In this document: piece after piece, positions 1 to 64,000 of the stretch
How positions within the stretch are numbered: the first letter of the stretch is position 1
Layout: every line of letters starts with the position of its first letter
Source of the DNA: Clostridiales bacterium
GTDB lineage: Bacteria > Bacillota > Clostridia > Christensenellales > CAG-314
Assembly: GCA_022508305.1 (NCBI GenBank)
Contig: JAFLVM010000001.1
Location: forward strand, 962,341 to 1,026,340
Length of the DNA: 64,000 nucleotides
Direction: 5' to 3'
Program-made: the position numbers and the translations under genes
Notes under the pieces: generated by a model
What the model was told of the DNA's origin: nothing
What the model saw: only the letters and a program-made list of their open reading frames with translations
Databases searched by the model: none

Positions 1-171
1 GTAAGCAACACGAATCAAGACCACTTCAGGCAAGCATTCCGTTACCAAACGTCAGGCGAACCAGACGTACTGTTTTTGGCGGCTTACGAACACGGCAAAA
101 TCAGCACCGACGGCGACTTGATTACGTCTAGCGAAGTAACGGAAGATTTGAGAGAATTTTTGGACAAGTAA
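1..171 (+). CDS. 3' end of an unidentified CDS (partial, enters from upstream of the window)
   Basis: Frame 1 is open from base 1 to TAA at 169-171 (...ISTDGDLITSSEVTEDLREFLDK*). A terminator hairpin follows. Too short to name. Confidence 0.4.
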   Translation, partial: VSNTNQDHFRQAFRYQTSGEPDVLFLAAYEHGKISTDGDLITSSEVTEDLREFLDK

Positions 172-216
172 GGGCGTTTAGACTAATAACGAAGTTCAAT
201 TTAACTGAAAAAAACG

Positions 217-246
217 AGGACAGCGGCATAACGCTGTCCTTTTTTT
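217..246 (+). terminator. Rho-independent terminator
   Basis: Stem aggacagcg (217-225) / cgctgtcct (232-240), followed by a T6 run. Confidence 0.7.
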
Positions 247-292
247 GCGTAAAATGCGGTAAGCTGTCCTTTTTTTGCGTAAAATGCGGTAA
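233..292. repeat. Perfect 2 x 30-bp tandem duplication (gctgtcctttttttgcgtaaaatgcggtaa)
   Basis: 233-262 and 263-292 are identical by direct reading. Copy 1 contains the 3' half of the terminator stem. Confidence 0.9.
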
Positions 293-328
293 ATAGTAAT
301 TTTTCCGTTGTATTGTGTATTAAATAAG

Positions 329-357
329 TTGAAAATAAACTGAAAGAATGCTATACT
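329..357 (+). promoter_or_regulatory. Sigma-70-like promoter of the lipid operon (TTGAAA-17-TATACT)
   Basis: -35 at 329-334, 17-nt spacer, -10 at 352-357. The ATG of the first gene lies only 7 nt downstream, with no SD motif. Confidence 0.5.
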
Positions 358-364
358 TTACCGT

Positions 365-2323
365 ATGGAAAACGTAAACAAATACGCAAAACTCAAGATA
401 AACGAAGTACGTAACTCCGCCTTTACCTTTCAATCGCTGTTCGACGTCATTCACAGTCAAGGCGACCGCATTTTTTGCGAGTATACGCGCCGTTTTCAAA
501 CGGTGGAGGTGAGTTACCCTGAATTTAAATCATACGCCCTTAAAACAGCGACCTTTTTGTCCGCTTCGCTAAGTAGTTGCAAAGGCGAATACGTCGGACT
601 GTACATGGAAAACTGTGTCAATTTCGTCGCCGCGTTTTGGGCTATTCTTATGCTTGGTTGTAAGCCGTTGCTACTTAACGCTCGCTTGCCCGTTGTTATC
701 AATCAAAAGGTGCTTAGCGACGTCAACTGCAAAGTAGTAGTGGCAAACGAGTCGCTTTCGTCGCACGAACTAACAGACAGCACCGTGTATTTGGAGAGCG
801 GCGTAGGACTGTCAAATGCAATTTGCGCGCAAGAGGAGTTCAAAGACTTTGACTGGGCGAATGAAATAGCATTGACGACAACAGCTACGACTTTGAACGT
901 AAAAGTGTGTACCTACACAGGTAAAGAGATAACCAACGAGGTGTTGAACGCCGAGTATATAATAGCGCACAGCAAGCAGGTCAAGCAGCACTACAAGCAC
1001 AGGCTCAAGCTGTTGGCATTTTTGCCTTTGTATCACATTTTCGGCTTGATTGCCACCTACTTTTGGTTTGGCACTTTTGGCAGGACGTTTGTTTTCCTGT
1101 CCGATTACTCAACCAACACGCTGCTCAACACGGTGAAAAAACATCAAGTGACGCACGTGTTTGCCGTACCGCTACTGTGGCACTCGTTACATAGGGAAAT
1201 CGTCAAGCAGGTGGCGAGTTTGGACGAAAAGCAGCAGCGCCGTTTTGAAAAGGGCGTCAAACTGAGCTTATCTATGCAAAACGCATTCCCGAGCAGCGGT
1301 TTGAGGTTTGCCAAGAGAATTTTCAGAGAAGTGCAGGACAAGACCTTCGGACCTTCCGTCAAGTTTGCAATTTCCGGCGGCGGTTACGTGTCTCCCGACG
1401 CGCTGAAACTTGTCAATGCTATCGGCTACCCACTGTACAACGGTTACGGCACTACCGAAATAGGCATAACCTCGGTAGAGCTGCGTTCCCGACCCAAGTA
1501 CCGCATGAAAGCAAGCGTAGGCAAACCGTTGCCAACCGTCAGCTACAAGATCCAAGACGACGTTTTGTCGGTTAAGGGAAGTTCGCTGTGTTCGACAATC
1601 ACGTCAAACGGCGTAACAACCGAACTGGGCGACAACTGGTACAACACCAACGATATTGCTCGTGTAGAAGGTGACGGTTACTACTTCATTGACGGCAGAC
1701 GCGACGACGTGTTCGTGGGAGTCAACGGTGAGAAGCTTAACCCCGATTTGGTAGAAAAGCAACTCAAGTTTACAACCGTCAACAACTACTGCGTGCTTGG
1801 CTTGGACGTTGAAGGCAAACAAAGGCTGTCGTTGGTGGTTCAAGTTCCCAACGGACAGTTTGGTGCGCGCTTGAAACGCATAGTTGACGAAATTACGCAA
1901 AACGTCGAGGCGCTTGCAAAGCTCGGCTACAGCATAGAGGCAATTTTCCTTACGAGCGACGCAATTTGCAATGAAAATGCCATTAAAGTGAGCAGGAAGG
2001 CGCTTTTAAGGCTAATAGATAGCAAGAAAGTGCAGTTAACGTCCATTTCCGAGTTAAATTTGGAGCGATTGGACAACGTAGAGCTGTTGTCTCGCGAAAC
2101 CTGCGACGGCGTAAAGAAAATCATGGCTACGATACTCAACCGTGACGTAAACGACGTTGCCGACAACGCGCATTTCGTGTTCGATTTGGGCGGCACAAGC
2201 CTTGACTACTGCACGTTGCTCGTTGAACTTAAGAAAGCCTACGGAGTGGAGTTCGACTTACAGGATAACAGCTGCGCAACGGCGGCAGAATTCAGCAATT
2301 ACATTATTTCACACTTGAAATAA
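365..2323 (+). CDS. Acyl-activating (AMP-binding, acyl-CoA/ACP synthetase-like) enzyme fused to a C-terminal carrier (PCP/ACP) domain
   Basis: 652 aa. Contains YNGYGTTE, GDGYYFIDGRRDDVFVGVNGEKLNP and a C-terminal FDLGGTSLDY phosphopantetheine-attachment-type motif. The P-loop/A3 motif is divergent (TTTATTLNVK). Confidence 0.75.
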   Translation: MENVNKYAKLKINEVRNSAFTFQSLFDVIHSQGDRIFCEYTRRFQTVEVSYPEFKSYALKTATFLSASLSSCKGEYVGLYMENCVNFVAAFWAILMLGCKPLLLNARLPVVINQKVLSDVNCKVVVANESLSSHELTDSTVYLESGVGLSNAICAQEEFKDFDWANEIALTTTATTLNVKVCTYTGKEITNEVLNAEYIIAHSKQVKQHYKHRLKLLAFLPLYHIFGLIATYFWFGTFGRTFVFLSDYSTNTLLNTVKKHQVTHVFAVPLLWHSLHREIVKQVASLDEKQQRRFEKGVKLSLSMQNAFPSSGLRFAKRIFREVQDKTFGPSVKFAISGGGYVSPDALKLVNAIGYPLYNGYGTTEIGITSVELRSRPKYRMKASVGKPLPTVSYKIQDDVLSVKGSSLCSTITSNGVTTELGDNWYNTNDIARVEGDGYYFIDGRRDDVFVGVNGEKLNPDLVEKQLKFTTVNNYCVLGLDVEGKQRLSLVVQVPNGQFGARLKRIVDEITQNVEALAKLGYSIEAIFLTSDAICNENAIKVSRKALLRLIDSKKVQLTSISELNLERLDNVELLSRETCDGVKKIMATILNRDVNDVADNAHFVFDLGGTSLDYCTLLVELKKAYGVEFDLQDNSCATAAEFSNYIISHLK

Positions 2324-2353
2324 AATTTAAAATAGCAAAAGAGAAGGTAAATT

Positions 2354-4339
2354 ATGTTGAAACGATTTAGAAATTTAGACAAGCCTTGGAAAGAAATTCT
2401 TTACGCTTGTTCCGGATTCGGACCCAATCTGCTTATGGTGCTTATGGGCGCGTTCTTCACCGACGCAGTTAATCCCAGCGCATTGGGTATCACCGAAGAA
2501 ACTGCGGGAAATGCAGTGCAGACCATTACCGGCGCGTGCCTTATTTTCCCCATACTGTTTTCCGTGTTGTGGTTCATCGGCAAGGCGTTTGACGGACTGA
2601 TTGACATTCCGTTTGCGTCCATTACCGACACCCTCAAGACCAAGTGGGGTAAGCGCCGTCCTCCCATACTGATTTGCAGTATACCTATGGTTGTCAGCTA
2701 CGCAATGTGTTGGGTTCCAATCATGGACGTTCCGTTTGGTGCTGTGGGTGACGCTGTCACCAAGGCTCAGATTATCAACACTGTTTGGATTTTCTTTTGG
2801 GCGTTGATATTCTTCGCAACCTACACGATGTGTCTGATTGCATTCTACGGCAGTCTGTCAACGGTATGCGCCGACGAAAAGCAACGCGTACGCGTTTCCA
2901 GCTACAAATCATTCTTCGACACTATTTCCTACGTTATCGTGTACGCGCTTGTACCCCTCATTTTGGGTAAAACGGGCTTACACGTAGACAAGTTGGTATT
3001 CATATTGCTACCCTTGATGGTAACAATTATCATACCGCTGTTTATGATAAAGGAAGGCGACAAATGGGAAGCCAAAGCCAAAGCTGAAGGCTACGACGTT
3101 ACTCCGCTTGCGGAGGAACCGAGAGTGGGTATTCGCGAAAGCTTGAAGTTGACCTTTACTAACAAGCCCTTTATGTGGTGGGTACTCGTCAACTCCTGCG
3201 CGTTCTTCGGTTTGCAGATGTTCCTGTCAAGCATGAACACGCTCATTTTGGGCGGAATGAACCTAACCTCGTCGCAGATGGCAATCCTTAACACTTGCGC
3301 GTTCGCTCCCGTGCCACTCATGCTGTACCTGTTCAACAAGCTCAAGCAAAAGAAAGGCATTAGGTTTGCTTATCAAACCTGTTTGCTGAGCTTTGCCGTG
3401 TGTATTATGGCGTTCGTCTTGGGCGGTCAGTTCGTAATGGGTGACAACGTTACCGTCAAGATTATCATAGGCTCGGCGGGTGGTGTCGTTGGTTCTTGGG
3501 CAATAGGTTCCTTCTTCATGATGCCATTCCTGATTCCTTCGCAAGTGGCGGCGGTGGAAGAAAAACTCACGGGTAAAAACCACTCTGCAATGTTCTTCGC
3601 GGCTCAGTCCGTCGCAACTACCGTCGTTGGCGCAGTCGCAAGCGGTTTGGTTTACGAAAACATAAAAAATATTTGGTTTTCAAGGACTGCAAGTGGCGTT
3701 CAGTGGGCGCAAGACATCAATGAAGCGGCGAAATTATTTGGCGTAACGGAAAATATCAACAACAACGTATTCAATCTCAGTTGGTTCCTTGTTCCCGCTA
3801 TTGTCAGCCTGATGTGTATTGTAGGCTTTATCGTAGCGTTCAAAATGCCCCGTAACTTCGGCGCGAAAGAGGTCGCCAAGAAAATGGGCATGGAAGACGT
3901 TTACCTTGCTAAAAAGGATTTGTTCCCCGATGAACCCGACTATCCGTTTGAAGGCGAGTCGTTGATTGTCAACAATACGCTGTGGATTTTGACGGGTAGC
4001 ATATTCGGCTTTGTGTGGAACTACGGCATTTTGAAGGCCGTTAACACCTTCGCTAAGAAAAAGATAGGCGTGTGGCATTTCGTTTTGTCCATATTCATTC
4101 CTTTCTACGGCGCGTATCTTGCCGTCAGACTTAGCAACGAAATTCACGACAAATGCGTAGAACTGGGCATTCAGTCCAAAAAGCTTACGGCAATTCACGT
4201 AATCTTCAGCGTGCTGTATCTTAATCTGGTGTCCGAAAGTATCTTGCAACACAAGCTCAACAAGATTGCCGAAATTCAAAACAAAGCACTTGAAGCGGCA
4301 ACCGAAACTGTCACCGAAGGAGAAGCAGCAGCCGTATGA
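2354..4339 (+). CDS. MFS transporter of the GPH/MFS_2 (MelB/MFSD2-like) type with an extra C-terminal membrane extension
   Basis: 661 aa, polytopic. GPH signature DGLIDIPFASITDTLKTKWGKRRP. The last ~150 aa add further TM helices (WILTGSIFGFVWNYGILKAVN...). Confidence 0.75.
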   Translation: MLKRFRNLDKPWKEILYACSGFGPNLLMVLMGAFFTDAVNPSALGITEETAGNAVQTITGACLIFPILFSVLWFIGKAFDGLIDIPFASITDTLKTKWGKRRPPILICSIPMVVSYAMCWVPIMDVPFGAVGDAVTKAQIINTVWIFFWALIFFATYTMCLIAFYGSLSTVCADEKQRVRVSSYKSFFDTISYVIVYALVPLILGKTGLHVDKLVFILLPLMVTIIIPLFMIKEGDKWEAKAKAEGYDVTPLAEEPRVGIRESLKLTFTNKPFMWWVLVNSCAFFGLQMFLSSMNTLILGGMNLTSSQMAILNTCAFAPVPLMLYLFNKLKQKKGIRFAYQTCLLSFAVCIMAFVLGGQFVMGDNVTVKIIIGSAGGVVGSWAIGSFFMMPFLIPSQVAAVEEKLTGKNHSAMFFAAQSVATTVVGAVASGLVYENIKNIWFSRTASGVQWAQDINEAAKLFGVTENINNNVFNLSWFLVPAIVSLMCIVGFIVAFKMPRNFGAKEVAKKMGMEDVYLAKKDLFPDEPDYPFEGESLIVNNTLWILTGSIFGFVWNYGILKAVNTFAKKKIGVWHFVLSIFIPFYGAYLAVRLSNEIHDKCVELGIQSKKLTAIHVIFSVLYLNLVSESILQHKLNKIAEIQNKALEAATETVTEGEAAAV

Positions 4340-4998
4340 ACAGATTTTTCCTGTGGTTTGTAAAGCTGACGGGACTACCCCTCCAATACTTTTACTTCCG
4401 CAAGAAGATTTATTACGAAGACAAGAGCATTCAGCGTCGCAAAATTAAGGGCGGCGCTCTTGTCGTAAGCAATCACTATTCGGTTTACGACTATCCGCTA
4501 ATTATGTACACCTTTTTCGGTAGAAGCCTACGTACGCTTGTGGCAGAGGTGATTTACCAAAAGGGCAAATTTATGTCCTGGTTTATGAAGCGGTTGGGCG
4601 CTATTCGCGTAGACAGAGATAGCTACGACTTTTCCTTTATGTCCGCTATGGTCAAATGCCTCAAGGATAGGCAAGTGGGATTGGTGTTTCCCGAGTCGCG
4701 TATAGGCGAGGAAAATGAAAAGCTTGACGGAATGTTAGAGTTCAAGCCCAGTTTCGTGTACATGGCGCTGGAAGCGGGTGTTCCCATCATTCCCGTGTAT
4801 GTGAACGGCGTGTACGGCAAGGACAAGAGGAAAAAGCACGACCGCGCGCGGATTATCATCGGCAAGCCCATCAATTTGCAAGAGATGTACGACGAGAACA
4901 AGTCGGAAAAGGACAACATAAACGATTTGTGTAATTACGTGCGCGAATATATCAAAAATTTAGGAAAACTACTTGAACAAAAGAAGAGAGAAGAGTAA
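4336..4998 (+). CDS. PlsC-family (1-acyl-sn-glycerol-3-phosphate / lysophospholipid) acyltransferase
   Basis: 220 aa. HX4D motif NHYSVYD and FPESRIG block. The ATGA start overlaps the stop of the upstream gene. Confidence 0.8.
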   Translation: MNRFFLWFVKLTGLPLQYFYFRKKIYYEDKSIQRRKIKGGALVVSNHYSVYDYPLIMYTFFGRSLRTLVAEVIYQKGKFMSWFMKRLGAIRVDRDSYDFSFMSAMVKCLKDRQVGLVFPESRIGEENEKLDGMLEFKPSFVYMALEAGVPIIPVYVNGVYGKDKRKKHDRARIIIGKPINLQEMYDENKSEKDNINDLCNYVREYIKNLGKLLEQKKREE

Positions 4999-4999
4999 A

Positions 5000-5698
5000 A
5001 TGAAGAAAGACCAAGTGCCGCTTTTAGCGCGAATATTCGACCCGCGAATGTGGCTTTACGATTTGTTCAAGATTACAGGCTCGTTGCCCATTTTGCTGGA
5101 TTTGCGACTCAAGCGAGTATTTGTAAATACTGAAACAAAGCGCGGCAGAATGCGCGGCAAATATTTGATTGCCTCCAACCACGTGTCATACGAAGATCCA
5201 ATAATACTGTTTAACACCTTTTTTTGGCGACGCGTATGCTTTGTAGCTGTGGACGAACTGTTCAAGCACAAGTTTTGGGGACCTGTATTCAAGACGTTTG
5301 GCTGTATTCCGATAAGCAAGGAAAACGTATCGGTACAAACCTTCAAGAAGGTGGAAAACAGTCTTTACCGCGGACACGTAGTGGGCGTTTTCCCCGAAGG
5401 CACAGTAGCCCAAGACGAAAACATGAACGCATTTAAGTCGGGTATCGTCATGATGGCGGTCATGAGCGGGGCGGACATCTTGCCGGTGTACATTGTCAAA
5501 CGAACAAACCGCTGGCACCGTCAAGAAGTGCTAATTGGCGAAAAAATCATACTTAAAGAGCATATCTCGTCGGAATTTCCCTCAATAGAGGAAATAGAAA
5601 ATTTGACCAATCTGCTCAAAGAGAGAGAATTGGAATTGGAACGCATAAGCAGAGAAAGACGGGAAAAAAGAGCAAATAAAAAGAGGAAAAAACAATGA
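5000..5698 (+). CDS. Second PlsC-family acyltransferase
   Basis: NHVSYED (HX4D) and VFPEGT motifs. I prefer ATG at 5000 (MKKDQVPL...), just after the upstream stop, over the ORF-track start at 4973. Confidence 0.8.
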   Translation: MKKDQVPLLARIFDPRMWLYDLFKITGSLPILLDLRLKRVFVNTETKRGRMRGKYLIASNHVSYEDPIILFNTFFWRRVCFVAVDELFKHKFWGPVFKTFGCIPISKENVSVQTFKKVENSLYRGHVVGVFPEGTVAQDENMNAFKSGIVMMAVMSGADILPVYIVKRTNRWHRQEVLIGEKIILKEHISSEFPSIEEIENLTNLLKERELELERISRERREKRANKKRKKQ

Positions 5699-7260
5699 GA
5701 AAACAGCAAGAAAAAATCGTAAGTTTTACCAGAGAAGATTTCAGACGTTTTACCGATGCCGAGACCTTTGAACGTATCGGTGACGTTACGACTATCGTAG
5801 AATTTTTGGATTCAATTCACAAATTCGGCGACGCTCCTGCAATCGGCAAGACAGACGGTACCGTTGCAACCTTCAACGAGCTGTACGCAGACGTGCTCAA
5901 GGTGTGCAGTGTTTTGACCGGCAAAGGCGTAGAGCGGCGTACCAACGTAGGACTTGTTTGCGGCAACAACTATTCATTTGCCGTAGCCTCGCTCGGTATC
6001 ATGGCGTACGGCTGTGTTGCAACTTTACTCCCCGCGCACCTCGACGACAAAACTCTCTACGGTTGCTCGAAGAAGTACGATTTGACAGCGGTAGTGTACG
6101 AGGACTCACTAACTGAAAAAATGACGCTCATTCAGACGGCTACTCAACTCGTAACTTTGCCTATTTCGGAAATATTTGCCGAGAAGAAAGTTGACGGTAG
6201 CTTGCTGTGTAAGGATTTGAAACCCGACGACAACGCCTGCATAATTATGACGGGCGGCACCACGGGCAGAAGCAAGGGCGCAGTGCTTTCTCACACGGCG
6301 CTGATGGCGGGTATGCTCAACGGCTGCTTTGCAATGAACAGACTGTATGGCAGAGCCTACTACTGTCTAATCCCGCTCACCCACGTATTCGGATTTATTC
6401 GCAACTTGCTTACGAGTTTGTACACAGGTAGCGTAATCTATTTCAACACCGACAAACGCCTTATGTTTGAGGAGCTGCAAAAGTACAAGCCTGACTGTCT
6501 CGTAATCGTGCCTGCTCTTGCGGAATTGTTCCTTAACCTTGCTAAAGCGTACGGCTTAGGTTTTTTAGGTGGCAAACTTGACATGATTGTATGTGGAGCG
6601 GCAAACGTTCCGCCCTATCTGCTCAACGAGTGGTTCAAGCTGGGCGTGCTGTTTGGCGCAGGCTACGGACTTACGGAGTTTGCCAACATGGTTAGCGGTA
6701 ACGTAGAGGGCAATTGCAAATCGGCGGAGTCCGTCGGTATGCTGTACCCCGAACAGGAAGCAAAAATTGTCAACGGCGAGCTGTGGCTAAGAGGTCGCAA
6801 CATGATGAAAGGCTACTACGCCGAGCCTGAGGAAAACGCGCACGCATTCGAGGACGGTTGGTTCAAAACAGGCGACCTTGCAAGGTTCGACGATGACAAC
6901 TACCTGTACATAATAGGCAGACTTAAGGACGTAATAGTTCTGCCCAACGGTGAAAACGTGTCTCCCGCCTACGTCGAGGCTAAAATAAACGAACTAAACT
7001 ACATTCAGGACAGTCTTGTGTACGAAAGCAAAAACAGCTTCGGCGCAACGATACTGAAATGCGAGGTGGTTCTTCGTCAAAGCGTCGTAAAGGCTTTGGG
7101 AATCGAACAGGACAAGCTTCAAGAGTACGTTCAAGCGGGCATTGACAAAGTAAACGCAAATTTGTTAGACTATGAAAGGGTGTCGGAGCTTGTAATTCGC
7201 GACAAGGATTTCGACCGTAGCCCCAGTATGAAGATTATCAGACCGAGGAAAATGTACTAA
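5695..7260 (+). CDS. AMP-dependent synthetase/ligase (fatty acyl-CoA/ACP synthetase-like)
   Basis: 521 aa. MTGGTTGRSKGA P-loop, GYGLTE, TGDLARFDDDNYLYIIGRLKD. ATGA overlap with the upstream gene. Confidence 0.85.
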   Translation: MRKQQEKIVSFTREDFRRFTDAETFERIGDVTTIVEFLDSIHKFGDAPAIGKTDGTVATFNELYADVLKVCSVLTGKGVERRTNVGLVCGNNYSFAVASLGIMAYGCVATLLPAHLDDKTLYGCSKKYDLTAVVYEDSLTEKMTLIQTATQLVTLPISEIFAEKKVDGSLLCKDLKPDDNACIIMTGGTTGRSKGAVLSHTALMAGMLNGCFAMNRLYGRAYYCLIPLTHVFGFIRNLLTSLYTGSVIYFNTDKRLMFEELQKYKPDCLVIVPALAELFLNLAKAYGLGFLGGKLDMIVCGAANVPPYLLNEWFKLGVLFGAGYGLTEFANMVSGNVEGNCKSAESVGMLYPEQEAKIVNGELWLRGRNMMKGYYAEPEENAHAFEDGWFKTGDLARFDDDNYLYIIGRLKDVIVLPNGENVSPAYVEAKINELNYIQDSLVYESKNSFGATILKCEVVLRQSVVKALGIEQDKLQEYVQAGIDKVNANLLDYERVSELVIRDKDFDRSPSMKIIRPRKMY

Positions 7261-7262
7261 TC

Positions 7263-7511
7263 ATGACGAAAGAAGAAATTTTAGTTAAACTTAAGGATAT
7301 TTTCAAGCTTGTAGTGCATAATGGTGTAGAAGTGGACCATCTTGACGCTTCCGCCAACATCACTTTGGACTTGGGAGTCAACTCCGTTGCGCTGATTTAC
7401 TTGGTGCTTGCAATAGAAAAAACTTTCAACGTCGAAATGCGCGACGTTACCTACAGCTCATTCAAAACGGTAGGCGAAGTGGTAGATTACATCTACGAAA
7501 GGGTTAAGTGA
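7263..7511 (+). CDS. Acyl carrier protein-like small carrier protein
   Basis: 82 aa, acidic four-helix size. LDLGVNSVALIYL resembles the DSL attachment motif, with N in place of D. Confidence 0.65.
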   Translation: MTKEEILVKLKDIFKLVVHNGVEVDHLDASANITLDLGVNSVALIYLVLAIEKTFNVEMRDVTYSSFKTVGEVVDYIYERVK

Positions 7512-7930
7512 TGAACAAATCGCATTGGCAACTTGCAGACTTGTACGCGGGCGCGCACATTCGTGTTCCCGTTGGCAACATTCACCACCACGGCATATAC
7601 ATTGGTAACGGAGAGGTAGTGCAATTCGGTCTGCCTATGGACATGTATCGGGCGGCAAGCGAGGTCAAGGTGCTGCGTTCGCCAATCGAGGACTTTTCGG
7701 CAGGCGCAGCATTCGTGGAAGTGTACGTTTACGACCGCAAGGAAAAGAAACTTAAGCGCAAGGACGACGAGATTGTTCGGTTTGCTTTATCCAAGGTGGG
7801 CGAAGGCGGCTACGATTTGTTACGCAACAACTGTGAGCACTTTGCCAATTTGTGCGTATTCGGCGTTGCGAAGTCCGAGCAAATCGACAGCGTGGCAGCA
7901 AACGTCGCCAAACTGCTTGAAAAACACTAA
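7511..7930 (+). CDS. LRAT/PLAAT (H-Rev107, NlpC/P60-superfamily) domain protein
   Basis: HHHGIYIGNGEVVQF His box and NNCEHFANLC catalytic-Cys motif. The ATG at 7511 overlaps the ACP TGA (TGATG). Confidence 0.75.
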   Translation: MNKSHWQLADLYAGAHIRVPVGNIHHHGIYIGNGEVVQFGLPMDMYRAASEVKVLRSPIEDFSAGAAFVEVYVYDRKEKKLKRKDDEIVRFALSKVGEGGYDLLRNNCEHFANLCVFGVAKSEQIDSVAANVAKLLEKH

Positions 7931-7945
7931 AAAGGAGATATAAAC

Positions 7946-8392
7946 ATGTATTGCAGAAATTGTGGAAAAGAAATCAGTGAAGAAACACGTTTTTGTCCCG
8001 CTTGCGGTTCGAAACAGTTTGAAGACAGCAATCGCTCTCACGAGACGTACGACGACCCGTTCACGACGTCAAGTGAGGCAATCGAGGTTGAGGACAAACC
8101 CGCCAAATGTTGGTCGGTGTTTGCGCTCATTGGCAAGATTTTGGGTATAGTGTCACTGTGTCTATGTTGGATTCCGTATCCTCTCGCTATGGCGCTGGGT
8201 ATTCCCGGTATAGTAATGTCCTGCCTTGGCAGAAAGGCGATTGACGATGATTCAATTAGAAACCGTACAATCGGTCTCAAACTTTCCATTGCAGGCACAG
8301 TCGTCTCGTTTGTTGTGTTTATCGTCGTTTACGCAATCATCTTGTCCGGAGCGACGGGCGCTCTTTGGGAATTATTTAGAAGCATGTACTAA
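7946..8392 (+). CDS. Zinc-ribbon membrane protein
   Basis: 148 aa. N-terminal YCRNCG...CPACG ribbon followed by 3-4 hydrophobic helices. Confidence 0.6.
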   Translation: MYCRNCGKEISEETRFCPACGSKQFEDSNRSHETYDDPFTTSSEAIEVEDKPAKCWSVFALIGKILGIVSLCLCWIPYPLAMALGIPGIVMSCLGRKAIDDDSIRNRTIGLKLSIAGTVVSFVVFIVVYAIILSGATGALWELFRSMY

Positions 8393-8407
8393 AAATAATA
8401 ATAAAAC

Positions 8408-8441
8408 AAAAAAACACCGAGTAAACCACACGGTGTTTTTT
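8408..8441. terminator. Bidirectional terminator between convergent genes
   Basis: Stem acaccg (414-419) / cggtgt (431-436), with an A-run before and a T-run after. Confidence 0.7.
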
Positions 8442-8871
8442 ATTTTATGTAGTTTTGTTGACGTTCGAGTTGAAGCCAACTGGCAATGCTGCTTATCAAC
8501 TCGCCGTTTGTCGGAGAATACTGCGGTTTGATTACCTCTCCGCGCATCAAGTCGTTGAACGCGTACAGGTTGCCGTTCACGTGACAGTCGTTAATGGTGT
8601 TGCGGATTGCGCGTTCTACACGGTTTACGGTGGTGTCAAGCTTGTTGGCAACGGCGGGGTATACGTCCTTGGTCAAGCTAAGCCGCGCGTTGTCCGACTG
8701 TTCGTACCGATAGAGTACCGCCTCTTTGAGATAAGCAGTGCCAACGAGCTTGCTCTTGAACACAAGCGCGTTGAGCAACCGCCCGACGACTATCGACGCA
8801 TCGTGCGATCCGTCGCCGACAATTTGGTTGTGGAGAATTTGGAAATTAGTTTCGGCGCGAGTGTCGCTCAT
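8440..8871 (-). CDS. Stand-alone Spo0A C-terminal (DNA-binding) domain protein, no receiver domain
   Basis: Aligns by eye with the Spo0A C-terminal domain: HDASIVVGRLL..VGTAYLKEAV, VYPAVANKLDTTVNRVERAIRNTI, SPTNGELISSIASWLQLE. ATG at 8871 has an AGGAG upstream. The ORF-track start at 8946 is the alternative. Confidence 0.8.
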   Translation of the reverse strand: MSDTRAETNFQILHNQIVGDGSHDASIVVGRLLNALVFKSKLVGTAYLKEAVLYRYEQSDNARLSLTKDVYPAVANKLDTTVNRVERAIRNTINDCHVNGNLYAFNDLMRGEVIKPQYSPTNGELISSIASWLQLERQQNYIK

Positions 8872-8984
8872 AGAAAGAATGCTCCTGTATTTTTTCGATA
8901 GCTGGCTTGCATGTATTGTATCACAAAATTTGACGTTTATCAACACTTTTTAACAAAAATAATCAGGCACTTTTTAACGAAAAT

Positions 8985-9031
8985 TGTTCAAAATTGTCGA
9001 AAAAATGACAATTTAAGACAAATGTGTCGTA
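8985..9031 (+). promoter_or_regulatory. Cluster of 0A-box-like heptamers (TGTTCAA 8985, TGTCGAA 8995, TGTCGTA 9025)
   Basis: TGTCGAA at 8995-9001 is an exact match to the Bacillus 0A-box consensus TGNCGAA. It is embedded in the inverted repeat ATTGTC-N8-GACAAT, upstream of the Spo0A_C gene. Confidence 0.35.
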
Positions 9032-9192
9032 AAAATTGTAAAAAAGTCACTTTTGTACAAAAATAGCAGGCTCGGGAATTCGCTTTGAAGTCTGGCGCGA
9101 GATTTCAGTCAAAGGTGGGCTACGTCCTTGTCTCGCGATGCCTCCAAATCGAACACCCTCGCCTCTATCTGTGGGCAACTAATTGCAGATTG

Positions 9193-9221
9193 TTGACTTT
9201 TTTGCGGTGTTGAACTACAAT
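9193..9221 (+). promoter_or_regulatory. leuS promoter (TTGACT-17-TACAAT)
   Basis: -35 at 9193-9198, -10 at 9216-9221, about 40-nt leader with an AGAGG RBS. Confidence 0.6.
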
Positions 9222-9260
9222 TTGTGTAAATAGTAGTTAATTATATATATAGAGGTCTAT

Positions 9261-11705
9261 ATGGACAAGATTGCAGTAGAACAAAAGTGGAACAAGCTGT
9301 GGAACGAGCAGCAGGTGTACAAATTCGACGGCAAGGACGTAGACAACAAGTACTACGTTTTGGAAATGTTTTCTTACCCAAGCGGTAGCAAATTGCACGT
9401 CGGTCACTGGTACAACTACGGACTTACCGACAGCTTTGCAAGATACCAAATTATGAAAGGCAAAAACGTGTTTCAACCCATGGGCTTTGACGCGTTCGGT
9501 CTGCCTGCGGAAAACTACGCAATAAAAACAGGCGTTCATCCCGAGGACAGCACGTTGCACAACATTGAGGTCATGGAAACTCAGCTCAAGAATATCGGCG
9601 CAATGTTCGATTGGGATCACGAGATCAAGACCTGCCTACCCGAATATTACAAGTGGACGCAGTGGATTTTCGGCGAACTGTTCAAGCGCGGACTTGCCTA
9701 CCGCAAGAAGGCGCCTGTCAACTGGTGTCCAAGCTGCAACACGGTGCTTGCCAACGAGCAGGTGGTGGACGGTCACTGCGAACGTTGCGACAGTCAGGTG
9801 GTAAAAAAGGACCTTACGCAATGGTTTTTCAAGATTACCGACTACGCAGAGGAGCTGCTTCAAGGACTTGACAATCTTGATTGGCCGGAAAAGACCAAGG
9901 CAATGCAACGCAACTGGATTGGCAAGTCTCAAGGCGGCGAAATAGTATTTGAGTTGGCTACAAGGAAGAACAGCAGCAAAACCGCCAGCTTCAAGGTGTT
10001 TACCACTCGCGCTGACACGTTGTTCGGCTGTACCTACGTAGTGCTTGCTCCCGAACACGAGTTGGTGGCGAAAATCACCACGCCTAAACACAAGGCGGAA
10101 GTGGCGGCGTACATTGAAGAAGTCGCTAAAACCAACGAAATCGAGCGCCTTTCGACAGCCAAGGAAAAGACGGGCGTATTTACAGGCGCTTACGCAATCA
10201 ACCCCATTAACGGCGAAAAGGTACAAATTTGGATTGGCGACTACGTACTTGCCAGCTACGGCACGGGCGCGGTTATGGGCGTTCCGTCACACGACGCAAG
10301 AGACTACAAGTTTGCGGTTAAGCACGGTTTGAAGATTAAACGCGTTATCAAAGCGGCGACAGAGGGCGTTGACGACAGTTTGCCCTTCTGCGACTACGGC
10401 GTTATGGTAAACAGCGGCGAGTTTGACGGTTTGACGAGCGAACAGGGCAAAATCGCTGTTGTCGAAAAACTTGCAAAGTCAGGCAAAGGCGAACTCAAAA
10501 CCAACTACCGTCTCAGGGACTGGCTTGTGTCCCGTCAGAGATATTGGGGCGCGCCGATACCTATCATTCACTGTCCGCATTGCGGAGAAGTGCTTGATGA
10601 GAATTTGCCCGTAAAACTACCGTACGACGTAGAATTCCGTCCCGACGGTACGAGTCCGCTTGCTAAACACGACAAGTTTATTCACGACGTCAAGTGCCCC
10701 AAGTGTGGCGCGGCTGCAACTCGCGACCCCGATACGTTGGACACCTTCGTTTGCAGCAGTTGGTACTACTTGAGATACCCCGACGCCAAAAACAGTGAAA
10801 AGCCCTTCGATACCGCATGGATTGACAAGATGCTACCCGTAGACAAGTACGTTGGCGGCGCAGAACACGCTTGCATGCACCTGCTGTACGCGCGCTTTAT
10901 CACCAAGGCTCTTAGAGATATGGGCTATCTGCACTTTGATGAACCTTTCAAGTCGCTCGTTCACCAAGGCGTAATTCTTGGACCCGACGGCAACCGCATG
11001 AGCAAATCTCACGGTAACGTAGTTTCACCCGATGATTACGTCGGTACCTACGGCGCGGACGTTTTCCGTTGCTACCTCGCTTTCGGCTTCCGCTATATTG
11101 AGGGCGGACCGTGGTCTGACGACGGTATCAAGGCTATCAATAAGTGGTTGGACAGAGTGGAGCGTTTCGTTCTTTCCGCTTACGGCGAGTACGAAACAAC
11201 CGACAGCTTTGGCAAAGAAGAAAAGGAACTCAACCGCGTACGCCACGCTACAATCAAGGCGGTGGACGCGGACTATCAGGATTTCTCATTCAATACAGCG
11301 GTCGCCCGTATGATGGAGTTGGTTAACGCAATCGCTAAATACGACCAACTTTCCAACAAAAATCCCAAACTGTACAAGGAAACTGTTGACGACTTGCTGA
11401 AACTGCTTTGCCCGCTTGCTCCTCATTTTGCGGAAGAACTGTGGCAGCAGACGGGGCACGATGGTAGCATCGTCGTTACCAAATTCCCCACTTTTGACGA
11501 AAGCGCATTGAAGGTTGCCGAGACGGAAATTTTGGTGCAGTTCAACAGCCGTCCAAGGGTACGTTTGACGGTAGACGCGACGCTCACTCCCGCCGAGCTC
11601 GAAAAGGTTATTCTTGCCGACAGTCAAGTGCAAGAGCAACTCAACGGCGCAACTGTAAAGAAGGTTATCGTAATTCCGGGTCGCTTGGTAAACGTAATTT
11701 TGTAG
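9261..11705 (+). CDS. leuS: Leucyl-tRNA synthetase
   Basis: 814 aa. HVGHWYNY (HIGH-type) and RMSKSHGN (KMSKS) motifs, CP1 editing-domain length, zinc-binding Cys pairs. Confidence 0.97.
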
Positions 11706-11820
11706 AAACTGTAGCAAAAGCTGCTCTTTCTGCATAAAATTGAAAAAGTAAATTCGGCGTTTGTTATTTACTTGAAATAGGTAACAATAACGAACAAAAA
11801 ATAAAAAAGGAAAAACAAAT

Positions 11821-12744
11821 ATGGATTTCAGAAAAGAAGCCGCGCTACTTGGCATAGGCGACACGCCGCTAATCCCTTACGAAGAGGATTTTGATGCGGA
11901 CATATTTATCAAAAACGAAGGCATGAACGCCAGTGGCAGTGTCAAAGATAGAGCGGCACTGGGAATGATACTTGACGCCGAGGAAAAGGGCTTACTCCAA
12001 AAAGGCGACACTATCATAGAGGCGACAAGCGGAAACATGGGCATTGCGCTTGCCTACGTGGGCATAAAGCGCGGCTACAAGGTACTTTTGACAATGCCCG
12101 AAACCATGACGGTTGAACGCCGCGAACTGCTCAAGGGCTTGGGCGCGGAACTTGTCCTCACCGAAGGCAAACTGGGCATGAAGGGCGCGATAGACGCTGT
12201 AGCGCAGTACGCAACTAAACCTCATCACGTGTGGCTCAAACAGTTCGAAAATTCCGCCAACGTCACCGCTCACTATCTGTCAACAGGCGAGGAAATCTTG
12301 GAACAGCTCGACCGCGTTGACGTACTCGTTGCGGGTGTTGGCACGGGCGGCACGCTTATCGGTACAGGCAAACGTGTTCGCGAGCAATTCCCCAACGTGG
12401 AAATAGTGGCGGTTGAACCTGCCTCAAGCCCCGTCATCTCCCGCGGAGAAAAGGGCGCGCACAAGATTCAAGGAATTGGCGCAGGTTTCGTGACGGCATT
12501 GTACGACCGCGAGATTGTCAATCGCGTGGAGCTTGTTACCGACAACGAAGCTCTCGATATGTTCCGAACATTGAACCTCAAGCAGGGCTACAGTTGTGGA
12601 ATTTCCTCCGCGGCAAACATTGTCGTAGCGACCCGTCTTGCAAGTGATCCTGCCTACAAAGGCAAAAATATCGTCACCTTCTTCCCCGACGGCGACGACA
12701 GATACGGCTCGATTTTGAAGCCTGTCGCGAGCGAAACAAAATAA
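11821..12744 (+). CDS. cysK: Cysteine synthase A (O-acetylserine sulfhydrylase)
   Basis: 307 aa. PLP-lysine motif SGSVKDRAALGMI, GTGGT loop. Confidence 0.9.
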   Translation: MDFRKEAALLGIGDTPLIPYEEDFDADIFIKNEGMNASGSVKDRAALGMILDAEEKGLLQKGDTIIEATSGNMGIALAYVGIKRGYKVLLTMPETMTVERRELLKGLGAELVLTEGKLGMKGAIDAVAQYATKPHHVWLKQFENSANVTAHYLSTGEEILEQLDRVDVLVAGVGTGGTLIGTGKRVREQFPNVEIVAVEPASSPVISRGEKGAHKIQGIGAGFVTALYDREIVNRVELVTDNEALDMFRTLNLKQGYSCGISSAANIVVATRLASDPAYKGKNIVTFFPDGDDRYGSILKPVASETK

Positions 12745-12842
12745 TTGAAAAAATAGCGAAACAGGTTCGCGTTTGATGTATTGACAAAACTTTTAAAAGG
12801 TTTACAATGGTGTTAACAATAAAAAAATAAGGAGAAATCACT

Positions 12843-13265
12843 ATGAAAAAATTTGCAAAAATCATGGCAGTAGTACTTGTTGCAGTAATGGCTCTTGCGC
12901 TTCTCGTTTCTTGCGGTCCCGCATCCGACCCCGACAAAGCGCTTGCAGCTCTTAAAGACAACGGATACGTATTGGCGGCTAAAAACACAGGTCTTCTTTC
13001 CCTGACCGCGGTAGAAGTTATAGTCGGCGCTGAACGTGGCGATGTTGTTGCAATCGTTACCGGTACTAAGACTGACGATGACAACAAACTGCAAACAATC
13101 ACAATTTGGTACTTCAAGGATTCCGCAGCAGCAAACAAAGCTTGGGACAAAGCTCAACAACATGCAAACAGTGAAAAAGACGACGATGCATCTGATTGGG
13201 TTGTTGCAAAATCCGGCGCAATGATTTACTACGGAACAAGCCAAGCAGTTAAAGACGCAAGATAA
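12843..13265 (+). CDS. Small lipoprotein of unknown function
   Basis: Signal peptide with lipobox LLVSCG. 140 aa. Confidence 0.6.
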   Translation: MKKFAKIMAVVLVAVMALALLVSCGPASDPDKALAALKDNGYVLAAKNTGLLSLTAVEVIVGAERGDVVAIVTGTKTDDDNKLQTITIWYFKDSAAANKAWDKAQQHANSEKDDDASDWVVAKSGAMIYYGTSQAVKDAR

Positions 13266-13338
13266 CTGCTCGCCGCAGAGGCAAGTAGGGGTACGCAAGA
13301 ATAGTTGCGTAACAAATTAAAAAATTATTAAAGACAAG

Positions 13339-13369
13339 AAAACACCTCAATTCGTTGGGGTGTTTTTTC
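13339..13369 (+). terminator. Rho-independent terminator
   Basis: Stem cacctc/ggggtg followed by a T6 run. Confidence 0.7.
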
Positions 13370-13435
13370 TGCCTCGACGGTGGGGCGGGTACGGTTTTTG
13401 TCTAAGCATTAAATTTAACCATTGTATAACTGTAA

Positions 13436-13464
13436 TTGACATAAAGTATCTTAGATGATATAAT
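13436..13464 (+). promoter_or_regulatory. trpS promoter (TTGACA-17-TATAAT)
   Basis: Consensus hexamers at 13436-13441 and 13459-13464. Short leader. Confidence 0.65.
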
Positions 13465-13497
13465 TTACAATACCTAAAGTATGTTTTAGAGGTAATT

Positions 13498-14505
13498 ATG
13501 GACGACGGTAGCAAAAAGAGAGTATTTTCTGGAGTGCAACCCACGGGCAAGGTGACGCTGGGTAACTATCTCGGCGCAATTAAAAACTGGACACCCCTTC
13601 AAGAGCAGTACGAGTGTCTTTTTTGCGTGGTAGATTTACACTCTTTGACTGTCACGCAAGTGCCGGCAGAGCTTCGCAAAAACACTATGGATCTCGTCGC
13701 GCTGTACATTGCCTGCGGTCTTGACCCGAACAAAAGTGCGCTGTTCATTCAGTCGCACGTACACGAGCATGCCGAGCTTGCATGGATACTTGACACGATT
13801 GCCTACGTTGGCGAACTCAACCGCATGACGCAGTTCAAGGACAAGTCGAGAAAGCACGCAGACAACATCAACATGGGACTAATGAACTACCCCGTGCTCA
13901 TGGCAAGCGACATTTTGCTGTACAATGCCGATTTGATTCCCGTAGGCAAGGACCAGGTTCAGCATGTTGAACTTACACGCGACCTGGCGCAACGTTTCAA
14001 TGCAAGGTATTCCGACACCTTCGTTGTTCCCGAGGCGCTGCTCAACAAAGCAGGTCAAAGCATAAAGAGCTTGCAAGACCCAACCGCCAAAATGTCCAAA
14101 TCCGACCCTAACGACAACGCTATCATTTCCCTCACCGACGACGCCGACACAATTCGCAGAAAGTTGCGTAGGGCTGTTACGGACAGCGACACCTGCGTTC
14201 GTCACGGCGCGGACAAGCCTGCAATCAGCAACCTGTTGAACGTCTACAGCCTGTGTAGCGGGCTAAGTATAGCCGATGCGGAAAAGATATTCGAGGGCAA
14301 GGGCTACGGCGTGTTCAAGGATGCGGTGGCAGATGCGGTAATTTCCGTAGTTTCCCCTATTCAAGAAGAACAAAAGCGACTACTTGCCGACAAAGCGTAT
14401 CTTGAAGGGGTTTTGAAGCAGGGCGCAGAACAAGCGGAATCAATCGCTCGCAAGACGTTGTCCAAGGTTTACCGCAAGGTTGGACTTATTCCGCGTATAA
14501 GATAA
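13498..14505 (+). CDS. trpS: Tryptophanyl-tRNA synthetase
   Basis: 335 aa. Class I fold, KMSKSDPN motif, GVQPTG start typical of TrpRS. Confidence 0.95.
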   Translation: MDDGSKKRVFSGVQPTGKVTLGNYLGAIKNWTPLQEQYECLFCVVDLHSLTVTQVPAELRKNTMDLVALYIACGLDPNKSALFIQSHVHEHAELAWILDTIAYVGELNRMTQFKDKSRKHADNINMGLMNYPVLMASDILLYNADLIPVGKDQVQHVELTRDLAQRFNARYSDTFVVPEALLNKAGQSIKSLQDPTAKMSKSDPNDNAIISLTDDADTIRRKLRRAVTDSDTCVRHGADKPAISNLLNVYSLCSGLSIADAEKIFEGKGYGVFKDAVADAVISVVSPIQEEQKRLLADKAYLEGVLKQGAEQAESIARKTLSKVYRKVGLIPRIR

Positions 14506-14506
14506 A

Positions 14507-15355
14507 ATGTTTGGTTATTTAGACGTAAACAAGGGCACACTTGAACAAGGACAGCGCGGACTGTGGCAAACCTTTATGTGCGGAATGTGCTTTTCAACCA
14601 AAAGTTTGTACGGCAATTTTCCGCGGATGTTTATCAGTAACGACGTCAACTTTTTCAACGTGCTTTTCCACAGTGTAACGGAAACGGACGTAGAGGTAGA
14701 ACACAAGCGTTGTTTTTCTCACCCGATAAAAAAGCGGACTGTGTTAAAGGAAACCGACCTCACTCAAAAACTGTCGGTGGCGAACGTATTGCTCACCTAC
14801 TGGAATGTCTACGACGACACGGTGGACGGCGGTAGCGTAAAAAAGAAAACTGCGTTGAGAGCTTTGAAAAAGGCGTACCGAAAGGCGCAAAAAGACTTCC
14901 CCGAATTGGACGGAATGCTGTCTAAGCGCTACCAAGAACTTAGGGAACTGGAACAGTCCAACTGTGACAGCATTGACCGAGTTGCCCACGCGTTTTCGCA
15001 GTTAGCGCAGGATTTTGCGGTAATAGTACTGGACGACAAAGCAAACGAGTACGTGCAGACTCTTTGCTACAACGTTGGCAAGTGGATTTACCTAATTGAC
15101 GCGTTAGACGATGCAGAAAAAGACGTTAAACGGCGTAACTACAACCCTTTTGTCGCTTGCTACGGCGTAAAGTCGGCAGCAGAACTGGGCGAAAAATACG
15201 ACGAGATTCAATTTGAAATGTACGCGGTATTGAACCGTATCGCGCAAGCATACAATGATTTAAATTTGTCCAAATACACTTGTATACTGAATAACGTATT
15301 ATTTGAAAGTATACGGAACAAGACCAAAGAAATATTGAACGGATACAAAAAGTAA
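14507..15355 (+). CDS. Conserved hypothetical protein (MFGY...CGMC N-terminus, DUF5685-like)
   Basis: 282 aa. Starts 1 nt after the trpS stop. The N-terminal MFGYLD...MCGMCFS resembles a Clostridial family usually found next to J-domain proteins. That assignment is from memory only. Confidence 0.45.
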   Translation: MFGYLDVNKGTLEQGQRGLWQTFMCGMCFSTKSLYGNFPRMFISNDVNFFNVLFHSVTETDVEVEHKRCFSHPIKKRTVLKETDLTQKLSVANVLLTYWNVYDDTVDGGSVKKKTALRALKKAYRKAQKDFPELDGMLSKRYQELRELEQSNCDSIDRVAHAFSQLAQDFAVIVLDDKANEYVQTLCYNVGKWIYLIDALDDAEKDVKRRNYNPFVACYGVKSAAELGEKYDEIQFEMYAVLNRIAQAYNDLNLSKYTCILNNVLFESIRNKTKEILNGYKK

Positions 15356-15387
15356 GAAATATTAACATTGCCTATTACGGAGCAACG

Positions 15388-16011
15388 ATGATTTACAACG
15401 CATACGAAATTTTGGGATTAACTGAATCTGCCACACGCGAGGAAATTGAAGCGCGCTACTTGGAACTGCGTGAAAAGTATCAACGCGACAGATTTCTCCC
15501 CGGTGACGAGGGCGAAGAGGCTTCGGAAAAGCTGCAGCAGCTTGAAGTGGCTCACCGCGACCTTTTGATTGCTTTGGATGAGCAAGAACACGCTGCAAAC
15601 TTCACCGAGGACACTGATTACAGCAAGATTCAAGACTTCATCAAGGGCGGCAATCTCGACGAGGCGCAAAAGCTTTTGGACGAACGCACAACCCGAGATG
15701 CCGAATGGCACTACATTCAGTCCATACTGTTTTACAAGCGCAACTGGTTTTTGGAAAGCAAAAAGCAGTTGGAACTTGCTTGTCAAATGGAGCCGAACAA
15801 CCAACGCTACAAGCAAAGTCTTGAGAAATTGACCAAAATTTTGGCGTCCAACACGATAAGCCCCGACCAAATGCGCACCAACTCACGCCCAGTAGACGAC
15901 GGTCCCAGAATGGGCGCGGGCAACGGAACGTGCACGGGTAGCGTGTGTACCGACTGTTTGCTGTGTAACATGTGTTGCAACTGCTGTCAATGTATGGGCG
16001 GTGGCTGCTGA
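15388..16011 (+). CDS. J-domain protein with helical repeat region and extremely Cys-rich C-terminal tail
   Basis: YEILGL...EEIEARYLELREKYQRDRF is J-domain-like, though I see no clear HPD tripeptide. The tail is CTGSVCTDCLLCNMCCNCCQCMGGGC. Confidence 0.65.
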   Translation: MIYNAYEILGLTESATREEIEARYLELREKYQRDRFLPGDEGEEASEKLQQLEVAHRDLLIALDEQEHAANFTEDTDYSKIQDFIKGGNLDEAQKLLDERTTRDAEWHYIQSILFYKRNWFLESKKQLELACQMEPNNQRYKQSLEKLTKILASNTISPDQMRTNSRPVDDGPRMGAGNGTCTGSVCTDCLLCNMCCNCCQCMGGGC

Positions 16012-16648
16012 CATGAACAAGGCTCGGCTAATTGCCACAAGCGGTATTTGCGGAGCAATTGCATCGGTAAGTCTGCTTGTTACAAGCGTGTTCCCCTACG
16101 CCGTGTTGATATTTGCGGTTATGGCGTCGGTTGCCGTTGTTGTGCCTTTGCTCATTGACGGCAGAAATCTTGTTTATTCGCTTCTTGTGTACGCCGTCAC
16201 CGTAGTGGTGGGCGCGCTTAGCGGAGTGTTTTTTCAAAACGTCGTGTACGTGGCGCCTGTAATTACGTTTTGCATTCCCATGGCAATCGTCAAGGTGTAC
16301 GGCGAAACGGTCAAGATTACTGCAAAGTTGGATCGCGCCGAAACGCTGGACGACCCATTTGAAGAGGGCGCTGACAGCAAGATACTCGTATCGCAGTTGG
16401 ACGGCAAACAACGTCTGCCTAAGGTTGTCAAGTGGGTGCTGTACTACGCGCTGTTGGAAGTAGGCGTAGGCTTGACCTTACTTGTCACCTACTTCATAAC
16501 CCCGCCCGTATTCGAGGCGTTGTACTCTACGGGTTGGCTGTTTTGGTTTATGATAGGCGTGGCGCAGCTCGTCGTTCCTCTCTACGATTTGCTGCTTCAC
16601 GTTTGCCTCATCGCCGCAGCAAAAGCGCTACGCAAAGTCATTAAATAG
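16001..16648 (+). CDS. Polytopic membrane protein, unknown function
   Basis: 215 aa, about 6 hydrophobic helices. Overlaps the stop of the J-domain gene. Confidence 0.55.
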   Translation: MAADMNKARLIATSGICGAIASVSLLVTSVFPYAVLIFAVMASVAVVVPLLIDGRNLVYSLLVYAVTVVVGALSGVFFQNVVYVAPVITFCIPMAIVKVYGETVKITAKLDRAETLDDPFEEGADSKILVSQLDGKQRLPKVVKWVLYYALLEVGVGLTLLVTYFITPPVFEALYSTGWLFWFMIGVAQLVVPLYDLLLHVCLIAAAKALRKVIK

Positions 16649-16664
16649 CGCAAATATGTATATT

Positions 16665-16694
16665 AAAAAGGAAGCGATTTCGCTTCCTTTTTTG
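16665..16694. terminator. Bidirectional terminator hairpin (copy 1 of the GGAAGCG/CGCTTCC hairpin)
   Basis: aaaaaGGAAGCGatttCGCTTCCtttttt, with an A-run and a T-run on either side. Confidence 0.75.
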
Positions 16695-16718
16695 TTGAGT
16701 TAGTTATTTGTATTTTAG

Positions 16719-18140
16719 TTATTTTATTGTTTTGTCTTTACGTTGCTTTCTTGGCAGGTTTGGCTTCAATCTTTTCATTTCGCGGTATTTGATAACAACC
16801 TGTATTCCAATTCCAACAATGAACAGTAGTGTGAGAATGATAGGAATGGACAAAAACTCCAATCTTTCCCATACGGTAAAGTCAAACAAGTCTTTAATAA
16901 TCTTACAGCAGGAATTGAACATTGTAATTGAGCCGATAAACGACGTTATCAAAAACACCCAAAACAACATTTTAGTTTGACGATATTCTTTGAAGCTTTT
17001 TAGCTGTTTTTGATAGGTTGTTTGAATTTGCGACAGCGAATTTATTTTGCTTTGGAGTTCCTTTTCAAATACGTCCGTCTTTTGCGTGCTTCTTGCGTAG
17101 TCGTAAAATTCGTTTATGTGGTTCATCGAAGAAGGACACTTGAAATTGCACCTTGTTTCGTACAGCTGCGATTTGCCTATCGTCTTCGCCACCGCCGTCG
17201 AATCGGATTCGAGCATTTGTTCGTTTATTTCGGAGTACTTGGCGTTTATTTTCGAAACCTGCGATATACGCTTTAACAGCGTAAACTTTTGATTGAGCGT
17301 AAGCAAATACAGGTAAAAGTAGTTGTTTCGCGCCGCGTGAATAAATTGAGTTTGGAAAAAGTCGTTGGTCTTTTCGTCGTCGACGAGGTAAGATAGGTTT
17401 ATCATTGCGCTGTCAGAGCCGCACCAATGACTGTTGGTAAAGGGCGAATAGCACTTGACTACGTCCGTCTGGTAGGATTCCTTGAAGTTGTACGCGCCGT
17501 GACTTAGAATCTCGTCAAAGTCCTCGTCCTTTTGATCCAAAACAACCGCAGAAAACAGTATTGGCTTGAGGTCGTAGAAGGATATTCCATCCCGTCTGTC
17601 GAAACCGTACACGGCGTCGAACGTTTTGAATATGGGCATTACTACGCTTTCCAGCGTAAATTCGCGATATTCGTCCTTGCCTGTTTTTACACGTAGCAGA
17701 TTTTCCTTGGATTTCAACTCGGCCAGAAAATAGTTTGCGTTGAGATAATCGTTGGTTTTCTCCTCGGCGTACTCCCAGTCGTATTCCAAGAATGCGACGT
17801 TGGTCTCAAACAGGTACAGCGACACGCTTTTGAGTTTGATTGACAGCTGTTTGTTGCTTTGCTTGCCTCTTACCGACAGCAAAATGGTGGAGTTTGCCCC
17901 AACAAGGTCGTAGTTTGCGCGCGCCGCGTCGTTCAACGTCAGCGCCCGCACGATACATTGCTCGGAGTTTGCGTTTTGCTTTTGATTGATGTGTTCAAAC
18001 AGGTGATTTGTCTTGAAGGTCTTTTCAATCCAAATTCGTTGTCCGCTACTTGTTACTTGATTGACAAACTGTTCCTTGTCTGCAAGTTTGTAGGCGAAGG
18101 GAATGATTTGTTTGCTAAACTGTTTAATAATATTTGCCAT
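16719..18140 (-). CDS. Uncharacterised protein with CorA-like topology: ~380-aa soluble domain, long helix, two C-terminal TM helices, basic tail
   Basis: 473 aa. TM1 MLFWVFLITSFIGSITMF, TM2 FLSIPIILTLLFIVGIGIQVVI, tail KYREMKRLKPNLPRKQRKDKTIK. No canonical GMN motif. Starts 10 nt after the upstream NTPase gene. Confidence 0.6.
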   Translation of the reverse strand: MANIIKQFSKQIIPFAYKLADKEQFVNQVTSSGQRIWIEKTFKTNHLFEHINQKQNANSEQCIVRALTLNDAARANYDLVGANSTILLSVRGKQSNKQLSIKLKSVSLYLFETNVAFLEYDWEYAEEKTNDYLNANYFLAELKSKENLLRVKTGKDEYREFTLESVVMPIFKTFDAVYGFDRRDGISFYDLKPILFSAVVLDQKDEDFDEILSHGAYNFKESYQTDVVKCYSPFTNSHWCGSDSAMINLSYLVDDEKTNDFFQTQFIHAARNNYFYLYLLTLNQKFTLLKRISQVSKINAKYSEINEQMLESDSTAVAKTIGKSQLYETRCNFKCPSSMNHINEFYDYARSTQKTDVFEKELQSKINSLSQIQTTYQKQLKSFKEYRQTKMLFWVFLITSFIGSITMFNSCCKIIKDLFDFTVWERLEFLSIPIILTLLFIVGIGIQVVIKYREMKRLKPNLPRKQRKDKTIK

Positions 18141-18150
18141 AACGTACCTT

Positions 18151-21100
18151 TTATTTTATTAAATCGTATCTTTCTGCAATTTGGACGCGCATTGAAGCAG
18201 CTCGGGGCTTGTTCTTGTTTGCTTCGTCCATGTGGTTAAGTTTTGTGGATGCTTCGTCAAGATATTTGCGACAGTTTGTGTAGTCGCCCATGTCGAAGTA
18301 GATTTTACACAAATGGTAGTAACCTTCAACGATAAACAACTTGTTGACAAGCAGGTTCTCCCTTTCCTTTTGCTCTAAGTAACGTATCGCCTTCCACGCC
18401 GCCTCAATGGCGTCGTCAAATCTGTTCATTACTCCGTACAAAACGGACAAACGGCGGTAGTTGTAAAACAGTTCCTTGACGTAGCGTACGTAGTTGTCTT
18501 GCACGCACTCTTCGAACAACTCCGTTGCGCGCGTCATGTATTCAAGCGCCTTTTGCTCGTGTCCTGCAATTTGCGTTAGGGTTTTGCCTGTGTTGGACAG
18601 CCGCGCAGCATACAGCCATTTTTCCTCGTTAGTGGAGTAGTGTTCTAAGCTTTTTAGCGCCTGCACCTCGTAGGGAAGAGATTTTTCCCACTGCTTGACG
18701 CTTTGGTAGTAGTAGCCGCGTATTGATGCGTGATAGTTTAAGCTTATCGGCGTAAAGGGGTAGTTGCGACTCTTTAACTCGTCAAAAATCTTGTCAGCGT
18801 AGTCAGCGTATACAAGTATTTGCTCGTACTGCTTCAAATCGGAAAGCATATACAGGTACACAGGCTCCATCGAGAAGTAATATTCAAACTTCTCGTCGTC
18901 AGTGAGCGGAAGCTTTGCCAGTATCTCAAATGCCTTGCGATAGTCTTCAAGTGCTAATACTGCGTCTCTTTGCGCGAATCGGAAACCGCCGCTAAGCATA
19001 TAACTGCGCGCAATGGCAAGCTGTTGCTCCTTGGAATGCTTGTCGCAATGCTTTGCTGCGTAGCGCAAAAGAGCTTGTTGATACATTATGTTGCGGTCGA
19101 GTATCTGTTCTTCAAAGTTGTCGCTTACGTCAATTAACTTTTGATTTAGTAGCAGCGAGTGCGTTGTTTGCAGCGCGCGCTTGTAGTTTTCGGTGGAGTC
19201 GAGCAATCTGAACGTACGCGCTACGTTCAACAGATAGGCAAAGTATGTCATTGCAAACCTGTCCGAATAGTCTACGATGGTGTTCTCTCCCAAAATAAAC
19301 AGCATTTTGCGGTACAGCTCCTCTGCCATTTCAAGAGTTTCCTCTTTCATATGCTCCTTGATGTACTGTATGTTGTCCAAGTGAGATATGCGGTAGGCGT
19401 TGCCGTAGTTGGTTCGCTTCACCGTCAAGAACATTCGTATAGTGTTCAAGAAGCCCATGAATGCCAGCGACAGATTGTCGTTTGCAACCAATGCGGCAAG
19501 GTCGTGAATAGTTAGGTAGTCGTCCGTCAACGTCAGCGCAACCATAAGCCGCGAAAACTGTGTGAAATACTTGTCGCCGTAATTGTTTTTGAGTGACGCA
19601 AAGTACTCGTCTAACAGCGATTTGTTGCTGTGAGTGAGCAGCGCATTGCAGTCTATTACCTTTGCACCCTGCTCCAATAGATTGCTGGTTTTAATTTCCA
19701 ACAGTTCCTTTAATTGGCGCAGGTACAGCATGCTGTCGTTGGAAATTTCCGTCAGGAATTTCGCCTGCTTCGTCTCGTCGAGCGTAAATTGAGCTTTTTT
19801 GTGACACCTTGCGCGCAGTGGGGCAATTATGTGTTCGACAAAGTACCGTTCTTTGAGTTTGACGAAATCTTTGTCGTTTACGTGTAGCTCCAGCGTGGGC
19901 AAGTGCGACAGCCCGTGCAAAACGTTTCTTGTAAAGTAGGTTACGTTGTCGTTATCGCATAGCGTACGCGACGTAAGCATTACGTACACCCCCTCGTCCA
20001 ACATATCCGGTGTGGGAATGTAATCGGTGATGTTTTGAGCAGCTTGCGGGCGAAGTTCGTCCAGGCCGTCAATTATGAACAGCAGGTTTTCACCGCCGTA
20101 AGCAATACTTTTAGCGGTGTTTAACGCCGTTGCCAACTCCATGCGAGGGTCTGCTCCCTGCTGATTGGGGAAGTAAAAGCTGCCTCGCATTGTGTCGCCC
20201 TTGTCGTTCAGTTTCAACTGTCTGTTTACCTCTTGGGTAAAGTCACTTACCGTGCTGCCGTAGGTGGGGTTGATGTAGTAGGTGCGTACCTTTGTGTCGG
20301 GCAGTTTGATGCTGTTCATTTGGAAGGGGTCGAGCGCGCGAATGAGGGTTGATTTGCCCATTCCCTTTTGCATAAGCAGCATAAACACCTTGTCCTCGTT
20401 TTCCAGGCGTTGCTCAATCCACTGCGTTATGAACTTCGGCTCGATAAAGTCCGTTACGTTGAGGACGTTGTTGCTTACGGCAATTTCCGTGTCCAGTATT
20501 ACGCTGTCGTAAACCCCGGTATTGTCCGCCTGCCCGTTGCACATCTCGTCAAATACGTGCGTGGACTGAATGTCGCGCTTTCCGCGTGGGTATTCTACAA
20601 GGTGCAGGTAGGATTTCTTGGAAATAAAGTTGTCGTAGAAGTAGAGCCCGTCGTCAACGAGATAGAAGAAGGGGCGCAACTCAACAGTCTTGTCGCCTAC
20701 GTGGGCGTAAGGCTTGCCAACGCGGTTTGCAATCAAGTTGTTGTGTCCTACGAGTTGGACGGATTGAGTACTGCTGTCTATTGTTAGCCTTATTCTGTCG
20801 TAGTGGGGCTTTACTTGGGTAAGAAAATCGGTAATACCCTGTATGCGAGCGAACAAATCCTCGTACAAGTTCTCGTCGCCCATTTCTCGCGTTGCGCCGT
20901 GACCTATGTTTTGATTACGCCAGGATACAACTTCGTTTTTGTTGCAGAATGAGTTGGTAAGCTTTGCCACCTCGTACAAATCGCTAAGTTCGGCAACGTT
21001 TTTGATTTTGTTTTGCATTTGACGGAGGTAGTTATGCCAGTCGCCCATGGAGTTGCGAGTGGTGACGATGTCGACGAGCAGTTTGTCCGTTTCGTCCGTC

Positions 21101-21387
21101 TTGTTGTGGAACATGTAGCACGCGCACAGCAGCACGGGAAATTTGATGAATACCTCGTAAATATCCTTTATTTGAAGTATCGCGCCGTAAACCTGTTTTT
21201 GCTCGATGAAATTTTTTAGTTTGTGATATTCGTAGGCAATGAGGGAATTGAAATTGTTTTCCAATTCTGTTTTGAAGTAGGTTTCATCGCTAAGCAAAAT
21301 TTCATTCCACACCTTGCCGCACGAGGGGCATCTCAGTTCCCCATCGGCATAGACCAGTGCCTGATTGCATCGGTTGCATCTTACCAT
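18151..21387 (-). CDS. Zinc-ribbon / NACHT-like STAND P-loop NTPase with C-terminal TPR-like repeat array
   Basis: 1078 aa. CNRC-x12-CPSC ribbon, Walker A QKGMGKST, Walker B LLFIIDGLDE, MLTSR (NACHT-type). The C-terminal ~500 aa are helical repeats (e.g. EGYYHLCKIYFDMGDYTNCRKYLDEA). Confidence 0.75.
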   Translation of the reverse strand: MVRCNRCNQALVYADGELRCPSCGKVWNEILLSDETYFKTELENNFNSLIAYEYHKLKNFIEQKQVYGAILQIKDIYEVFIKFPVLLCACYMFHNKTDETDKLLVDIVTTRNSMGDWHNYLRQMQNKIKNVAELSDLYEVAKLTNSFCNKNEVVSWRNQNIGHGATREMGDENLYEDLFARIQGITDFLTQVKPHYDRIRLTIDSSTQSVQLVGHNNLIANRVGKPYAHVGDKTVELRPFFYLVDDGLYFYDNFISKKSYLHLVEYPRGKRDIQSTHVFDEMCNGQADNTGVYDSVILDTEIAVSNNVLNVTDFIEPKFITQWIEQRLENEDKVFMLLMQKGMGKSTLIRALDPFQMNSIKLPDTKVRTYYINPTYGSTVSDFTQEVNRQLKLNDKGDTMRGSFYFPNQQGADPRMELATALNTAKSIAYGGENLLFIIDGLDELRPQAAQNITDYIPTPDMLDEGVYVMLTSRTLCDNDNVTYFTRNVLHGLSHLPTLELHVNDKDFVKLKERYFVEHIIAPLRARCHKKAQFTLDETKQAKFLTEISNDSMLYLRQLKELLEIKTSNLLEQGAKVIDCNALLTHSNKSLLDEYFASLKNNYGDKYFTQFSRLMVALTLTDDYLTIHDLAALVANDNLSLAFMGFLNTIRMFLTVKRTNYGNAYRISHLDNIQYIKEHMKEETLEMAEELYRKMLFILGENTIVDYSDRFAMTYFAYLLNVARTFRLLDSTENYKRALQTTHSLLLNQKLIDVSDNFEEQILDRNIMYQQALLRYAAKHCDKHSKEQQLAIARSYMLSGGFRFAQRDAVLALEDYRKAFEILAKLPLTDDEKFEYYFSMEPVYLYMLSDLKQYEQILVYADYADKIFDELKSRNYPFTPISLNYHASIRGYYYQSVKQWEKSLPYEVQALKSLEHYSTNEEKWLYAARLSNTGKTLTQIAGHEQKALEYMTRATELFEECVQDNYVRYVKELFYNYRRLSVLYGVMNRFDDAIEAAWKAIRYLEQKERENLLVNKLFIVEGYYHLCKIYFDMGDYTNCRKYLDEASTKLNHMDEANKNKPRAASMRVQIAERYDLIK

Positions 21388-21468
21388 TGCCGTCCTCCGT
21401 TCATTAGTAAAGTCGACTAAATTTAATTATATCATTAGTAAACGCGTATTTCAACCCCCTAACGCAAC

Positions 21469-21497
21469 AAAAAAGGAAGCGATGCATCGCTTCCTTG
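21469..21497 (-). terminator. Terminator hairpin for the PlsC-like gene (copy 2 of the GGAAGCG/CGCTTCC hairpin)
   Basis: Plus strand aaaaaaGGAAGCGATGCATCGCTTCCtt. On the minus strand the stem is followed by a T6 run. Confidence 0.7.
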
Positions 21498-21513
21498 CGT
21501 ATTGTTTGTACTT

Positions 21514-22191
21514 TTATTGCTTACTGTTGCGTTTGGATTTGCGAGAAGAGGCTTTTAACTCCTCAAGTTGCTGTTTTAAAGCAAGTATCTTGTTGAAAAT
21601 GATTTCGTTTGCTCGGTTCAATTCCTCTTTTGTGGGCATGGGGCTTGTAGTAGTGATATAGTCGGCAACGTTTATCGGGTTGCCTATGATTACGCTCGCC
21701 CTTTTGAAAAAGCCGTAATTGCCGTCGGTGACAATTGGAATTATTGGCGCGTTTGCGCGGTGAGCAATAACAACGTAGCTTCGCTTAAAGGGGTGTATGT
21801 TTCCGTCGGGAGTGTTGCGCCCTTCGGGGTAAATTTGTACGAGCTGCCCTTTGCTTATCACCTCGGCGCTTTTATTCATGAAACTCATGTCGCGTGTTAT
21901 ACGGTTTGCCTGTATTCCGCCCACGAACTTCATTCCGAAAGACAGAAATTTGTTTTGATAGGGCATTTCCGACGTCACGACGTTTAGCTTGCGCGGCGCC
22001 ACGAGGAACATATTTAAAAAGTAGTCCAACACGTTGTAGTGGTTGGAAATGACGAGCGCCCCGCCCTTTTTCCAGCCTTTTCGTTTGACGTTGTTCTCGT
22101 AGTAGGTTTTGCGCTTGAAGAATATAAGCTGCAAGGGGTACCCAAGTATTATGGCAAGCCAGCGAAAGAAATCGTAAACAAAGTTTTTCAT
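21514..22191 (-). CDS. PlsC-family acyltransferase (paralogue of 4336-4998)
   Basis: 225 aa. SNHYNVLDY (HX4D) and IYPEGRNT. The N-terminus is alignable with the 4336 gene (LQLIFFKRKTYYEN vs LQYFYFRKKIYYED). Confidence 0.8.
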   Translation of the reverse strand: MKNFVYDFFRWLAIILGYPLQLIFFKRKTYYENNVKRKGWKKGGALVISNHYNVLDYFLNMFLVAPRKLNVVTSEMPYQNKFLSFGMKFVGGIQANRITRDMSFMNKSAEVISKGQLVQIYPEGRNTPDGNIHPFKRSYVVIAHRANAPIIPIVTDGNYGFFKRASVIIGNPINVADYITTTSPMPTKEELNRANEIIFNKILALKQQLEELKASSRKSKRNSKQ

Positions 22192-22196
22192 AAATC

Positions 22197-23711
22197 TTAT
22201 TGTTCTTCTTGCTTTTCTTCAAGTTTAGGCTTTGCGGCTTTGCCCATTTGGGAAATTGTCTTAGAAAAACCAAATGACATTGCGAATGCAAGCATGCACG
22301 CCGCGGCAACGACAATCGGCATGTAGCAAATGTAGGAAGCTTCTTCACTCCCTTTCAAAAACACCAAAATAGGACCCGTTGCAATTCCCGCTGCAATACC
22401 TTCGATGAGACCTTCCACGGCAAAGTACATTGAGGACACGCTGACGCCCTTTGACTCAAATTCCACTTGAGCAAGGTGGGAGGGCACGGTGTAGGAAACG
22501 GAAAAGAATGCGCCTATTGCAAAAGATGCAAGCAATCCGCCTACGACGGCAACTGCAGTAAGCTCCCACTCGGACAAATTGCCCTTGACCAAGCTGCACA
22601 CGAACATTACCATCATACCTAATGAAAACATCACCAAAGTGTATCTGAACGCCCAGCCCAAACCGAATTTTTTGACCATTTTGTTGTACAGCAGTATGGT
22701 TAGCGGTACCGGCGCAAATGAGGTTGCCATTACTATGGTCTGGTTTACTTCAACTGTTGAGAACAGCTCGTTTATTCCGCCCAAGAACAGCTGCAAGCCG
22801 ATATTCATAACCGCAGCGGTCAACATCCAGTAGAGGAAGGTTTTGTTTTTGAAAGCGCACGCGATTGACGCTCCAAGCTTCAGGGGCGGTTGTACTTCTA
22901 CACCGTTAGCAGTGGTGTCGGCTTTTTGTTCGTTGGCGGCATTTGTGTCTACTTCATCAGTAGTCGCGGTCTGCTCCTGGGTTTTGTCAACTTTTGTTGA
23001 CTTTTCCTTGAGCATGAACAGCGGAATGAGCATAAACAGCGACAACGGCATGAATATGAGCGCAACGTAGCGAATGTTTACGCCAAGGCTGACGAACAAC
23101 GGTATCAATGCGTAGCCCAAGCTGAAGTAAATCACGTCGCTAATGGACTTTATGTTGGACAAAAACACCGTGTCGCTTTCCTTTTCCGTAATTTCGGAAA
23201 ACGTTGCGTAGTAGGTTAGCATGGTAAGGGTGTAAAAGGTGTAATATACGCACAGCAACACGCCAAACCAAATGGTATTCAAGAGCGTTTCGCCGTTTTC
23301 CAGCGGAATGAGGAACAGCACGTACGCCAGCATCATCGGAACGAAGCCTATTACGATAGCGGGGCGACGTCTTCCCCAGCGTGTTTTAAGTCGGTCGGTA
23401 AAGGAAGAGAGTGGGATGTCAATTACGCCGTCCAAAATCTTTGCAACAAGTATCATAACGCTCCAAACAGCCGCAATTACCAAGTTTTTGTTTAGATACG
23501 TCCAAGATTCAACGTGTTCTTCGAATCCGCCAACGAGCAAAGCGCTGCAAAGATACGAACCCATTATTAGGTTCAGCATGTTTACGCCCAGACCCGAAAA
23601 TCCGTATAAAAAGAGTTTTTTTCTGCTTGTAATCTTTTGCAAAGTCGTTTCCTCAAATTTACATACTACTGTAATGTGGATTTTACGATAAAAATCGACA
23701 TTTGTCAACAC
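22197..23711 (-). CDS. MFS transporter, GPH/MFS_2 (MelB/MFSD2-like) type
   Basis: 504 aa. DGVIDIPLSSFTDRLKTRWGRRRP signature. Stops 5 nt before the PlsC-like gene. Confidence 0.75.
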   Translation of the reverse strand: MLTNVDFYRKIHITVVCKFEETTLQKITSRKKLFLYGFSGLGVNMLNLIMGSYLCSALLVGGFEEHVESWTYLNKNLVIAAVWSVMILVAKILDGVIDIPLSSFTDRLKTRWGRRRPAIVIGFVPMMLAYVLFLIPLENGETLLNTIWFGVLLCVYYTFYTLTMLTYYATFSEITEKESDTVFLSNIKSISDVIYFSLGYALIPLFVSLGVNIRYVALIFMPLSLFMLIPLFMLKEKSTKVDKTQEQTATTDEVDTNAANEQKADTTANGVEVQPPLKLGASIACAFKNKTFLYWMLTAAVMNIGLQLFLGGINELFSTVEVNQTIVMATSFAPVPLTILLYNKMVKKFGLGWAFRYTLVMFSLGMMVMFVCSLVKGNLSEWELTAVAVVGGLLASFAIGAFFSVSYTVPSHLAQVEFESKGVSVSSMYFAVEGLIEGIAAGIATGPILVFLKGSEEASYICYMPIVVAAACMLAFAMSFGFSKTISQMGKAAKPKLEEKQEEQ

Positions 23712-23793
23712 GGGATGAAACGGGCGCCTATTGCATGTAAAACGTAGGCGTAAAAATAGACGGTTCTGCTCCGCGATTAGTTGGTTAATTTAC

Positions 23794-23822
23794 TTGACAT
23801 AATGATTCAAGTGCGGTAATAT
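23794..23822 (+). promoter_or_regulatory. tRNA promoter (TTGACA-17-TAATAT)
   Basis: Hexamers at 23794-23799 and 23817-23822, about 28 nt upstream of the tRNA 5' end. Confidence 0.55.
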
Positions 23823-23850
23823 AGTAAAGCATCCACGAGATGTCGTATAT

Positions 23851-23928
23851 CGCGGGGTAGAGCAGTCTGGTAGCTCATCGGGCTCATAACCCGAAGGTCG
23901 TGTGGTTCAAATCCCGCCCCCGCAACCA
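23851..23928 (+). tRNA. tRNA-Met (CAT), initiator type
   Basis: Near-identical to the E. coli tRNA-fMet pattern: CGCGGGG...GGGCTCATAACCC...CCCCGCAACCA. It has the C1:A72 mismatch and three G-C pairs in the anticodon stem. I could not pair the T-arm cleanly by eye. Confidence 0.85.
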
Positions 23929-23930
23929 GT

Positions 23931-23961
23931 AAAGTACCGAGTGAAAGCTTGGTACTTTTTT
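23931..23961 (+). terminator. Rho-independent terminator
   Basis: Stem aaagtacc/ggtacttt followed by a T-run. Confidence 0.7.
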
Positions 23962-24108
23962 AGTCCCATTTTTTCTATATATTTTTGATTTAATATAGTA
24001 CAAATTCACTATCACCCTTAAATATCTTGACAATTTGTTCCATAAATATATAATTAGAATATCAGTACTTAAAATAAACTGAAGAAAATTTTAGAAGAGA
24101 GGAATATT

Positions 24109-25047
24109 ATGAAGAAGTACATAATTTTGACTGACTCGTCTTGCGACATGTCCCCTGAACTGAGAGAGCATTTCGGCGTAAAGGACTACGTGCCCGGTTA
24201 CGTTCATTTCAGCGACGGCAGAGATTTGAGAACTACTTTGGATTGGAGCAACATTTCCCGCGAAGAGTTCTACGGTGCTCTTTCCGACAAGCGCATGAAG
24301 CTGACAACCGCTCCCAGCAGCCCCGAGGAGTTTTACGAAGTTTTCCGCAAATACGCCGAGCAGGGTTATGACATTTTGAGCATTTCCATTTCGACGGCAA
24401 TCAGTCTTACGTACGCCAACACTCAAAAGGCGGCAGAGCGTATCAAGGCGGAATTCCCCGACTGCGAAATTTATTGCGTAGATTCACTCAGAATGTCCGG
24501 TTCGCAAGCGTTGCTCGTTGCTTACGCTCACATACTTCAAGGTCAAGGCAAGTCCGTCAAAGAGGTTTACGAGTGGCTTGAGGCTAACAAACGCAAGGTT
24601 CACCAAATGGGACCCATTGACGACCTCATTTTCGTTGCTCGCCGCGGACGTATTTCTATGGGCAAGGCAATTTTCGGCAGCTTTGCAGGAGTTAAGCCCA
24701 TGGGCGACAACAACAGCGAAGGCTACGTAACGGTTCACGGCAAGGCAAAGGGCATCAAGAAAGCCCTTGCTCTCACTGTGGAATACATTAAGCAAGCGGC
24801 TGTAGACATTGAAAACCAATTCGTTTACATCGCTCACAGCAACAGAGAAGAGTACGCTCTCACCTTGAAGGAAATGATTGAAAACACACTTCACCCCAAG
24901 GATGTTTTCGTCAGCGACGTTTTCCTGTCCAGCGGCACCAACATCGGTCCCGGTATGATAGGCGCGTATTTCCTTGGCGAGGAAATTTCCGAGGACGGCT
25001 CCAAAGAAAAAGAATTGATGCAAAAGGCAATGGAAAATTGCAAATAA
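24109..25047 (+). CDS. fakB: DegV-family fatty-acid-binding protein (FakB-type)
   Basis: 312 aa. Typical DegV N-terminus MKKYIILTDSSCDM and family length. Confidence 0.8.
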   Translation: MKKYIILTDSSCDMSPELREHFGVKDYVPGYVHFSDGRDLRTTLDWSNISREEFYGALSDKRMKLTTAPSSPEEFYEVFRKYAEQGYDILSISISTAISLTYANTQKAAERIKAEFPDCEIYCVDSLRMSGSQALLVAYAHILQGQGKSVKEVYEWLEANKRKVHQMGPIDDLIFVARRGRISMGKAIFGSFAGVKPMGDNNSEGYVTVHGKAKGIKKALALTVEYIKQAAVDIENQFVYIAHSNREEYALTLKEMIENTLHPKDVFVSDVFLSSGTNIGPGMIGAYFLGEEISEDGSKEKELMQKAMENCK

Positions 25048-25075
25048 TTAGGTAACTGTTACTTCAGAGGAAAAA

Positions 25076-26698
25076 ATGTTAAAAACTATCAACGCGTCGT
25101 GTTACAGCGACATGCTTAAATACGGCGTCAACCACTTGGAAAACTACTGCGAAGTCGTCAATGACCTCAACGTTTTTCCCGTGCCCGACGGCGACACGGG
25201 AACCAACATGGTCATGACCTTGAAAAACGGACTTGGCGCAATGGGCGGCGACGAATTGGGCAAGGTTGCCCAAAGCTTTGCCAACGCCACCGTGTTTGGC
25301 GCAAGAGGCAACTCGGGCGTCATCATTTCGCAATTTTTCAAGGGTGTTTCCGAGGGCTTGAAGAACGCCAACGAGGCGGACGCCAAGTTGTTTTCAAAGT
25401 CGCTGGACATGGGCTGCGACTACGCGTACGCTGCCGTAGCAACTCCCGTTGAGGGCACCGTTTTGACGGTAATGAAGGACGCGACAACGGCAGTCAGAGA
25501 GGAATTGGACGGAATTACCACCGTCAACGAGCTTGTTGACGTGTTTTTGAAGCAGGCGCGTATTACGCTTGAAAACACGCCCAATCTTTTGGAAATTTTG
25601 GCAAAAGCGGGCGTAATTGACAGCGGTGGCGCAGGACTCGTGTACTTTTTCGAGGGAATCGAGCGTTACTTGAAGGGCGAAGCGCTGGAACAGGTGCAAT
25701 CTCAACACCAGGCGGCGGAGTACATTGACTACTCCAAATTTAACAGGTTCAGCAAGTTTGAATTTGGCTACTGCACGGAAACGCTGTTGCAGCTGACTGT
25801 AGACGAAAATGATTTCGACCGCAAGGATTTTAGCGAAAAGCTGCAAGGTTTAGGCGAATCTATCGTAACGTCGTTCGAGGGGGACAAGGTCAAGGTGCAC
25901 GTTCACACCCACACCCCCGAGCGTGTTTTGGAATTTTGTCATCAATACGGCGAGTTTTTGTCACTTAAGATAGAAAATATGTCCGTTCAGCACACGCAGA
26001 CGGTGCAAAAATATCTTTGCGCAACTTCATCCGAGCAGAGCAGCTTTGCCGTTGTGGCGGTTGCTCCTAACGCGACTTTGCAAAAAATGCTGTCGGATAT
26101 GGGCGCGGACGTCGTAGTGCTGAGCGCTGAAGTGCCCTCGTCGCAAGATTTCATCGAGGCTTACGAACACACGGGCGCCAAGCATATTATCGTGTTCCCC
26201 AACAACGCCAATTCAATTCTTTCCGCTAAGCAGGCGGGTAAATTGTACAAACAGGCGGAAGTTGAGGTAATCAAGAGCAAATCCATCGCGGAATGTTACT
26301 CGGCGCTTGCGGTAATCGACTTTTCCGAAACGGACGTTGACGACGTTGTGGACGTGGTGGAGGACACCATTGACGAACTTTACGAGGTCTCTATCGTTCG
26401 CGCCGCCAAGAACACGAAGTTTGGCAGCCGCAACATTTTGAAAGGCGACTACTTTGCAATGTCAGGCGACGACGTGATACAATCCGGAGGCAAGCTGGAG
26501 TACGTCGTGTGGCTCACAGTCAATGAAGTAGTGGAGGACAGGGATTGCGGTGTAATCAACATGTTTTACGGCAAAAACGTAACGAGAGAACAAGTTGAAG
26601 CAATCGCCAACGAAATAGAAAAAGCCCACTTCGGCTTAGAAGTGTGCCTGATTTCCACAGAGGATACGGTGTACGACCTAATTTTGTCCTTCGAATAG
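25076..26698 (+). CDS. fakA: DAK2-domain fusion protein YloV / fatty acid kinase FakA-type
   Basis: 540 aa. Dak2 motif PDGDTGTNM and a DegV-like C-terminal half. Adjacent to the DegV gene. Confidence 0.75.
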   Translation: MLKTINASCYSDMLKYGVNHLENYCEVVNDLNVFPVPDGDTGTNMVMTLKNGLGAMGGDELGKVAQSFANATVFGARGNSGVIISQFFKGVSEGLKNANEADAKLFSKSLDMGCDYAYAAVATPVEGTVLTVMKDATTAVREELDGITTVNELVDVFLKQARITLENTPNLLEILAKAGVIDSGGAGLVYFFEGIERYLKGEALEQVQSQHQAAEYIDYSKFNRFSKFEFGYCTETLLQLTVDENDFDRKDFSEKLQGLGESIVTSFEGDKVKVHVHTHTPERVLEFCHQYGEFLSLKIENMSVQHTQTVQKYLCATSSEQSSFAVVAVAPNATLQKMLSDMGADVVVLSAEVPSSQDFIEAYEHTGAKHIIVFPNNANSILSAKQAGKLYKQAEVEVIKSKSIAECYSALAVIDFSETDVDDVVDVVEDTIDELYEVSIVRAAKNTKFGSRNILKGDYFAMSGDDVIQSGGKLEYVVWLTVNEVVEDRDCGVINMFYGKNVTREQVEAIANEIEKAHFGLEVCLISTEDTVYDLILSFE

Positions 26699-26790
26699 GA
26701 TTGTCTACTCACAAAGCAGTTGTAAGCCGAAGTCCTAACCACTCAGGCTAAATTTCACTGAAAAACAACGAAAGAAAAGGATTTACATAA

Positions 26791-27768
26791 ATGTTTTCAC
26801 TTTTATGCACGTTTAACTACGAAATACTACTTTGGGTCTTGGGCGGAATAGTGCTGTTCGCGCTCGTTTCCTGGATTGTGATGTACGTTTTGATTGGCCG
26901 TTGGGTGTATCTCAGCAACATGCGCCGCAAAGGCAAGGACAGTTGGTGCAGAGGCAAGGCTTCCTGCGACGAACCCGAGCAAATAGCCATGTACAACGAG
27001 GGAATGGAGTGGCACGCTGCAAACGTTGACAAAAAGCATGACGTACACATAGTACGCGACGGTTGCAACCTGTACGGCGAGTACTACGATTTAGGCAACG
27101 ACAGATGCGTCATAGTAATGTCAGGCCGCACCGAAAGCTTGGAATACGGCTACTACTTTGCCGCTCCCTACGTCAAAGCGGGCTGCAACGTCTTAGTGAT
27201 TGACCCTCGCGCGCACGGACTTAGCGACGGCGAGTTCAATACGGGAGGCTTTGAAGAAAGCAAGGACGTACTTGTTTGGGCAAGGTTTTTGCACGACAAT
27301 TTCGGCGTAAAATCCATCGTTTTGCACTGCATATGTATTGGCGCTGCAGGCGGAATGTTTGCTCTCACCTCGGACGAATGCCCCGACTACATTGACGGCA
27401 TGGTTGCGGAGGGAATGTTTGCAAACTTTTCCGAATCTATGAAACAGCATCTCATCGAAAAGAAAAAGCCCGTTTTTCTTCTCAACGACATGATTGACGT
27501 GTGGATGAAACACTACGTCGGACACTCGGGCAAGTTCGGACCTATCGACGTCATTGACAAAATGAAAAAGCCCCTGCTTATGATACACAGCAAGGAAGAC
27601 GCCTATTCTACTCCCGAATACGCTCAAAAGCTGTTTGACAAAGCGGAGAGCGAACCAAAAAAGCTTGTATGGTTTGAACACGGCAGGCACTCAATGCTCA
27701 GGATTGCTGACACGGAAAAGTACGACAAAGCAATAGTGGACTTCATTACGGAAAATTTTTCCAAATAA
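26791..27768 (+). CDS. Membrane-anchored alpha/beta-fold hydrolase
   Basis: 325 aa. N-terminal TM helix. The nucleophile-elbow position reads HCICIGAAGG. C-terminal MIHSKEDAYS...HGRHS (Asp/His). Confidence 0.65.
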   Translation: MFSLLCTFNYEILLWVLGGIVLFALVSWIVMYVLIGRWVYLSNMRRKGKDSWCRGKASCDEPEQIAMYNEGMEWHAANVDKKHDVHIVRDGCNLYGEYYDLGNDRCVIVMSGRTESLEYGYYFAAPYVKAGCNVLVIDPRAHGLSDGEFNTGGFEESKDVLVWARFLHDNFGVKSIVLHCICIGAAGGMFALTSDECPDYIDGMVAEGMFANFSESMKQHLIEKKKPVFLLNDMIDVWMKHYVGHSGKFGPIDVIDKMKKPLLMIHSKEDAYSTPEYAQKLFDKAESEPKKLVWFEHGRHSMLRIADTEKYDKAIVDFITENFSK

Positions 27769-27889
27769 CAAAATATTCAAGCTTTCCTCTCGCATTCGTT
27801 TGCGGTGTTTAATTCATTTTCAACTTGTAAATACTATTCGTAGTCACTCGGAAAAGTAGTGCGGTTAAGTAAGTTAATTGGAGGCAAGT

Positions 27890-28072
27890 ATGAAAACAAG
27901 AGTAAATGAGGATTGTATCGGTTGCGGAATGTGCGTAGAGGTGTGCCCCGAAGTTTTCGAAATGGGCGCGGACGGATTTTCACACGTAATTGGCGACGCC
28001 GACGTCTGCGCGGACAAAGCCTACGAGGCTGCGGAAGTCTGCCCTGTAAATGCAATTGAAATAGAAGGTTAG
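27890..28072 (+). CDS. Small [4Fe-4S] ferredoxin
   Basis: CIGCGMCVEVCP ... VCPVNAI. ATG at 27890 preceded by a GGAGG RBS. Confidence 0.8.
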   Translation: MKTRVNEDCIGCGMCVEVCPEVFEMGADGFSHVIGDADVCADKAYEAAEVCPVNAIEIEG

Positions 28073-28158
28073 TTTCACCCGAATCGGCTTGGTAATGTTA
28101 CCAAGCCGTTATTATTAGTGAGTTAAAAATGAATTTTTTTTATTTTTAGAATAGCGTA

Positions 28159-28187
28159 TTGACAGGGTAATTTTACAATGCTACAAT
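28159..28187 (+). promoter_or_regulatory. Orphan strong promoter (TTGACA-17-TACAAT)
   Basis: Hexamers at 28159-28164 and 28182-28187. No ORF with an RBS follows. Confidence 0.55.
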
Positions 28188-28193
28188 TAGCGA

Positions 28194-28308
28194 GGTTAAG
28201 AATTTTAGGGGATTTTTGCGAAATAAAAGTTCCCTCACCTCCATAAATTGTCATTCGAAACCAATTCCTTCTCAAAGAAAAAACGACCACGTCGTTTTTT
28301 CTTTTTTT
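28194..28308 (+). ncRNA. Candidate ~110-nt small RNA (promoter plus terminator, no credible ORF)
   Basis: Runs from the predicted TSS near 28194 to the hairpin aaaaaacgac-cac-gtcgtttttt plus T-run (28277-28308). Contains an internal stem and a CCTCACCTCC tract. Confidence 0.4.
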
Positions 28309-28510
28309 AATGAATAAATGATATTTGAAAATAAATTATTTTTTGATTCGTAAGCATTTTCATTGTGGCGGTTTTCGTTTTTTTTCGTTTGTTGTCGTGC
28401 CTGTTTCGTTTGTATTATATCAACGAATAACTACGATATGCTTGTGTTATAGATATGCCGCAAATTCGCCCTAAAAATGCTTTTATGCCAGACAAAGTGT
28501 TATGATAGAC

Positions 28511-28558
28511 ATACTATATCTTGTGTGATAAATGAAAAATAACCACAATATATTGTGT
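28511..28558 (+). promoter_or_regulatory. Tandem NrdR boxes
   Basis: ATACTATATCTTGTGT (28511-28526) and CCACAATATATTGTGT (28543-28558) each match about 14/16 positions of acaCwAtATaTwGtgt. Centres are 32 bp apart, immediately upstream of the nrdD -35. Confidence 0.65.
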
Positions 28559-28566
28559 TTCAACCG

Positions 28567-28596
28567 TTGACAAGGGCGTATATTTTGTTATACAAT
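28567..28596 (+). promoter_or_regulatory. nrdD promoter (TTGACA-18-TACAAT)
   Basis: Hexamers at 28567-28572 and 28591-28596. Confidence 0.55.
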
Positions 28597-28632
28597 ATAA
28601 TTCCTCACAATCGAGGAAATAGGGAGGACGAT

Positions 28633-30996
28633 ATGTATCAGGTAAGAAAGAGAAACGGTCAAATTATCGAATTCAAACTTTCTAAAATCAGTCAGGCGAT
28701 AACGGGCGCTTTCAAAGAACTAAACAAGCCCTACACCGACGACGTAATCGACATGCTCGCGCTCAAGGTGACTGCCGATTTTATGGACAAAATAAACGAC
28801 GGAGTTGTATCCGTTGAGGACATTCAGGACAGCGCGGAAACGGTGCTTATTCAAGCAGGCTACGCCGACGTTGCCAAAGCGTACATTTTGTACCGTAAAA
28901 GACACGAAAGCGCAAGAAAAGCCATGGAAACCTTCCTTGACTACAAGTCCGTCGTGGACAACTACCTTAAGATTGCCGACTGGCGCGTTAAGGAAAACTC
29001 CACCGTTACCTATTCCGTTGGCGGACTTATTTTGTCCAACAGCGGTGCAATAACAGCTAACTATTGGCTTAGTGAAATTTACGACGAGGAAATCGCCGAA
29101 GCGCACCGTTCTGGCGCAATTCACCTTCACGACCTTAGCATGCTCACGGGTTACTGCGCGGGTTGGTCACTCAAGCAACTCATTCAAGAGGGCTTGGGCG
29201 GCGTTACGGGCAAAATTACGTCTGCTCCTGCCAAACACCTTGCAACGCTCTGCAACCAGATGGTCAACTTCCTCGGCATTATGCAAAACGAGTGGGCGGG
29301 CGCGCAGGCGTTCAGCTCCTTCGATACCTATCTTGCCCCCTTCGTCAAGGCGGACAACCTCAGTTACGAGGAAACCAAGAAATGCGTCGAGTCATTCATC
29401 TACGGCGTCAACATTCCCAGCCGTTGGGGCACGCAAGCGCCATTTAGCAACATCACGTTGGATTGGACTGTTCCCAACGACCTCGCCGAATTGAATTGCA
29501 TTGTGGGCGGCAAGGAAATGCCTTTCAAGTACAAGGATTGCAAGCGCGAAATGGACATGGTAAACAAGGCGTTTATCGAAACCATGATTGAAGGCGACTA
29601 CAACGGTCGCGGCTTCCAATATCCCATTCCGACGTACTCTATCACCAAAGATTTCGACTGGAGCGAAACGGAAAACAACAAGCTGCTGTTTGAAATGACG
29701 GCAAAATACGGCACTCCGTATTTCTCAAACTACATCAACAGCGACATGCAACCCAGCGACGTGCGCAGTATGTGCTGCCGTCTGCGTTTGGATCTCAGGG
29801 AATTGCGTAAGAAGTCCGGCGGCTTCTTCGGTAGCGGCGAAAGCACAGGCTCCGTCGGCGTCGTCACAATCAACATGCCGCGAATCGCATTCTTGAGCAA
29901 GGACGAAGAGGAATTTTTCACACGTTTGGACAAGATGATGGACATTTCCGCGCGCTCCTTGAAGATTAAGCGTACGACGATAACGCAACTTATGGAAGCG
30001 GGCTTGTACCCCTACACTAAGCGCTACCTCGGCACTTTCAACAATCACTTCTCCACAATCGGACTTGTGGGCATGAACGAAACTTGCTTGAACGCTAATT
30101 GGCTCCGTTGCAATTTGACGGACAGGCGCGCTCAGGAGTTCACCAAGAAGGTACTCAACCACATGCGCGAGAGACTTTCCGACTATCAGGAAAAGTACGG
30201 CGATTTGTACAACCTTGAGGCGACACCCGCCGAAAGCACCGCTTACCGTTTGGCAAAACACGACCAAAAGCTCTACCCCAATATGATTTTCGCAAGCAAG
30301 GAGGGCGAAACTCCCTACTACACCAACAGCTCGCATCTTCCCGTAAGCTTCACTGCGGACGTATTTGACGCTTTGGACATTCAGGACGAACTGCAAACTC
30401 TGTACACGTCGGGAACCGTTTTCCACACCTTCCTCGGCGAACGTCTGCCCAACTGGAAGGCGGCTATGAAGCTCGTTCGCTCCATTGCGGAAAATTACAG
30501 ACTTCCCTACTACACAATGTCTCCCACCTACTCGGTATGCCCCGACCACGGCTATCTTGCGGGCGAGCAGCAAGAGTGTCCTCACTGTCACAAGAAGACG
30601 GAAGTGTATTCCCGTATAACGGGCTACTACCGTCCCGTGCAAAACTGGAACGACGGCAAGACGCAGGAGTGGAAGGAACGCAAAACCTATCGCCCTGACG
30701 AAAGCGTTTTGAAAAAGTGCTGCCTGAACCACCAAGAAGAAGAGGTCAAGGAACAGCTTTGCATCATCAAGCCCATTTTGTTCGTTCAGGACAATTGCCC
30801 CAACTGCAAGATGGCGGAACTGATGCTTCACAAGGCTCACGTGGACGTGGAAGAGGTCAACGCAATGGAAAACGCCGAATTGAGCAAGAAATTTGCCGTA
30901 AAACTCACCCCCACGTTGGTGGTACAGGACGGCGACAGCTACAAGGTGTACGAAAATGCCAGCAATGTACGCAAGTACATTGATACGCACAAATAG
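28633..30996 (+). CDS. nrdD: Anaerobic (class III) ribonucleoside-triphosphate reductase with ATP-cone and C-terminal CxxC redoxin-like extension
   Basis: Starts at MYQVRKRNG (GGGAGG RBS). ATP-cone, Zn site CPDHG...CPHC, glycyl-radical motif SRITGYY (30613-30630). This is followed by ~120 extra aa with FVQDNCPNCK...TPTLVV (thioredoxin-fold-like). Confidence 0.9.
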   Translation: MYQVRKRNGQIIEFKLSKISQAITGAFKELNKPYTDDVIDMLALKVTADFMDKINDGVVSVEDIQDSAETVLIQAGYADVAKAYILYRKRHESARKAMETFLDYKSVVDNYLKIADWRVKENSTVTYSVGGLILSNSGAITANYWLSEIYDEEIAEAHRSGAIHLHDLSMLTGYCAGWSLKQLIQEGLGGVTGKITSAPAKHLATLCNQMVNFLGIMQNEWAGAQAFSSFDTYLAPFVKADNLSYEETKKCVESFIYGVNIPSRWGTQAPFSNITLDWTVPNDLAELNCIVGGKEMPFKYKDCKREMDMVNKAFIETMIEGDYNGRGFQYPIPTYSITKDFDWSETENNKLLFEMTAKYGTPYFSNYINSDMQPSDVRSMCCRLRLDLRELRKKSGGFFGSGESTGSVGVVTINMPRIAFLSKDEEEFFTRLDKMMDISARSLKIKRTTITQLMEAGLYPYTKRYLGTFNNHFSTIGLVGMNETCLNANWLRCNLTDRRAQEFTKKVLNHMRERLSDYQEKYGDLYNLEATPAESTAYRLAKHDQKLYPNMIFASKEGETPYYTNSSHLPVSFTADVFDALDIQDELQTLYTSGTVFHTFLGERLPNWKAAMKLVRSIAENYRLPYYTMSPTYSVCPDHGYLAGEQQECPHCHKKTEVYSRITGYYRPVQNWNDGKTQEWKERKTYRPDESVLKKCCLNHQEEEVKEQLCIIKPILFVQDNCPNCKMAELMLHKAHVDVEEVNAMENAELSKKFAVKLTPTLVVQDGDSYKVYENASNVRKYIDTHK

Positions 30997-31059
30997 GTGA
31001 AAGTACATTCATCGCGTGAGCCGCGACTGTGGTTTCAAAAAAAAATATATATAAAAGAT

Positions 31060-31986
31060 ATGTGTAAAAATATTTATGATATTGTAGTAATTGGTGGCGG
31101 GCCTGCAGGGCTCACCGCCTCGCTATTTGCGGCGCGCGCAGGTAAAAGCGTCATGCTACTTGAGGCAAACGCTTTTGGCGGACAGATTGCCACTTCCCCT
31201 CGCGTGGAAAACTATCCCTCAATCAGCGAAATCGCAGGCGCCGAGCTTGCTGACAAAATGTTTAGTCAAGCGGTGTCTCACGGTGTTGAGTTTGACATGG
31301 GGACGGGAAAAATAGAAAAGACTGACGTCGGCTTTAGAGTTACGACGAAATATTCTACTTATGAGTGTCTGTCGGTGGTAATTGCTACGGGCGTATCTCA
31401 CAAAAAGTTAGGACTCACAAGCGAAGAACGTTTGGCGGGTAACGGAGTGTGTTACTGCGCGGTGTGCGACGGCGCTTTCTACAAGGACAAGACAGTTTGC
31501 GTTGTCGGCGACGGCTTTACCGCGGCTCAGTACGCGCTGTATCTTTCGGAAATTTGTAGCCAAGTGCATTTGTTGACGCTGTTCGACAAACTGTTTTGCG
31601 ACAAGGAACTGACGGACAGGATTCTTGCAAATAGCACAATCGAATGGACGCCAAACGTCACTCTCACCGATATTTTGGGCGATGACAAGGTAGAAGGAGT
31701 GGTGCTACGTGACAGCGACGGTGCGGTGACCTATCTTGACCTTGACGCCGTGTTTGTTGCAATCGGTCAAGAACCGCACAACGGAGATTTTGCCAATCTT
31801 GTGAAACTGGACGAAAAGGGGTATATCGTTGCAGGTGAAGATTGCCGAACGAGCTGCCAAGGCGTGTTCGTTGCAGGTGACTGCCGAACGAAGAGCATTC
31901 GTCAATGCGCAACGGCTGTCGGCGACGGCGCAGTTGCAGGCATCGCCGCCACAAGTTATATTGACAGTGTAAAAATTCTAAAGTAA
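31060..31986 (+). CDS. trxB: Thioredoxin-disulfide reductase
   Basis: IVVIGGGPAGL, redox CAVCDG, second GDGFTAAQYA NADPH motif. I prefer ATG at 31060 over the GTG at 30997. Confidence 0.85.
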   Translation: MCKNIYDIVVIGGGPAGLTASLFAARAGKSVMLLEANAFGGQIATSPRVENYPSISEIAGAELADKMFSQAVSHGVEFDMGTGKIEKTDVGFRVTTKYSTYECLSVVIATGVSHKKLGLTSEERLAGNGVCYCAVCDGAFYKDKTVCVVGDGFTAAQYALYLSEICSQVHLLTLFDKLFCDKELTDRILANSTIEWTPNVTLTDILGDDKVEGVVLRDSDGAVTYLDLDAVFVAIGQEPHNGDFANLVKLDEKGYIVAGEDCRTSCQGVFVAGDCRTKSIRQCATAVGDGAVAGIAATSYIDSVKILK

Positions 31987-31987
31987 C

Positions 31988-32021
31988 AAAAAAGCCTCAT
32001 CTATTAGGTGAGGCTTTTTTG
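31988..32021. terminator. Bidirectional terminator
   Basis: aaaaaagcctca-tctattagg-tgaggctttttt. Confidence 0.75.
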
Positions 32022-32028
32022 TTGATTT

Positions 32029-33438
32029 TTATTTATTTGAAAAGTGTTGTGTAAGTACCTTGTACAGTATGCCAGTTTCGTATTTGCGCGATGTCGAATT
32101 GGTGGCTAACGTGCTCCAGGTGGCGTAAATCTCGTCGTAGGTTGCCGTGCGCAGGTCAAGTTTCAACTTCTCGCCTTGCAAGTTCATGCGGTTGACGTAA
32201 ATTCCCCAAGAATTGTCCCACCAACCGACGGAAGACATCTTGTAGTTCCATATCGTCCAGTTGTAGCCGCGTTTGTCGTACTCGTCAAGCCACTTAAGCC
32301 ACTCGCCTTCGTTGTCGAAAAAGTTGAATTCGCCAATTAGATAAGGCACGTCGTAGCCGTGAGAAACGTATGTCAAATCTTCCAGCCAATAGTAAAAGTC
32401 GTTGGATACCGTGCCGTTAGACCAGTTGTACAGGTGAATTTGGTACATTACGTTTTCCCAGCCGAAGCGTTCGGGCTTTGGAAAAGCGTAGTAGAACCAA
32501 CAGCACTCAATGGAAATGATGTGAGTGGTGTCTACCTCACGCACCGCTTGGTACAGCTTGTCCAGTACTTGCCACTGTCTGCGTGTAGTGTTGGGCGCGT
32601 TGCGGTCCACCGGTTCGTTGACAAGGTCGTATGCTGCAATCGTTTCGGATAGATCAGGACGCTCGTTTTTGTAGTGAAGCGCGATATTCTTCCACAATGC
32701 GCACGTTTCGGTAATATACGTTTCATTGTCCCAAAAGTCAATACGGCGAGTACCGCTGTGTTCGTAGCCGCTTTGACCGCCAACCACGCCGTGCATGTCC
32801 AGTATTGCGTACAAGTCGTACTTTTGACACATTTCAAGGAACCAATCCAACCGCTCAAAGGCGTCGGCGCGCATTGTAAGATTGTCGTCGTCACCTTCCA
32901 TAAAGTTGCGGTAGTACATGGGCAGGCGGATTGTGTTCATGCCAATGTTTTTGACGTTCATGAAGTCAACTTCGGTAATGTAGTTGTCGTAGTAGACGTC
33001 CCACAGCTCGTCAATTTGTTCCGCCGTCAAGTTGGGATTGTTGTACATTGCCTGAAGCACTTCATCTTGGTAAGTTTCGTCGTATTCTTCTACAATGCCT
33101 TGGTCGTTGATTTTTAGGTAATCGCCATTCTTTTTGTAACTGGGTCCAAGCGAATTGACAGACATCCAGCCTTCCTGTAGCAGCCAGTTACCGAAGTTTA
33201 CACCGTTTAGTGTCACTCGGTCACCGTTTTTGTCGTAAATGCCGCGCCCTACAGCTTGCAATGGTTGTACTTCACTAACGTTACTAAGCGTTACGTGGTC
33301 GGGAATTTCCGTAAAGTAGTTTTTGCGAAAGCTAGCTACGGCAATGCACATTGAACTGATAACGATGCCTATTGCAAACAACATTGCGACGACAATTATC
33401 AATGCGCGTTTCCATTTGGGAAGCGTTGTATTTGCCAT
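32029..33438 (-). CDS. Glycoside hydrolase family 5 enzyme, N-terminally membrane-anchored
   Basis: 469 aa. DLVNEP (acid/base Glu) and LIGEFN (nucleophile Glu). N-terminal TM helix. Confidence 0.8.
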   Translation of the reverse strand: MANTTLPKWKRALIIVVAMLFAIGIVISSMCIAVASFRKNYFTEIPDHVTLSNVSEVQPLQAVGRGIYDKNGDRVTLNGVNFGNWLLQEGWMSVNSLGPSYKKNGDYLKINDQGIVEEYDETYQDEVLQAMYNNPNLTAEQIDELWDVYYDNYITEVDFMNVKNIGMNTIRLPMYYRNFMEGDDDNLTMRADAFERLDWFLEMCQKYDLYAILDMHGVVGGQSGYEHSGTRRIDFWDNETYITETCALWKNIALHYKNERPDLSETIAAYDLVNEPVDRNAPNTTRRQWQVLDKLYQAVREVDTTHIISIECCWFYYAFPKPERFGWENVMYQIHLYNWSNGTVSNDFYYWLEDLTYVSHGYDVPYLIGEFNFFDNEGEWLKWLDEYDKRGYNWTIWNYKMSSVGWWDNSWGIYVNRMNLQGEKLKLDLRTATYDEIYATWSTLATNSTSRKYETGILYKVLTQHFSNK

Positions 33439-33563
33439 GTTTACACCTTCCTATTTGTTATTATTTAGATGCAGTTATTTTAACATATCAACGGCAATCT
33501 TTCAATAGGTAAAAAAAGCAGGTGCGTTAGCGCCTACTTTCATTTAGAGTATATTTTACAATG

Positions 33564-34577
33564 CTAATTTATTTTGACAATCTTGGATTTCAGCACCATG
33601 TCGTCGTTTTTGATTTTTTCCATTTCCTTGTCCAACTTGTCAAAGCTAATGGTGTCGCCGATAAAGTTGTCTACGTTTACGGTATCCGTAACCAACATAT
33701 TGATAGCAGAGGAGTAGCTTCCCGCGCCGTTGTACACACCGAATATATTTATATGTTTGCGGGTGATTTGCGAAATTGACAGCTTGCTGTCTTTGTTGGA
33801 GTTGCCAGCAAGGCAAATGTTGGCGTTAACCGACGATACGTTGTACACGTCCTTCATGTTGAAGTCAGTGTTACTGAACAGCACCAGCTCTTTGCACATT
33901 CTGCCACCGGTAATTGCCAGTATTTCCTTTTCTACGTCCACCTTTTCGGGGTTGAAGCTGTAGAATATTCCAAGCTCCCTCGCCGTTTCAAGCAAATCGT
34001 CGCATTTACTGATGTACACGGGAACCGCTTGGTAGTATGCCACCAATTGCGCCAGTATCAAACCCGTCTTGGTGCATGAGAATATTGCAATGTGTCTGCC
34101 CTTTTCGAGGTTAAGCGCGTCTACTATGTTGAGACAAAATGCAACTGATGGGGCGAACAGCGCCTTTTCGTTGGACAACTGGTCGGGCAAGCGGTGCAGC
34201 ACTGCGTAGGGCAAATCCACAAAGTTCTGCATCAAGCCGTCGCAGTTAAAGCCCAATTCCTTCATGTTGGAGCACTTTTCCAATTCGTCGTTCTTGCATT
34301 CGTCGCACTCTTCGCAGGGAATGTACGGTTCGATGACCACTCTGTCCATTTTGGCAAAGTAGGAGTTCTCGCTCGCCACCTTGGACACAACGCCTACTGC
34401 GTGACTTCCGAAGATTGACGGGGCTTTGCTCGTGTTTGCGCCGTTGTAGAACTCTAAGTCGGAGTTGGACAGCAGCACCTCTTCTATTTTTACCTTTACA
34501 AGATTTTCATTTATTTCGGTCGGTTCAGATTCTTGCAGGCGTAGCTTGCGCGGTGCGTCCAAAATCCAAGCTTTCAT
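33564..34577 (-). CDS. MDR (zinc alcohol dehydrogenase-like) family protein with degenerate catalytic and cofactor motifs
   Basis: Structural-Zn motif CEECDECKNDELEKC is present. GSHAVG replaces GHE, and no GxGxxG is seen. ATG at 34577 with a GGAGG 5 nt upstream. Confidence 0.65.
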   Translation of the reverse strand: MKAWILDAPRKLRLQESEPTEINENLVKVKIEEVLLSNSDLEFYNGANTSKAPSIFGSHAVGVVSKVASENSYFAKMDRVVIEPYIPCEECDECKNDELEKCSNMKELGFNCDGLMQNFVDLPYAVLHRLPDQLSNEKALFAPSVAFCLNIVDALNLEKGRHIAIFSCTKTGLILAQLVAYYQAVPVYISKCDDLLETARELGIFYSFNPEKVDVEKEILAITGGRMCKELVLFSNTDFNMKDVYNVSSVNANICLAGNSNKDSKLSISQITRKHINIFGVYNGAGSYSSAINMLVTDTVNVDNFIGDTISFDKLDKEMEKIKNDDMVLKSKIVKIN

Positions 34578-34779
34578 ACAGACCTCCAAAATATATTGTA
34601 CTTGTATTATACCACTTCTCTACAAAAAAATCTACTTTTTTTACATAAAGGTTTTTCTGCGCCTGTTTTGTTCCAAAAGTTTACATGGGGTGGTAAAATT
34701 CACGTTTTTGCTAAATCCCTGTTGACATTGCGAATACATTAGGTATACAATATTTGTACAAATTTTGGGAGAAAAACCT

Positions 34780-35430
34780 ATGAAACTTCAGTATTTGGGA
34801 CATGCAAGCTTCAGAATAATTAGCGACTTGGGTACAACCGTTGTGTGCGACCCATTCAAGGGCGATTGGGTAGGCTTTGACATGGCGCGCGTCAGATGCG
34901 ACGTTGTTACGATTTCCCATCATCACGGCGACCACGACTGTATGGACAGTATTGTGGGCAGTCCCGCCGAGTTGGACGTAGAAATTGCCTGCGCAGCCGA
35001 CGACGTTGCCATTGAGAGCATATCTACGTTTCACGACGGTGAAAAAGGTGCAAAACGTGGCAAAAATCTCGTATTTACCTTCCTCGTGGACGGAATCAAG
35101 GTCGTTCACATGGGCGACGTTGGCTGCTTGGACGAAAAAGTTGTGGCGAAGATTAAAAATTGCGACGTTCTGCTCTTACCTGTTGGCGGCACCTTTACGG
35201 TGGACGCGGAGGGCGCAAAGTGGTACGTAGATCAAGTTCAACCCAAGATTGTCGTTCCCATGCACTACAAAACCGCCGAGCATAATTTTGACGTTGACGG
35301 CGTGGACAAATTTCTTGCAATGTTCGACAATGCGCAGGTTACGCGTAGCCAATCGGATACCCTAATTCTTGATGACGCGCCGGACAACGAAACGGTCAAG
35401 ATTGTAACGCTGCAACGGTTTGTAGATTAA
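34780..35430 (+). CDS. MBL-fold metallo-hydrolase (UPF0173-like)
   Basis: MKLQYLGHASF..., TISHHHGDHD metal motif. ATG at 34780 with a GGGAG RBS. Confidence 0.8.
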   Translation: MKLQYLGHASFRIISDLGTTVVCDPFKGDWVGFDMARVRCDVVTISHHHGDHDCMDSIVGSPAELDVEIACAADDVAIESISTFHDGEKGAKRGKNLVFTFLVDGIKVVHMGDVGCLDEKVVAKIKNCDVLLLPVGGTFTVDAEGAKWYVDQVQPKIVVPMHYKTAEHNFDVDGVDKFLAMFDNAQVTRSQSDTLILDDAPDNETVKIVTLQRFVD

Positions 35431-35507
35431 TTTAATCTCGTAGATGTAGGCAAATAATACGAAAAATAATCTGTAAAACAAAAATTTATTTTTATTGACA
35501 TTCCAAT

Positions 35508-35540
35508 AAAAAAACTCCCATTGTGTGAGGGGAGTTTTTT
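35508..35540. terminator. Bidirectional terminator
   Basis: aaaaaactccc-attgtgtga-ggggagtttttt. Confidence 0.75.
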
Positions 35541-35585
35541 ATTTTATTAGATTGAGAGGTTGTTTTTTAATATGGGGTGGCGAAA

Positions 35586-36062
35586 TTATCTTCTTTCCAC
35601 CAGTAAAACTCTGTCTTTTGTAACTTTTCTTGTAACGCCCAAGTGTTTTTCCATTTCTTCCACAAGGAACATCAATTGCTTGTAGGGAATCTCGTAATAG
35701 TCGAAGCCAAAGTTCTTTTTGAGGTAGGGTTGACGGCGGAAGTAGAGGTTCAAGAGATTTTCAACGATTTCAAGATAGTTTGTAATGCGGTATTCCGACA
35801 GATTGCCGTACTTGCCAAATTCCAACACGGCGTCGGCATTATTCATAAACTCGAATAGCGACAGGCATGTTCCCTTGAATGGTAGGTAGTTGAACAGCAC
35901 TCTGTCCGCAAAGTCGAAAAAGCGGTAGTTGACAACCTTGTTTTCTTCCGGCTTGGTGCAGGAGAAAAATGGCTCGTAAGTCAACAAATCGTTGATTTTG
36001 CGAATTTCTCTTTCAAGATTGTAGTTGTTTTTCACTATTTCGTAGACACTTTCTCTACTCAT
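35586..36062 (-). CDS. Hypothetical protein
   Basis: 158-aa ORF with no recognisable motif. The coding call rests on length and its position between terminators. Confidence 0.45.
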   Translation of the reverse strand: MSRESVYEIVKNNYNLEREIRKINDLLTYEPFFSCTKPEENKVVNYRFFDFADRVLFNYLPFKGTCLSLFEFMNNADAVLEFGKYGNLSEYRITNYLEIVENLLNLYFRRQPYLKKNFGFDYYEIPYKQLMFLVEEMEKHLGVTRKVTKDRVLLVERR

Positions 36063-36276
36063 GTCACACCTCTCTAATATGAGTTCGGTTAATCTATTAT
36101 ATTTTTATCTGTTGTACTAAGTTGCAACGCTTGGTATCAAAAATATGTTTAAGTATAACACACCCTCGTGTAAAAATCAATAACGTATCGTCGCATTTTG
36201 TAATAACCGTTGACAGACGACCTGAAATAAAATATCATATAATTATCAACAAACAAAAAATAAAAGGAGATTTACA

Positions 36277-36846
36277 ATGAGAAGTATCACAAAGTTGGAT
36301 TTGCAGTACGCGCACAGATTTTACGGTTTCAAGGGTGAGGCTCAGTACCTTCACGGACATACGGGCGTGCTGACGATAGAAGTAGAAGACAGCATCGAAA
36401 GCGGTGTAAACATGGTTTTCCCCTGCAACGAAATCCGCAAGACGGCATGGGAAGTTTTGCAAAACTTTGACCACGCGCTTGTTTTGAGAGAGGACGATCC
36501 GCTGCTGCCGGCAATTCTTGGCGTATACGAGAAGCAGGGTATCAAGAACGGCGCACCCACCAATAAGCAAAAAGGGCCTGCTTTCAAGACGGAACTTGCA
36601 ACAGCGTATCCCGAGTGCCGTTTGGTTGTTACTAAGGAAACGATGACGGTTGAAGGAATGATCAAGATTGTCTACGACCTCTTGAAGGACAAGCTGAACA
36701 TTGTCCGCCTTACGTTTACAAGCGGTGTAAACGCAGCTACTGAAGAATACGCTCCCAAGCAAAGCCTTGGTCGTTGTCCCCTTTGCGGCATTGCCCTAAA
36801 CGAAAACGGCATCTGCCCCAAGTGTGGCTACAGACATACAAAGTAA
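36277..36846 (+). CDS. 6-pyruvoyl-tetrahydropterin synthase / QueD-like protein with C-terminal zinc ribbon
   Basis: AHRFYGF...YLHGHTG (PTPS His motif) and C-terminal CPLCG...CPKCG. RBS AAGGAG. Confidence 0.6.
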   Translation: MRSITKLDLQYAHRFYGFKGEAQYLHGHTGVLTIEVEDSIESGVNMVFPCNEIRKTAWEVLQNFDHALVLREDDPLLPAILGVYEKQGIKNGAPTNKQKGPAFKTELATAYPECRLVVTKETMTVEGMIKIVYDLLKDKLNIVRLTFTSGVNAATEEYAPKQSLGRCPLCGIALNENGICPKCGYRHTK

Positions 36847-36880
36847 AATCCCATTTTGATATAAAACACAACCCCATATA

Positions 36881-36910
36881 AAAAAGCAGAGAAAAATTCT
36901 CTGCTTTTTT
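36881..36910. terminator. Bidirectional terminator
   Basis: aaaaagcagag-aaaaatt-ctctgctttttt. Confidence 0.75.
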
Positions 36911-37016
36911 CATTTGGCGGAGCGGTAGTAACGTAAAGCGAATAATTGTAGATGCATCACTCATAACGTGAAGCAAATATTATCAATATAGGTTCTAAAG
37001 GCATTAAGGTGCTGCT

Positions 37017-37820
37017 TCAAATATGGTAACCTAAAGATTCAAGAGTAAATAACAAAAAGTATAAAATTGCTATTTCAAACGAAACATCTTCCTTTTCCAT
37101 TATTAATGCAACTAATCTTTCCTTATCTTTTGAAAGTTTAAATTCCACAAAAGGGTCATCTAATTTTTCTTTCTCGGCGTATGGATCTGCGTGTCCCCAC
37201 AATGACAGCGCAATACCAGCATAACCAGTTTCAATAATACGAATGCAGTTTTTTTGCGTAATTGAAGATGTTATGGCTTTTTCTGCGCTTAAATTTTTCG
37301 CTCGCATTATCTTTTTGAGCATATCCTGTGGATTTACAGCGTCTTTAAAATTAAAAGATACTTTAGGTCTTTTTTTACTTTTTGTAGGCTTATCCTCTAG
37401 GAAAACTGTTTTAAATACTTCTAATTTGGATTCATCGTCAAAATTCTTTAAGTATTCTTTCTCGTACGACTTCCAATCCGCAACAATCATACTCTCAACC
37501 ATATTGGTAAAAAATCCTTGCTTTTCTTGGTAAGTTTGTCTGTTAATCAATAAGAGTTTACCTAATTCTAATGCCGGCTCGGAAGCATTTATTAATTCAC
37601 TCCATTTATAAAAACCAGAGAGTCTAGCAATTATATGCTGAGCATTCATTAAGGAAAAAGAATCTTCATCGTCAATATCGAAATTGACAAGAATTTCCTC
37701 AATGTCATTAAAAAAGCGAGGACTATATTCATAGAACTCCTCGTTTTCATTGTACACTCGTGTTTTATAATCTTTGAAAAGATTTTTAGCTTGTTGTTTA
37801 AAAAATTCTATATTTGTCAT
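37017..37820 (-). CDS. Hypothetical protein in an AT-rich segment
   Basis: 267-aa ORF, markedly AT-rich. The N-terminal FFKQQAKNLFKDYK...AQHIIARLSGFYKWSELI pattern recurs in many uncharacterised bacterial proteins. Confidence 0.5.
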   Translation of the reverse strand: MTNIEFFKQQAKNLFKDYKTRVYNENEEFYEYSPRFFNDIEEILVNFDIDDEDSFSLMNAQHIIARLSGFYKWSELINASEPALELGKLLLINRQTYQEKQGFFTNMVESMIVADWKSYEKEYLKNFDDESKLEVFKTVFLEDKPTKSKKRPKVSFNFKDAVNPQDMLKKIMRAKNLSAEKAITSSITQKNCIRIIETGYAGIALSLWGHADPYAEKEKLDDPFVEFKLSKDKERLVALIMEKEDVSFEIAILYFLLFTLESLGYHI

Positions 37821-38154
37821 AATATACTCCTTATTTATTACGCTTATTGTCTATTAACATGCATCCGTAAACTTTGTAGACAATAAACCTTTAATAAAGA
37901 TTATATTATCATTTAATGGCTGATGAAATCTTTGCACGGACGAGCAGGCTTGCCATAAACCTAATTAAAAGTATATCAGAAGTTTAATTCATTGTCAATC
38001 AAAATGTAATCGTTATAAAAGTTTAATTAACTTCAAGTGTAACTATGATGTCGCCAAATATATGAAGTTTGTTTTAATATTTAATTGTTAATACAAAACT
38101 CAATCCTGTGTATCTAAAAAAGAACCCAATCCAAAGGTTCGGATTAGGTTCTTG

Positions 38155-38246
38155 TGGCGGAAGCGGTGGGATTCGAACCCACGTACCGCTTGAGGCGGTA
38201 ACCGCATTTCGAGTGCGGGCCGTTATGACCACTTCGATACGCTTCC
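38155..38246 (-). tRNA. tRNA-Ser (CGA)
   Basis: Reverse complement reads GGAAGCG..., anticodon loop CTCGAAA, long variable arm, GGTTCGAATCC T-loop, CGCTTCCGCCA 3' end. Confidence 0.85.
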
Positions 38247-38334
38247 GTATTAAATATTAATTAGTTTCGTGTTTTTGCTCTCTTATATAATTGTTGTGTG
38301 CAACCGTGGTCGGCGTTCGCTTCGCTCGGCTGAG

Positions 38335-38354
38335 GATCACTTCGATACGCTTCC
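38335..38354 (-). repeat. Orphan copy of the first 20 nt of tRNA-Ser(CGA) (19/20 identical)
   Basis: gatcacttcgatacgcttcc (38335-38354) versus gaccacttcgatacgcttcc (38227-38246). The sequence beyond it does not fold into a tRNA. Confidence 0.8.
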
Positions 38355-38442
38355 AATTTAATGCTCCTTGGATTTTGAGCATAATTATGTTACAACAATT
38401 TGGTGTAAATGTCAAATAGTTTGTGATTATACTGAATTTTAG

Positions 38443-39087
38443 TTAGAAAAATACTCCCGTGATGAAAATCTCCAGACCTATGGCAATCAGGATTACGCCG
38501 CCGAGGATTTGCGCTTTGTAACCCAACTTTGTTCCGAATTTTTTGCCTATGTACACGGAACCCAAGCTAAACCCAAACGTTATCGCCCCGATAATACCGA
38601 CGGAAATCAGCGCTTTCCACCAATCCGAGGCGGCGTTGTCGCCAGCAATTTTCACGAGCGAAAAGCCAGTTGACAGCGCGTCGATAGAGGTGGCGATAGC
38701 CTGTACAAACAATACCCCAAATGTAAGTCTGCGGGCGGTTTGTTGCGTCGAATTTTCCACCCCATTCTCATTTTCTGTGCGCTTTTTTTCTTTACGGATG
38801 TCTTTTATTCCGTCGTAAAGCATTTTGCCGCCGACAATTGCTAACAGCACCAATGCAATGTAGGGAATAAATTTTGTAAACTGTTCAAACTGCTCTGCGA
38901 CAAGACTGACGCACACCCAGCCAATCATGGGCATAAGCGCCTGAAAAAATCCGAACATGGCAGCAATCAACGCGGCTTTGCCAAACTTCATTTGCGGTTC
39001 GTTCAGTCCGTTACTCATAGATACGGCGCAAGCGTCCATTGTCAAGCCGACGCCCAAGCCCAAACTTACGAGAATAAGCTCCCACAT
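38443..39087 (-). CDS. mntP: Manganese efflux pump MntP-family protein
   Basis: LGLGVGLTMDACAVSMSNG and a second DALS..G repeat (DUF204 pair). I prefer the MWELILV start at 39087. Confidence 0.75.
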   Translation of the reverse strand: MWELILVSLGLGVGLTMDACAVSMSNGLNEPQMKFGKAALIAAMFGFFQALMPMIGWVCVSLVAEQFEQFTKFIPYIALVLLAIVGGKMLYDGIKDIRKEKKRTENENGVENSTQQTARRLTFGVLFVQAIATSIDALSTGFSLVKIAGDNAASDWWKALISVGIIGAITFGFSLGSVYIGKKFGTKLGYKAQILGGVILIAIGLEIFITGVFF

Positions 39088-39088
39088 A

Positions 39089-40156
39089 CTAAAAACTCCA
39101 CCCCAATAGTGTACGCAGCACAAGGTACACTAAGTACAAAGCGTACAAACCCAGTAGTACGAAACCGTGAGCCTTGCGCAATTTGCCACGCAAGCAGAAC
39201 ACAAACAGCAGCACAGTTACGGCGAGCATAAAGAACACGTCCACAAGTACCTGGCTACCGGTGGTTAGCGGGTTTACTGTGGCGGAAATGCCCAAAACGA
39301 ACAGCATATTGAAAATATTGCTGCCGATAACGTTACCCAGTGCAAGTTCATTTTGTCCTTTTTTCGCGGCAATGGTGCTTGTTACGAGTTCGGGCAGCGA
39401 CGTGCCGACGGCAACTATCGTCAAGCCCACGAGCGACTCGGCAAGGTCTTTGTCTACTTTGAGGGCAGAAGCGCCTTGAAGCGCCAAACCCTTTGCGCCA
39501 AACACAACGAACTGGCCGCCGAGAATGATTCCTGCCGCTCCAAGTACTACGAACAAAATTGCTTTCCACCAAGCCATATCCTTCACTTCGTCGGCTTCGT
39601 CTAATTCTTCGGGGTGGCGTTTTGCCCTAATAACCAAATAAACGACGTATGCAATAATTAGAACGACTAAAATTATGCCTTCCCAACGTGTAATTGCAAA
39701 GTCGCCAGTTGCTGAGTTCATGCCGAATAGACATACAAACAGTACCGTGAGCGCGGTTACGCCCAGCAATATTGGAAGTTCGCGCTTGCACAGGCTCTTT
39801 TTGACAACGATAGGGGTAAACACAACGGAAAATCCAAGCACTAACAAAATGTTGCAAATATTGGAACCAACGACGTTACCTATTGCTACGTTTGCATTTG
39901 CGCCATCGTGAATTGCCGAAATCGAGTCGGAAACGGACACGGCAAGTTCCGGCAGCGACGTGCCCATGGCAACTATCGTCAAGCCGATTATTAGCGGTGA
40001 AATCTTAAGTTTTTTTGCTATGGCGCTGGACGAATCCACGAACATATCGCAAAACTTCACCAGACAAAATACGCCAAGCGCCAAGCCAACAACGTACAGC
40101 GCGACCTGAACGCCTACGTGCCAATCTGCTATAAGACCGTCAAGAAACTCTACCAT
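39089..40156 (-). CDS. CaCA-family cation/Ca2+ (Na+/Ca2+-type, YrbG-like) antiporter
   Basis: 355 aa. Two alpha-repeats: GTSLPELAVS..GNVVGSNI and GTSLPELVTS..GNVIGSNI. Confidence 0.8.
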   Translation of the reverse strand: MVEFLDGLIADWHVGVQVALYVVGLALGVFCLVKFCDMFVDSSSAIAKKLKISPLIIGLTIVAMGTSLPELAVSVSDSISAIHDGANANVAIGNVVGSNICNILLVLGFSVVFTPIVVKKSLCKRELPILLGVTALTVLFVCLFGMNSATGDFAITRWEGIILVVLIIAYVVYLVIRAKRHPEELDEADEVKDMAWWKAILFVVLGAAGIILGGQFVVFGAKGLALQGASALKVDKDLAESLVGLTIVAVGTSLPELVTSTIAAKKGQNELALGNVIGSNIFNMLFVLGISATVNPLTTGSQVLVDVFFMLAVTVLLFVFCLRGKLRKAHGFVLLGLYALYLVYLVLRTLLGWSF

Positions 40157-40199
40157 ATCTTCCTCCCCGCAAGCCGCGGTTTTAGTGTGTGTAATTTAA

Positions 40200-40330
40200 G
40201 TTAAAAAAAGCGAGACAATACACCAACAGAAAAGTCAGCATAAGTCTCGTTCTTCAATGTCGAACCTGGATACTCCATGATGTAGGCGCGACAACTATTT
40301 AATTAGCGAACTACTCCCTTACGAGTGAAT
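40200..40330 (-). promoter_or_regulatory. Probable yybP-ykoY (Mn2+) riboswitch leader with terminator-like platform
   Basis: Minus-strand transcript reads CACUCGUAAGGGAGUAGUUCGC ... GGUUCGACAUUGAAGAACGAGACUUA. It has the GGGAGUAG and GACAU elements and P1 CUCGU/ACGAG. The downstream segment CGAGAC...GUCUCG plus U-run reuses the P1 3' strand. Confidence 0.55.
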
Positions 40331-40557
40331 TTATAGTAACACACTTTTAGAGTAATTTCAACCCTTTTCACGTGATTTACACAATTTAATTTTCGTATTT
40401 GCAGTAGAGCAATAGATTTTTGTTAAAAGGACTTGCTTTGTATAATTTCGATTATTACTATAAGCAAGAAATAAAACAGGAAATAATTGTGATAATAATT
40501 GACTATTTTGCATTTTTTTGCTATTCTAATGGGGCGACAGTAGAGCGCAACGAATTT

Positions 40558-40646
40558 GGAGAGATGGTCGAGCGGTTTAAGGCACACGCTTGGAAAGCGT
40601 GCGAGGTTAACAGCCTCCGCAGGTTCAAATCCTGTTCTCTCCGCCA
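40558..40646 (+). tRNA. tRNA-Ser (GGA)
   Basis: GGAGAGATGGTCGAGCGG..., anticodon loop TTGGAAA, long variable arm, GGTTCAAATCC, ...CTCTCCGCCA. Confidence 0.9.
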
Positions 40647-40670
40647 CAGGTTGGCTCGGTTGTGAGTCGT

Positions 40671-40704
40671 AAAAAAAGGAACGCGAATGAGCGTTCCTTT
40701 TTTG
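40671..40704. terminator. Bidirectional terminator
   Basis: aaaaaaaggaacgc-gaatga-gcgttcctttttt. Confidence 0.75.
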
Positions 40705-40712
40705 TTTGTAGG

Positions 40713-41066
40713 TTATTGATTGTCTATTGCTTCGATTTGTTTTATGTAAATTTCATTGCCTTGTAGCAAATAGGTGTGTTCGCTGCCGCAATGCGGGCAA
40801 GTTTTGCCGTGTTGAACGGTGGGGTAATCTTTTAAACAGTCTTCGCAATGTGTGATTGCGTCTATTCTTTCGATTATCAACTTAGAGTTTTCCAACACGG
40901 GCTCTTTTTTTATCGCCCAGTTCCAGCAATCCTCAAACAAATGTGGAATAACCGTGGAAACCTCTCCGATTTGGATGGTTACAGAGTTCAATTTCTTAAC
41001 GTTGTTCTCTGCAGCTATCTCGTTTATCTGTTTTATGCAGTGAAACACCACACCCAACTCGTGCAT
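40713..41066 (-). CDS. hypA: Nickel metallochaperone HypA
   Basis: 117 aa. N-terminal MHE Ni-binding motif, Zn site CEDC...CPHCG. Confidence 0.85.
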   Translation of the reverse strand: MHELGVVFHCIKQINEIAAENNVKKLNSVTIQIGEVSTVIPHLFEDCWNWAIKKEPVLENSKLIIERIDAITHCEDCLKDYPTVQHGKTCPHCGSEHTYLLQGNEIYIKQIEAIDNQ

Positions 41067-43927
41067 TAGTCTTTCTTCTCCTTAAAGGCCTTCTTTCTCG
41101 CCTTAACGAATTCCTTGTCGGCTTTGTCTTTCTTTGCGAAAACAACTTTTACCGCGCGCTTAGCCATGTAGGGCAAGATGTGTTTGAACTTGTCTTCGGC
41201 AACGACCATTTTGCTCGCCTCGGGATGGTCGCGGTGCAGTGTGATTGCGTCAAACTTGCACTTTGTCGTGCAAATTCCGCAACCGATACATCTGTTTTCG
41301 TCCACGACGGTGGTTCCGCAACCAAGACAGCGTGACGTTTCAATCTTGACTTGCTCTTCCGTCAAGGTCTTGTGCGCGTCCGTAAACTTTGCGTGAACGG
41401 CCTCGTCCATACCTGCTTCCTGACGTGAGGAGTTGTCGTAGCTTTCTACGCGTACGTCGCCCGTGTTGAATTGAATGAACTCTCTGCGGTTTCTGCCGAT
41501 AGTCATGTGACCGTGTTGAACGTAGCGGTGGAGTGACTCGGCAGCTTCGTGTCCTTGCGCGATTGCGTCAATGGCAAATTTCGGTCCTGTGTAAACGTCG
41601 CCGCCAACGAAGATGTCTTCTTGAGCCGTTTGATAGGTCAAGCTGTCTGCAACGGGTCCGTTGCCTCTACCGAACTCTACCTTGCTGCCCTTTAGCAAAT
41701 CTCCCCAAACGATAGTTTGACCGATAGCGAATATAACCTTGCTTGCAGGAACGGTTATCGTGCTTGCTTCATCGTATACGGGAGCAAATTTGCCGTTTTC
41801 GTCGTATACGCGAACGCATTTCTTGAATACGACTCCAACTGCTTTGCCATTTTCCGTAAGTACTTCCTTGGGACCCCAACCGCAGTTAATTTCTACGCCG
41901 TCCTCTCTTGCTTCGGCAATTTCTTCCTTGCTTGCGGGCATAATGTCTTCCGTTTCAAGGCAGAGCATAGTAACCTTTGTCGCTCCGCTACGGGCAGACA
42001 CGCGAGCCGCGTCAATTGCGACGTTACCGCCGCCGACGACTACGACTTCGCCCTTTGTTGCGACCTTGCCTGTGTTGGCAATCTTGAGATAGTCAACAGC
42101 CGTCGTTACGCCGTCCGCATTTTCGCCTGCGATACCGGGCAATCTGCCGCCTTGGCAACCGATAGCAACGTAGAATGCTTTGTAGCCTTGCTCGCGCAGT
42201 TGGTCGATTGTAACGTCCTTGCCAACTTCAACGCCGAGACGGATTTCTACGCCCATTTCCTTCATAACGTCGATTTCCGCTTGAACGACGTCTTTTTCCA
42301 GCTTGTAAGAGGGAATGCCGTAGGTCAGCATACCGCCCGCCTTTTCGTTCTTTTCGAAAACGGTGGGGTAGTAGCCCATTTGCGCAAGATAGTAGGCGCA
42401 AGACAATCCCGCAGGGCCTGCGCCGATAATTGCGATTTTCTCTTTCCAATGGCCTCTGTTGGAGGCGACTACTATTTCGGGTACGTATCTGTGTTCGGCG
42501 TGTAAATCCTGTTCGGCAATAAATTTCTTTACCGCGTCGATGGACACAGCTTGGTCGATTGTTCCGCGAGTACAAGCGTCCTCGCAACGGCGGTTACACA
42601 CTCTGCCGCAAACAGCGGGGAACGGGTTTTCCTTTTTGATGATTGCCAACGCTTCTCTGTATTCGCCTTGAGCTGCCTTTTTGAGGTAGCCTTGAACGGC
42701 AATGTGAGCGGGGCAGGCTGTTTTACAGGGAGCGGTGCCCGTTTCGTGGCAGTTGATGCGGTTTTTGTCGCGATAGTCCTCATCCCACATGTGTTCGCCC
42801 CAAGCAAGCTTGTCGGGGAGTGGTTGTTTGGGGTAGGTTACCTCGCTGCCGTCCGCTTTACACAGCTTTTGACCGAGTTTCAACGCTCCTGCGGGGCAGT
42901 ACTCTACGCAAGCGCCGCAAGCAACGCACTTTTGTCTGTCAACGTGCGCGCGGTAAGCGGACGCGGACATATTAGGCGTGTTGAACAGCTGTGACGTACG
43001 CAGCGCGTTACAAATTTTCACGTTGCAGTTGCAGATAGCAAAAATTTTGTTTTCGCCGTCGATGTTGGTAATTTGGTGAACGAAACCGTTGTCTTCGGCG
43101 CGCTTCAGTATTTCCATTGCCTGTTCGTAGGTGACGTCGTAGCCTCTGCCCGTTTCGCGGCAGTAGTCAGCCATGTCGCCAACGCCTATGCACCAACCTT
43201 GATAGTCGTCCGCGCAGCCTTCGTCAAGTTTCTTTCTTCCGTAGCGGCATGAGCAGATGGATGCGCCAATGTGTCCTTCGTAGCGTTTGAGCCAGTAGGA
43301 AATGTGCTCGATGTCCATGGTGGTGTTTTCCATGGCAATGGCTTTTTCTACGGGAATGACGTGCATACCGATACCCGAACCGCCTGCGGGTACCATTGCA
43401 GTAACTTTTTCGAGTGGCAAGAACGTCATACGCTCGAAGAACATTGCAAGCTCGGGGTGTTTGTCCATGAGCTTGATGTTCATGTTGGTGTATTCTGCCG
43501 AACCGGGAACAAACAACGGTATCCAGTAGTGTCTGTCCTCTTTGTTGTAGGTGGTGCCGGGAATAGGTCCTTCCTTGGTGTACTTGTCGCCGTAGTCGTA
43601 CTCGAACAGCCCGAACATTGAAAGCTGTTCGGCTACTGCGTCAAAGGTTGCATCGTCGTAGCCTGACAGTTGTTTCAATTCGGCGTAAGGATATTTCTTT
43701 CTTACTTTCATTTTGAGGAGCAAATCCAACGAGAGTTCGCGCTCTTCGGGCGTCATTTCGTCCTCGAAAATGCAGGCAAAGCCCCAATATTCGGGGTCTT
43801 CGGATTTAATTCCCTTTACCTTGCCCGGCAGTCTGTCGGTTACGCGACGGACAAACTTCAACAGCTTGGGGTTGGGATTTTTGTCATGCATGTGCGCGGG
43901 TACAAATCTTTTACTCATTTCCGGCAT
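41066..43927 (-). CDS. Multidomain Fe-S flavoprotein oxidoreductase: Cys-rich N-domain + ferredoxin domains + GltD/YgfK-like NAD(P)H/FAD module
   Basis: 953 aa. CVACGACVEYCP, GltD-type CKTACPAHI...CGRVCNRRCEDAC, IAIIGAGPAGL and VVVGGGNVAID dinucleotide folds, C-terminal CLGCG...CIGCGICTTKC. Confidence 0.7.
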   Translation of the reverse strand: MPEMSKRFVPAHMHDKNPNPKLLKFVRRVTDRLPGKVKGIKSEDPEYWGFACIFEDEMTPEERELSLDLLLKMKVRKKYPYAELKQLSGYDDATFDAVAEQLSMFGLFEYDYGDKYTKEGPIPGTTYNKEDRHYWIPLFVPGSAEYTNMNIKLMDKHPELAMFFERMTFLPLEKVTAMVPAGGSGIGMHVIPVEKAIAMENTTMDIEHISYWLKRYEGHIGASICSCRYGRKKLDEGCADDYQGWCIGVGDMADYCRETGRGYDVTYEQAMEILKRAEDNGFVHQITNIDGENKIFAICNCNVKICNALRTSQLFNTPNMSASAYRAHVDRQKCVACGACVEYCPAGALKLGQKLCKADGSEVTYPKQPLPDKLAWGEHMWDEDYRDKNRINCHETGTAPCKTACPAHIAVQGYLKKAAQGEYREALAIIKKENPFPAVCGRVCNRRCEDACTRGTIDQAVSIDAVKKFIAEQDLHAEHRYVPEIVVASNRGHWKEKIAIIGAGPAGLSCAYYLAQMGYYPTVFEKNEKAGGMLTYGIPSYKLEKDVVQAEIDVMKEMGVEIRLGVEVGKDVTIDQLREQGYKAFYVAIGCQGGRLPGIAGENADGVTTAVDYLKIANTGKVATKGEVVVVGGGNVAIDAARVSARSGATKVTMLCLETEDIMPASKEEIAEAREDGVEINCGWGPKEVLTENGKAVGVVFKKCVRVYDENGKFAPVYDEASTITVPASKVIFAIGQTIVWGDLLKGSKVEFGRGNGPVADSLTYQTAQEDIFVGGDVYTGPKFAIDAIAQGHEAAESLHRYVQHGHMTIGRNRREFIQFNTGDVRVESYDNSSRQEAGMDEAVHAKFTDAHKTLTEEQVKIETSRCLGCGTTVVDENRCIGCGICTTKCKFDAITLHRDHPEASKMVVAEDKFKHILPYMAKRAVKVVFAKKDKADKEFVKARKKAFKEKKD

Positions 43928-43928
43928 A

Positions 43929-44618
43929 TTACTTACCTTCCTTCTTCCATTGTGTAATATTGTATTTTAGCCATTCGGCAAATTTGTCAATTCCATCCCC
44001 TGTTTTTGCGCAAATAGGAATAACTTGCGCGTTGGGATTTCTCATCTTGATGTATTCTTTACATTTTTCGAGGTCGAAATCGAAGTATGGCGCGACGTCC
44101 ATTTTGTTGATAAGCACGAGGTCGCATATTGAAAACATCAATGGGTATTTCAGCGGCTTGTCGTGTCCTTCGGGAACGGAAAGGATCATGCAGTTTTTAC
44201 TTGCTCCCGTGTCGAACTCGGCAGGACAAACGAGATTGCCGACGTTTTCCAAAATCACAAGATCGGTGTTGGTTAGGTCAAGTCCGTTGAGTCCCTGTCT
44301 TGTCATTTCCGCGTCAAGGTGACACATTCCTCCCGTGTGCAACTGAATGGACTGTACGCCCGTTGCCTCTTTAATTTTGATGGCGTCAACGTCGGAATCA
44401 ATGTCCGCTTCCATAACGGCAATTCTTACGTCCTTTTTCAGGCTGTTGATGGTTTTAATCAAGGTCGTCGTTTTGCCGCTGCCCGGTGATGACATCAAAT
44501 TGAGCAGAAACACACCCTTTTGTCGCAATTCACTGCGAAGAACGTCCGCGTCTCTGTCGTTGTCTTCGAAAATGCTTTTTTTGATTTCAATTACTCTTAC
44601 TTCGTCCATAAAAGACAC
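43929..44618 (-). CDS. hypB: Nickel-incorporation GTPase HypB
   Basis: 229 aa. P-loop SSPGSGKTT, ENVGNLVCPAEFD, INKMD. Confidence 0.85.
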   Translation of the reverse strand: MSFMDEVRVIEIKKSIFEDNDRDADVLRSELRQKGVFLLNLMSSPGSGKTTTLIKTINSLKKDVRIAVMEADIDSDVDAIKIKEATGVQSIQLHTGGMCHLDAEMTRQGLNGLDLTNTDLVILENVGNLVCPAEFDTGASKNCMILSVPEGHDKPLKYPLMFSICDLVLINKMDVAPYFDFDLEKCKEYIKMRNPNAQVIPICAKTGDGIDKFAEWLKYNITQWKKEGK

Positions 44619-44704
44619 CTCAAAACATACGACTAAATTGTAACTAAATTGACGGTAAAAGTCAATATGAATAAATATTTATAAAATGAAATTCAAGATA
44701 AATT

Positions 44705-44766
44705 ATTTTATTTCATTACTGGTTTTTTTATTTTGTTTCATTGCTATCGCGTATTTTGTTTCATTA
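44705..44766. repeat. Three direct repeats ATTTT(A/G)TTTCATT(A/G) spaced 23-24 bp, upstream of hypB
   Basis: Copies start at 44705, 44729 and 44752. They lie between the upstream terminator and the hypB start. Confidence 0.6.
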
Positions 44767-44782
44767 GCTGCCGCGCTGCAAC

Positions 44783-44816
44783 ATAAAAACACCCAATATT
44801 GAGGCTTGGGTGTTTT
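44783..44816 (-). terminator. Terminator of the PRC-barrel gene
   Basis: aaaacaccca-atattgaggct-tgggtgtttt. Confidence 0.65.
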
Positions 44817-44833
44817 GTGATTAATATATACGT

Positions 44834-45502
44834 TCACTTCGTGTGCAAACACAGTTCGATGAGCTTGCCTGAGATTTTGGCTTGGCGCAGGATGTCGGGT
44901 GTTACGCGCTCGCCCAGCTTTACCATCACCTCGCCTTGGAAGTTAGTAATGGTTTTGTCCGTCACCTTGCCTATTAGGAAGGAAAAGTCGCCGTATTTGC
45001 GATTTTGACGCCAGCGCGCGCTCGTTGCCTGTTTTACGTTCACAATCACGTCGGTTTGCTCGCGTACAGTGGTGGTGTCAGCTTGTTCCACGGTTTTGGG
45101 CTTCTTCGGGCGTGGTGGCGCAGGAACGCGAATGATCAACGCGTCCTTGACGGCGGCAATTTTGCTTCTGCGGTATTCCGTCTCGTCCTCCAAATAAATC
45201 TTGAACAGCTTTAGGGTGTTGCCGAATTCTACGTCCGACGCCCTTCCGAGAAATTTGCCGGTGTTTTCGTAGACAACCTTGTTTACAATTGTTTCGCCGA
45301 GTTCGGTTGCGGTTGCCGCAATAACGTTCATGGTGTCGCCGTCGGTGGATACGATTTTGTCCGCGGTGAATGCGCCACTGTCCGTTACCAACGCGCACTT
45401 GCCGCTTGGCTTGTCCCAAATAATATCGGTTATCGAACCCAACTCCTGTAACGTGTCCGTATCAATCAACTTTATGCCAATAATCTCGCTAATCTTGTAC
45501 AT
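44834..45502 (-). CDS. PRC-barrel-like domain protein (YlmC/YmxH-related), unknown function
   Basis: 222 aa. The N-terminal ISEIIGIKLIDTDTLQELGSITDIIWD pattern is PRC-barrel-like. Pro/Lys linker. Confidence 0.45.
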   Translation of the reverse strand: MYKISEIIGIKLIDTDTLQELGSITDIIWDKPSGKCALVTDSGAFTADKIVSTDGDTMNVIAATATELGETIVNKVVYENTGKFLGRASDVEFGNTLKLFKIYLEDETEYRRSKIAAVKDALIIRVPAPPRPKKPKTVEQADTTTVREQTDVIVNVKQATSARWRQNRKYGDFSFLIGKVTDKTITNFQGEVMVKLGERVTPDILRQAKISGKLIELCLHTK

Positions 45503-45739
45503 AGTCTTACTCCCATCTTTTCATTGCGCCGCTTTTTGTTGTGAAATTATTCAGTTACGATTGCAAAAAACAATCCTGCTTGATAAGATTGTATTGTTGC
45601 GATATTATCTTATGCTTGAAACGTTAGGGATTGAACAAAAATATGTTTTTAGACAAAAGTTGCGTTGTGAATTTTGCTTGCAAATTTGCTCACACTATTG
45701 TAAAATAAACTTACAAATACAAAACAAGGAGAACCATTC

Positions 45740-45922
45740 ATGATAACCAAGGATATGAAGATTGTAGAAGTTTTGCAAGTAAAGCCCGAGTCCGCCCAAG
45801 TTTTCGGCAGCTACGGTATGGGATGTATTCACTGCCTCATGGCTCACCAAGAAACGGTTGAAGAAGCGGCGGCAGCTCACGGCGTAGACGTTGAACAAAT
45901 GCTTGCAGAACTCAATGCATAA
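45740..45922 (+). CDS. DUF1858 / hybrid-cluster-protein-associated redox disulfide domain protein
   Basis: 60 aa. MITKDMKI.EVL...GMGCIHC...ETVEEAAAAHGVDVEQML matches that small family as I remember it. Confidence 0.65.
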   Translation: MITKDMKIVEVLQVKPESAQVFGSYGMGCIHCLMAHQETVEEAAAAHGVDVEQMLAELNA

Positions 45923-45937
45923 TTAACATTAACCCAA

Positions 45938-45968
45938 AATCCCGACCGTAATTCGGTCGGGATTTTTA
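45938..45968 (+). terminator. Rho-independent terminator
   Basis: aatcccgaccg-taat-tcggtcgggattttt. Confidence 0.8.
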
Positions 45969-46067
45969 TTTGTGATTTTTAAATTGATTTTGTCGGTGTG
46001 AATTAAAAAAGCGTACCCATATCAAGATTTTGCAGTATAAAAATGCGACATGGGGTTGAAAAACTCA

Positions 46068-46616
46068 TTATTTTACACCCCAGGTTGCAAGAAGGCTGTT
46101 TACGTCGGTAATTTCCGCACCGTAGGTTGTAACGAGATACTTCAGACCGTAGTCGTAGTCCTCTTGTGTAAAGCAGTCGGTTGCGTCCTTGGCAACTACG
46201 ACGTTGTAGCCAAGACAGTAAGCGTCGGCAGAGGTGTGGCGTACGCACATGTGAGTGTGCAGTCCCGTCATAATGACGGTGTCCACTCCAAGTTCCTTGA
46301 GAAGCAAATCAAGGTCGGTGTGGAAGAATCCGCTGTAACGGCGTTTGGGTACCACGTAGTCCTTGTCGCACAGATGCAGCTCGGGTATGACTTCCGCGCC
46401 TTTTGTTCCTGCGATTGCATGGTCGCCCCAAAGCTTAAGCTCGTGGTCTACGCCCTTTATGTGCGCGTCGTTGCAAAATATTACGGGAACTCCAGCCTTT
46501 CTTGCTCCGTCAAGCAGCTTTGCCGTTTGCGGAACGATAGCCAAGCCTCTGTCACATTTAAGCGCGCCTGTAACGAAGTCGTTTAACATATCTACTACAA
46601 GTATTGCTTGTTTCAT
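46068..46616 (-). CDS. Isochorismatase-family cysteine hydrolase (nicotinamidase-like)
   Basis: 182 aa. ILVVDMLNDF, KxxxxF region, GLHTHMCV catalytic Cys context. Confidence 0.75.
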   Translation of the reverse strand: MKQAILVVDMLNDFVTGALKCDRGLAIVPQTAKLLDGARKAGVPVIFCNDAHIKGVDHELKLWGDHAIAGTKGAEVIPELHLCDKDYVVPKRRYSGFFHTDLDLLLKELGVDTVIMTGLHTHMCVRHTSADAYCLGYNVVVAKDATDCFTQEDYDYGLKYLVTTYGAEITDVNSLLATWGVK

Positions 46617-46756
46617 TTTATTACCTCTTTTTGATTTTTTTGATTGGTTATAGTATACGCTTGCTTTTCGCTTATGTCAAACTGTGCGCGAGTTTTATAA
46701 TCAAAATTATTAAGATAACGTTCCAAATAATAGATTCGTACGGGACGGTTACTTTA

Positions 46757-46785
46757 TTGCAATCGTTTTACATCTGTGGTACAAT
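46757..46785 (+). promoter_or_regulatory. Promoter of the ABC operon (TTGCAA-17-TACAAT with TG extension)
   Basis: Hexamers at 46757-46762 and 46780-46785. They overlap the ORF-track ATG at 46776, which argues against that start. Confidence 0.55.
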
Positions 46786-46826
46786 ATTTTACGATGTCAA
46801 CAGGTGTCTGCCAAGGAGGTACGCTT

Positions 46827-47513
46827 TTGATTAGCATAGACAAAGTTTCCAAGAAATACAAAACGGGCGACGGCGAGTTTTACGCGCTTAACGACGTTAC
46901 TCTCAATATTGACAACGGCGAATTCGTTGCGATAGTGGGCAAGTCGGGCAGTGGCAAATCAACTCTACTCAACCTCATCGGTACGTTGGATTCGGTGACT
47001 GACGGAAACATTACGGTGGACGGTCAGGACGTGACCAAGCTGGACGATAAAGCTCTTGCGCTGTTCAGAAATCGTAACTTGGGGTTCGTTTTTCAAAGCT
47101 TTTACCTCGAACCTGAGTACACCGTATACGAAAATGTCGAGCTGCCATTGATACTTGCAGGGCGTTTTGGCAAAGCAAACGCCGAAAGGGTCAACGAGGT
47201 GCTGAGATTAGTCGAACTGACGGACAAGGCGAAAAACAAAGCTAAAAACCTGTCAGGTGGCGAAAGTCAACGCGTGGCGATAGCGCGCGCCATTGTCAAC
47301 AACCCCGACATAATCCTTGCCGACGAACCGTGCGGCAATCTCGACACCGCAAACAGTGAAAATATTATGCACATTTTCAAAACGCTGCACGCGCAGGGCA
47401 AAACGGTAGTTATGGTAACGCATGACAGCGAGGAAGCGCAGGTGGCGAGCCGAATCGTAACCATTTCAGACGGGCATATAGTAAGTGACGAACGAAATCC
47501 GTCGTCGAAATAG
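46827..47513 (+). CDS. ABC transporter ATP-binding protein (MacB/LolD/FtsE-like)
   Basis: GKSGSGKST, LSGGESQRVAIARA, ILADEP. TTG start at 46827, 7 nt after GGAGG. Confidence 0.85.
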   Translation: MISIDKVSKKYKTGDGEFYALNDVTLNIDNGEFVAIVGKSGSGKSTLLNLIGTLDSVTDGNITVDGQDVTKLDDKALALFRNRNLGFVFQSFYLEPEYTVYENVELPLILAGRFGKANAERVNEVLRLVELTDKAKNKAKNLSGGESQRVAIARAIVNNPDIILADEPCGNLDTANSENIMHIFKTLHAQGKTVVMVTHDSEEAQVASRIVTISDGHIVSDERNPSSK

Positions 47514-47516
47514 CAA

Positions 47517-48674
47517 GTGACTATTAGTTTTGTCAAAAAAACAATGAAAAAAGTTTGGTATCTAACAAAAAGCGAGTTTAAGCGTCTCAAAAAATCCTTT
47601 ATTATAATCGCCGTAATTCTCACTATATTTTTAGCGGCGCTTTTTGGCATAGTATCGGTAGAAACGGACATGATGCGCAACCTGTGCAATCATCTCGACA
47701 ACGTTTCCGACGACTTTTACGTTTCTGTAGAAAATGCCACTTTTGCCGACTTTGCCGTAGCGCGCGATTCGTTTTTGACAGCATTCGACTATCACAGCGA
47801 CATCGTAGGCGCAGACGGAACGGAGTTCAAATACAAGCAAACAATCGTTGACGACTACGGTATCGAACACAATTATTACAGTTACGGTCAGACGTGTTAC
47901 GTAAATGACGCAATGAAAAACAGTCTAAGCGCGTACGACGAGCGTCTCACGGGCAGATGGATGGAAAACGACTACGAAATTTGTCTGTCACGGTACGTAT
48001 ATGACAAACTCAACGCGCACTTGGGCGATGCCGTAACCATTGACGGCAGGTCTTTTACTGTGGTAGGCGTGTTCGATTGGGAAGACAACGACGATTTGTC
48101 AAATATGTTAGGATACACGTATTTTGCAACCATCGGCGACAACGTGGCGCACGAGAGGGTGATAGTAGAAGTGGAAAATTCTTCGCGTATGTTCGAATTG
48201 GTGCGTTATTTCCAAAGGCACGGATTGGAAGTATTCGATTTTAATTCTCAATGGATGTACGACAATATCACCGAAGTGCAGGCAGCTTTGACCGCGGTGG
48301 TAGCAGTGCTTTGTATAGTAATAACCGTTACGTTGTATTCGCTCATATCAATGATTTTCAGACAGCGTAAAACGCACATTTGCAGACTCAAAATTTTGGG
48401 CGCGACAAACGGTGACGTTGTCGCAGTGTATTGTGGAATAATCGTTGCGTTGCTCTTGTGCGTGGTAATCGTTGCAACGGCATTGGGCATTGCCTTTAAC
48501 GTGTATTTTATGGACCTGTGCGAGCAGCTTTTAGAGTTTACCTTTACCGCTCGGTTCAACGTGTACGCGCCGTTCGTTGCGTTTGGCGCATTCTGCGGCG
48601 TGACGTACCTGCTGTGGCTCATTGTCAATCGCAAAACGAAAGCCTCTTTGGCGGAGGAGATTCGGTATGAGTAA
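47517..48674 (+). CDS. ABC transporter permease (FtsX-like)
   Basis: 385 aa. N-terminal TM, large extracytoplasmic loop, three C-terminal TM helices. Confidence 0.7.
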   Translation: MTISFVKKTMKKVWYLTKSEFKRLKKSFIIIAVILTIFLAALFGIVSVETDMMRNLCNHLDNVSDDFYVSVENATFADFAVARDSFLTAFDYHSDIVGADGTEFKYKQTIVDDYGIEHNYYSYGQTCYVNDAMKNSLSAYDERLTGRWMENDYEICLSRYVYDKLNAHLGDAVTIDGRSFTVVGVFDWEDNDDLSNMLGYTYFATIGDNVAHERVIVEVENSSRMFELVRYFQRHGLEVFDFNSQWMYDNITEVQAALTAVVAVLCIVITVTLYSLISMIFRQRKTHICRLKILGATNGDVVAVYCGIIVALLLCVVIVATALGIAFNVYFMDLCEQLLEFTFTARFNVYAPFVAFGAFCGVTYLLWLIVNRKTKASLAEEIRYE

Positions 48675-49947
48675 CGCAAAACAGCTTGCCGTATTATCGA
48701 CGAAAAATCTCAACAGTCACAGGTGGTTGTACGCCAAAATGGCGATTGCATTTGCGGTGTTGGTGTTTTTGGTGTGTCTGTTCTCCACCTTTGCCATTTC
48801 GTTAAACGTCAAACAAAACGATTTGAAAAATGCTTCAATGTCGCAAAACTACGCGGTAACGAATGAGCCTGTCGAAAACTTGTCCAACGTCACGCAAACG
48901 CTCAACATGACCAACTACGGCTTTGCCGGGCAAATGTGGGATTGGACAAACAAGTATACGAATTATTTGTGTGCGCGCTGGCTAAGCGTCGAGTTGGACG
49001 GGCAAGCGTACGACGTTGTCGACGACTCCCGTTATGAAGAAATTCAGCTGTTGTCAGGCGACAAGTTTTGGACGGATAACGACGTGGCAGAAAGCAAAAT
49101 AAAGTTTGGCGTTGACGGCTTTGTCAAGGGAAATATGCCTCAAAATGGCAACGAGGCGTTGGTTAGCGAATTGATGCTACGTTGGTACGGAATTTCCGCT
49201 GACGGCGTAATGGGCAAAACTTTGCGCCTGCTTGTAAAAAACGAAGAAAACACCGTAGTGGTTGATTACGTCACGATTTGCGGAGTAATTTCCGAACGCT
49301 TCTACCAACTGGAAGGACACGAGTGTTACGGTTTCTATTGGGTTGCTCCGTCGCTGTGGTTGGGCGGCGGCGATGCGGTCAACACCGAAGGCGTAGTGGA
49401 AGATTGGTACGTTTACGCCTTTGAACGCTGGCTTACGCAAGAGCAAATAGACTTGCTGGACGAATATGAAGGTTATTACGTCGGCTACAGTGTCGTTGAA
49501 GATATGCGAGTGGTGGAAAGCTTGCAATCGGTAACACTCAAGCTGTTCTTAGTCGTGGGCTTGGCGTTGGGTATCACGCTTGTCTTGATGATTTTTCTTA
49601 TGATGGACAAGTTTATTGGCGTATTCAGTCGAGACGGCGGCATACTGCTATCTTGCGGCATGGAGTGGCGGCGTGTAAAAGCGTTGCTGCTGTGCTTGCT
49701 ACTGTGGGTGTGCCTGTTTGCCGTGCTTATTGCGGCGGCGTTGACTGCGGGTAGCTATTTTGCCATACGTTATTTGATTTATAGTTACTACGACATTGAA
49801 ATTACCGTAACGTTTGCTACGATCTCGACGTTGTTTGCAATTGGCGTGGCAACCGTGCTCGTGATTGCATTGGGTTACTATCTATACGCAGTGACCAAAT
49901 TGAAGCGTTGCACAATCAAGGACTTTTTGAATACCCACGTAAACTAA
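48667..49947 (+). CDS. Second FtsX-like ABC permease
   Basis: Same topology. ATG at 48667 overlaps the upstream stop (ATGA). Confidence 0.7.
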   Translation: MSNAKQLAVLSTKNLNSHRWLYAKMAIAFAVLVFLVCLFSTFAISLNVKQNDLKNASMSQNYAVTNEPVENLSNVTQTLNMTNYGFAGQMWDWTNKYTNYLCARWLSVELDGQAYDVVDDSRYEEIQLLSGDKFWTDNDVAESKIKFGVDGFVKGNMPQNGNEALVSELMLRWYGISADGVMGKTLRLLVKNEENTVVVDYVTICGVISERFYQLEGHECYGFYWVAPSLWLGGGDAVNTEGVVEDWYVYAFERWLTQEQIDLLDEYEGYYVGYSVVEDMRVVESLQSVTLKLFLVVGLALGITLVLMIFLMMDKFIGVFSRDGGILLSCGMEWRRVKALLLCLLLWVCLFAVLIAAALTAGSYFAIRYLIYSYYDIEITVTFATISTLFAIGVATVLVIALGYYLYAVTKLKRCTIKDFLNTHVN

Positions 49948-50069
49948 TTCGACGAATTTTGCCGTTGCGTTTCGAAAACAAAAGTGCTACAATGCATTTA
50001 GTAGAGGCTCAAAATAAACAATCAATTAATAGTTTGCTGCAAGAAAATAAACGAAAAAGGAGTTACAAT

Positions 50070-50627
50070 ATGCGTAAAAATTTCGGTAAAAAGAGTTGGG
50101 TGTTTCCATGCCCCGTGTTAATCATTGGAACGTACGACGAAAAGGGCAATCCCGATGCCATGAATGCGGCATGGGGTGGAATTTACGACACAAATCAGGT
50201 TATGCTGTGTCTTTCCGACGACCACAGAACGGCGAAAAACATTCGCTTGAAAAAGGCGTTTACCGTCAGTTTTGCGGATGCCAAACACGTGGTGGAAGCA
50301 GACTACGTTGGTATAGTTTCCGCAAACGACGTTCCCGACAAACTTCAACGGGCTAATCTCAAAACGGTCAAGAGCGAGTTGGTTGACGCGCCGTTGCTTG
50401 TTGACTTCCCCTTGGCGATTGAATGCGAACTTGACCACGTCAACGAGGACGGCATCATCGTCGGTAACATATTGAACGTCAGCGCAGACGAAAGCGTACT
50501 GGACGGCAAGGGCAACGTAGACATCGGCAAGGCGGGCATTATTTCCTACAATTCCGCTGCTCACGACTACCGTGTGCTTGGCGAAAAGGTGGGCAACGCT
50601 TTCTCCGACGGCAAAAAGATTAAGTAG
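50070..50627 (+). CDS. Flavin reductase-like (FMN-binding split-barrel) protein
   Basis: MRKNFGKKSWVFPCPVLIIGTYDEKGNPDAMNAAWGG. ATG at 50070 with an AAAGGAG RBS. The upstream extension from 49908 is unlikely. Confidence 0.7.
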   Translation: MRKNFGKKSWVFPCPVLIIGTYDEKGNPDAMNAAWGGIYDTNQVMLCLSDDHRTAKNIRLKKAFTVSFADAKHVVEADYVGIVSANDVPDKLQRANLKTVKSELVDAPLLVDFPLAIECELDHVNEDGIIVGNILNVSADESVLDGKGNVDIGKAGIISYNSAAHDYRVLGEKVGNAFSDGKKIK

Positions 50628-50678
50628 GGTAAAGAACGTAACGATATAAAAAGTCAGCAAATTGGACAATCAAATTTG

Positions 50679-50707
50679 TTGACTTTTGTTTTTGGCTGCT
50701 GTATAAT
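50679..50707 (+). promoter_or_regulatory. tRNA-Arg promoter (TTGACT-17-TATAAT)
   Basis: Hexamers at 50679-50684 and 50702-50707. Confidence 0.6.
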
Positions 50708-50726
50708 GATTGAGCAAAATGAATAT

Positions 50727-50803
50727 GCGCCCTTAGCTCAATTGGATAGAGCGTTGGTCTACGGAACCAAAGGTTAGGGATTCGAGCTCCTTAGGGCGCG
50801 CCA
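50727..50803 (+). tRNA. tRNA-Arg (ACG)
   Basis: GCGCCCTTAGCTCAATTGGATAGAGC, anticodon loop CTACGGA, GGGATTCGAGCTCC, AGGGCGCGCCA. Confidence 0.9.
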
Positions 50804-50922
50804 AAAAACTCGTACTTGTCAAAAGACAAATACGAGTTTTTTGATTGTGTATATTTATTTGGTATTAGTTGCCGATTGCTTAGTGACTTAAAATTCGAGC
50901 TTTGCAATTTTCCAAAGGCTTA

Positions 50923-52449
50923 TTATTTTTCTTCACTTTCTTCAGCGGGAGTTTCTTCGGCAGTCGTTGCGCTTACGGCTGCTGCGAGTTCCATTTGTTC
51001 GGTTGCAACTTCTGCGCTACTTGTTGCTTCCTCTTTGGCAATGGTTTTCATGACTTTCTTTTCGTTGTAGAACATCAATATGATTGCACCCAGTATGCAG
51101 AATGCAACTGCTACTGCGCCAACGATTGTCATTCCCAAAGTGTCAGCGGTGATGTCGTTACTGGTGAGGTCTTGTTCGCCGCTACCTATAATTGCAAGTG
51201 AAGTGAACAGCAGCATTGCAAGAGATTGTCCGAATTTCATAGCAAACGTACGCGCTGCAAAGTACATACCCTCGCGGTTTTCGCCTGTTACTACGCCGTC
51301 AGCTTCGGCAACGTCGGCAACGATTGATTGCGGAATGATTCCAAGCAGAGCCATGGGGAATGCTGCGATAACGCAAATAAGTACGCCGAACACAACGCCG
51401 GGTATTTTACCTATGCCGAGCAAGCCGGGGTTTTCTGCCGTTCCCAAAACGCCGATTAGCATTGCAATTACGTAAGCAAGCGCCAATCCGAAGAAGCCCG
51501 CTATTGTCAGCTTCTTTTTGCCGAACTTCTTAACGAGCTTTGAAACGATTGGGTAGAATGCCGCAGATAGCACGGTCATGCCGCCAAGGAAGTACATGGT
51601 GAAGGATTCATCAATGTTCATTGAAACCTTGACGAAGAAGGGCAGACCCGTTTGGAAGAGGGTAAGACCTACCCAATACATGATGTCCGAACCTGAGAAG
51701 GTGAGGAAATCCTTGTTTTTGAAGGTTGCGGCAAGCGATTTGAACATATTTGCGTTGGAGGGAGCCGCGTCTACGAAATCTTTTTCCTTCAAGAGGAACG
51801 TGGGTAGCATCATGCAAACAGCTGCGATAACCGCCAGTACGATGAAGCAGATACGGTAGCTCCAGGAGAATCCTACGCTTTCGCGGAGCAATTTTGCAAA
51901 TACGAAAGGAGTGTAGGCAAGCAACGTTCCGACGAAGTAGGTCAGTGAAATTGCCGTCGAGATGAACATACGGTCGTCCTGCGTTTTGCCGAACTCGGAA
52001 ATGAGCGCGTTGTAGGGCGTGCAGTACATTGTCATGAAGAAGTAGAACAGTATGATGAAAATGGAAACCCAAGCAATATTCCAACCGCTAATGTCATTTA
52101 CGGGCGCGCAGAACAGCACCACGGTAACGATAGCAAGCGGGATTGCGGCGTATTGCATGAAGGGAATACGGCGTCCGCGTCTGTTCTTGCTACGGTCGGA
52201 CAGTGACGCAATCAACGGGTCGGTTACTGCGTCGAACACACGGCTCAATGCGGTTATCAATCCCAACACGGTCAGGAAACCTCCGATAACCAGTCCGGGC
52301 ACCAAAAATTGCTGAGCGCCAACGGCTATATCGTCCGACGTGGGCAGATAGAAGGTGACAAGCCAAGCGCTGATAATGCCGCTTAGCGTTGACCAACCGA
52401 GCTGACCGATGGCGAAAATAATCATTTGCTTTTTAGTTAGTCTTTTCAT
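50923..52449 (-). CDS. MFS transporter, GPH/MFS_2 type (third paralogue)
   Basis: 508 aa. DAVTDPLIASLSDRSKNRRGRRIP signature, 12 TM helices, acidic C-terminal tail. Confidence 0.75.
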   Translation of the reverse strand: MKRLTKKQMIIFAIGQLGWSTLSGIISAWLVTFYLPTSDDIAVGAQQFLVPGLVIGGFLTVLGLITALSRVFDAVTDPLIASLSDRSKNRRGRRIPFMQYAAIPLAIVTVVLFCAPVNDISGWNIAWVSIFIILFYFFMTMYCTPYNALISEFGKTQDDRMFISTAISLTYFVGTLLAYTPFVFAKLLRESVGFSWSYRICFIVLAVIAAVCMMLPTFLLKEKDFVDAAPSNANMFKSLAATFKNKDFLTFSGSDIMYWVGLTLFQTGLPFFVKVSMNIDESFTMYFLGGMTVLSAAFYPIVSKLVKKFGKKKLTIAGFFGLALAYVIAMLIGVLGTAENPGLLGIGKIPGVVFGVLICVIAAFPMALLGIIPQSIVADVAEADGVVTGENREGMYFAARTFAMKFGQSLAMLLFTSLAIIGSGEQDLTSNDITADTLGMTIVGAVAVAFCILGAIILMFYNEKKVMKTIAKEEATSSAEVATEQMELAAAVSATTAEETPAEESEEK

Positions 52450-52647
52450 AGTTTCGTGAGCGCTTAGTCCAAAAAACGCTCATCCCCCTTATTTATAAAT
52501 ATATATTTATTGGACTTGCGGATTTAGAATAGCACAGTCAAATTCAATTTTCAATACCGTTTTTGCAAAAAACTATGAACATTGAAGACAATTTTTTTGC
52601 GTATGCCAACACTTGATTACTAAGGCGAAATGTGTTACAATATTTTT

Positions 52648-53217
52648 ATGAACGGATACGATTTCGACGACACCATATTCCGCGGTAACAGTACGCGCAG
52701 ATTTTTCTTTTTTTGCCTGCTACGTTTGCCCTATTTGGTGATAATGATTCCCGTAATAGTTGTGGCGGGGCTATTGCGCGGATTGAGGATTTTGAACAAA
52801 GACCAATTCCTGTACGCGCTGGAGTGGTACGTGGCTCTGCTGCCCAACGCCGAAAAGCTTGCCGCTAAGTTTTGGGACAAGAACATTAACCGCATAAAGC
52901 CTTGGTACCTTAAACAAAAGCGCAAAAGTGACGTTATCGTTTCCGCGTCGCCCAAGTTTCTGATTGAAGAGGCGTGTAAGCGGTTGGAGGTTAGGTGCAT
53001 CGCTACAAACCTTGACACTCGCGGTCGTCTGCACGGCAAACACTGCTACGGCGGGGAAAAAGTGGTGGCGTACAAATCGCGGTACAAAGAAAATTCCCTT
53101 CTCACCTACTACTCCGACAGTTTGTCCGACACGCCCATGTTGCGAATGGCTGAGTACGGTTACTTGGTCAAGGGCGACGAGATTACTTTGATTTACGAAC
53201 ACGGCACGAAATACTAA
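52648..53217 (+). CDS. HAD-superfamily (IB-like) hydrolase
   Basis: MNGYDFDDTIF (DxDxT), SASP motif II, YSDSLSDTPML motif IV. Confidence 0.7.
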   Translation: MNGYDFDDTIFRGNSTRRFFFFCLLRLPYLVIMIPVIVVAGLLRGLRILNKDQFLYALEWYVALLPNAEKLAAKFWDKNINRIKPWYLKQKRKSDVIVSASPKFLIEEACKRLEVRCIATNLDTRGRLHGKHCYGGEKVVAYKSRYKENSLLTYYSDSLSDTPMLRMAEYGYLVKGDEITLIYEHGTKY

Positions 53218-53302
53218 AATAGACTAATAAAAAATCCCCTTTGGTTGCAACTTTTGACGTCGCATAAAAGGGGAGTTTTTTTTAATTTATTCGTGGGGTT
53301 GA

Positions 53303-54142
53303 TTACCGATTAAAGTCCGCAGGGGATGTGACGACAACTTGTTCTCCCGTGTAGGGGTGGGTGAAGGTCAGGCGTTCACAGTGGAGCATAATTCGCTCGG
53401 CGGGAGATGCTCCGTACAGCGTATCGCCTACTATTGGGTGACCGATAGCGGCAAGGTGCGCGCGTATTTGATGAGTGCGTCCTGTGAGGGGCGTAACGGT
53501 GAGCAAAGTGGTGTTTTCGTTGCGTTTTTTCACCCCATATCGCGTTTTTGACGGTTTTCCGCACTCTAAATCCACGACGGTTTTGTTTTCCGCGTCGATA
53601 CGCGCAAGAGGTAGGTCTATTTCGCCGTTTTCATTTTCCAAAACTCCTTCCACCAAGGCAATGTAAGTTTTGGCGATTTCGTGGCGTTGTTGCAGCGCGT
53701 TTAGCTTCTCTGCGGTCACTTCGTCCAGCGCGCCAAGCACCAAGCCGCTTGTTGTTTTGTCCAGTCGCGTGACAATTCTCAACCGGAAGTTTTCCCCGAA
53801 GCTTGCCGCAAGCATATTGCCGAAAGTGTCCGATTTGTGGGCTCTGTCGGGATGAATTGCCACCCCATATGGCTTTTTTGCTACGTACAGGTGCTCGTCA
53901 ACGAACAAAATTTCCGCAGGGATAGTCGCAACTAACGGAGACGATGGCCGCTGCTCCGTTTCCAACGTCAGTACGTCGCCCTCTTGCAAAACGTGTCTTA
54001 CCGTAACAGGCTCGTCGTTTACCGCTATCACTCCGCCGTACTTCAAACGCTTTGTTTGCGACGTGGAGTAGCCCTGTTCTGCAAGATACTGCTTAACAGT
54101 TACGCCTTGTTCCTTGTGTGTAATCTTTACGGTGAGTTTCAT
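53303..54142 (-). CDS. RluA-family pseudouridine synthase with S4-like N-domain
   Basis: VTRLDKTTSGL catalytic Asp motif, GRTHQIRAHL. Confidence 0.85.
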   Translation of the reverse strand: MKLTVKITHKEQGVTVKQYLAEQGYSTSQTKRLKYGGVIAVNDEPVTVRHVLQEGDVLTLETEQRPSSPLVATIPAEILFVDEHLYVAKKPYGVAIHPDRAHKSDTFGNMLAASFGENFRLRIVTRLDKTTSGLVLGALDEVTAEKLNALQQRHEIAKTYIALVEGVLENENGEIDLPLARIDAENKTVVDLECGKPSKTRYGVKKRNENTTLLTVTPLTGRTHQIRAHLAAIGHPIVGDTLYGASPAERIMLHCERLTFTHPYTGEQVVVTSPADFNR

Positions 54143-54307
54143 AGTTATATTTTACAATGATTTTGCAAAAAACACAAATTTATAATGGCATTTTCACCGT
54201 ATTTGCTAATGTTAGCGGTACTGTACATTTAACTATTGACACTGTTGGAGTAAGGGAGTAAAATATATCTTATTACTAAGCATACTCTGTACAAATGGAG
54301 ACGCGAT

Positions 54308-54844
54308 ATGAAATACTTTAACGTTGATTTGAACGGCTTAACTGCCAAACTACCCATTATCCCTCTTCCGAGCGGTGTAAACATTGCTTTTTTCAACCTG
54401 CACGGCGACGTGGAGTTGACTGAGCATTGCGGCAAAGAACTCGCAAAGCTACTTGGCGATTGCGACGTTTTGCTGACTGCGGAAAGCAAGGGGTTGCAGC
54501 TCACTCACGTAATTGCGCGTGAGCTTGGACACAAGTACTACGCAGTTGCGCGCAAGTCCAAAAAGCTGTACATGCAGGACGGCTTGGAGGTGGAAATAGA
54601 AAGCAGCATCACTACGGGCAATCCGCAAAAACTTTACATCTCGAAGCATGACGCCGACCTTATGCGCGGCAAAAAGGTGGGCATAATCGACGACGTAGTG
54701 AGTACGGGTCACAGCCTTGTCGGACTTGAGGAGTTGGTAAGGCTGTCCGGCGGAACGGTGTGTAAAAAAGCTTTTGTTCTTGCAGAGGGCGCGGCAGCCG
54801 AACGCAAAGATATTTGTTATCTGGGCGTAATACCTTTGCTGTAA
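54308..54844 (+). CDS. Type I phosphoribosyltransferase (adenine/xanthine PRT-like)
   Basis: PRPP-binding motif VGIIDDVVSTGHS. Confidence 0.7.
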   Translation: MKYFNVDLNGLTAKLPIIPLPSGVNIAFFNLHGDVELTEHCGKELAKLLGDCDVLLTAESKGLQLTHVIARELGHKYYAVARKSKKLYMQDGLEVEIESSITTGNPQKLYISKHDADLMRGKKVGIIDDVVSTGHSLVGLEELVRLSGGTVCKKAFVLAEGAAAERKDICYLGVIPLL

Positions 54845-54847
54845 ATT

Positions 54848-56416
54848 ATGTCAACTTGTTACGAATTTCTACTAAACGGGGCTAACCGCGAAGGGAATAT
54901 AGTTTTTTACGGTCACAAGCTCCCAATATCTAAGTTTTTGCAGGACGTCGAATGTTTTAGCGGCGCCCTTGCAACTTTTGGGCTGACTAAGGGCGACGTG
55001 GTTACGCTGTATTTGCCCTCTTGTCCTCAGGCGCTTGTTGCATTTTACGCCTGCTCCAAGCTGGGGCTTGTCGCAAACGTCATTCACCCCCTTGTTCCAA
55101 TAAATCTGCTTGCGGAAAATCTCAAAAAGACCAATTCCAAAGCGCTTTTGTTCTACGACGCGACGGTAAAGGACGAACGTCCGCTAAGCAAGCTCAATCA
55201 AAGGCTCGTACGTTGCAGTATTGCCGATTACGTCACGTTTCGTAAGTCCATATTCAAAATTTATTCTCACGCAAGCGGCAAAAGGCTCAAAAACGTCGCC
55301 ACCTACGCTCAACTGCTCAAACGTGGTACTGACGTTGTTACGGAAATTGCGGGCAGGGGAGAAGACGTCGTTTGCTACATGCACAGCGGAGGTACGAGCG
55401 GACAACCCAAAATCGTCAAGCTGACCAACAACGCATTTAACGGTGTTACCGAAGGCATGTTTAAGATGTATCACCCCGAAGTGAAGGCGGAGTACTACAA
55501 CTTGGCAACGCTGCCCGTGTTTCACGCTTACGGACTTTGCTCGGCAATGCACGGTCCCCTTTCGGTGGGTTACAGTCTCATTTTGGTGCCAAAATTCCAA
55601 CCCAAGTCGGTAAAAAGGTATCTAAGCAGGTACAACGTTACCGTGTGGAGCGTAGTTCCCGCTATGCTCAAAAAGATGCTTGCAACACGTACTTTCGACA
55701 GCAAGGGACTGGCGAGTCTTGACGTGATTTGGTGCGGCGGCGACGTTTGTGAAGAAAGCTTAGTGGAGCAAGTGAACGGTATTTTGGCTAAATACTCAAG
55801 TAGAGCTCAGCTTATGCGCGGTTACGGCTTGACGGAAATTTGCGGTGTGTGCATTGTCAACAATTACGACTTCTACTGTAAGGGTAGCTGCGGACAACCA
55901 ATGCCCGGCAACTTTCTTGAAATTTGGGATGAAGAGAACAACGCGCTGCCCGACGGCGAAACTGGCGAAATTGTAGTAAGCGGCAACGGAGTGATGGCGG
56001 GCTACCTCGAGGGCGACGACTGTCTTGTGGAAAAAAACGGCAAGATTTGGGTCAAAACAGGCGACATGGGGTGGAAAAACGAGCAAAATTACCTGCACGT
56101 CGTAGACCGCAAAAAGCGTACGTTGAAGATTGCCGCAGTAAACGTGTTTCCCGCTCAAATCGAGGAGTGCGTCAAGCAGTTGGACTTTGTTTCCGAGGCT
56201 TGCGCGGTTGGCGTCAAAGTAGAAGGCAAGCAGTACGTCAAGGTGTTCGTGACCCTCAATCGGCAGTTGGACGGCGAATACGTAAAGCGAGAGGTTATTG
56301 ACGTCTGTCGGCGAAACCTAATTCGGTACGCCGTTCCCTACTTCGTGGAAGTGTTGGACGAGATGCCACGAACCGACTTTGGCAAAATAGATTTTAAAAA
56401 TTTAGAGCAGCGATAA
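54848..56416 (+). CDS. AMP-dependent synthetase/ligase (fatty acyl-CoA synthetase-like)
   Basis: 522 aa. HSGGTSGQPK, GYGLTE, TGDMGWKNEQNYLHVVDRKKR, C-terminal GKIDF. Confidence 0.85.
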   Translation: MSTCYEFLLNGANREGNIVFYGHKLPISKFLQDVECFSGALATFGLTKGDVVTLYLPSCPQALVAFYACSKLGLVANVIHPLVPINLLAENLKKTNSKALLFYDATVKDERPLSKLNQRLVRCSIADYVTFRKSIFKIYSHASGKRLKNVATYAQLLKRGTDVVTEIAGRGEDVVCYMHSGGTSGQPKIVKLTNNAFNGVTEGMFKMYHPEVKAEYYNLATLPVFHAYGLCSAMHGPLSVGYSLILVPKFQPKSVKRYLSRYNVTVWSVVPAMLKKMLATRTFDSKGLASLDVIWCGGDVCEESLVEQVNGILAKYSSRAQLMRGYGLTEICGVCIVNNYDFYCKGSCGQPMPGNFLEIWDEENNALPDGETGEIVVSGNGVMAGYLEGDDCLVEKNGKIWVKTGDMGWKNEQNYLHVVDRKKRTLKIAAVNVFPAQIEECVKQLDFVSEACAVGVKVEGKQYVKVFVTLNRQLDGEYVKREVIDVCRRNLIRYAVPYFVEVLDEMPRTDFGKIDFKNLEQR

Positions 56417-56519
56417 AATGTCGCTGTTCTTTTTAAGTTGCAATAGTTGAACTGTTGTGCTACAATATACAATGCGTAGATGTGTGCTACGCAAACTTTT
56501 TTGACAAAGAGGTCAATTG

Positions 56520-57881
56520 ATGAGAGTTATTATCGTAGGCTGCGGCAAGGTGGGTAGCGCTATCATCAACAGTATGGTAGAGGACAATCACGACGTCACC
56601 GCAATTGACAACAGCAGTGAGGTCATAAACAACATCACTAACACGTACGACGTAATGGCTGTGTGCGGAAGCGCCACCTCGCGCGAGATGCTGTTGTCCG
56701 CAGGCGTAAACAAGGCGGATTTGTTCATTGCCGTCACCGAATCGGACGAAGTCAACATGTTGGCATGCTTCTTGGCGCGCCGCATGGGAGCAAAGCATAC
56801 CGTGGCCCGTATTCGCGAAACGGAATACAACGAGGACGGACTGGACTATCTAATCAAGGAATTGGATTTGTCAATGGCGTTGAACCCCGAGCGTCTTACC
56901 GCCGAAGTGCTGTTCGACCAACTCAAACTGCCTTCCGCCGTCAACGTGGACAACTTTGCAGGCAAAAAGCTTCAAATGTTGGAGCTTATCATAAAGGACG
57001 GCTCGCCCCTTAACAAAGCAAGCCTTATGGACGTGCGCAAAAAGTGTTCGGTTCAATTCGTTGCCTGCGCTGTTCAGCGTGAGGACGAAGTGCACATTCC
57101 TACCGGTACATTTGTGCTTGAAGAGGGCGACAGAGTTGCTTTCATGGTAAAGCGCGCCGACACGCACAAGTTCTTGAAAAACATCGACGCGGTGCAAAAG
57201 CAAGGCAGAGACGTTATGGTGTTGGGCGGAAGCACGACCTCCTACTACTTGGCGAAAATACTTGCGGCTAACGGCTTCTACGTTAAAATTATCGAACGCG
57301 ACGGGGAGCGATGCGCAGAGCTTGCCGACATCTTGCCAAACGGCGTTTCCTTGATACAGGGCGACGGAATGAACCACGATTTGCTGTGGGAAGAGGGTAT
57401 CAAATCGACCGACGCGTTCGTTGCGCTTACAGGTACCGACGAAGAGAACATTCTTATTTCCTTCTACGCGTCAAGTCAACAGGTTCCTAAGGTTATCGCC
57501 AAGGTCAATCAAGCGGCTCTTGCCGATCTTGCGGAAAATTTGGGCTTGGACAGCGTAATCTCACCTCGCAAATTGGTTGCTGACGTGTTGCAGCGTTACG
57601 CAAGAGCACTGAACGACACCCTAAGCAGCAAGGTGGAAACGATGTACAGTCTTATGGACGACAGGGCGGAGGCGTTGGAGTTTGCTGTTCTTTCCGACTG
57701 CAAGCTTATCGGCAAACCGCTGAAAGAGTTGCGCTTGAAGCCCAACACAATAATTGCAGGTATCATTCGCGGCAAGGAAACGATTATTCCGTCGGGTGAC
57801 GACGTGATTACAGAGGGTGACCGCGTAATTGTTGTCGCAACGGACGCGCACCTGTACGACCTGTCGGAGATTTTAAGGTAA
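56520..57881 (+). CDS. trkA: K+ uptake protein TrkA (two RCK/NAD-binding modules)
   Basis: MRVIIVGCGKVG and a second VLGGSTTSY module. About 453 aa. Confidence 0.9.
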   Translation: MRVIIVGCGKVGSAIINSMVEDNHDVTAIDNSSEVINNITNTYDVMAVCGSATSREMLLSAGVNKADLFIAVTESDEVNMLACFLARRMGAKHTVARIRETEYNEDGLDYLIKELDLSMALNPERLTAEVLFDQLKLPSAVNVDNFAGKKLQMLELIIKDGSPLNKASLMDVRKKCSVQFVACAVQREDEVHIPTGTFVLEEGDRVAFMVKRADTHKFLKNIDAVQKQGRDVMVLGGSTTSYYLAKILAANGFYVKIIERDGERCAELADILPNGVSLIQGDGMNHDLLWEEGIKSTDAFVALTGTDEENILISFYASSQQVPKVIAKVNQAALADLAENLGLDSVISPRKLVADVLQRYARALNDTLSSKVETMYSLMDDRAEALEFAVLSDCKLIGKPLKELRLKPNTIIAGIIRGKETIIPSGDDVITEGDRVIVVATDAHLYDLSEILR

Positions 57882-57887
57882 CGACGT

Positions 57888-59408
57888 ATGAATTACAGAA
57901 TGATTTTCAACACAATCGGCAAGGTAGCAATAGTTCTTGCTATTTTGCTTGTAATACCTGCGGTGTTGGCGCTTTGCTTGGGCGAATCAAGCTGGTGGGC
58001 AATTGCAATTACCGTCGGAATATCGCTTGTCATAGGCTTGGTGCTGTGGTTGTGCGTCAAGCCGAAAAACAAGGTTATTTTTTCCAAGGAAGGTTTGGTA
58101 ATCGTATCTCTTGCTTGGATTTACGTTTCGGCAATAGGCGCTCTGCCGTTTGTTATCAGCCGCGAAATACCCAGCTACATCGACGCATTTTTCGAAATGT
58201 GCAGCGGATTTTCCACTACGGGCGCAACGATACTGACGGGCGATCAAATAAATGCAATGTACGAAACAAGCAAAGGTCTGCTGTTTTGGCGTAGCTTCAC
58301 CCACTGGATTGGCGGTATGGGCGTTGTCGTTTTCTTGATGGCGTTTGAAACAGGCTCGTCGGATCGCGGTATGCACATGCTTCGCGCAGAAATGCCCGGT
58401 CCTATCGTAGATAAAATCGTTCCGCGCGCAAGAAACACTGCAAAAATACTGTATTTGCTGTACATAGGCTTCACGGTGGCAGAGATTGTCGCGCTTATAA
58501 TTGCCGGCGCTTGTTCCAATATGCCCATTGGCGAAAACATATTCGACAGCATAGTTCACTCTTTCGGTACGGCAGGCACAGGCGGTTTCGGCGTACGGGC
58601 GGACAGTATTGCGGGCTACTCGGCGGCGCACCAGTGGATTATTTCCGTGTTCATGATACTGTTCGGTATCAACTTCAACCTGTACTATCTGATTTTACTG
58701 CGCAAATTCCGTTCGGCGTTCGGTTCGCGCGAACTGTGGATTTTCGGCGGAGTGATAGTTGTGGCTTCAACTGCGGTCGCAATAAATTTGGGATTGTCTA
58801 ACCTTCCCTTTACACAAAACGCCCACGATGCAACGCGTCACGCAATATTCCAAGTGGCGTCGTTTATAAGCACGACGGGCTATAGCACAATACCCAGTTA
58901 TTCCAGTATCAACGAATTCCCGCTACTTAGCAAGGGCATACTGTTCCTGCTGATGTTTATCGGCGGCTGCGCAGGCTCGACGGGCGGCGGACTCAAGGTG
59001 TCGCGCGTGGCGATATTGGGTTGCGCGGTACGTAGAGAGCTACGTCGCGTTCTTCACCCGAGAAACGCCAACGCAGTCAAGTTCGAGGGCAAAAACCTAA
59101 CCGACGAAACGTTGCACGGCGTAACCAGCTACTTTGGACTGTACATGCTGATAATCGCGGCAGTATTCGTGGTATTGAGCTTTGACAAGGGTAGTGCAGA
59201 TTTTCCGTTGTCAGTTGAGGCAAATATAACGGCAGCGGTGTCCTGTATGAACAACATCGGTCCCGCCTACGGAGCTCCCGCAAGCGGTTACTTTATGTAC
59301 AACTGGGCGTCTAAGCTTGTAATGTCCTTTGCAATGCTCATCGGACGTCTGGAAATCTACCCCATATTGCTGACTCTTTCCCCCACAACCTGGATTAAAA
59401 ACAGATAA
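57888..59408 (+). CDS. trkH: K+ uptake transporter TrkH
   Basis: 506 aa, polytopic. Selectivity-type loops SGFSTTGAT, FGTAGTGGF, STTGYS, CAGSTGGGLK. Confidence 0.9.
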   Translation: MNYRMIFNTIGKVAIVLAILLVIPAVLALCLGESSWWAIAITVGISLVIGLVLWLCVKPKNKVIFSKEGLVIVSLAWIYVSAIGALPFVISREIPSYIDAFFEMCSGFSTTGATILTGDQINAMYETSKGLLFWRSFTHWIGGMGVVVFLMAFETGSSDRGMHMLRAEMPGPIVDKIVPRARNTAKILYLLYIGFTVAEIVALIIAGACSNMPIGENIFDSIVHSFGTAGTGGFGVRADSIAGYSAAHQWIISVFMILFGINFNLYYLILLRKFRSAFGSRELWIFGGVIVVASTAVAINLGLSNLPFTQNAHDATRHAIFQVASFISTTGYSTIPSYSSINEFPLLSKGILFLLMFIGGCAGSTGGGLKVSRVAILGCAVRRELRRVLHPRNANAVKFEGKNLTDETLHGVTSYFGLYMLIIAAVFVVLSFDKGSADFPLSVEANITAAVSCMNNIGPAYGAPASGYFMYNWASKLVMSFAMLIGRLEIYPILLTLSPTTWIKNR

Positions 59409-59462
59409 AATCATTGCAAAATAAGGAAAAAAAACGAATATATCGCAAAACATGAACAAAAC

Positions 59463-59497
59463 AGACCGAGTGAGGAAAAGCTCGGTTTGTTTTTTTG
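59463..59497 (+). terminator. Rho-independent terminator
   Basis: Stem accgag/ctcggt with a long T-run. Confidence 0.75.
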
Positions 59498-59588
59498 TAT
59501 AGACGCGACTGTTTGTTTTTCGATAAATATTTTACAATTTTCAACGGCTGTGATATATATTTACTATTGATAAATTGTGAGTAAACAA

Positions 59589-59617
59589 TTGACTAAATCC
59601 GTTTATGATACTAAAAT
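59589..59617 (+). promoter_or_regulatory. Promoter (TTGACT-17-TAAAAT) overlapped by palindrome AATTGT-N6-ACAATT
   Basis: Hexamers at 59589-59594 and 59612-59617. The palindrome at 59573-59590 overlaps the -35. Confidence 0.5.
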
Positions 59618-59649
59618 AATAACCAAATCTCAACAAATGGGGTGGAAAT

Positions 59650-62016
59650 ATGAAAAAACTTGCAATAATTATTTTATCAATAGTGATGATCGTTGCATGT
59701 GTAGCCGTAGTCGCCTGCGAAACGGAATGTACCGATCACCAATGGGGCGAGTGGGAAGGTGAAGCTACCTGTATCACCGGAGGGGAACTAACCCGCACTT
59801 GCTCAGTCTGTCACAAGCAGGAAACGCGTACAGTCGAAGTGGGAGAGCACAAAATTCTTGCCGAAGACGGCAGTGACGTATTTTGCGCGGACGTGGATTT
59901 CTCCGTCGGAGCCGAATGCTCTCTTTGCGGAGAGTTGCTCGTAGGCGAAGACTTGGTCGGCGTCATTGCACATATCTCTCCTTGGCCAATCAAAGCGGTT
60001 GCCGCCACCTGTACCGAAACGGGACTTACCGCCGGCACTAAGTGCCTTAAGTGTGGCAACGTCTTGGTAGCGCAAGAAGAGGTAAGCGCTCTTGGTCACA
60101 ACGTTGTTGCCGCGCCTGCAACCGTTGCAAGTTGCACGGAAAATGCCTATTCGGCAGGTACGGTTTGTTCCCGTTGCGGTGAGTATTTCAGCGGTCATGA
60201 ACTGCTTGAAGAGGCTTGGGGACACGATTTCAATCACGGTAACTATTTCACGTACGTTGAATGCGCCCGCAATTGCGGAGCGTACGGCGTGTTGACGTGC
60301 AAAAACACTTACGAAACGGAATTTGTATATGATTTTGACGCGACAAAGAAGGAAGAAATCGACATTATCTACAATGATATAAAAGCTGCTCTTAGTGGCG
60401 CAAGCAGTGTAGACAATGAAAGTTTCTTTGCTTTGTTTGAACAATACGACGACGCGGTGGGTTATCTTCAAGCGCAATATCAATTCGGGCAGATACTCAA
60501 CGATATAGAGTACAGTAAAGAAACGAGAGCGCAATACGCTGAAATCAGTGAGTACTACAACACGACGGTTGCAAGATACTACACGCTATTCAAAGAAATC
60601 AACGAATCCCGTTACAGTGAGGCGTTCTGGGCTTGGGCTGAGTTTACCGAGGAGGACATTGCATACGTTTTGGACTTGGCTAACAGCTACGACCCCGACA
60701 ACAGAAATGCCGCCGACGAGATTGAGCAGGCCTACGAAGAGCTGTTCATCGACAAACTCAAGGGTAGCTTGTCCAAGGCGACCGAGGCTCAACTGGCGGA
60801 GCTGTTCAGCTTGTACAGTCAGCTTGTAGAAGCCAACAACAACATCGCTACGACGGCAGGTTACAACAACTACATGGAGTACGCGTACGCTGAAATTTAC
60901 GAAAGAGACTACGGCCCTGACGACGTTGCGGAAATGCGCGCGCTTGTCAGAGACAATATCGGTCCCGTACTTGAAAAGGTGTCGAACGCTTACGACCAAT
61001 GGATTGCCAATTACAAAAGCAATGGTTGGTCTAACACGACAAATCAGTTGTTCTATTCGCAATTTGTCAACGGAGCTTTTTGGGCAAATCCCAACAAAAA
61101 TTTGGATAACCCCGAAGGTTTGAGCATGATACTTAACAGCAGAGAGAGCGTTTCGGATTACTTCCAATTCCTCAGCGAGGGAGGGGAAACGGTCAATTTC
61201 TACGGCGAATTGCAATCGCTGTTTGAAAACGGCAACTACTTCTTGGGCGCTAACCCCAACAGAACGGCGTACACTTGGTACGTTTACTCTTTGAAGTTAC
61301 CGATACTTCTGTTTACCGACGATTACAGAGACGCCTTCACCTTTATTCATGAATTCGGTCACTACTTCCAGTTGGCGTACAACGGACGTTTGAGCGTTCC
61401 CATGGATCACGACGAAACACAATCTCAAGGCAATGAATTGCTGTTCCTTGCTTGGCTAAAGGAGAATATGCCCAAGGGTATTAGCGACGGCTTCGAAATA
61501 CTGGAAACCGAAACTCTTCTCAACATGCTCGGTTCTATCATCATGGGTACGGCGGTGGACGAGCTTGAATATCTTGCCTACACCGGAGCAACGGAATTCA
61601 ACGGCAAACCGTTGCCGACGGTCACTCTTGCCGACGATACTAAGGTCGTAGACTACGCCACGTTGTTTACGTCCATTATGGAGTCCTATTGGGAGGGAAT
61701 CACCGAACTGTTTTCTACCGAATACTGGGCGCACGTGGTATTTGACAGCTCCGCTTACTACATTTCCTACGCAATGAGCGCTTTGCCTTGCATTGAACTG
61801 TACGCAAAAGCGGGCAATGAAGGACTTGCCGCTGCCCGTGAAAGTTATCTCAGACTCTTCACCTTCTCTTCAAACGACGAGTTGGTAGCAGAAGATAGCG
61901 ACGGCGACTTGTACGTAACGGCAACCTATCAAGAAATTCTCAACTGGGCAAATCTAAGCGGTCCGTTTGAGGCGTCGCTGTACTCGACAATCACCAACTA
62001 CTTTGCAAGCAGATAA
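59650..62016 (+). CDS. Secreted lipoprotein: Cys-rich repeat region + HExxH zinc metallopeptidase-like domain (M3/oligoendopeptidase-F-like)
   Basis: Lipobox VVAC. About four repeats of the C..(T)G....C..CG pattern. FIHEFGHYFQ zinc motif. Confidence 0.65.
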   Translation: MKKLAIIILSIVMIVACVAVVACETECTDHQWGEWEGEATCITGGELTRTCSVCHKQETRTVEVGEHKILAEDGSDVFCADVDFSVGAECSLCGELLVGEDLVGVIAHISPWPIKAVAATCTETGLTAGTKCLKCGNVLVAQEEVSALGHNVVAAPATVASCTENAYSAGTVCSRCGEYFSGHELLEEAWGHDFNHGNYFTYVECARNCGAYGVLTCKNTYETEFVYDFDATKKEEIDIIYNDIKAALSGASSVDNESFFALFEQYDDAVGYLQAQYQFGQILNDIEYSKETRAQYAEISEYYNTTVARYYTLFKEINESRYSEAFWAWAEFTEEDIAYVLDLANSYDPDNRNAADEIEQAYEELFIDKLKGSLSKATEAQLAELFSLYSQLVEANNNIATTAGYNNYMEYAYAEIYERDYGPDDVAEMRALVRDNIGPVLEKVSNAYDQWIANYKSNGWSNTTNQLFYSQFVNGAFWANPNKNLDNPEGLSMILNSRESVSDYFQFLSEGGETVNFYGELQSLFENGNYFLGANPNRTAYTWYVYSLKLPILLFTDDYRDAFTFIHEFGHYFQLAYNGRLSVPMDHDETQSQGNELLFLAWLKENMPKGISDGFEILETETLLNMLGSIIMGTAVDELEYLAYTGATEFNGKPLPTVTLADDTKVVDYATLFTSIMESYWEGITELFSTEYWAHVVFDSSAYYISYAMSALPCIELYAKAGNEGLAAARESYLRLFTFSSNDELVAEDSDGDLYVTATYQEILNWANLSGPFEASLYSTITNYFASR

Positions 62017-62259
62017 CAAAGAAAACTGCGAATAAAATTCAAAAATTGGCTATTGCATTTGGCGATAGCCAATTTTTTGTTGCAGTGTCGTGCAGTATTT
62101 GGGCGCAAATGGCGTAGTTGCTTTCGCAAAATAGTCAGTACTCGGTGTTTTACGGGAAAAATGAGTAATAGCGAACAAATGTTAAATTTGTTTATTATAA
62201 TATTATTGACTAATTTAGCCGTCGGGTTTACAATTGTGTCTGTAAAACAGGAGGTTTTT

Positions 62260-64000
62260 ATGAAAAAATTTACTGCGATTTTAGTAGCGGTAGTGCTTGC
62301 ATTAACCTGCTTACTTGCCGTTGGCTGTAACATAACGGTAAAGGTGTACATGCACGATTACGACGGTCACAGCACGCAAATTCAAGTCTACGACGGCAGT
62401 CCGTTGCCAACGCCACCCGCGCGCGAAGGCTACACCTTTGGAGGTTGGTACACCGACTCCGCCTGCACCAAGGCTTTTGTGGACGGTACCGATATGGACG
62501 CCAGCTTCCACGTATATGCCAAGTGGACGCCTGTTGAAAATCAAGGCGGTGGCGGTCAAGGCGCTACGAAGGCAATGGTTATTTTTAACTACAACTATGA
62601 GGGTGCAACAACCACAACCAAGCAGGTAGACAAGGGTTCAACCGTGGATTTGCCCTCTGCATCACGCGAAGGTTACGTATTTGACGGTTGGTGGACTTTG
62701 CCCACGGGCGGTACGCAGTGGAAATCCACCGATAAGGTAAACGTTGACATTCTCACACTTTACGCTCACTGGACGGAAGAGTCTAAAGCGTGCATTCACG
62801 ACTTTGGCAACAGCTACTTTATGTTCGTCGCTTGCAAAAACGGCTGCGGAGTTTACGGTCGCGCGGAAAGCAACGGCAGCTTCTTGAGCGAGGAATTCGT
62901 TTACGACTTCAATTCAAGCGTCAAGACGGAAATAGACCAACTGAACAATCAGCTGAAAAGCGCAATCAGCAGTGAAAACGCCAACAGTATTATTGAATTG
63001 TTCACAAAGCTTGACGAGAAAGTTGCGTACGTTCAAGGTCAGTACTACATTCAAAGCACTTGGGCGGACGTGTACTACTACGACGATGACGTATACGCCG
63101 AGTACAACACGATATCCGACTATTACAACACTGTTATCGGTTATTACTACGACGCATTAGAGCGCATAAACAAGTTGGATTGCGCAGATACGGTTTGGGC
63201 TGCATTAGATTGGAGCAAAGAGGAAGTAGAGGAGTTTCTTGCTTCCGACAGCCTCGTTAGCGCCGAAAATCAAACCGCTTTGAACAACGTAATGACGCAA
63301 TACTCCGAACTCAGCAATGAAATCTACGAGTTGGAGTACTACAAGGACTACGTTGAGTATTATGAAGAAAACGGTTACGACACTTCCGAAATATTCGCAT
63401 TGTTGAATTACTACTACGGTATAGACTCCGCTGACAAGTTGAATTCAACCTTGAACGACGACTACGGTTTGCTCAATTTGTTGTTTGACGATTTCGTCAA
63501 TGTAAACAACGCAATTGCCAAGGATGCAGGCGACTACGAAAATTACACTTACTACTCCTACGCAAACGACTACAACCGCAATTACGCTCCTTCCGCAGTT
63601 GTGGAAATGCGCAACTACGTCAAGACGTACATAGGTGACATTTTCGCCAAGTTTGCAAACGAATTTGACAGTTTGTATTCGCAAAGTTCCAGCACGCAAG
63701 CGGACGCCGACTTCTGGAACTGCTTGGAATACTACCCCATGTTTATGGTAACGCTTCAAGAGTACTATGAGATGTGGAGCGATTACTACAGTTCCGCCGA
63801 GGAAGCCCGCGAGGACTGGGAAGATGAATATTCCGAAGATGCGGTACGCCAAAGCGCCGATTTGATAGGTAACTACTTCAAGTGGCTTGACAATACAAAC
63901 GACGGCGGCAAAATCAACTTCTTCGACGCTGTAAACGACGTGTACGCAAACGGCAACTATTTCTCAGGTGATTACCAAGGCGCGTACACGATGTGGATTC
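62260..64000 (+). CDS. Paralogous lipoprotein (5' partial at window end): two Listeria-Bacteroides (Flg_new) repeats + the same peptidase-like body
   Basis: Not in the ORF track because it has no stop in the window. ATG at 62260 after AGGAGG. MKKFTAILVAVVLALTCLLAVGC lipobox. EGYTFGGWYTD...VYAKW and EGYVFDGWWT...LYAHW repeats. Downstream it aligns with the 59650 protein (FVYDFNSS.., NGNYFSGDYQGAYTMWI). Confidence 0.75.
   Translation, partial: MKKFTAILVAVVLALTCLLAVGCNITVKVYMHDYDGHSTQIQVYDGSPLPTPPAREGYTFGGWYTDSACTKAFVDGTDMDASFHVYAKWTPVENQGGGGQGATKAMVIFNYNYEGATTTTKQVDKGSTVDLPSASREGYVFDGWWTLPTGGTQWKSTDKVNVDILTLYAHWTEESKACIHDFGNSYFMFVACKNGCGVYGRAESNGSFLSEEFVYDFNSSVKTEIDQLNNQLKSAISSENANSIIELFTKLDEKVAYVQGQYYIQSTWADVYYYDDDVYAEYNTISDYYNTVIGYYYDALERINKLDCADTVWAALDWSKEEVEEFLASDSLVSAENQTALNNVMTQYSELSNEIYELEYYKDYVEYYEENGYDTSEIFALLNYYYGIDSADKLNSTLNDDYGLLNLLFDDFVNVNNAIAKDAGDYENYTYYSYANDYNRNYAPSAVVEMRNYVKTYIGDIFAKFANEFDSLYSQSSSTQADADFWNCLEYYPMFMVTLQEYYEMWSDYYSSAEEAREDWEDEYSEDAVRQSADLIGNYFKWLDNTNDGGKINFFDAVNDVYANGNYFSGDYQGAYTMWI

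What the first reader, a model, noticed from the sequence alone, without database searches (positions are those of the whole stretch)
329..7930. Tightly coupled 7-gene lipid operon: two acyl-activating enzymes with carriers, an MFSD2/GPH-like transporter, two PlsC acyltransferases and an LRAT-like enzyme
Seen in sequence, in order: AMP-ligase fused to a carrier domain (365-2323), GPH-type MFS (2354-4339), PlsC x2 (4336-4998, 5000-5698), AMP-ligase (5695-7260), an 82-aa ACP-like protein (7263-7511) and an LRAT/PLAAT-like protein (7511-7930). Most junctions are overlaps (ATGA, TGATG) or a few nt, which implies one translationally coupled unit. Established knowledge: in E. coli, LplT (an MFS) imports lysophospholipid and Aas (a PlsC domain plus acyl-ACP synthetase using ACP) re-acylates it. 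Eukaryotic MFSD2A, a relative of the MelB/GPH family, transports lysophosphatidylcholine. Inference: this is an expanded, split version of that logic. Two acyl-activation/carrier pairs feed two acyltransferases, so it could build or remodel diacyl lipids entirely from scavenged fatty acids or lysolipids. An alternative reading is a small condensation-domain-free pathway for an unusual acylated lipid that the MFS exports. I do not know a characterised operon with this composition.
Basis: partly seen in the sequence, partly recalled or inferred. Interest (0 to 1): 0.7.

Follow-up and report, generated by a model that had tools for sequence, protein, structure and literature searches.

The report
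Carrier-protein lipid-salvage operon of uncultured Firmicutes
This is a real, tightly packed eight-gene operon, conserved in many uncultured gut and digester Firmicutes, that most likely lets the cell build or repair membrane lipids from scavenged fatty acids and lysolipids instead of making them itself; nobody has studied it experimentally.

Summary
All seven ORFs are at the stated coordinates with the stated domains. An eighth gene belongs to the operon: a zinc-ribbon membrane protein at 7946-8392. Gene junctions are 30, -4, +1, -4, +2, -1 and +15 nt.

The gene set is strongly co-conserved. In 79 metagenome loci carrying a related MFS, 32 of 40 informative loci have PlsC directly downstream and 26 of 28 have the ligase-carrier directly upstream. 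Catalytic residues are invariant.

Natural fusions tie the parts together:
- ligase-carrier-PlsC-PlsC in one 1100-aa protein next to the MFS
- PlsC1-PlsC2
- LRAT-PPTase (87 of the 150 closest family representatives)
- PlsC-LRAT and ACP-LRAT

Related clusters adjoin FakB-MFS-FakA, membrane-anchored alpha/beta hydrolases, patatin and DedA. The window itself holds a second MFS-PlsC pair and a FakB-FakA-hydrolase operon at 21.5-27.8 kb.

The MFS folds like MFSD2A and MelB and keeps their K/R-xx-D-xxx-D sodium-site motif. The LRAT-like protein is a true PLAAT-fold enzyme.

Best reading: an uncharacterised Gram-positive analogue of LplT/Aas lysophospholipid salvage, expanded and carrier-dependent. 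The acceptor lipid, the LRAT role and FASII absence remain untested.

Verdict: new variant of a known kind, of above-average interest.

The parts
329..357 (+). Promoter-like site TTGAAA-17 nt-(TG)TATACT. Its -10 element ends 7 nt before the first ATG and there is no Shine-Dalgarno sequence, so the transcript may be leaderless.
   Evidence: 10 of 12 matches, extended TG. (upstream sequence). (the N-terminus MENVNKY... is conserved in homologues, so the start at 365 is right).
365..2323 (+). LigCP: an adenylate-forming ligase fused to its own carrier domain (A-T didomain, 652 aa). The phosphopantetheine site is Ser612 in the motif LGGTSLD.
   Evidence: AMP-binding 1.6e-37, PP-binding 1.8e-9. (Ser612 in 39/39, YG-x-[TS]-E and GR-x-DD conserved). 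(nearest solved structures are MenE and FadD13, not NRPS A domains).
2354..4339 (+). GPH/MFS_2 transporter of 661 aa with a K77-xx-D80-xxx-D84 cation-site motif and a C-terminal extension of about 200 aa carrying extra helices.
   Evidence: MFS_2, 106.7 bits. (K77 invariant in A1; D80 and D84 present in every sequence that has those columns: 71 and 70 of 74, the remaining 3-4 being gaps). (AF2 pLDDT 78; Foldseek top hits are MFSD2A 8d2t, 7mjs and 8d2s, then MelB). (Na site of MFSD2A is R90/D93/D97; of MelB, R52/D55/D59).
4336..4998 (+). PlsC1: a PlsC/LPLAT-family acyltransferase of 220 aa. It has HX4D (H47, D52), a block II arginine (R94) and block III E120-x-R122.
   Evidence: (H47 and D52 in 44/44). 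(R94 in 42/44, R122 in 41/44). (nearest solved structure is T. maritima PlsC 5kym). (PRK08633, 3.7e-14).
5000..5698 (+). PlsC2: a second PlsC paralogue of 232 aa forming a distinct orthologous group. It has HX4D (H61, D66) and an invariant FPEG, but no conserved arginine after FPEG.
   Evidence: (H61, D66 and FPEG in 36/36).. (PlsC1 and PlsC2 always score as separate groups). (PRK08633, 2.2e-21).
5695..7260 (+). Lig2: a stand-alone adenylate-forming ligase of 521 aa, translationally coupled to the ACP gene. It is probably an acyl-ACP synthetase.
   Evidence: AMP-binding 5.2e-54. (P-loop, YGLTE and catalytic K513 conserved). (best matches are long-chain fatty-acid ligases, all below cut-off)..
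7263..7511 (+). Dedicated 82-aa acyl carrier protein with Ser41. It is not the housekeeping AcpP type.
   Evidence: PP-binding 9.6e-10. (all ACP models below their cut-offs, 44 bits against 66-71). (Ser41 in 32/32).
7511..7930 (+). Soluble LRAT/PLAAT-family thiol enzyme of 139 aa with the dyad His26 and Cys108 in the NNCEHF motif.
   Evidence: PF04970, 74 bits. (PLAAT3, 7e-6). (His26 and Cys108 in 27/27; third polar residue Gln38 is variable). (pLDDT 88.6; Foldseek top hits are HRASLS2, PLAAT3 and PLAAT4). (fusions to PPTase, PlsC and ACP).
7946..8392 (+). Zinc-ribbon plus DUF4190 small membrane protein of 148 aa. It is the eighth gene of the operon; its role is unknown.
   Evidence: (15-nt gap, GGAG ribosome-binding site). 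(a homologue follows LRAT in L014 and L030 and closes the Fak block in a dozen or more related loci).
8409..8445 (.). Hairpin flanked by an A-run and a U-run. It is a likely bidirectional terminator shared with the convergent Spo0A_C-like gene.
   Evidence: dG -13.8 kcal/mol, z -4.4, 0 of 200 shuffles as stable. (sequence).
21514..23711 (-). Second, paralogous MFS_2-PlsC pair. MFS2 is at 22197-23711 and PlsC3 at 21514-22191, 5 nt apart. MFS2 is the orthologue of the short MFS that sits between fakB and fakA in related genomes.
   Evidence: MFS 1.9e-56, PlsC 1.3e-35. (Pfam). (best matches are L064 and the other Fak-block MFS proteins)..
24109..27768 (+). Fatty-acid kinase block: FakB/DegV (24109-25047), FakA (25076-26698) and an alpha/beta hydrolase (26791-27768). 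In many relatives this block is contiguous with the ligase/PlsC cluster.
   Evidence: DegV 2.9e-51; Dak2, FakA-like_M and FakA-like_C; Hydrolase_4..

Best explanation
The operon encodes a self-contained, carrier-protein-dependent line that assembles or repairs membrane glycerolipids from scavenged material. It works like a Gram-positive, expanded version of the LplT/Aas lysophospholipid salvage system.

Proposed steps:
1. The GPH/MFSD2A-like MFS, probably Na+-coupled, brings an amphipathic acyl acceptor to the inner leaflet. The acceptor is most likely a lysophospholipid. (Inferred.)
2. LigCP adenylates a free fatty acid and loads it on its own phosphopantetheine arm. Lig2 does the same onto the small dedicated ACP. 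(The domain chemistry is shown by sequence; the substrate is inferred.)
3. The two PlsC paralogues transfer acyl groups from these carriers to the acceptor or acceptors. They have different acceptor-binding blocks, hence probably different positions or head groups. (Inferred.)
4. The soluble LRAT/PLAAT-type Cys-His enzyme works on the carrier thioester. Most likely it is an editing hydrolase or transacylase that keeps the carriers usable. In many genomes it is fused to the Sfp-type PPTase that primes them. (Inferred from the fusions.)
5. The system cooperates with FakAB and membrane-anchored lipases encoded nearby, which supply fatty acids and acyl-phosphate. (Inferred from gene neighbourhood.)
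For: - Domains and intact catalytic motifs are present in all parts and invariant across 27-74 homologues.
- The operon shows tight translational coupling.
- Gene order is conserved across Clostridia and Bacilli MAGs at 31-66% MFS identity. PlsC lies directly after the MFS in 32 of 40 loci. The ligase-carrier lies directly before it in 26 of 28.
- Rosetta-stone fusions exist. These are LigCP-PlsC-PlsC in one 1100-aa protein beside the MFS and PlsC1-PlsC2, LRAT-PPTase in 87 of 150 representatives, plus PlsC-LRAT and ACP-LRAT.
- The best specific family model for every PlsC domain is the Aas-type acyl-[ACP]-phospholipid O-acyltransferase.
- A second MFS-PlsC pair is in the same window, so the transporter-acyltransferase pairing recurs.
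- Neighbours are FakB-MFS-FakA in about 23 loci, two alpha/beta hydrolases, patatin and DedA.
- The MFS model is closest to MFSD2A, a Na+/lyso-PC symporter, and to MelB. It keeps their K/R-xx-D-xxx-D site.
- In one lineage the cluster sits between jag and mnmE next to dnaA, which is a housekeeping position.
- There are no chain-building or tailoring enzymes, so the acyl groups must come from outside.
- Uncultured reduced-genome gut Firmicutes are reported to lack fatty-acid synthesis (PMC6784871, PMC12306168).
Against: - No substrate has been tested.
- Both ligases are remote from every characterised enzyme, and all NCBIfam hits are far below their cut-offs. A non-fatty acid is therefore not excluded.
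- MFSD2A and the sugar carrier MelB score almost equally in the fold search. GPH members classically carry glycosides.
- A lysolipid needs only one acylation, yet two PlsC paralogues are conserved.
- The MFS is not homologous to LplT.
- I could not check whether the host genome lacks FASII, plsX, plsY or plsC.
- The role of the LRAT-like enzyme rests only on fusions and adjacency.
Confidence: 0.6

Rival explanations
1. The operon is a complete de novo assembly line rather than lysolipid repair. PlsC1 acts as the first acyltransferase and PlsC2 as the second, on a non-acylated glycerol backbone. That backbone is G3P, or an imported glycerophosphodiester such as GPC, or a glycosyl-glycerol from plant galactolipids or sulfolipids. 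The MFS imports this head-group-glycerol. The pathway replaces PlsX/PlsY/PlsC in a fatty-acid auxotroph.
For: - Two conserved, non-interchangeable PlsC paralogues differ in their acceptor blocks, which fits two successive acylations.
- GPH carriers typically move glycosides (gph, glucuronide and melibiose models are the only hits).
- The system has its own ACP and PPTase, so it is independent of FASII.
- From memory, not tested here: acylation pathways starting from GPC are known in Xanthomonas and mitis-group streptococci, and E. coli YihO (GPH) imports sulfoquinovosyl-glycerol.
Against: - The PlsC domains resemble the Aas type and the small LPAAT of T. maritima, not PlsB-type GPATs.
- FakAB nearby implies a PlsY route for sn-1 already exists.
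- The top fold matches are the lysolipid carrier MFSD2A.
- No head-group-processing enzyme is in the cluster.
Confidence: 0.22
2. The operon is a small biosynthetic cluster for a specialised acylated lipid or lipo-conjugate that the MFS exports. This is the reader's alternative and is comparable to aryl-polyene or ornithine-lipid type clusters.
For: - It has a dedicated A-T didomain, a stand-alone ACP and an Sfp-type PPTase of the AusB/HetI/AcpT kind, which is typical of secondary metabolism.
- PlsC2 gives weak hits to OlsA and PlsC1 a weak hit to GlsA.
- In L045/L046 the cluster neighbours a glycyl-radical enzyme and an AONS/SPT-like enzyme plus an SDR.
Against: - There is no condensation, ketosynthase, N-acyltransferase or tailoring enzyme.
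- The cluster is conserved in small genomes and at a housekeeping locus by oriC.
- It is linked to FakAB, lipases and patatin.
- The conserved Na+-symport motif of importers is present.
- All characterised GPH members are importers (from memory).
Confidence: 0.1
3. The operon is a Dlt-like or lipoprotein-type envelope modification. A ligase-carrier pair activates an amino acid or short acid, which is transferred to a cell-envelope polymer or to lipoprotein N-termini. In the lipoprotein case, the LRAT-like enzyme plays the role of LnsA.
For: - A ligase of about 520 aa plus a carrier of about 80 aa mimics DltA/DltC.
- LnsA of S. aureus is a distant LRAT-like acyltransferase acting on lipoproteins (PMC7387801, PMC13559823).
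- The fused type C protein gives a weak DltA hit (4.8e-6).
Against: - There is no DltB (MBOAT), DltD or LnsB (CPBP) partner.
- The LRAT-like protein has no signal peptide or membrane helix (sequence; model), whereas LnsA is secreted.
- The ligases score better with fatty-acid and aryl-acid ligases than with DltA or NRPS A domains.
Confidence: 0.04
4. The MFS is an ordinary sugar symporter that happens to lie in a lipid operon, so the unit is not one pathway.
For: Only GPH sugar-carrier models hit it in NCBIfam. MelB scores nearly as well as MFSD2A in the fold search.
Against: - The MFS is embedded between LigCP and PlsC1 with a 4-nt overlap.
- This position is conserved in 32 of 40 and 26 of 28 loci.
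- A paralogous MFS is again paired with a PlsC, or sits between fakB and fakA.
- No glycoside hydrolase or sugar kinase is adjacent.
Confidence: 0.03

Closest known systems
LplT/Aas lysophospholipid salvage of Gram-negative bacteria (E. coli lplT-aas; fused LplT-Aas proteins, NCBIfam PRK08633)
   Same: An MFS transporter gene is coupled to a PlsC-type acyltransferase and an adenylate-forming acyl-carrier synthetase. In both cases the gene adjacency also occurs as natural fusions. The PlsC domains here match the Aas-type model best (PMC11416262).
   Different: - The transporter is a GPH/MFS_2 protein with a Na+-site motif, not an LplT-family MFS.
- There are two PlsC paralogues instead of one, and two ligases.
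- It uses private carriers (a fused T domain plus a dedicated ACP) and its own Sfp-type PPTase instead of housekeeping ACP.
- It has an added LRAT/PLAAT-type enzyme and a zinc-ribbon membrane protein.
- The host is Gram-positive and has no outer-membrane lysolipid source.
MFSD2A (eukaryotic Na+/lysophosphatidylcholine symporter) and MelB (GPH family)
   Same: MFSD2A gives the best fold matches (E 1.7e-9 to 1e-8), followed by MelB. The same basic-xx-Asp-xxx-Asp motif in helix 2 forms their Na+ site.
   Different: - Sequence identity is only 11-15%.
- No PDB hit is found by sequence, even with a profile.
- There is an extra C-terminal region of about 200 aa with additional helices.
- The substrate is unknown.
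PLAAT/HRASLS and LRAT thiol acyltransferases/phospholipases (PF04970); distantly, LnsA of S. aureus
   Same: The protein is above the Pfam gathering score. It has the His/Cys dyad in an NCEHF motif. The model superposes on HRASLS2, PLAAT3 and PLAAT4 with target-normalised TM-scores of 0.71-0.77. The chemistry goes through an acyl-thioester enzyme intermediate (PMC7387801).
   Different: - It is soluble, with no C-terminal membrane anchor.
- The third triad residue is Gln or variable.
- It is genetically welded to an ACP and is very often fused to a PPTase, and sometimes to PlsC or ACP.
- Its partner is therefore probably a carrier-bound thioester, which is not known for any PLAAT.
Acyl-ACP synthetases (AasS of Vibrio harveyi, AasC of Chlamydia) and the FakAB/PlsX/PlsY/PlsC route of Firmicutes
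   Same: All activate exogenous fatty acids for phospholipid synthesis. FakA and FakB are encoded beside or near the cluster.
   Different: - AasS-type enzymes load the housekeeping ACP. Here the carriers are private and one is fused to the ligase.
- The ligases are not close to any curated family.

Membership tests
LplT/Aas lysophospholipid salvage system | Transporter belongs to the LplT family of MFS | tested here: not met
   NCBIfam gives only GPH-type hits and no LplT model. Pfam's best hit is MFS_2. Fold matches are MFSD2A and MelB.
LplT/Aas lysophospholipid salvage system | PlsC-type acyltransferase with an HX4D motif, genetically coupled to an adenylate-forming acyl-carrier synthetase | tested here: met
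   Fused LigCP-PlsC-PlsC occurs in relatives. PRK08633 is the best specific model but scores far below its cut-off.
LplT/Aas lysophospholipid salvage system | Uses the housekeeping ACP as acyl carrier | tested here: not met
   It has a fused carrier domain plus a dedicated 82-aa ACP that is below all AcpP cut-offs. Its own Sfp-type PPTase is present in many clusters.
LplT/Aas lysophospholipid salvage system | Imports and re-acylates lyso-PE or lyso-PG | not testable with these tools
   This needs transport and acylation assays.
GPH / MFS_2 cation symporters | Match to the family profile above the curated threshold | tested here: inconclusive
   Pfam MFS_2 gives 106.7 bits against a cut-off of 27, which is met. 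NCBIfam TIGR00792 gph gives 53 bits against 231, which is not met.
GPH / MFS_2 cation symporters | Helix-2 cation site: basic residue, xx, Asp, xxx, Asp (MelB R52/D55/D59; MFSD2A R90/D93/D97) | tested here: met
   K77, D80 and D84 have the same spacing. K77 is invariant in alignment A1. D80 and D84 occur in 71 and 70 of 74 homologues, the rest being gaps. Reference residues are from PMC10013850. The positions were matched by motif, not by structural superposition.
MFSD2A-type lysolipid transporters | Lysolipid transport | not testable with these tools
   There is only fold similarity and the lipid-gene context.
LRAT/PLAAT family (PF04970, permuted NlpC/P60) | Profile match, His/Cys dyad with the NCEHF motif, and the PLAAT fold | tested here: met
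   (74 bits against 24).. (His26 and Cys108 in 27/27)..
LRAT/PLAAT family (PF04970, permuted NlpC/P60) | C-terminal (or N-terminal) membrane anchor and a phospholipid acyl donor | tested here: not met
   There is no hydrophobic terminal helix in the sequence or the model. The donor is not testable.
PlsC / LPLAT acyltransferases (PF01553) | Blocks I-IV: HX4D, GxxFxxR, EGxR and a Pro-rich block | tested here: met
   PlsC1 has all four blocks. PlsC2 has blocks I and IV and an invariant FPEG, but lacks a conserved block III arginine. The block definitions are recalled from the literature.
ANL adenylate-forming enzymes | P-loop, YGxTE, GRxxD and a C-terminal catalytic lysine | tested here: met
   for both ligases.
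NRPS amino-acid adenylation domains | Match to the amino-acid adenylation profile above threshold | tested here: not met
   TIGR01733 gives 69 bits against 317. No NRPS A domain appears among the PDB hits.
Dlt D-alanylation system | DltB (MBOAT) and DltD partners beside the ligase and carrier | tested here: not met
   Neither is in the window operon nor in any related locus.
Fatty acid kinase FakA/FakB (neighbouring block) | DegV domain protein plus a Dak2, FakA-like_M and FakA-like_C protein | tested here: met
   (window 24109-26698). (L080).

The most novel reading that the evidence does not exclude
This cluster is the main membrane-lipid line of fatty-acid-auxotrophic, uncultivated Bacillota, and it runs a carrier-protein-based 'Lands cycle'. 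A Na+-coupled MFSD2A-like importer brings in foreign lysolipids or phospholipid fragments. A PLAAT/LRAT-type thiol enzyme moves acyl chains between lipids and a private ACP without ATP, a reaction unknown for this family. Two PlsC paralogues then rebuild diacyl lipids. Together with FakAB this replaces FASII and PlsX.
Probability: 0.2. Interest if true: 0.85.

Novelty: new variant of a known kind. Interest (0 to 1): 0.66.

Why it matters
Large uncultured lineages of gut and digester Firmicutes have small genomes and are reported to lack fatty-acid synthesis (PMC6784871, PMC12306168). How they obtain membranes is assumed rather than known.

This conserved cluster offers a concrete, testable answer and a handle for cultivation, since it suggests which lipids to feed.

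It would also provide several first examples:
- a bacterial MFSD2A-like lipid importer
- a genuine bacterial PLAAT/LRAT enzyme tied to an acyl carrier protein and its PPTase
- a carrier-dependent alternative to the FakAB/PlsX route, which is relevant to bypass of FASII-targeted antibiotics

Tried and rejected
- **PDB sequence searches for the MFS.** A single sequence and a 15-sequence profile found nothing. Only the fold search worked.
- **Reference-genome scan.** I spent the single scan on one sequence and got one locus. I therefore could not profile named species, or presence against absence of FASII.
- **Rfam.** It found only four tRNAs and no riboswitch or leader near the operon.
- **Annotating the rest of the window.** One contig look-up returned only a 5.7-kb contig.
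- **Literature.** Seven full-text searches found no paper on this gene set. They returned only the LplT/Aas, MFSD2A, LnsAB, Fak and reduced-genome papers used as comparators.
- **Amino-acid activation or NRPS-like reading.** Rejected as unlikely.
- **Dlt-like reading.** Rejected because the partner genes are absent.
- **Terminator scan.** It missed the operon's terminator because the loop exceeds its limit. Direct folding found the terminator.
- **FASII/plsX/plsY status.** I could not determine whether the source genome lacks these genes. Only 64 kb plus 10-kb flanks are accessible.

Full report
**1. What is there**

- 365-2323: AMP-binding plus PP-binding
- 2354-4339: MFS_2
- 4336-4998 and 5000-5698: Acyltransferase PF01553
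- 5695-7260: AMP-binding
- 7263-7511: PP-binding
- 7511-7930: LRAT PF04970

Gene junctions are 30, -4, +1, -4, +2 and -1 nt.

An eighth gene follows after 15 nt with its own ribosome-binding site. It is 7946-8392 and encodes a zinc-ribbon plus DUF4190 membrane protein. The unit ends at a stable hairpin flanked by A- and U-runs at about 8409-8445 (dG -13.8 kcal/mol, z -4.4). This hairpin faces a convergent Spo0A_C-only gene.

Upstream, the previous gene has its own terminator at 216-241. A promoter-like TTGAAA-17-TGnTATACT lies at 329-357, ending 7 nt before the ATG. The N-terminus is conserved in homologues, so the start codon is right. The transcript may be leaderless.

GC content is even across the window. 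Rfam finds no regulatory RNA nearby.

**2. Origin**

The window matches an ENA metagenome contig. Its LRAT-like protein is NCBI MCH5151860.1, from a 'Clostridiales bacterium' MAG, on a 1.10-Mb contig.

Every relative I found comes from uncultured MAGs or metagenomes. The labels are Clostridia, Oscillospiraceae, Bacilli and Bacillota. Sources include an anaerobic digester and human gut. Source annotations are generic: 'MFS transporter', 'lysophospholipid acyltransferase family protein' and 'lecithin retinol acyltransferase family protein'.

**3. Co-conservation**

The MFS has over 1,170 relatives at E<=1e-10. A homologue at 57% identity lies in the same seven-gene order, followed by a PPTase. 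It sits between jag and mnmE beside dnaA on a 1.45-Mb contig.

A profile-guided metagenome scan returned 79 loci. I called ORFs in them and scored these against the window's proteins. For MFS proteins of the window's long type:
- 32 of 40 loci with enough downstream sequence have a PlsC directly after the MFS.
- 26 of 28 with enough upstream sequence have the ligase-carrier directly before it.

PlsC1 and PlsC2 always separate as distinct orthologous groups, as do LigCP and Lig2.

Architectures vary informatively:
- the window type, ending in a PPTase or the zinc-ribbon gene
- variants lacking Lig2 but keeping ACP-LRAT
- a PlsC1-PlsC2 fusion
- a single 1100-aa protein with AMP-binding, PP-binding and two acyltransferase domains beside the MFS
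- a type in which the ligase/PlsC block is followed by several further genes: an LRAT-PPTase fusion, a membrane-anchored alpha/beta hydrolase, FakB (DegV), a short MFS_2, FakA, a second hydrolase and the zinc-ribbon protein

Patatin and a DedA/VTT protein occur in other variants.

The window itself carries the second system:
- MFS2 (22197-23711, minus strand) directly followed by PlsC3 (21514-22191)
- FakB, FakA and a hydrolase, divergent from that pair, at 24109-27768

**4. Integrity of the chemistry**

- Both PlsC paralogues have an invariant HX4D motif.
- PlsC1 also keeps the block II and block III arginines (R94, R122). PlsC2 has an invariant FPEG but no conserved arginine after it. This is a consistent difference in the acceptor-binding blocks.
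- Both carrier serines are invariant (Ser612, Ser41).
- Both ligases keep the P-loop, YGxTE, the hinge GRxxD and the C-terminal lysine.
- In the MFS, D80, D84 and R101 are present in every homologue that has those columns, and K77 is invariant in the 15-sequence alignment.

**5. The transporter**

Sequence searches of the PDB fail, even with a profile.

An AlphaFold model (pLDDT 78, pTM 0.76) matches MFSD2A best. The hits are 8d2t, 7mjs and 8d2s at E 1.7e-9 to 1e-8. MelB comes next.

The K77-xx-D80-xxx-D84 motif has the spacing of the Na+ sites R90/D93/D97 of MFSD2A and R52/D55/D59 of MelB (PMC10013850). This points to a cation-coupled importer of the GPH family. It does not settle the substrate.

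The long form has about 200 extra C-terminal residues with further helices. The Fak-linked paralogue lacks them.

**6. The LRAT-like enzyme**

It is above Pfam's threshold and aligns with PLAAT3 through the His and the NCEHF cysteine. Its model (pLDDT 88.6) superposes best on HRASLS2, PLAAT3 and PLAAT4. Peptidoglycan NlpC/P60 enzymes fall far behind. It has no membrane anchor.

In the 50%-identity representative library the family has 522 members at E<=1e-10. Of the 150 closest:
- 87 are LRAT-PPTase fusions
- 2 are PlsC-LRAT fusions
- 1 is an ACP-LRAT fusion

These fusions, plus the invariable ACP-LRAT adjacency, say that its working partner is the carrier protein. I consider three roles:
- An editing thioesterase that frees mis-acylated carriers. 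This fits the fusion with the priming enzyme.
- A transacylase between phospholipid and holo-ACP. This fits the variants that lack Lig2 yet keep ACP-LRAT, and the PlsC-LRAT fusions.
- A third acyltransferase drawing on acyl-ACP.

LnsA of S. aureus is the only bacterial LRAT-like acyltransferase with known function. It is secreted and uses the sn-1 chain of PG (PMC7387801, PMC13559823).

**7. The ligases**

Neither reaches any curated NCBIfam cut-off. The best models are fatty-acid and o-succinylbenzoate ligases. The nearest solved structures are MenE, FadD13, oxalate-, feruloyl- and fatty-acyl-CoA ligases. NRPS-type amino-acid activation is unlikely.

That the substrate is a fatty acid is inferred from context only.

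**8. Interpretation**

The most economical reading is a salvage or assembly line for membrane glycerolipids that does not depend on the cell's own fatty-acid synthesis. Its steps are:
- importer
- two carrier-loading ligases
- two acyltransferases
- a carrier-maintenance or transacylation enzyme

It would work with FakAB and lipases.

It works like LplT/Aas (PMC11416262) but is not a member of that system. The transporter family differs, the carriers are private, and the enzyme set is larger.

Rivals differ mainly in the acceptor (a non-acylated glycerol head group, which needs two acylations) or in the direction of transport (export of a special lipid). The rivals section gives my weights.

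The link to fatty-acid auxotrophy is plausible (PMC6784871, PMC12306168). It is untested, because I could not read the whole genome.

**9. Verdict**

I found no prior description.

It is a new variant of a known kind, built from known enzyme families in a new and widely conserved combination. Interest is about 0.66. It is not revolutionary chemistry as far as shown. It is a concrete, testable candidate for how a large block of uncultured Firmicutes make membranes. It also contains an unexpected PLAAT-ACP-PPTase link.

Noticed in passing
window 21514-27768: A second lipid-scavenging block lies here. An MFS_2 paralogue (22197-23711, minus strand) is followed after 5 nt by a third PlsC (21514-22191). 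Divergent from that pair are a tRNA (23851-23925), FakB/DegV, FakA and an alpha/beta hydrolase.
   Followed up: yes
window 54848-56416 (+) and 50923-52449 (-): There is a third adenylate-forming ligase whose best models are long-chain fatty-acid-CoA ligases (243 bits, below cut-off). There is also a third MFS_2 transporter of 508 aa (MFS_2, 162 bits). Their relation to the operon is unknown.
   Followed up: partly
window 233-292: An exact 30-bp tandem duplication, gctgtcctttttttgcgtaaaatgcggtaa x2, repeats the 3' half and T-tail of the upstream gene's terminator. It lies just before the operon's promoter-like site.
   Followed up: no
window 329-367: The -10 element of the promoter-like site ends 7 nt before the ATG of the first gene, and no Shine-Dalgarno sequence is present. 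The operon mRNA may therefore be leaderless.
   Followed up: partly
window 8440-8946 (-): This 168-aa protein consists only of a Spo0A C-terminal DNA-binding domain (PF08769, 1.6e-20) with no receiver domain. It is convergent with the operon and shares its terminator hairpin.
   Followed up: partly
window 16719-21387 (-): A 1078-aa protein has only faint AAA_22/TPR hits. It is followed by a 473-aa protein with no Pfam hit at all. Both lie directly upstream of the PlsC3-MFS2 pair on the same strand.
   Followed up: no
L045/L046 14266-21119: In an Oscillospiraceae-type variant, a glycyl-radical enzyme and its activase are inserted between Lig2 and ACP-LRAT. An alpha-oxoamine synthase (AONS/SPT-like aminotransferase class I/II) plus a short-chain dehydrogenase follow. 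This hints at a link to sphingolipid-like or other lipid chemistry.
   Followed up: partly
L002-L005 8053-15984: In one lineage the whole cluster, with a PPTase, is inserted between jag and mnmE, a few kb from dnaA, dnaN and rnpA. That is the origin-proximal housekeeping region.
   Followed up: partly
P0331 (1125 aa), P0449, P0399 (hits): Some relatives of the LRAT-like protein are tandem arrays of up to 11 LRAT domains in one polypeptide. Their origin and function are unknown.
   Followed up: no
window 4140-4339 region of the MFS (residues about 440-661): The long-type MFS carries a conserved C-terminal extension. It has a small beta-hairpin segment and about four extra helices, and gives a weak DUF4234 hit. 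The Fak-linked short paralogue lacks it. The extension might be the docking site for the PlsC enzymes.
   Followed up: no

Follow-up and report, generated by a model that had tools for sequence, protein, structure and literature searches.

To our knowledge, CorA-type effectors have so far been described only alongside type III and type VI CRISPR systems, as accessories, and how they open and stop the cell is still unsettled. We also know of few defence systems that have been tested in gut and rumen Firmicutes. The CRISPR-associated CorA has been characterized as a membrane effector that binds SAM-AMP (PMC10600005), and a CorA has likewise been linked with the HEPN RNase Cas13b, where divalent-ion transport and down-regulated interference were reported (PMC11662929). 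Proteins that join a HEPN domain with a STAND ATPase and TPRs have been documented, and Zn-ribbon fusions are listed for the same HEPN group (PMC3710099).

Here, we analyze a two-gene locus (genes A and B) in a 64,000-nucleotide stretch of DNA from a Clostridiales bacterium (hereafter the window; contig JAFLVM010000001.1, positions 962,341 to 1,026,340), in which a predicted STAND NTPase adjoins a CorA-like membrane protein. Because its two genes stay together in many genomes, A-B emerges as a credible candidate for an undescribed immune module.

Organization of the A-B locus

Both reading frames were recovered with the coordinates and lengths originally predicted, as was the 10-nt gap between them (TAA-AAGGTACGTT-ATG). 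The locus comprises the following features:

16665-16703, plus strand: left terminator hairpin and tail, AAAAAGGAAGCGAttTCGCTTCCTTTTTTGTTGAGTTAG
16719-18140, minus strand: gene B, 473 aa; divergent CorA-like membrane protein
18151-21387, minus strand: gene A, 1078 aa; Zn-ribbon, conserved N-domain, NACHT/NPHP3_N-type STAND NTPase and TPR array
21426-21454, minus strand: promoter-like site, TTGAAA-17-TATAAT with extended TG, 11/12 matches; a consensus match only
21459-21496, minus strand: right terminator hairpin and tail, AAGGAAGCGAtgcaTCGCTTCCTTTTTTGTTGCGTTAG on the minus strand

The promoter-like site lies 39 nt 5' of the gene A ATG, which is preceded by GGAGG at a distance of 6 nt. The right hairpin serves the plsC-like gene upstream as its terminator and marks one boundary of the cassette; the left hairpin, which terminates a convergent 215-aa membrane-protein gene, marks the other boundary and, being palindromic, probably terminates A-B as well. 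The hairpin unit (GGAAGCGA-loop-TCGCTTCC followed by TTTTTTGTTGNGTTAG) occurs exactly twice in the 64 kb, in inverted orientation, against zero copies expected, so the bracketing of the pair by duplicated hairpins is real and far beyond chance. A-B appears to be an independently transcribed two-gene cassette; having a promoter-like site of its own and terminators on both sides is in keeping with an accessory character. We rejected a reading of the hairpins as REP-like elements for the window, because just two copies are present and none was found in 38 other loci.

Two remarks on the setting in the original prediction needed revision. The cassette is hardly "visibly more AT-rich" than its surroundings: its GC content is 45.6% versus 46.7% for the window (the 17th percentile of same-size windows), its GC3 equals that of the neighbours, and gene B alone is low, at 42.2% GC. 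Recent horizontal transfer, considered on compositional grounds, was rejected given the native GC3 and a GC content near the window value. The description of the pair as wedged between convergent genes is right for the outer flanking genes, but A and B themselves share their direction with the plsC-like and MFS genes upstream. The neighbours at this locus are housekeeping genes and form no defence island.

Domain architecture of gene A

The proposal that gene A encodes a STAND NTPase of NACHT type carrying a TPR array is supported by its motifs and by TPR profile matches. We delineated six elements:

21319-21378, minus strand: Zn-ribbon, residues 4-23 (C4, C7, C20, C23); alignment
20800-21246, minus strand: helical part of the N-domain, residues 48-196; AF2 model (pLDDT 80) and alignment
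20893-20922, minus strand: WRNQNIGHGA, residues 156-165, HEPN-like Rx5H motif; alignment
20563-20793, minus strand: beta-rich subdomain, residues 199-275, G214 and D252 invariant; AF2 model and alignment
19948-20442, minus strand: P-loop NTPase core, residues ~316-480; Pfam and alignment
18154-19227, minus strand: TPR/helical repeat array, residues ~721-1078; Pfam and profile matches

Within the core, the Walker A motif QKGMGKST is present, with G342, G344 and K345 invariant among 17 homologues; its correct span is 20347-20370, the earlier 20347-20364 covering GMGKST alone. Walker B (LLFIIDGLDE, 20056-20085) and MLTSR (19966-19980) are likewise where they had been placed, with D440, G441, D443 and E444 invariant in the former and T472 and R474 in the latter (MLTSRT). 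The window protein scores 20.0 bits for Pfam NPHP3_N (cut-off 24.8) and 16.8 for NACHT (cut-off 26.7); the NPHP3_N cut-off is exceeded by three homologues (P0011, 30.1; P0014, 28.7; P0015, 33.4), NACHT matches being weaker. The C-terminal TPR array was borne out by Pfam TPR_12 and by profile matches to kinesin-light-chain TPRs (E ~1e-12), with further Pfam matches to TPR_2 and MalT-like TPR in the repeats. Mean pairwise identity across the family is 44% in the P-loop core, 37% over residues 1-200 and 20.5% in the TPR region, marking the array as the fastest-diverging region of gene A and its presumed sensor.

The N-terminal CNRC...CPSC ribbon is present as predicted, with C4, C20 and C23 invariant among 17 homologues and C7 at least 90% conserved. 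Pfam zinc-ribbon matches are weak, and an NCBIfam scan returned nothing beyond weak Zn-ribbon noise. The N-domain that follows is the best-conserved part of gene A outside the P-loop: the pattern W-R-N-x-x-I-x-H-x-A is invariant among homologues together with 15 other N-domain residues, and the invariant positions of the helical part include Y54, G68, Q72, K74, D75, E78, S113, G115, W117 and D177.

Our best guess is that the N-domain is a HEPN-type RNase. As in HEPN proteins, which carry Rx4-6H, a conserved R157-x5-H163 lies in a helical domain (alignment, AF2), and HEPN_AbiU2 matched the motif region in 3 of 13 homologue N-domains below threshold (best E 0.0023). Gene A in this respect resembles both AbiU2 HEPN proteins and the HEPN-STAND-TPR fusions with a Swt1-like HEPN (PMC3710099), combining an Rx5H in a helical domain with STAND and TPR regions. 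It differs from them in that the family reaches 15-17 bits against a HEPN_AbiU2 cut-off of 26.8 (15.3-16.8 bits for two homologues in full-length scans) and in that Foldseek retrieved no HEPN structure; the fold search (PDB, BFVD) gave nothing below E 0.08. Alignment by hhalign of the N-domain to a DUF4145 protein and a HEPN_Cthe2314 protein from related loci was also negative, and on these three counts HEPN membership is unproven.

Scans for other outputs in gene A were negative for cyclase, nucleotidyltransferase and Cas10-like domains (Pfam, NCBIfam, fold search) and for DNA-binding or other regulatory output domains (Pfam, NCBIfam), and PHROGs gave nothing useful for gene A, gene B or the N-domain. 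The N-domain and its invariant motif are kept in every gene A homologue, including those at ~15 genome loci without a B-like neighbour, and gene A therefore probably has an output of its own.

Gene B is a divergent CorA-like protein

Sequence and an AF2 model (pLDDT 85) agree with the topology first proposed for gene B, namely a soluble domain, a long helix, two C-terminal TM helices and a basic tail. The soluble alpha/beta domain spans residues 1 to ~350, and a stalk helix (residues 355-419) runs into TM1. The membrane region contains:

16896-16970, minus strand: TM1, residues 391-415, with the conserved IGSxTMF; sequence and AF2
16914-16925, minus strand: TMFN in TM1, where CorA channels carry GMN
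16785-16856, minus strand: TM2, residues 429-452, P433 invariant; sequence and AF2
16722-16784, minus strand: basic tail, residues 453-473, after TM2

The reported lack of a GMN motif was confirmed: TM1 reads IGSITMFNS, with a remnant TMFN at the equivalent position, and most close relatives lack GMN as well. Kinship with CorA is supported by both fold and a defence-library HMM. Foldseek ranks 1-46 in the PDB are all CorA or CmaX (best E 7.7e-4, probability up to 0.97), the best matches being T. maritima CorA and CmaX, with low TM-scores (~0.2) that reflect a different bend in the monomer model. A search of the PDB with the gene B sequence profile found nothing. The PADLOC CorA-like model PDLC01175 matches the soluble domain (residues 35-175, E 1.8e-5). 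In the wider gene B family (942 cluster representatives), 37 of 50 sampled members match a second CorA-like model, PDLC01043 (best E 2e-22), and five of the 50 match Pfam CorA PF01544 (best E 9e-17), for which gene B itself gave no match.

From model numbering and neighbours we infer that the matched PADLOC models derive from CRISPR-accessory sets, and the nearest published relatives are the CorA effectors found with type III and VI-B CRISPR systems. Like the type III-B CorA-1 and the type VI-B1-linked CorA, gene B has a large soluble domain at its N-terminus, then a stalk, and two TMs at its C-terminus, combines the CorA fold with homology to PADLOC CorA-like models, and is the accessory partner of a sensor, one such CRISPR sensor being the HEPN RNase Cas13b. 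Unlike them, it is partnered by a STAND NTPase with no CRISPR genes adjoining, and its own model match is weak. Canonical CorA, ZntB and Mrs2 share the fold and TM topology of gene B, which departs from them in carrying TMFN for GMN, in its failure to match Pfam CorA, in a larger and different soluble domain, and in its genetic coupling to an NTPase where they are stand-alone housekeeping genes. Many basic and polar residues of the soluble domain are invariant (K54, R74, R91, K143, K220, R330, K365).

Family members also occur alone or with unrelated partners, so gene B is modular rather than one obligate half of a pair, and coupling to gene A is not obligate. Distant members adjoin metabolic enzymes; one is translationally coupled to a SAM methyltransferase, and another follows an AdoMet-decarboxylase-like gene. 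A metagenome scan for gene B yielded four loci and no new context, and viral contigs held no gene B relative.

Conservation of the pair across genomes

Adjacency of A and B, which the original prediction had offered as a check, was found in at least 12 distinct loci (window/L051, L010, L011, L012, L014/L009, L015, L016/L043, L026, L017, L018, L019, L044), revealing a linked pair at varying chromosomal sites. Carriers include many gut and soil Firmicutes. Pairs range down to ~23% identity for A and ~17% for B, both gene orders occur, and the two proteins co-diverge (Pearson 0.80, Mantel p = 2e-4) with some partner swapping, the L014 pair being clade-swapped; the two genes are thus co-inherited over deep divergence. 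Neighbourhoods differ at every A-B locus, the distribution is patchy, chromosomal position differs even between 70%-identical relatives, and one genome carries two paralogues. A third homologue search, from a diverse alignment (A4), added almost nothing.

In about half of the genome loci of the gene A family, no B-like gene lies within 7 kb. Long CorA-like proteins adjoin gene A homologues in Neobacillus (L031), where the partner keeps GMN (GFLGMNIPF; hhalign 98.9%) and scores 26.9 bits for Pfam CorA, just under the 27-bit cut-off, and in a Syntrophomonas MAG (L023; PADLOC CorA, 7e-17). A 660-aa neighbour with two TMs at L033 was considered and not supported as CorA-like. In L017-L019, an ordinary-looking GH29 fucosidase sits between A and B; most A-B operons, the window's included, contain no degrading enzyme.

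Relation to described defence systems

In its tripartite build (an N-terminal output, a STAND P-loop with DGxDE and TSR, and a fast-diverging repeat sensor), gene A resembles Avs, AVAST and bNACHT proteins, as does A-B in its patchy distribution and variable chromosomal position. The differences are a family-specific N-terminus, in which a Zn-ribbon and a helical/beta module have no solved relative, a separate conserved membrane-protein gene, and the lack of any named-system PADLOC match to gene A or 17 family members. The PADLOC scan of gene A gave no matches at E <= 1, and the 17 members gave one generic TPR-repeat match. That the pairing is not a named system held up, as neither PADLOC v2 nor the searchable literature contains it; a literature search for a STAND/NACHT and CorA defence pair found nothing relevant. 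In the Pfam-annotated loci, no cas10, Cas13, CRISPR array, NrN or SAM-AMP lyase lies beside any A-B pair examined.

Possible mechanism and alternatives

We favor, at about an even chance, a model in which A-B is a conflict module, most likely anti-phage, with an Avs/NLR-like build and an added membrane partner. The TPR array of gene A would bind an invader-derived protein, and NTP-dependent oligomerization would cluster the N-terminal domains, the output of gene A, a possible HEPN-type RNase being switched on by dimerization. Activated A would then open or deregulate a pentameric CorA-like pore, through direct contact or a product of the N-domain, and ion leak or depolarization through B would arrest or kill the infected cell. 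Gene B would be a second, modular effector, akin to the ancillary CorA of type III CRISPR. If so, CorA effectors would be a portable immune output, here coupled to an NLR-like protein sensor in a two-gene system; the bacterial NLRs of gut and rumen Firmicutes would gain a family with a new N-terminal domain, and CorA gating (protein contact versus ligand) could be studied in a simpler, CRISPR-free system. Several observations count against this model: no HMM of a named defence system matches the gene A family, the window locus stands among housekeeping genes, no viral-contig copy or PHROG match was found, coupling to B is not obligate, with about half of gene A loci lacking a B-like gene, and the HEPN assignment fails at fold and profile level. 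The fucosidase between A and B in one subclade is likewise left unexplained by defence models.

Retention of the N-domain and its motif at loci without B would also fit a gene A that is a full immune protein by itself, namely an Avs-like sensor whose nuclease-type effector is built in, with B modulating or restraining the system rather than acting as the killer; B might alter divalent-cation levels or tether A at the membrane. The type VI-B1 CorA, which moves metal ions and lowers Cas13b interference (PMC11662929), offers a precedent, and a canonical GMN persists in the L031 partner. We nevertheless consider this doubtful: GMN is lost in gene B and most close relatives, the type III CRISPR CorA is toxic and required for immunity (PMC10600005), and tight translational coupling and co-divergence suit an integral partner at least equally well. 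The pair might instead have no role in immunity and act as an ion channel regulated by STAND or as a membrane-stress module, in which the TPRs sense an endogenous cue and A gates a CorA-derived channel. Many STAND NTPases are regulators, with non-defence clades interspersed among defence clades (PMC13581612), and the housekeeping setting and native GC3 of the window locus, the metabolic neighbours of distant gene B members and the embedded fucosidase all point that way. Against it stand the patchy distribution with positions shifting even among relatives that share 70% identity, within-genome paralogues, partner swapping and a hypervariable repeat domain, the failure to detect a DNA-binding or other regulatory output domain in gene A, and the nuclease-like invariant motif of the N-domain, and we regard it as unlikely. 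Were it correct, the module would still be an unusual example of an ion channel under the control of a STAND ATPase.

A relay through a second messenger we judge improbable. Here the N-domain of oligomerized A, rather than being a plain toxin, would be an enzyme that makes or releases a diffusible ligand (nucleotide-, SAM- or RNA-derived), which opens the CorA-like pore through the soluble domain of B independently of CRISPR, and hydrolases embedded in some operons, such as the GH29 of L017-L019, would be off switches that degrade the signal. The analogy is with the CRISPR CorA, which is gated by SAM-AMP and always accompanied by a degrading enzyme (PMC10600005); within gene B, the CRISPR-type CorA model matches the soluble domain, which also carries the invariant basic and polar residues, and distant relatives neighbour the two SAM-related enzymes. 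Those neighbours, however, come from two loci only and may be chance, a degrading enzyme is absent from most A-B operons, and the scans of gene A showed no cyclase, nucleotidyltransferase or Cas10-like domain. If true, this would be the first relay from a bacterial NLR through a second messenger to an ion channel.

Genes neighbouring the family

In a search for empty sites in close relatives, the flanking plsC-like protein was found only on contigs that share the arrangement of the window, and the neighbours of the 70%-identical pair at L010 are absent from the window. A PADLOC scan for defence-gene enrichment among 142 neighbours around 28 loci, run without a control set, returned defence-type genes (C3a193-like helicase, PDC-S20, PDC-S01, MzaA, MkoA/C, mad3/mad8, WYL) mixed with housekeeping false positives. 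The latter comprised a 1478-aa DEDDh exonuclease-domain protein and an 853-aa protein matching an RT/PolA model, taken by size to be PolC and PolA.

A and B form an insulated transcription unit

The cassette comes from a Clostridiales metagenome-assembled genome in which gene A (NACHT-type STAND NTPase) is annotated as 'AAA family ATPase' and gene B (CorA-like, two transmembrane helices) as 'hypothetical protein'. Both reading frames lie exactly where the original prediction had placed them, separated by a 10-nt spacer (TAA-AAGGTACGTT-ATG).

Features of the cassette, in window coordinates
16665-16703: hairpin copy
16719-18140, minus strand: gene B, 473 aa
18151-21387, minus strand: gene A, 1078 aa
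21454-21426: promoter-like site, TTGAAA-17-TATAAT with extended TG, 11/12 matches, 39 nt upstream of the A ATG
21459-21496: hairpin copy

The promoter-like site was graded strong and is followed by a GGAGG ribosome-binding site. The duplicated hairpins of the original prediction are real: a 38-nt element, GGAAGCGA-loop-TCGCTTCC then TTTTTTGTTG(A/C)GTTAG, has exactly two copies in the 64-kb window, where chance predicts none, and these mutually inverted copies flank the pair on both sides, each serving as terminator for the outward flanking gene. Having its own promoter-like site and lying between the terminator copies, the pair therefore makes up an insulated transcription unit between two otherwise convergent housekeeping genes. 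The inverted hairpin copies (with a TTTTTTGTTGNGTTAG tail), which are unique in the window, could be an ancestral bidirectional terminator duplicated by insertion between convergent genes, or the terminal inverted repeats of an inserted cassette. The element was not found in 38 related loci. The AT-richness relative to neighbours that had been claimed is weak, as GC is 45.6% in the cassette versus 46.7% in the window (17th percentile among same-size windows), GC3 equals that of the genes nearby, and the one low value is that of B (42% GC). Upstream of the cassette, at a distance of 2.4 kb and past the plsC-like and MFS genes, is a tRNA-Met gene (23850-23927); neither an integrase nor any other gene of a mobile element was seen in the vicinity.

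Gene A combines an NLR-like core with a family-specific N-domain

The predicted NACHT-type P-loop and TPR array are borne out. Walker A (GMGKST), Walker B (LLFIIDGLDE) and MLTSR, signatures of the NACHT type, are invariant across 17 homologues, and Pfam assigns the region to NPHP3_N/NACHT, with the window protein under the cut-off (20.0 versus 24.8 bits) and three homologues exceeding it. The last 350 residues are TPRs and evolve fastest, with a mean pairwise identity of 20.5% versus 37% for residues 1–200 and 44% for the P-loop core, a divergence pattern as expected for a putative diversifying sensor.

The first 325 residues are real domain content. They comprise a Zn-ribbon (C4, C7, C20, C23), a helical bundle (48–196) and a beta subdomain (199–275), modeled by AF2 at pLDDT 80, and the homologue alignment has 22 invariant columns here, including W156-R157-N158-x-x-I161-x-H163-x-A165. 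The signature of HEPN RNases is R-x5-H after a polar residue. Weak HEPN_AbiU2 matches occur in 3 of 13 homologues (best E 0.0023), falling exactly over the W156–A165 stretch in P0009 and P0014, the two homologues that recur in full-length scans. Known architectures include fusions of HEPN with Zn-ribbons and with a STAND ATPase plus TPRs (PMC3710099). Because Foldseek of the N-domain against PDB and BFVD returned neither HEPN nor any other structure, and two hhalign tests for HEPN were both negative, we advance a HEPN-like output domain as a hypothesis rather than an assignment, and regard it as a roughly even call.

Gene B belongs to a CorA-derived family

The AF2 model of B (pLDDT 85) begins with a beta-rich soluble domain, followed by a 65-residue stalk helix that continues into TM1 (391–415), a short loop, TM2 (429–452) and a basic tail. 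As had been proposed, this is a CorA-like topology without GMN, the signature at the end of TM1 in CorA channels, which is replaced by IGSITMFNS. Foldseek PDB ranks 1–46 are all CorA or CmaX (best E 7.7e-4, probability up to 0.97), with an Mrs2 channel at rank 48, and the soluble domain hits the PADLOC 'CorA-like' model PDLC01175 (E 1.8e-5). A family profile search found 942 cluster representatives among 1.84 billion proteins; in a sample of 50, PADLOC CorA-like models matched 37 (best E 2e-22) and Pfam CorA five. In the literature, the relatives are CorA proteins associated with CRISPR: that of type III-B binds SAM-AMP and is required for immunity (PMC10600005), and one linked to type VI-B1 is a transporter of divalent ions that modulates the HEPN RNase Cas13b (PMC11662929). 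The fold, the PADLOC matches, the missing GMN and the published relatives thus place B, as a divergent member, in a family of CorA-derived effectors or partners; it is no housekeeping Mg2+ channel.

A and B travel together

Homologues of the two genes are adjacent in both orders, at identities down to 23% for A and 17% for B.

Gene orders at A-B loci
A then B: window/L051, L010, L011, L012 (= L006-8)
B then A: L014/L009, L015, L016/L043, L026, L044/45
A, GH29 alpha-L-fucosidase, B: L017, L018, L019

The identity matrix of A is congruent with that of B (Pearson 0.80, Mantel p = 2e-4), with one clear partner swap (L014 = L009, 5581-10228), in which a second-clade A (26% identical to the window's A) accompanies a window-clade B (47–49% identical), suggesting recombination between modules. 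Every A-B locus has a different neighbourhood: the pair sits between uvrC and dut in L010, adjoins an AAA_14/DUF4143 gene in L012 and adjoins a Schlafen/AlbA_2-type regulator in L009. Two genomes each carry two A paralogues, Ureibacillus xyleni (L021 and L022, on one contig) and the MAG Lapin-012 bin2 (L012 and L020). Adjacency at such depth, congruent matrices, varied neighbourhoods and paralogues together point to a mobile, functionally coupled pair.

A proposed mechanism and its alternatives

In the reading we favour, with confidence and doubt in equal measure, the TPR array would recognise an invader protein and the STAND core would then oligomerise, both as in Avs proteins; the clustered N-domains would turn active, probably as a HEPN-type RNase, and the activated assembly, either itself or by way of a product, would open or deregulate the CorA-like pore, with collapse of ion homeostasis. 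We infer the first half by analogy with Avs proteins and the A-to-B step solely from genetic coupling. A true second-messenger relay between A and B seems improbable. The coupling is not obligate, since at about half of the genome loci of the A family no B-like gene lies within 7 kb and B relatives also occur alone or beside DUF4145/HEPN-like, glycosidase-like, SAM methyltransferase or AdoMet-decarboxylase-like genes; that A is self-sufficient and B just modulates it is an unlikely alternative.

The architecture and population behaviour of A-B resemble those of bacterial NLR-like immune proteins. The window locus is surrounded by housekeeping genes, no copy was found in viral contigs, and A and its relatives matched no named defence system model in PADLOC, the sole match being that of one family member to a generic TPR-repeat model. 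A scan of 142 neighbours at 28 loci, run without a control set, gave mixed defence-type and housekeeping matches, the former being a C3a193-like helicase, PDC-S20, PDC-S01, MzaA, MkoA/C, mad3/mad8 and WYL. In L021 of U. xyleni, the A homologue and the gene of a 1079-aa helicase converge; this helicase matches C3a193 over its full length (4e-165; PADLOC label 'possible alternative Cas3'). Two other matches, a 1478-aa DEDDh exonuclease-domain protein and an 853-aa protein matching an RT/PolA model, were rejected as housekeeping false positives, which we take from their size to be PolC and PolA. A non-immune STAND-controlled channel is rather unlikely.

Both modules are of known kinds, A being a STAND sensor of the NLR-like type and B an accessory effector of the CorA type. 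The STAND-CorA pairing, already regarded as unnamed in the original prediction, the family-specific N-domain and a CRISPR-independent use of B's CorA lineage are all absent from PADLOC v2 and were not found in the literature searched.

Other partners and added genes

One A subclade carries a bona fide GH29 alpha-L-fucosidase gene (Pfam 3e-56; 62–94% identical between loci) directly after A and overlapping its end, lying between A and B in L017–L019. In Neobacillus drentensis (L031) and a Syntrophomonas MAG (L023), the A homologue has as its neighbour a longer protein whose C-terminal half is CorA-like; that of L031 keeps a canonical GMN (GFLGMNIPF) and has an N-terminal extension of ~500 aa.

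Genes beside A homologues
L017:10216-11253, L018:3395-4435, L019:10194-11237, L020:10212-11249, L013:10239-11276: GH29
L031:3185-6292: CorA-like, 1035 aa
L023:4111-6759: CorA-like, 882 aa
L025:5779-6969: 8-TM LtrA-family protein, overlapping the A start
L033:10684-12666: 660-aa protein, two C-terminal TM helices, CorA likeness not detectable

The last two are from Bacilli without a B-like gene, where A homologues adjoin other membrane proteins. A separate B relative (L003) stands beside a DUF4874/DUF4832 glycosidase-like gene. Of the distant B-family members, one shows translational coupling to a SAM-dependent methyltransferase (L050:5568-8377) and another follows an AdoMet-decarboxylase-like gene (L046:6104-8506); these two SAM-enzyme neighbours, notable given SAM-AMP binding by CRISPR CorA, may be chance. 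In L001:6310-11523 a B relative (33% identical) lies without A in a co-directional run (HTH gene, 459-aa unknown, B, 359-aa protein with a weak DUF4145 (HEPN-like) match, DUF697 gene) that may be a different CorA-based module, with a TIR-LRR gene farther downstream.

What the first reader, a model, noticed from the sequence alone, without database searches (positions are those of the whole stretch)
40713..44618. hypB and hypA flank a 953-aa Fe-S flavoprotein with junctions of 1 nt or less, and no hydrogenase or hypCDEF genes are in view
Seen in sequence: HypB (43929-44618), a large oxidoreductase (41066-43927) and HypA (40713-41066) lie on one strand. There is a 1-nt gap and then a 1-nt overlap, so they are almost certainly co-translated. 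The middle protein combines a Cys-rich ~330-aa N-domain (ICSCRYGRKKLDEGC...WC...CNCNVKIC), ferredoxin motifs and a GltD/YgfK-type NAD(P)H-FAD module. Established knowledge: HypA/HypB deliver nickel to [NiFe]-hydrogenase, and in some species to urease. Inference: either this flavoprotein is the diaphorase partner of a hydrogenase encoded elsewhere, or HypAB serve a different metal client here, possibly the intervening enzyme.
Basis: partly seen in the sequence, partly recalled or inferred. Interest (0 to 1): 0.6.

Follow-up and report, generated by a model that had tools for sequence, protein, structure and literature searches.

The report
IsrA-type reductase with own nickel chaperones
The three genes are a self-contained cassette in which nickel-delivery proteins HypB and HypA flank a large iron-sulfur flavoenzyme of the little-studied "putative isoprene reductase" (IsrA) family. 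The cassette is found in hundreds of gut and rumen anaerobes, so the enzyme itself is the likely nickel client, but a 2023 paper already reported this link.

Summary
hypB (43929-44609), a 953-aa gene X (41066-43927) and hypA (40713-41066) lie on the minus strand. The junctions are a 1-nt gap and a 1-nt overlap. The unit has its own promoter-like site and a terminator hairpin. No hydrogenase, hypCDEF, urease, CODH or nickel transporter was found in the 64 kb.

X is a full-length homolog of IsrA, the putative isoprene reductase of Acetobacterium wieringae (45% identity, all six cysteines of the unusual "Cys6" site conserved). It lacks the 26-residue insert that marks true IsrA.

In 80 related genome loci from at least five phyla, 56 of the 70 with enough flank carry both hypA and hypB within 1.6 kb of X, and 69 of 70 carry hypA. 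DNA similarity to the closest loci stops at the cassette ends.

The diaphorase-of-a-distant-hydrogenase idea is disfavoured but not excluded for this genome.

Kronen et al. 2023 (PMC10134865) already reported the IsrA-HypA/HypB association and proposed nickel insertion. No biochemistry had been found up to mid-2026. This is a new member of a known but uncharacterised kind. The substrate is unknown and is probably not isoprene.

The parts
44637..44665 (-). Promoter-like site TTGACT-17-TACAAT upstream of hypB. It overlaps an inverted repeat ATTGAC-N7-GTCAAT.
   Evidence: 10 of 12 consensus matches. The core is conserved in the closest locus L001. Consensus match only; function not shown.
43929..44609 (-). 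hypB: GTPase nickel chaperone, 226 aa from the ATG (the ORF extends to a GTG at 44618). It has the P-loop GSGKTT, the G-domain metal motifs CH and NVGNLVCP, and NKMD. It has no N-terminal CxxCGC or His-rich tract.
   Evidence: TIGR00073 245.5 bits, above the cut-off of 121.2. PF02492. Motifs read and conserved in 58 of 58 neighbours. 62% identical to the HypB of the isr operon. Closest solved structure 2hf8, E 2e-42.
41066..43927 (-). X: 953-aa IsrA-family ('clade 9') Fe-S flavoprotein.
   Evidence: 45% identity over 919 columns to IsrA (P0329, A. wieringae ISORED-2). Domain map.
42953..43927 (-). N-terminal domain of X (residues 1-325). It has a winged-helix-like part (about residues 20-110) and a conserved core with no annotated family.
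   Evidence: No Pfam or NCBIfam hit. No PDB sequence or Foldseek relative. 838 cluster representatives at 50% identity match it at E <= 0.001.
43010..43255 (-). Cys6 site: C225-x-C227, C246, C299-x-C301 and C306, plus invariant R228, E278, H284, N288 and N300. This is the proposed Ni/Fe-S active site.
   Evidence: These residues are invariant in 70 sequences at 38-93% identity and in the divergent set A2. C225/C227 align to IsrA Cys180/182 and C299/C301 to Cys254/256 (PMC10134865). Metal content not tested.
42878..42946 (-). First ferredoxin-type [4Fe-4S] motif CVACGACVEYCP (Fer4, residues 328-350).
   Evidence: PF00037. C334, C337, C340 and C344 are invariant.
42503..42751 (-). Fer4_20 domain (residues 393-475), the two-[4Fe-4S] domain of GltD, DPD and NfnB.
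   Evidence: PF14691, E 1e-20.
41552..42439 (-). FAD/NAD(P)H-binding module (Pyr_redox_2, residues 497-792) with GAGPAG and GGGNVA dinucleotide motifs.
   Evidence: PF07992, E 3.8e-26. Nearest solved relatives are 9bov, 8oh5, 9n5u, NfnB (5jca) and GltD.
41192..41308 (-). C-terminal ferredoxin-type cluster motifs (residues about 874-912: CLGCG...CIGCGICTTKC).
   Evidence: Fer4_7, Fer4_9 and Fer4_21 hits.
40713..41066 (-). hypA: nickel metallochaperone, 117 aa. It has the N-terminal MHE nickel motif and two CxxC zinc motifs (CEDC, CPHC).
   Evidence: PF01155, E 5.5e-30. TIGR00100 scores 67.9, below the equivalog cut-off of 88.1. MHE is present in 53 of 57 neighbouring HypA, and two CxxC motifs in 57 of 57. 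30% identical to isr HypA1.
40671..40697 (-). Terminator hairpin GGAACGC-TCATTC-GCGTTCC followed by T7, 16 nt after the hypA stop.
   Evidence: Read directly. The consensus scan did not list it.
44781..44816 (-). Hairpin plus T-run ending the upstream 222-aa gene. It marks the 5' boundary of the cassette.
   Evidence: Inverted repeat I3, 11 nt, 100% complementary. Sequence.

Best explanation
hypB-X-hypA is an autonomous three-gene operon. [quoted passage not shown]

Proposed mechanism:
1. NAD(P)H reduces the FAD of the GltD-like module.
2. Electrons pass along a chain of ferredoxin-type [4Fe-4S] clusters.
3. They reach a unique site in the N-terminal domain built from six invariant cysteines (two CxC pairs).
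4. There, a hydrophobic substrate with a non-activated or conjugated C=C bond is reduced and serves as an electron sink.

The dedicated HypB GTPase and HypA chaperone load nickel into, or next to, that Cys6 site. This parallels their role for [NiFe]-hydrogenase and Helicobacter urease.

Shown here: family membership, domain order, invariant residues, conserved synteny, and independence of the cassette from its genomic context.

Inferred: that nickel is the metal delivered, that the Cys6 site receives it, and that the reaction is C=C reduction. The substrate of this gut/rumen subclade is unknown. It is probably not isoprene.
For: - Family membership: BLASTP of X against IsrA (P0329, confirmed as IsrA by its isrA-hypA-hypB-fdx-hypA locus L081) gives 45% identity over 919 columns. 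The CxC pairs fall at the published positions (PMC10134865).
- Invariant residues: six Cys plus R228, E278, H284, N288 and N300 are invariant in 70 homologs.
- Synteny: in 80 loci from Bacteroidales, Clostridia, Erysipelotrichaceae, Coriobacteriia, Spirochaetales and Anaeroplasmataceae, 56 of the 70 with enough flank have both hypA and hypB within 1.6 kb, and 69 of 70 have hypA. Junctions are mostly -8 to +30 nt. The gene order varies (B-X-A, B-A-X, X-A-B) but adjacency is kept.
- Chaperone motifs: the nickel and zinc motifs of HypA and HypB are conserved in the neighbours.
- Cassette independence: DNA similarity to the closest loci covers only window 40720-44680.
- No competing client nearby: no recurring hydrogenase family or [NiFe] large-subunit motif in 1.28 Mb of neighbourhoods. 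No other nickel enzyme gene in the window.
- Literature: Kronen et al. found HypA next to 73% and HypB next to 56% of 988 homologs, and A. wieringae lacks [NiFe]-hydrogenase and hypCDEF. In Pelotomaculum cultures, hypA and hypB were induced about 373-fold and 585-fold by isoprene.
Against: - No metal analysis or enzyme assay exists for any family member.
- The rest of this genome could not be inspected for a [NiFe]-hydrogenase.
- HypA scores below the NCBIfam equivalog cut-off (67.9 against 88.1), so it is a divergent HypA whose metal specificity is not guaranteed.
- AlphaFold models of the N-domain are only moderate (pLDDT 68-69). They are poorest in the 166-204 loop, where residues are conserved in the closest homologs (A1) but largely vary in divergent ones, and from about residue 303 onward. 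Cys6 geometry could not be checked.
- Acetobacterium homologs at 47-49% identity to IsrA do not reduce isoprene, so the C=C reductase function is an extrapolation.
Confidence: 0.6

Rival explanations
1. HypA and HypB mature a [NiFe]-hydrogenase (or urease) encoded elsewhere in the genome. X is its NAD(P)H-linked diaphorase or electron-transfer partner.
For: Maturing [NiFe]-hydrogenase is the canonical role of HypAB. HypB passes the hydrogenase HypB equivalog model. Only 64 kb of the genome is visible. Pelotomaculum, which has an IsrA homolog, also has [NiFe]-hydrogenases, and one preprint interprets hypAB induction that way.
Against: - No hydrogenase, hypCDEF or urease gene in the window.
- None recurs within 10 kb of X in the 80 loci.
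- The cassette moves as a unit between unrelated contexts.
- A. wieringae has the association without any [NiFe]-hydrogenase or hypCDEF.
- X has no NuoE/NuoF-type diaphorase domains, and it has its own invariant terminal Cys6 domain.
Confidence: 0.1
2. HypAB are dedicated to X but deliver a metal other than nickel (zinc, cobalt or iron). Alternatively, they act as a GTP-driven assembly or gating factor for an all-iron Fe-S cluster (for example a double-cubane or P-cluster-like site) in the Cys6 pocket.
For: - HypA here is divergent (below the equivalog cut-off).
- Members of the CobW/HypB/UreG GTPase class handle several metals (established knowledge).
- Six cysteines could bind a purely Fe-S cofactor, and Kronen et al. 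note resemblance to P-type and double-cubane clusters.
- Some Lachnospiraceae loci add HGD-D proteins and a BcrAD-type activase typical of double-cubane or radical Fe-S systems.
Against: The nickel-specific N-terminal MHE of HypA and the CH...C G-domain site of HypB are conserved across the neighbours. HypB is a high-scoring member of the nickel-specific HypB family.
Confidence: 0.2
3. X is an ordinary GltD/NfnB/YgfK-type NADPH oxidoreductase subunit (glutamate synthase small chain, Nfn, selenate or uric-acid pathway). Its adjacency to hypAB has no functional meaning.
For: Residues 388-899 match PRK12771 (E 3.8e-130), and GltD, YgfK and AegA models match at E 1e-77 to 1e-82. Public annotation calls homologs 'glutamate synthase beta subunit-like'.
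Against: - All these models score far below their curated cut-offs (for example gltD_gamma_fam 276.6 against 482.95, and YgfK 270.8 against 835.3).
- The 325-residue N-domain is absent from those families.
- Synteny with hypAB is conserved in 80% of loci.
Confidence: 0.03

Closest known systems
IsrA, the putative isoprene reductase of Acetobacterium wieringae ISORED-2 (VUZ27132.1), and its 'clade 9' homologs (Kronen et al. 2023, PMC10134865)
   Same: Same full-length architecture: an unannotated N-domain with a Cys6 site and two CxC pairs 74 residues apart, then Fer4, Fer4_20, the FAD/NAD(P)H module and a C-terminal Fer4. 45% identity end to end. Adjacent hypA and hypB. HypB is 62% identical to the isr HypB.
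   Different: - X lacks the 26-residue insert (IsrA 756-782) that marks the isoprene-reducing cluster.
- X has about 45 extra N-terminal residues.
- The operon is hypB-X-hypA rather than isrA-hypA-hypB-fdx-hypA, with no second hypA and no ferredoxin-like paralog.
- The host is a gut-type Clostridia bacterium, not an acetogen.
- The substrate is unknown.
NfnB, GltD and dihydropyrimidine dehydrogenase NAD(P)H-FAD-2x[4Fe-4S] modules (for example PDB 5jca, 6s6s, 1gt8; also 9bov, 8oh5, 9n5u)
   Same: Residues about 390-805 of X are homologous (E 1e-52 to 1e-93) and presumably act as the NAD(P)H electron-input module.
   Different: These proteins have no counterpart of residues 1-380. X fails their curated family cut-offs. 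They have no known link to nickel chaperones.
HypA/HypB nickel delivery to [NiFe]-hydrogenase and, in Helicobacter pylori, to urease
   Same: HypA has the MHE nickel site and a Zn(Cys)4 site. HypB is a 'type 1' G-domain-only GTPase with the CH...C site, as in H. pylori. A precedent exists for HypAB serving a non-hydrogenase client.
   Different: No hydrogenase, HypCDEF or urease is nearby. The presumed client is a flavo-Fe-S reductase. HypA is divergent (E 7e-07 to H. pylori HypA).
Ni-Fe-S active sites of CODH (C-cluster) and acetyl-CoA synthase (A-cluster) with their CooC/AcsF ATPase chaperones
   Same: The concept is the same: nickel inserted by a P-loop NTPase into or next to a cysteine-ligated Fe-S cluster at the end of an electron-transfer chain. 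Some Lachnospiraceae cassettes add a CooC-like ATPase and a CdhC-like protein.
   Different: No sequence or fold similarity was detected between the N-domain of X and CODH or ACS. The chaperones here are HypAB.

Membership tests
[quoted passage not shown] | End-to-end homology to IsrA (~900 aa) with the order N-domain, Fer4, Fer4_20, Pyr_redox_2, C-terminal Fer4 | tested here: met
   45% identity over 919 columns to P0329 = IsrA. Domains.
[quoted passage not shown] | Cys6 site with two CxC motifs (IsrA Cys180/182 and Cys254/256) | tested here: met
   C225/C227 and C299/C301 align to them. C246 and C306 are also invariant.
[quoted passage not shown] | Genomic association with hypA and hypB | tested here: met
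   Flanked by both in the window. Both are present in 56 of 70 related loci.
IsrA proper (isoprene-reducing cluster I) | 26-residue insert at IsrA 756-782, shared only with strain Y and the Pelotomaculum orthologs | tested here: not met
   There is a gap in X opposite the insert. So X is not an IsrA ortholog.
IsrA proper (isoprene-reducing cluster I) | Isoprene-inducible expression and isoprene-to-methylbutene activity | not testable with these tools
   Needs culture or enzyme work. Acetobacterium homologs at 47-49% identity do not reduce isoprene.
Nickel enzyme (any) | Nickel bound in the purified protein and required for activity | not testable with these tools
   Inferred only from the dedicated HypAB.
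HypB (TIGR00073) | Score above the curated cut-off; P-loop, CH...C metal site and NKxD | tested here: met
   245.5 bits against 121.2. Motifs.
HypA (PF01155 / TIGR00100) | HypA fold signature, N-terminal MHE and two CxxC motifs | tested here: met
   Pfam 104.1 bits against 28.9. MHE, CEDC and CPHC are present. The stricter TIGR00100 equivalog cut-off is not reached (67.9 against 88.1).
Glutamate synthase small subunit GltD / YgfK / AegA | Score above the curated family cut-off | tested here: not met
   TIGR01318 276.6 against 482.95. TIGR03315 270.8 against 835.3. PRK12769 261.2 against 1003.
Hydrogenase diaphorase (HoxFU/NuoEF type) | NuoF-like FMN/NADH domain and NuoE-like [2Fe-2S] domain | tested here: not met
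   No such Pfam families among the hits of X.

The most novel reading that the evidence does not exclude
The gut/rumen subclade to which X belongs (70-90% identical between Clostridia, Bacteroidales, Spirochaetales and Coriobacteriia, and moving as a hypB-X-hypA cassette) is a genuinely nickel-dependent reductase with a new Ni-Fe-S active-site fold. It would hydrogenate an abundant diet-derived unsaturated hydrophobic compound other than isoprene (for example terpenoid or conjugated-diene lipids) as an electron sink. That would add a new class to the short list of nickel enzymes and put a gene on an orphan gut biohydrogenation activity.
Probability: 0.3. Interest if true: 0.8.

Novelty: new member of a known kind. 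Interest (0 to 1): 0.45.

Why it matters
Only about ten nickel enzyme classes are known. An NAD(P)H-driven Fe-S flavoprotein matured by HypAB would be a new class, with chemistry (reduction of non-activated C=C bonds) that is hard for known ene-reductases.

The family is widespread: relatives in at least 596 of the genomes scanned and 838 clusters at 50% identity. It is strikingly conserved in gut and rumen bacteria, so it may be a significant but unrecognised electron sink there.

The idea itself is not new. Kronen et al. 2023 proposed it for IsrA. This window adds a clean, minimal three-gene version that would suit heterologous expression and metal analysis.

Tried and rejected
- **Profile HMM of the Cys6 core against PDB sequences.** Only spurious coiled-coil hits appeared.
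- **FTR-like CxC idea.** I considered a ferredoxin:thioredoxin-reductase-like site from memory. No tool result supports it, so I dropped it as a membership claim.
- **Riboswitch or other RNA leader.** None was found; the only Rfam hits were tRNA-Ser and a sub-threshold sX4 match.
- **Extra conserved partners in the window.** The DUF5692 protein and the small membrane protein of the Bacteroidales operons have no counterpart in the window.
- **Literature for a biochemical characterisation or another name.** Searches on isoprene reductase, hypA/hypB with biohydrogenation, DUF5692, Butyrivibrio with linoleic acid, and ene-reductase/alkene found only the Kronen and Jin papers and two 2026 preprints. 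No enzymology turned up.
- **Link to rumen fatty-acid biohydrogenation.** X homologs do occur in Pseudobutyrivibrio, and the window holds fatty-acid uptake genes 15-40 kb away. No evidence connects them, so this stays speculation.
- **Names of divergent homologs.** The cluster look-up returned only generic annotation.


Full report
**Observation**

- hypA: 40713-41066
- a 953-aa gene, here called X: 41066-43927
- hypB: 43929-44618

The sequence reads AAG-TAA-t-ATG at the hypB/X junction and GAC-TAATG at the X/hypA junction. That is a 1-nt gap and a 1-nt overlap, and each start codon follows a purine-rich Shine-Dalgarno-like stretch.

The only correction concerns the hypB start. It most likely begins at the ATG at 44609 (226 aa), for three reasons:
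- GAGG sits 8 nt upstream of that ATG.
- Homologs begin MDEV.
- An independent gene call on an identical metagenome contig gives 226 aa.

A promoter-like TTGACT-17-TACAAT lies at 44665-44637. It is conserved in the closest relative. The upstream 222-aa gene ends with its own hairpin at 44781-44816. A GC-rich hairpin followed by T7 comes 16 nt after the hypA stop. The unit is therefore a self-contained tricistronic operon.

**Identity of the parts**

- **HypA.** It matches PF01155 (E 5.5e-30) and carries the N-terminal MHE nickel motif and two CxxC zinc motifs. It stays below the strict TIGR00100 equivalog cut-off, so it is a divergent HypA.
- **HypB.** It passes TIGR00073 (245.5 bits against 121.2). 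It is a G-domain-only type with a P-loop, CH...C and NKMD, and it has no N-terminal CxxCGC or His tract.
- **X.** Residues 328-350 are a Fer4 motif, 393-475 a Fer4_20 domain, 497-792 an FAD/NAD(P)H module, and about 874-912 a second ferredoxin motif. Residues 1-325 hit nothing in Pfam or NCBIfam. The GltD, YgfK and AegA models match only the central module and fall far below their curated cut-offs.

A Pfam sweep of 49 of the 51 ORFs of at least 90 aa found no hydrogenase, hypCDEF, urease, CODH, LarA or nickel transporter. A regex search found no [NiFe] large-subunit signatures.

**Comparative genomics**

The N-domain has 1353 homologs in the word-indexed protein search. An exhaustive search found 838 cluster representatives at 50% identity.

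The 80 best loci come from Bacteroidales, Clostridia, Erysipelotrichaceae, Coriobacteriia, Spirochaetales and Anaeroplasmataceae. Most are rumen or gut MAGs, and cultured Pseudobutyrivibrio is among them.

tblastn with the three window proteins gave these results:
- Of the 70 loci with enough flank, 56 carry both hypA and hypB within 1.6 kb of X.
- 69 of the 70 carry hypA.
- Junctions are mostly -8 to +30 nt.
- Gene order varies (B-X-A, B-A-X, X-A-B, tandem hypB), but adjacency is kept.

Clustering all ORFs of the loci found few other recurring families. The Bacteroidales loci share a 114-aa membrane protein and DUF5692. A Lachnospiraceae subclade shares a CooC-like ATPase, two HGD-D proteins, an activase and a CdhC-like protein. 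No hydrogenase family recurs.

At the DNA level, similarity between the window and its nearest relatives covers only 40720-44680 and stops at the cassette ends. X is 72-75% identical between this Clostridia-type window and the Bacteroidales loci. That level of identity, together with the differing flanks, fits horizontal spread of the cassette as a unit.

**Link to the literature**

A full-text search led to Kronen et al. 2023 (PMC10134865). They describe IsrA, a 901-aa oxidoreductase induced by isoprene in Acetobacterium wieringae. Its features are:
- an unannotated N-terminal region of about 270 residues;
- four canonical [4Fe-4S] sites and an FAD/NAD(P)H site;
- a 'Cys6' site with CxC pairs at Cys180/182 and Cys254/256.

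IsrA is encoded with two hypA genes, one hypB and a ferredoxin. The authors report that 73% of 988 homologs neighbour hypA and 56% neighbour hypB. They also report that A. wieringae lacks [NiFe]-hydrogenase and hypCDEF. On that basis they propose that HypAB insert nickel into IsrA.

I retrieved IsrA itself as P0329 and confirmed it through its locus L081, which shows the published five-gene operon. X aligns to it end to end at 45% identity. C225/C227 align to Cys180/182 and C299/C301 to Cys254/256. The window HypB is 62% identical to the isr HypB, and HypA is 30% identical to HypA1.

X lacks the 26-residue insert that Kronen et al. give as the signature of the isoprene-reducing cluster. Acetobacterium homologs at a similar distance from IsrA do not reduce isoprene. 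X is therefore a member of the family but not an IsrA ortholog.

Two 2026 preprints still treat nickel dependence as a hypothesis. One of them reports induction of hypA (about 373-fold) and hypB (about 585-fold) by isoprene in Pelotomaculum cultures. I found no enzymology or metal analysis of any family member.

**Mechanism**

The best-supported reading has four steps:
1. NAD(P)H reduces FAD in the GltD-like module.
2. Electrons pass through the Fer4_20 and ferredoxin-type clusters.
3. They arrive at the Cys6 site of the N-domain.
4. A hydrophobic unsaturated substrate is reduced there.

HypB and HypA would load nickel at that site.

In 70 sequences at 38-93% identity, the invariant N-domain residues are the six cysteines plus E145, R228, E278, H284, N288 and N300. 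These are candidates for metal or substrate ligands.

What is shown: family membership, anatomy, invariant residues, and the conserved and portable synteny. What is inferred: nickel as the metal, the Cys6 site as its destination, and C=C reduction as the reaction.

**Rivals**

- **A distant [NiFe]-hydrogenase as the true client, with X as its diaphorase.** This remains possible because only 64 kb of the genome is visible. It is disfavoured by the portability of the cassette, the absence of hydrogenase genes in all 80 neighbourhoods, the A. wieringae precedent, and the lack of NuoE/F-type domains in X.
- **Delivery of another metal, or assembly of an all-iron cluster.** This is a serious alternative, since HypA is divergent and six cysteines could hold a double-cubane-like cluster. 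The conserved MHE and CH...C nickel motifs argue for nickel.
- **A plain GltD or YgfK role.** The curated cut-offs and the extra N-domain exclude this.

**Verdict**

The core idea was published in 2023, so this is a new member of a known but biochemically untested kind.

It is of moderate interest. The minimal hypB-X-hypA cassette, widespread in gut and rumen anaerobes, is a good handle for testing whether a new class of nickel enzyme exists and what it reduces.

Noticed in passing
Loci L067, L071, L072, L076, L077 (about 4400-10000 in each, upstream of the X homolog): In a Lachnospiraceae/Pseudobutyrivibrio subclade, five genes precede the X homolog: a CooC-like ParA/MinD ATPase, two HGD-D (2-hydroxyacyl-CoA-dehydratase-like) proteins, a BcrAD/BadFG-type activase, and a 239-aa CdhC-like protein weakly similar to the middle domain of acetyl-CoA synthase. 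In the Pseudobutyrivibrio loci hypB is absent but the CooC-like gene is present.
   Followed up: partly
Bacteroidales loci, e.g. L033 13534-14969 and L016 3997-5424: The operon is extended downstream of hypA by a 114-aa membrane protein with no Pfam hit and a DUF5692 membrane protein (about 365 aa, PF18948, E 2.8e-127). Neither has a counterpart in the window.
   Followed up: partly
Loci L051-L055, L073, L074: Two hypB copies lie in tandem upstream of the X homolog (51-60% identical to the window HypB).
   Followed up: no
Proteins P0074 (567 aa) and P0083 (555 aa); L081 4796-5785 and 9801-10931: Short relatives of X keep the N-domain and the ferredoxin motifs but lack the FAD/NAD(P)H module. 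The isr locus encodes two such paralogs, about 25% identical to the N-domain of X.
   Followed up: partly
Window 44637-44766: Three direct repeats TATTTT(A/G)TTTCATT(A/G) lie at 44704-44766, spaced 23-25 nt apart, upstream of the hypB promoter. A perfect inverted repeat ATTGAC-N7-GTCAAT overlaps the -35 box. These are possible operator sites for an unidentified regulator.
   Followed up: partly
Window 365-7260, 21514-23711, 24109-26698: The window holds a concentration of genes for uptake and activation of exogenous fatty acids: AMP-binding with a carrier domain, MFS_2 transporters, four acyltransferases, DegV and FakA-like fatty acid kinase. They lie 15-40 kb from the cassette. No link to X was shown.
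   Followed up: no
Window 35586-38246: A low-GC stretch (GC 0.365 for 36001-38000, against 0.467 for the window overall) holds ORFs without any Pfam hit (35586-36062, 37017-37820). It lies next to tRNA-Ser at 38155-38246 and may be a small acquired island.
   Followed up: no
Window 40558-40646: A tRNA-Ser(GGA) gene sits on the opposite strand immediately downstream of the cassette terminator. It is 100% identical to a tRNA in locus L002.
   Followed up: no
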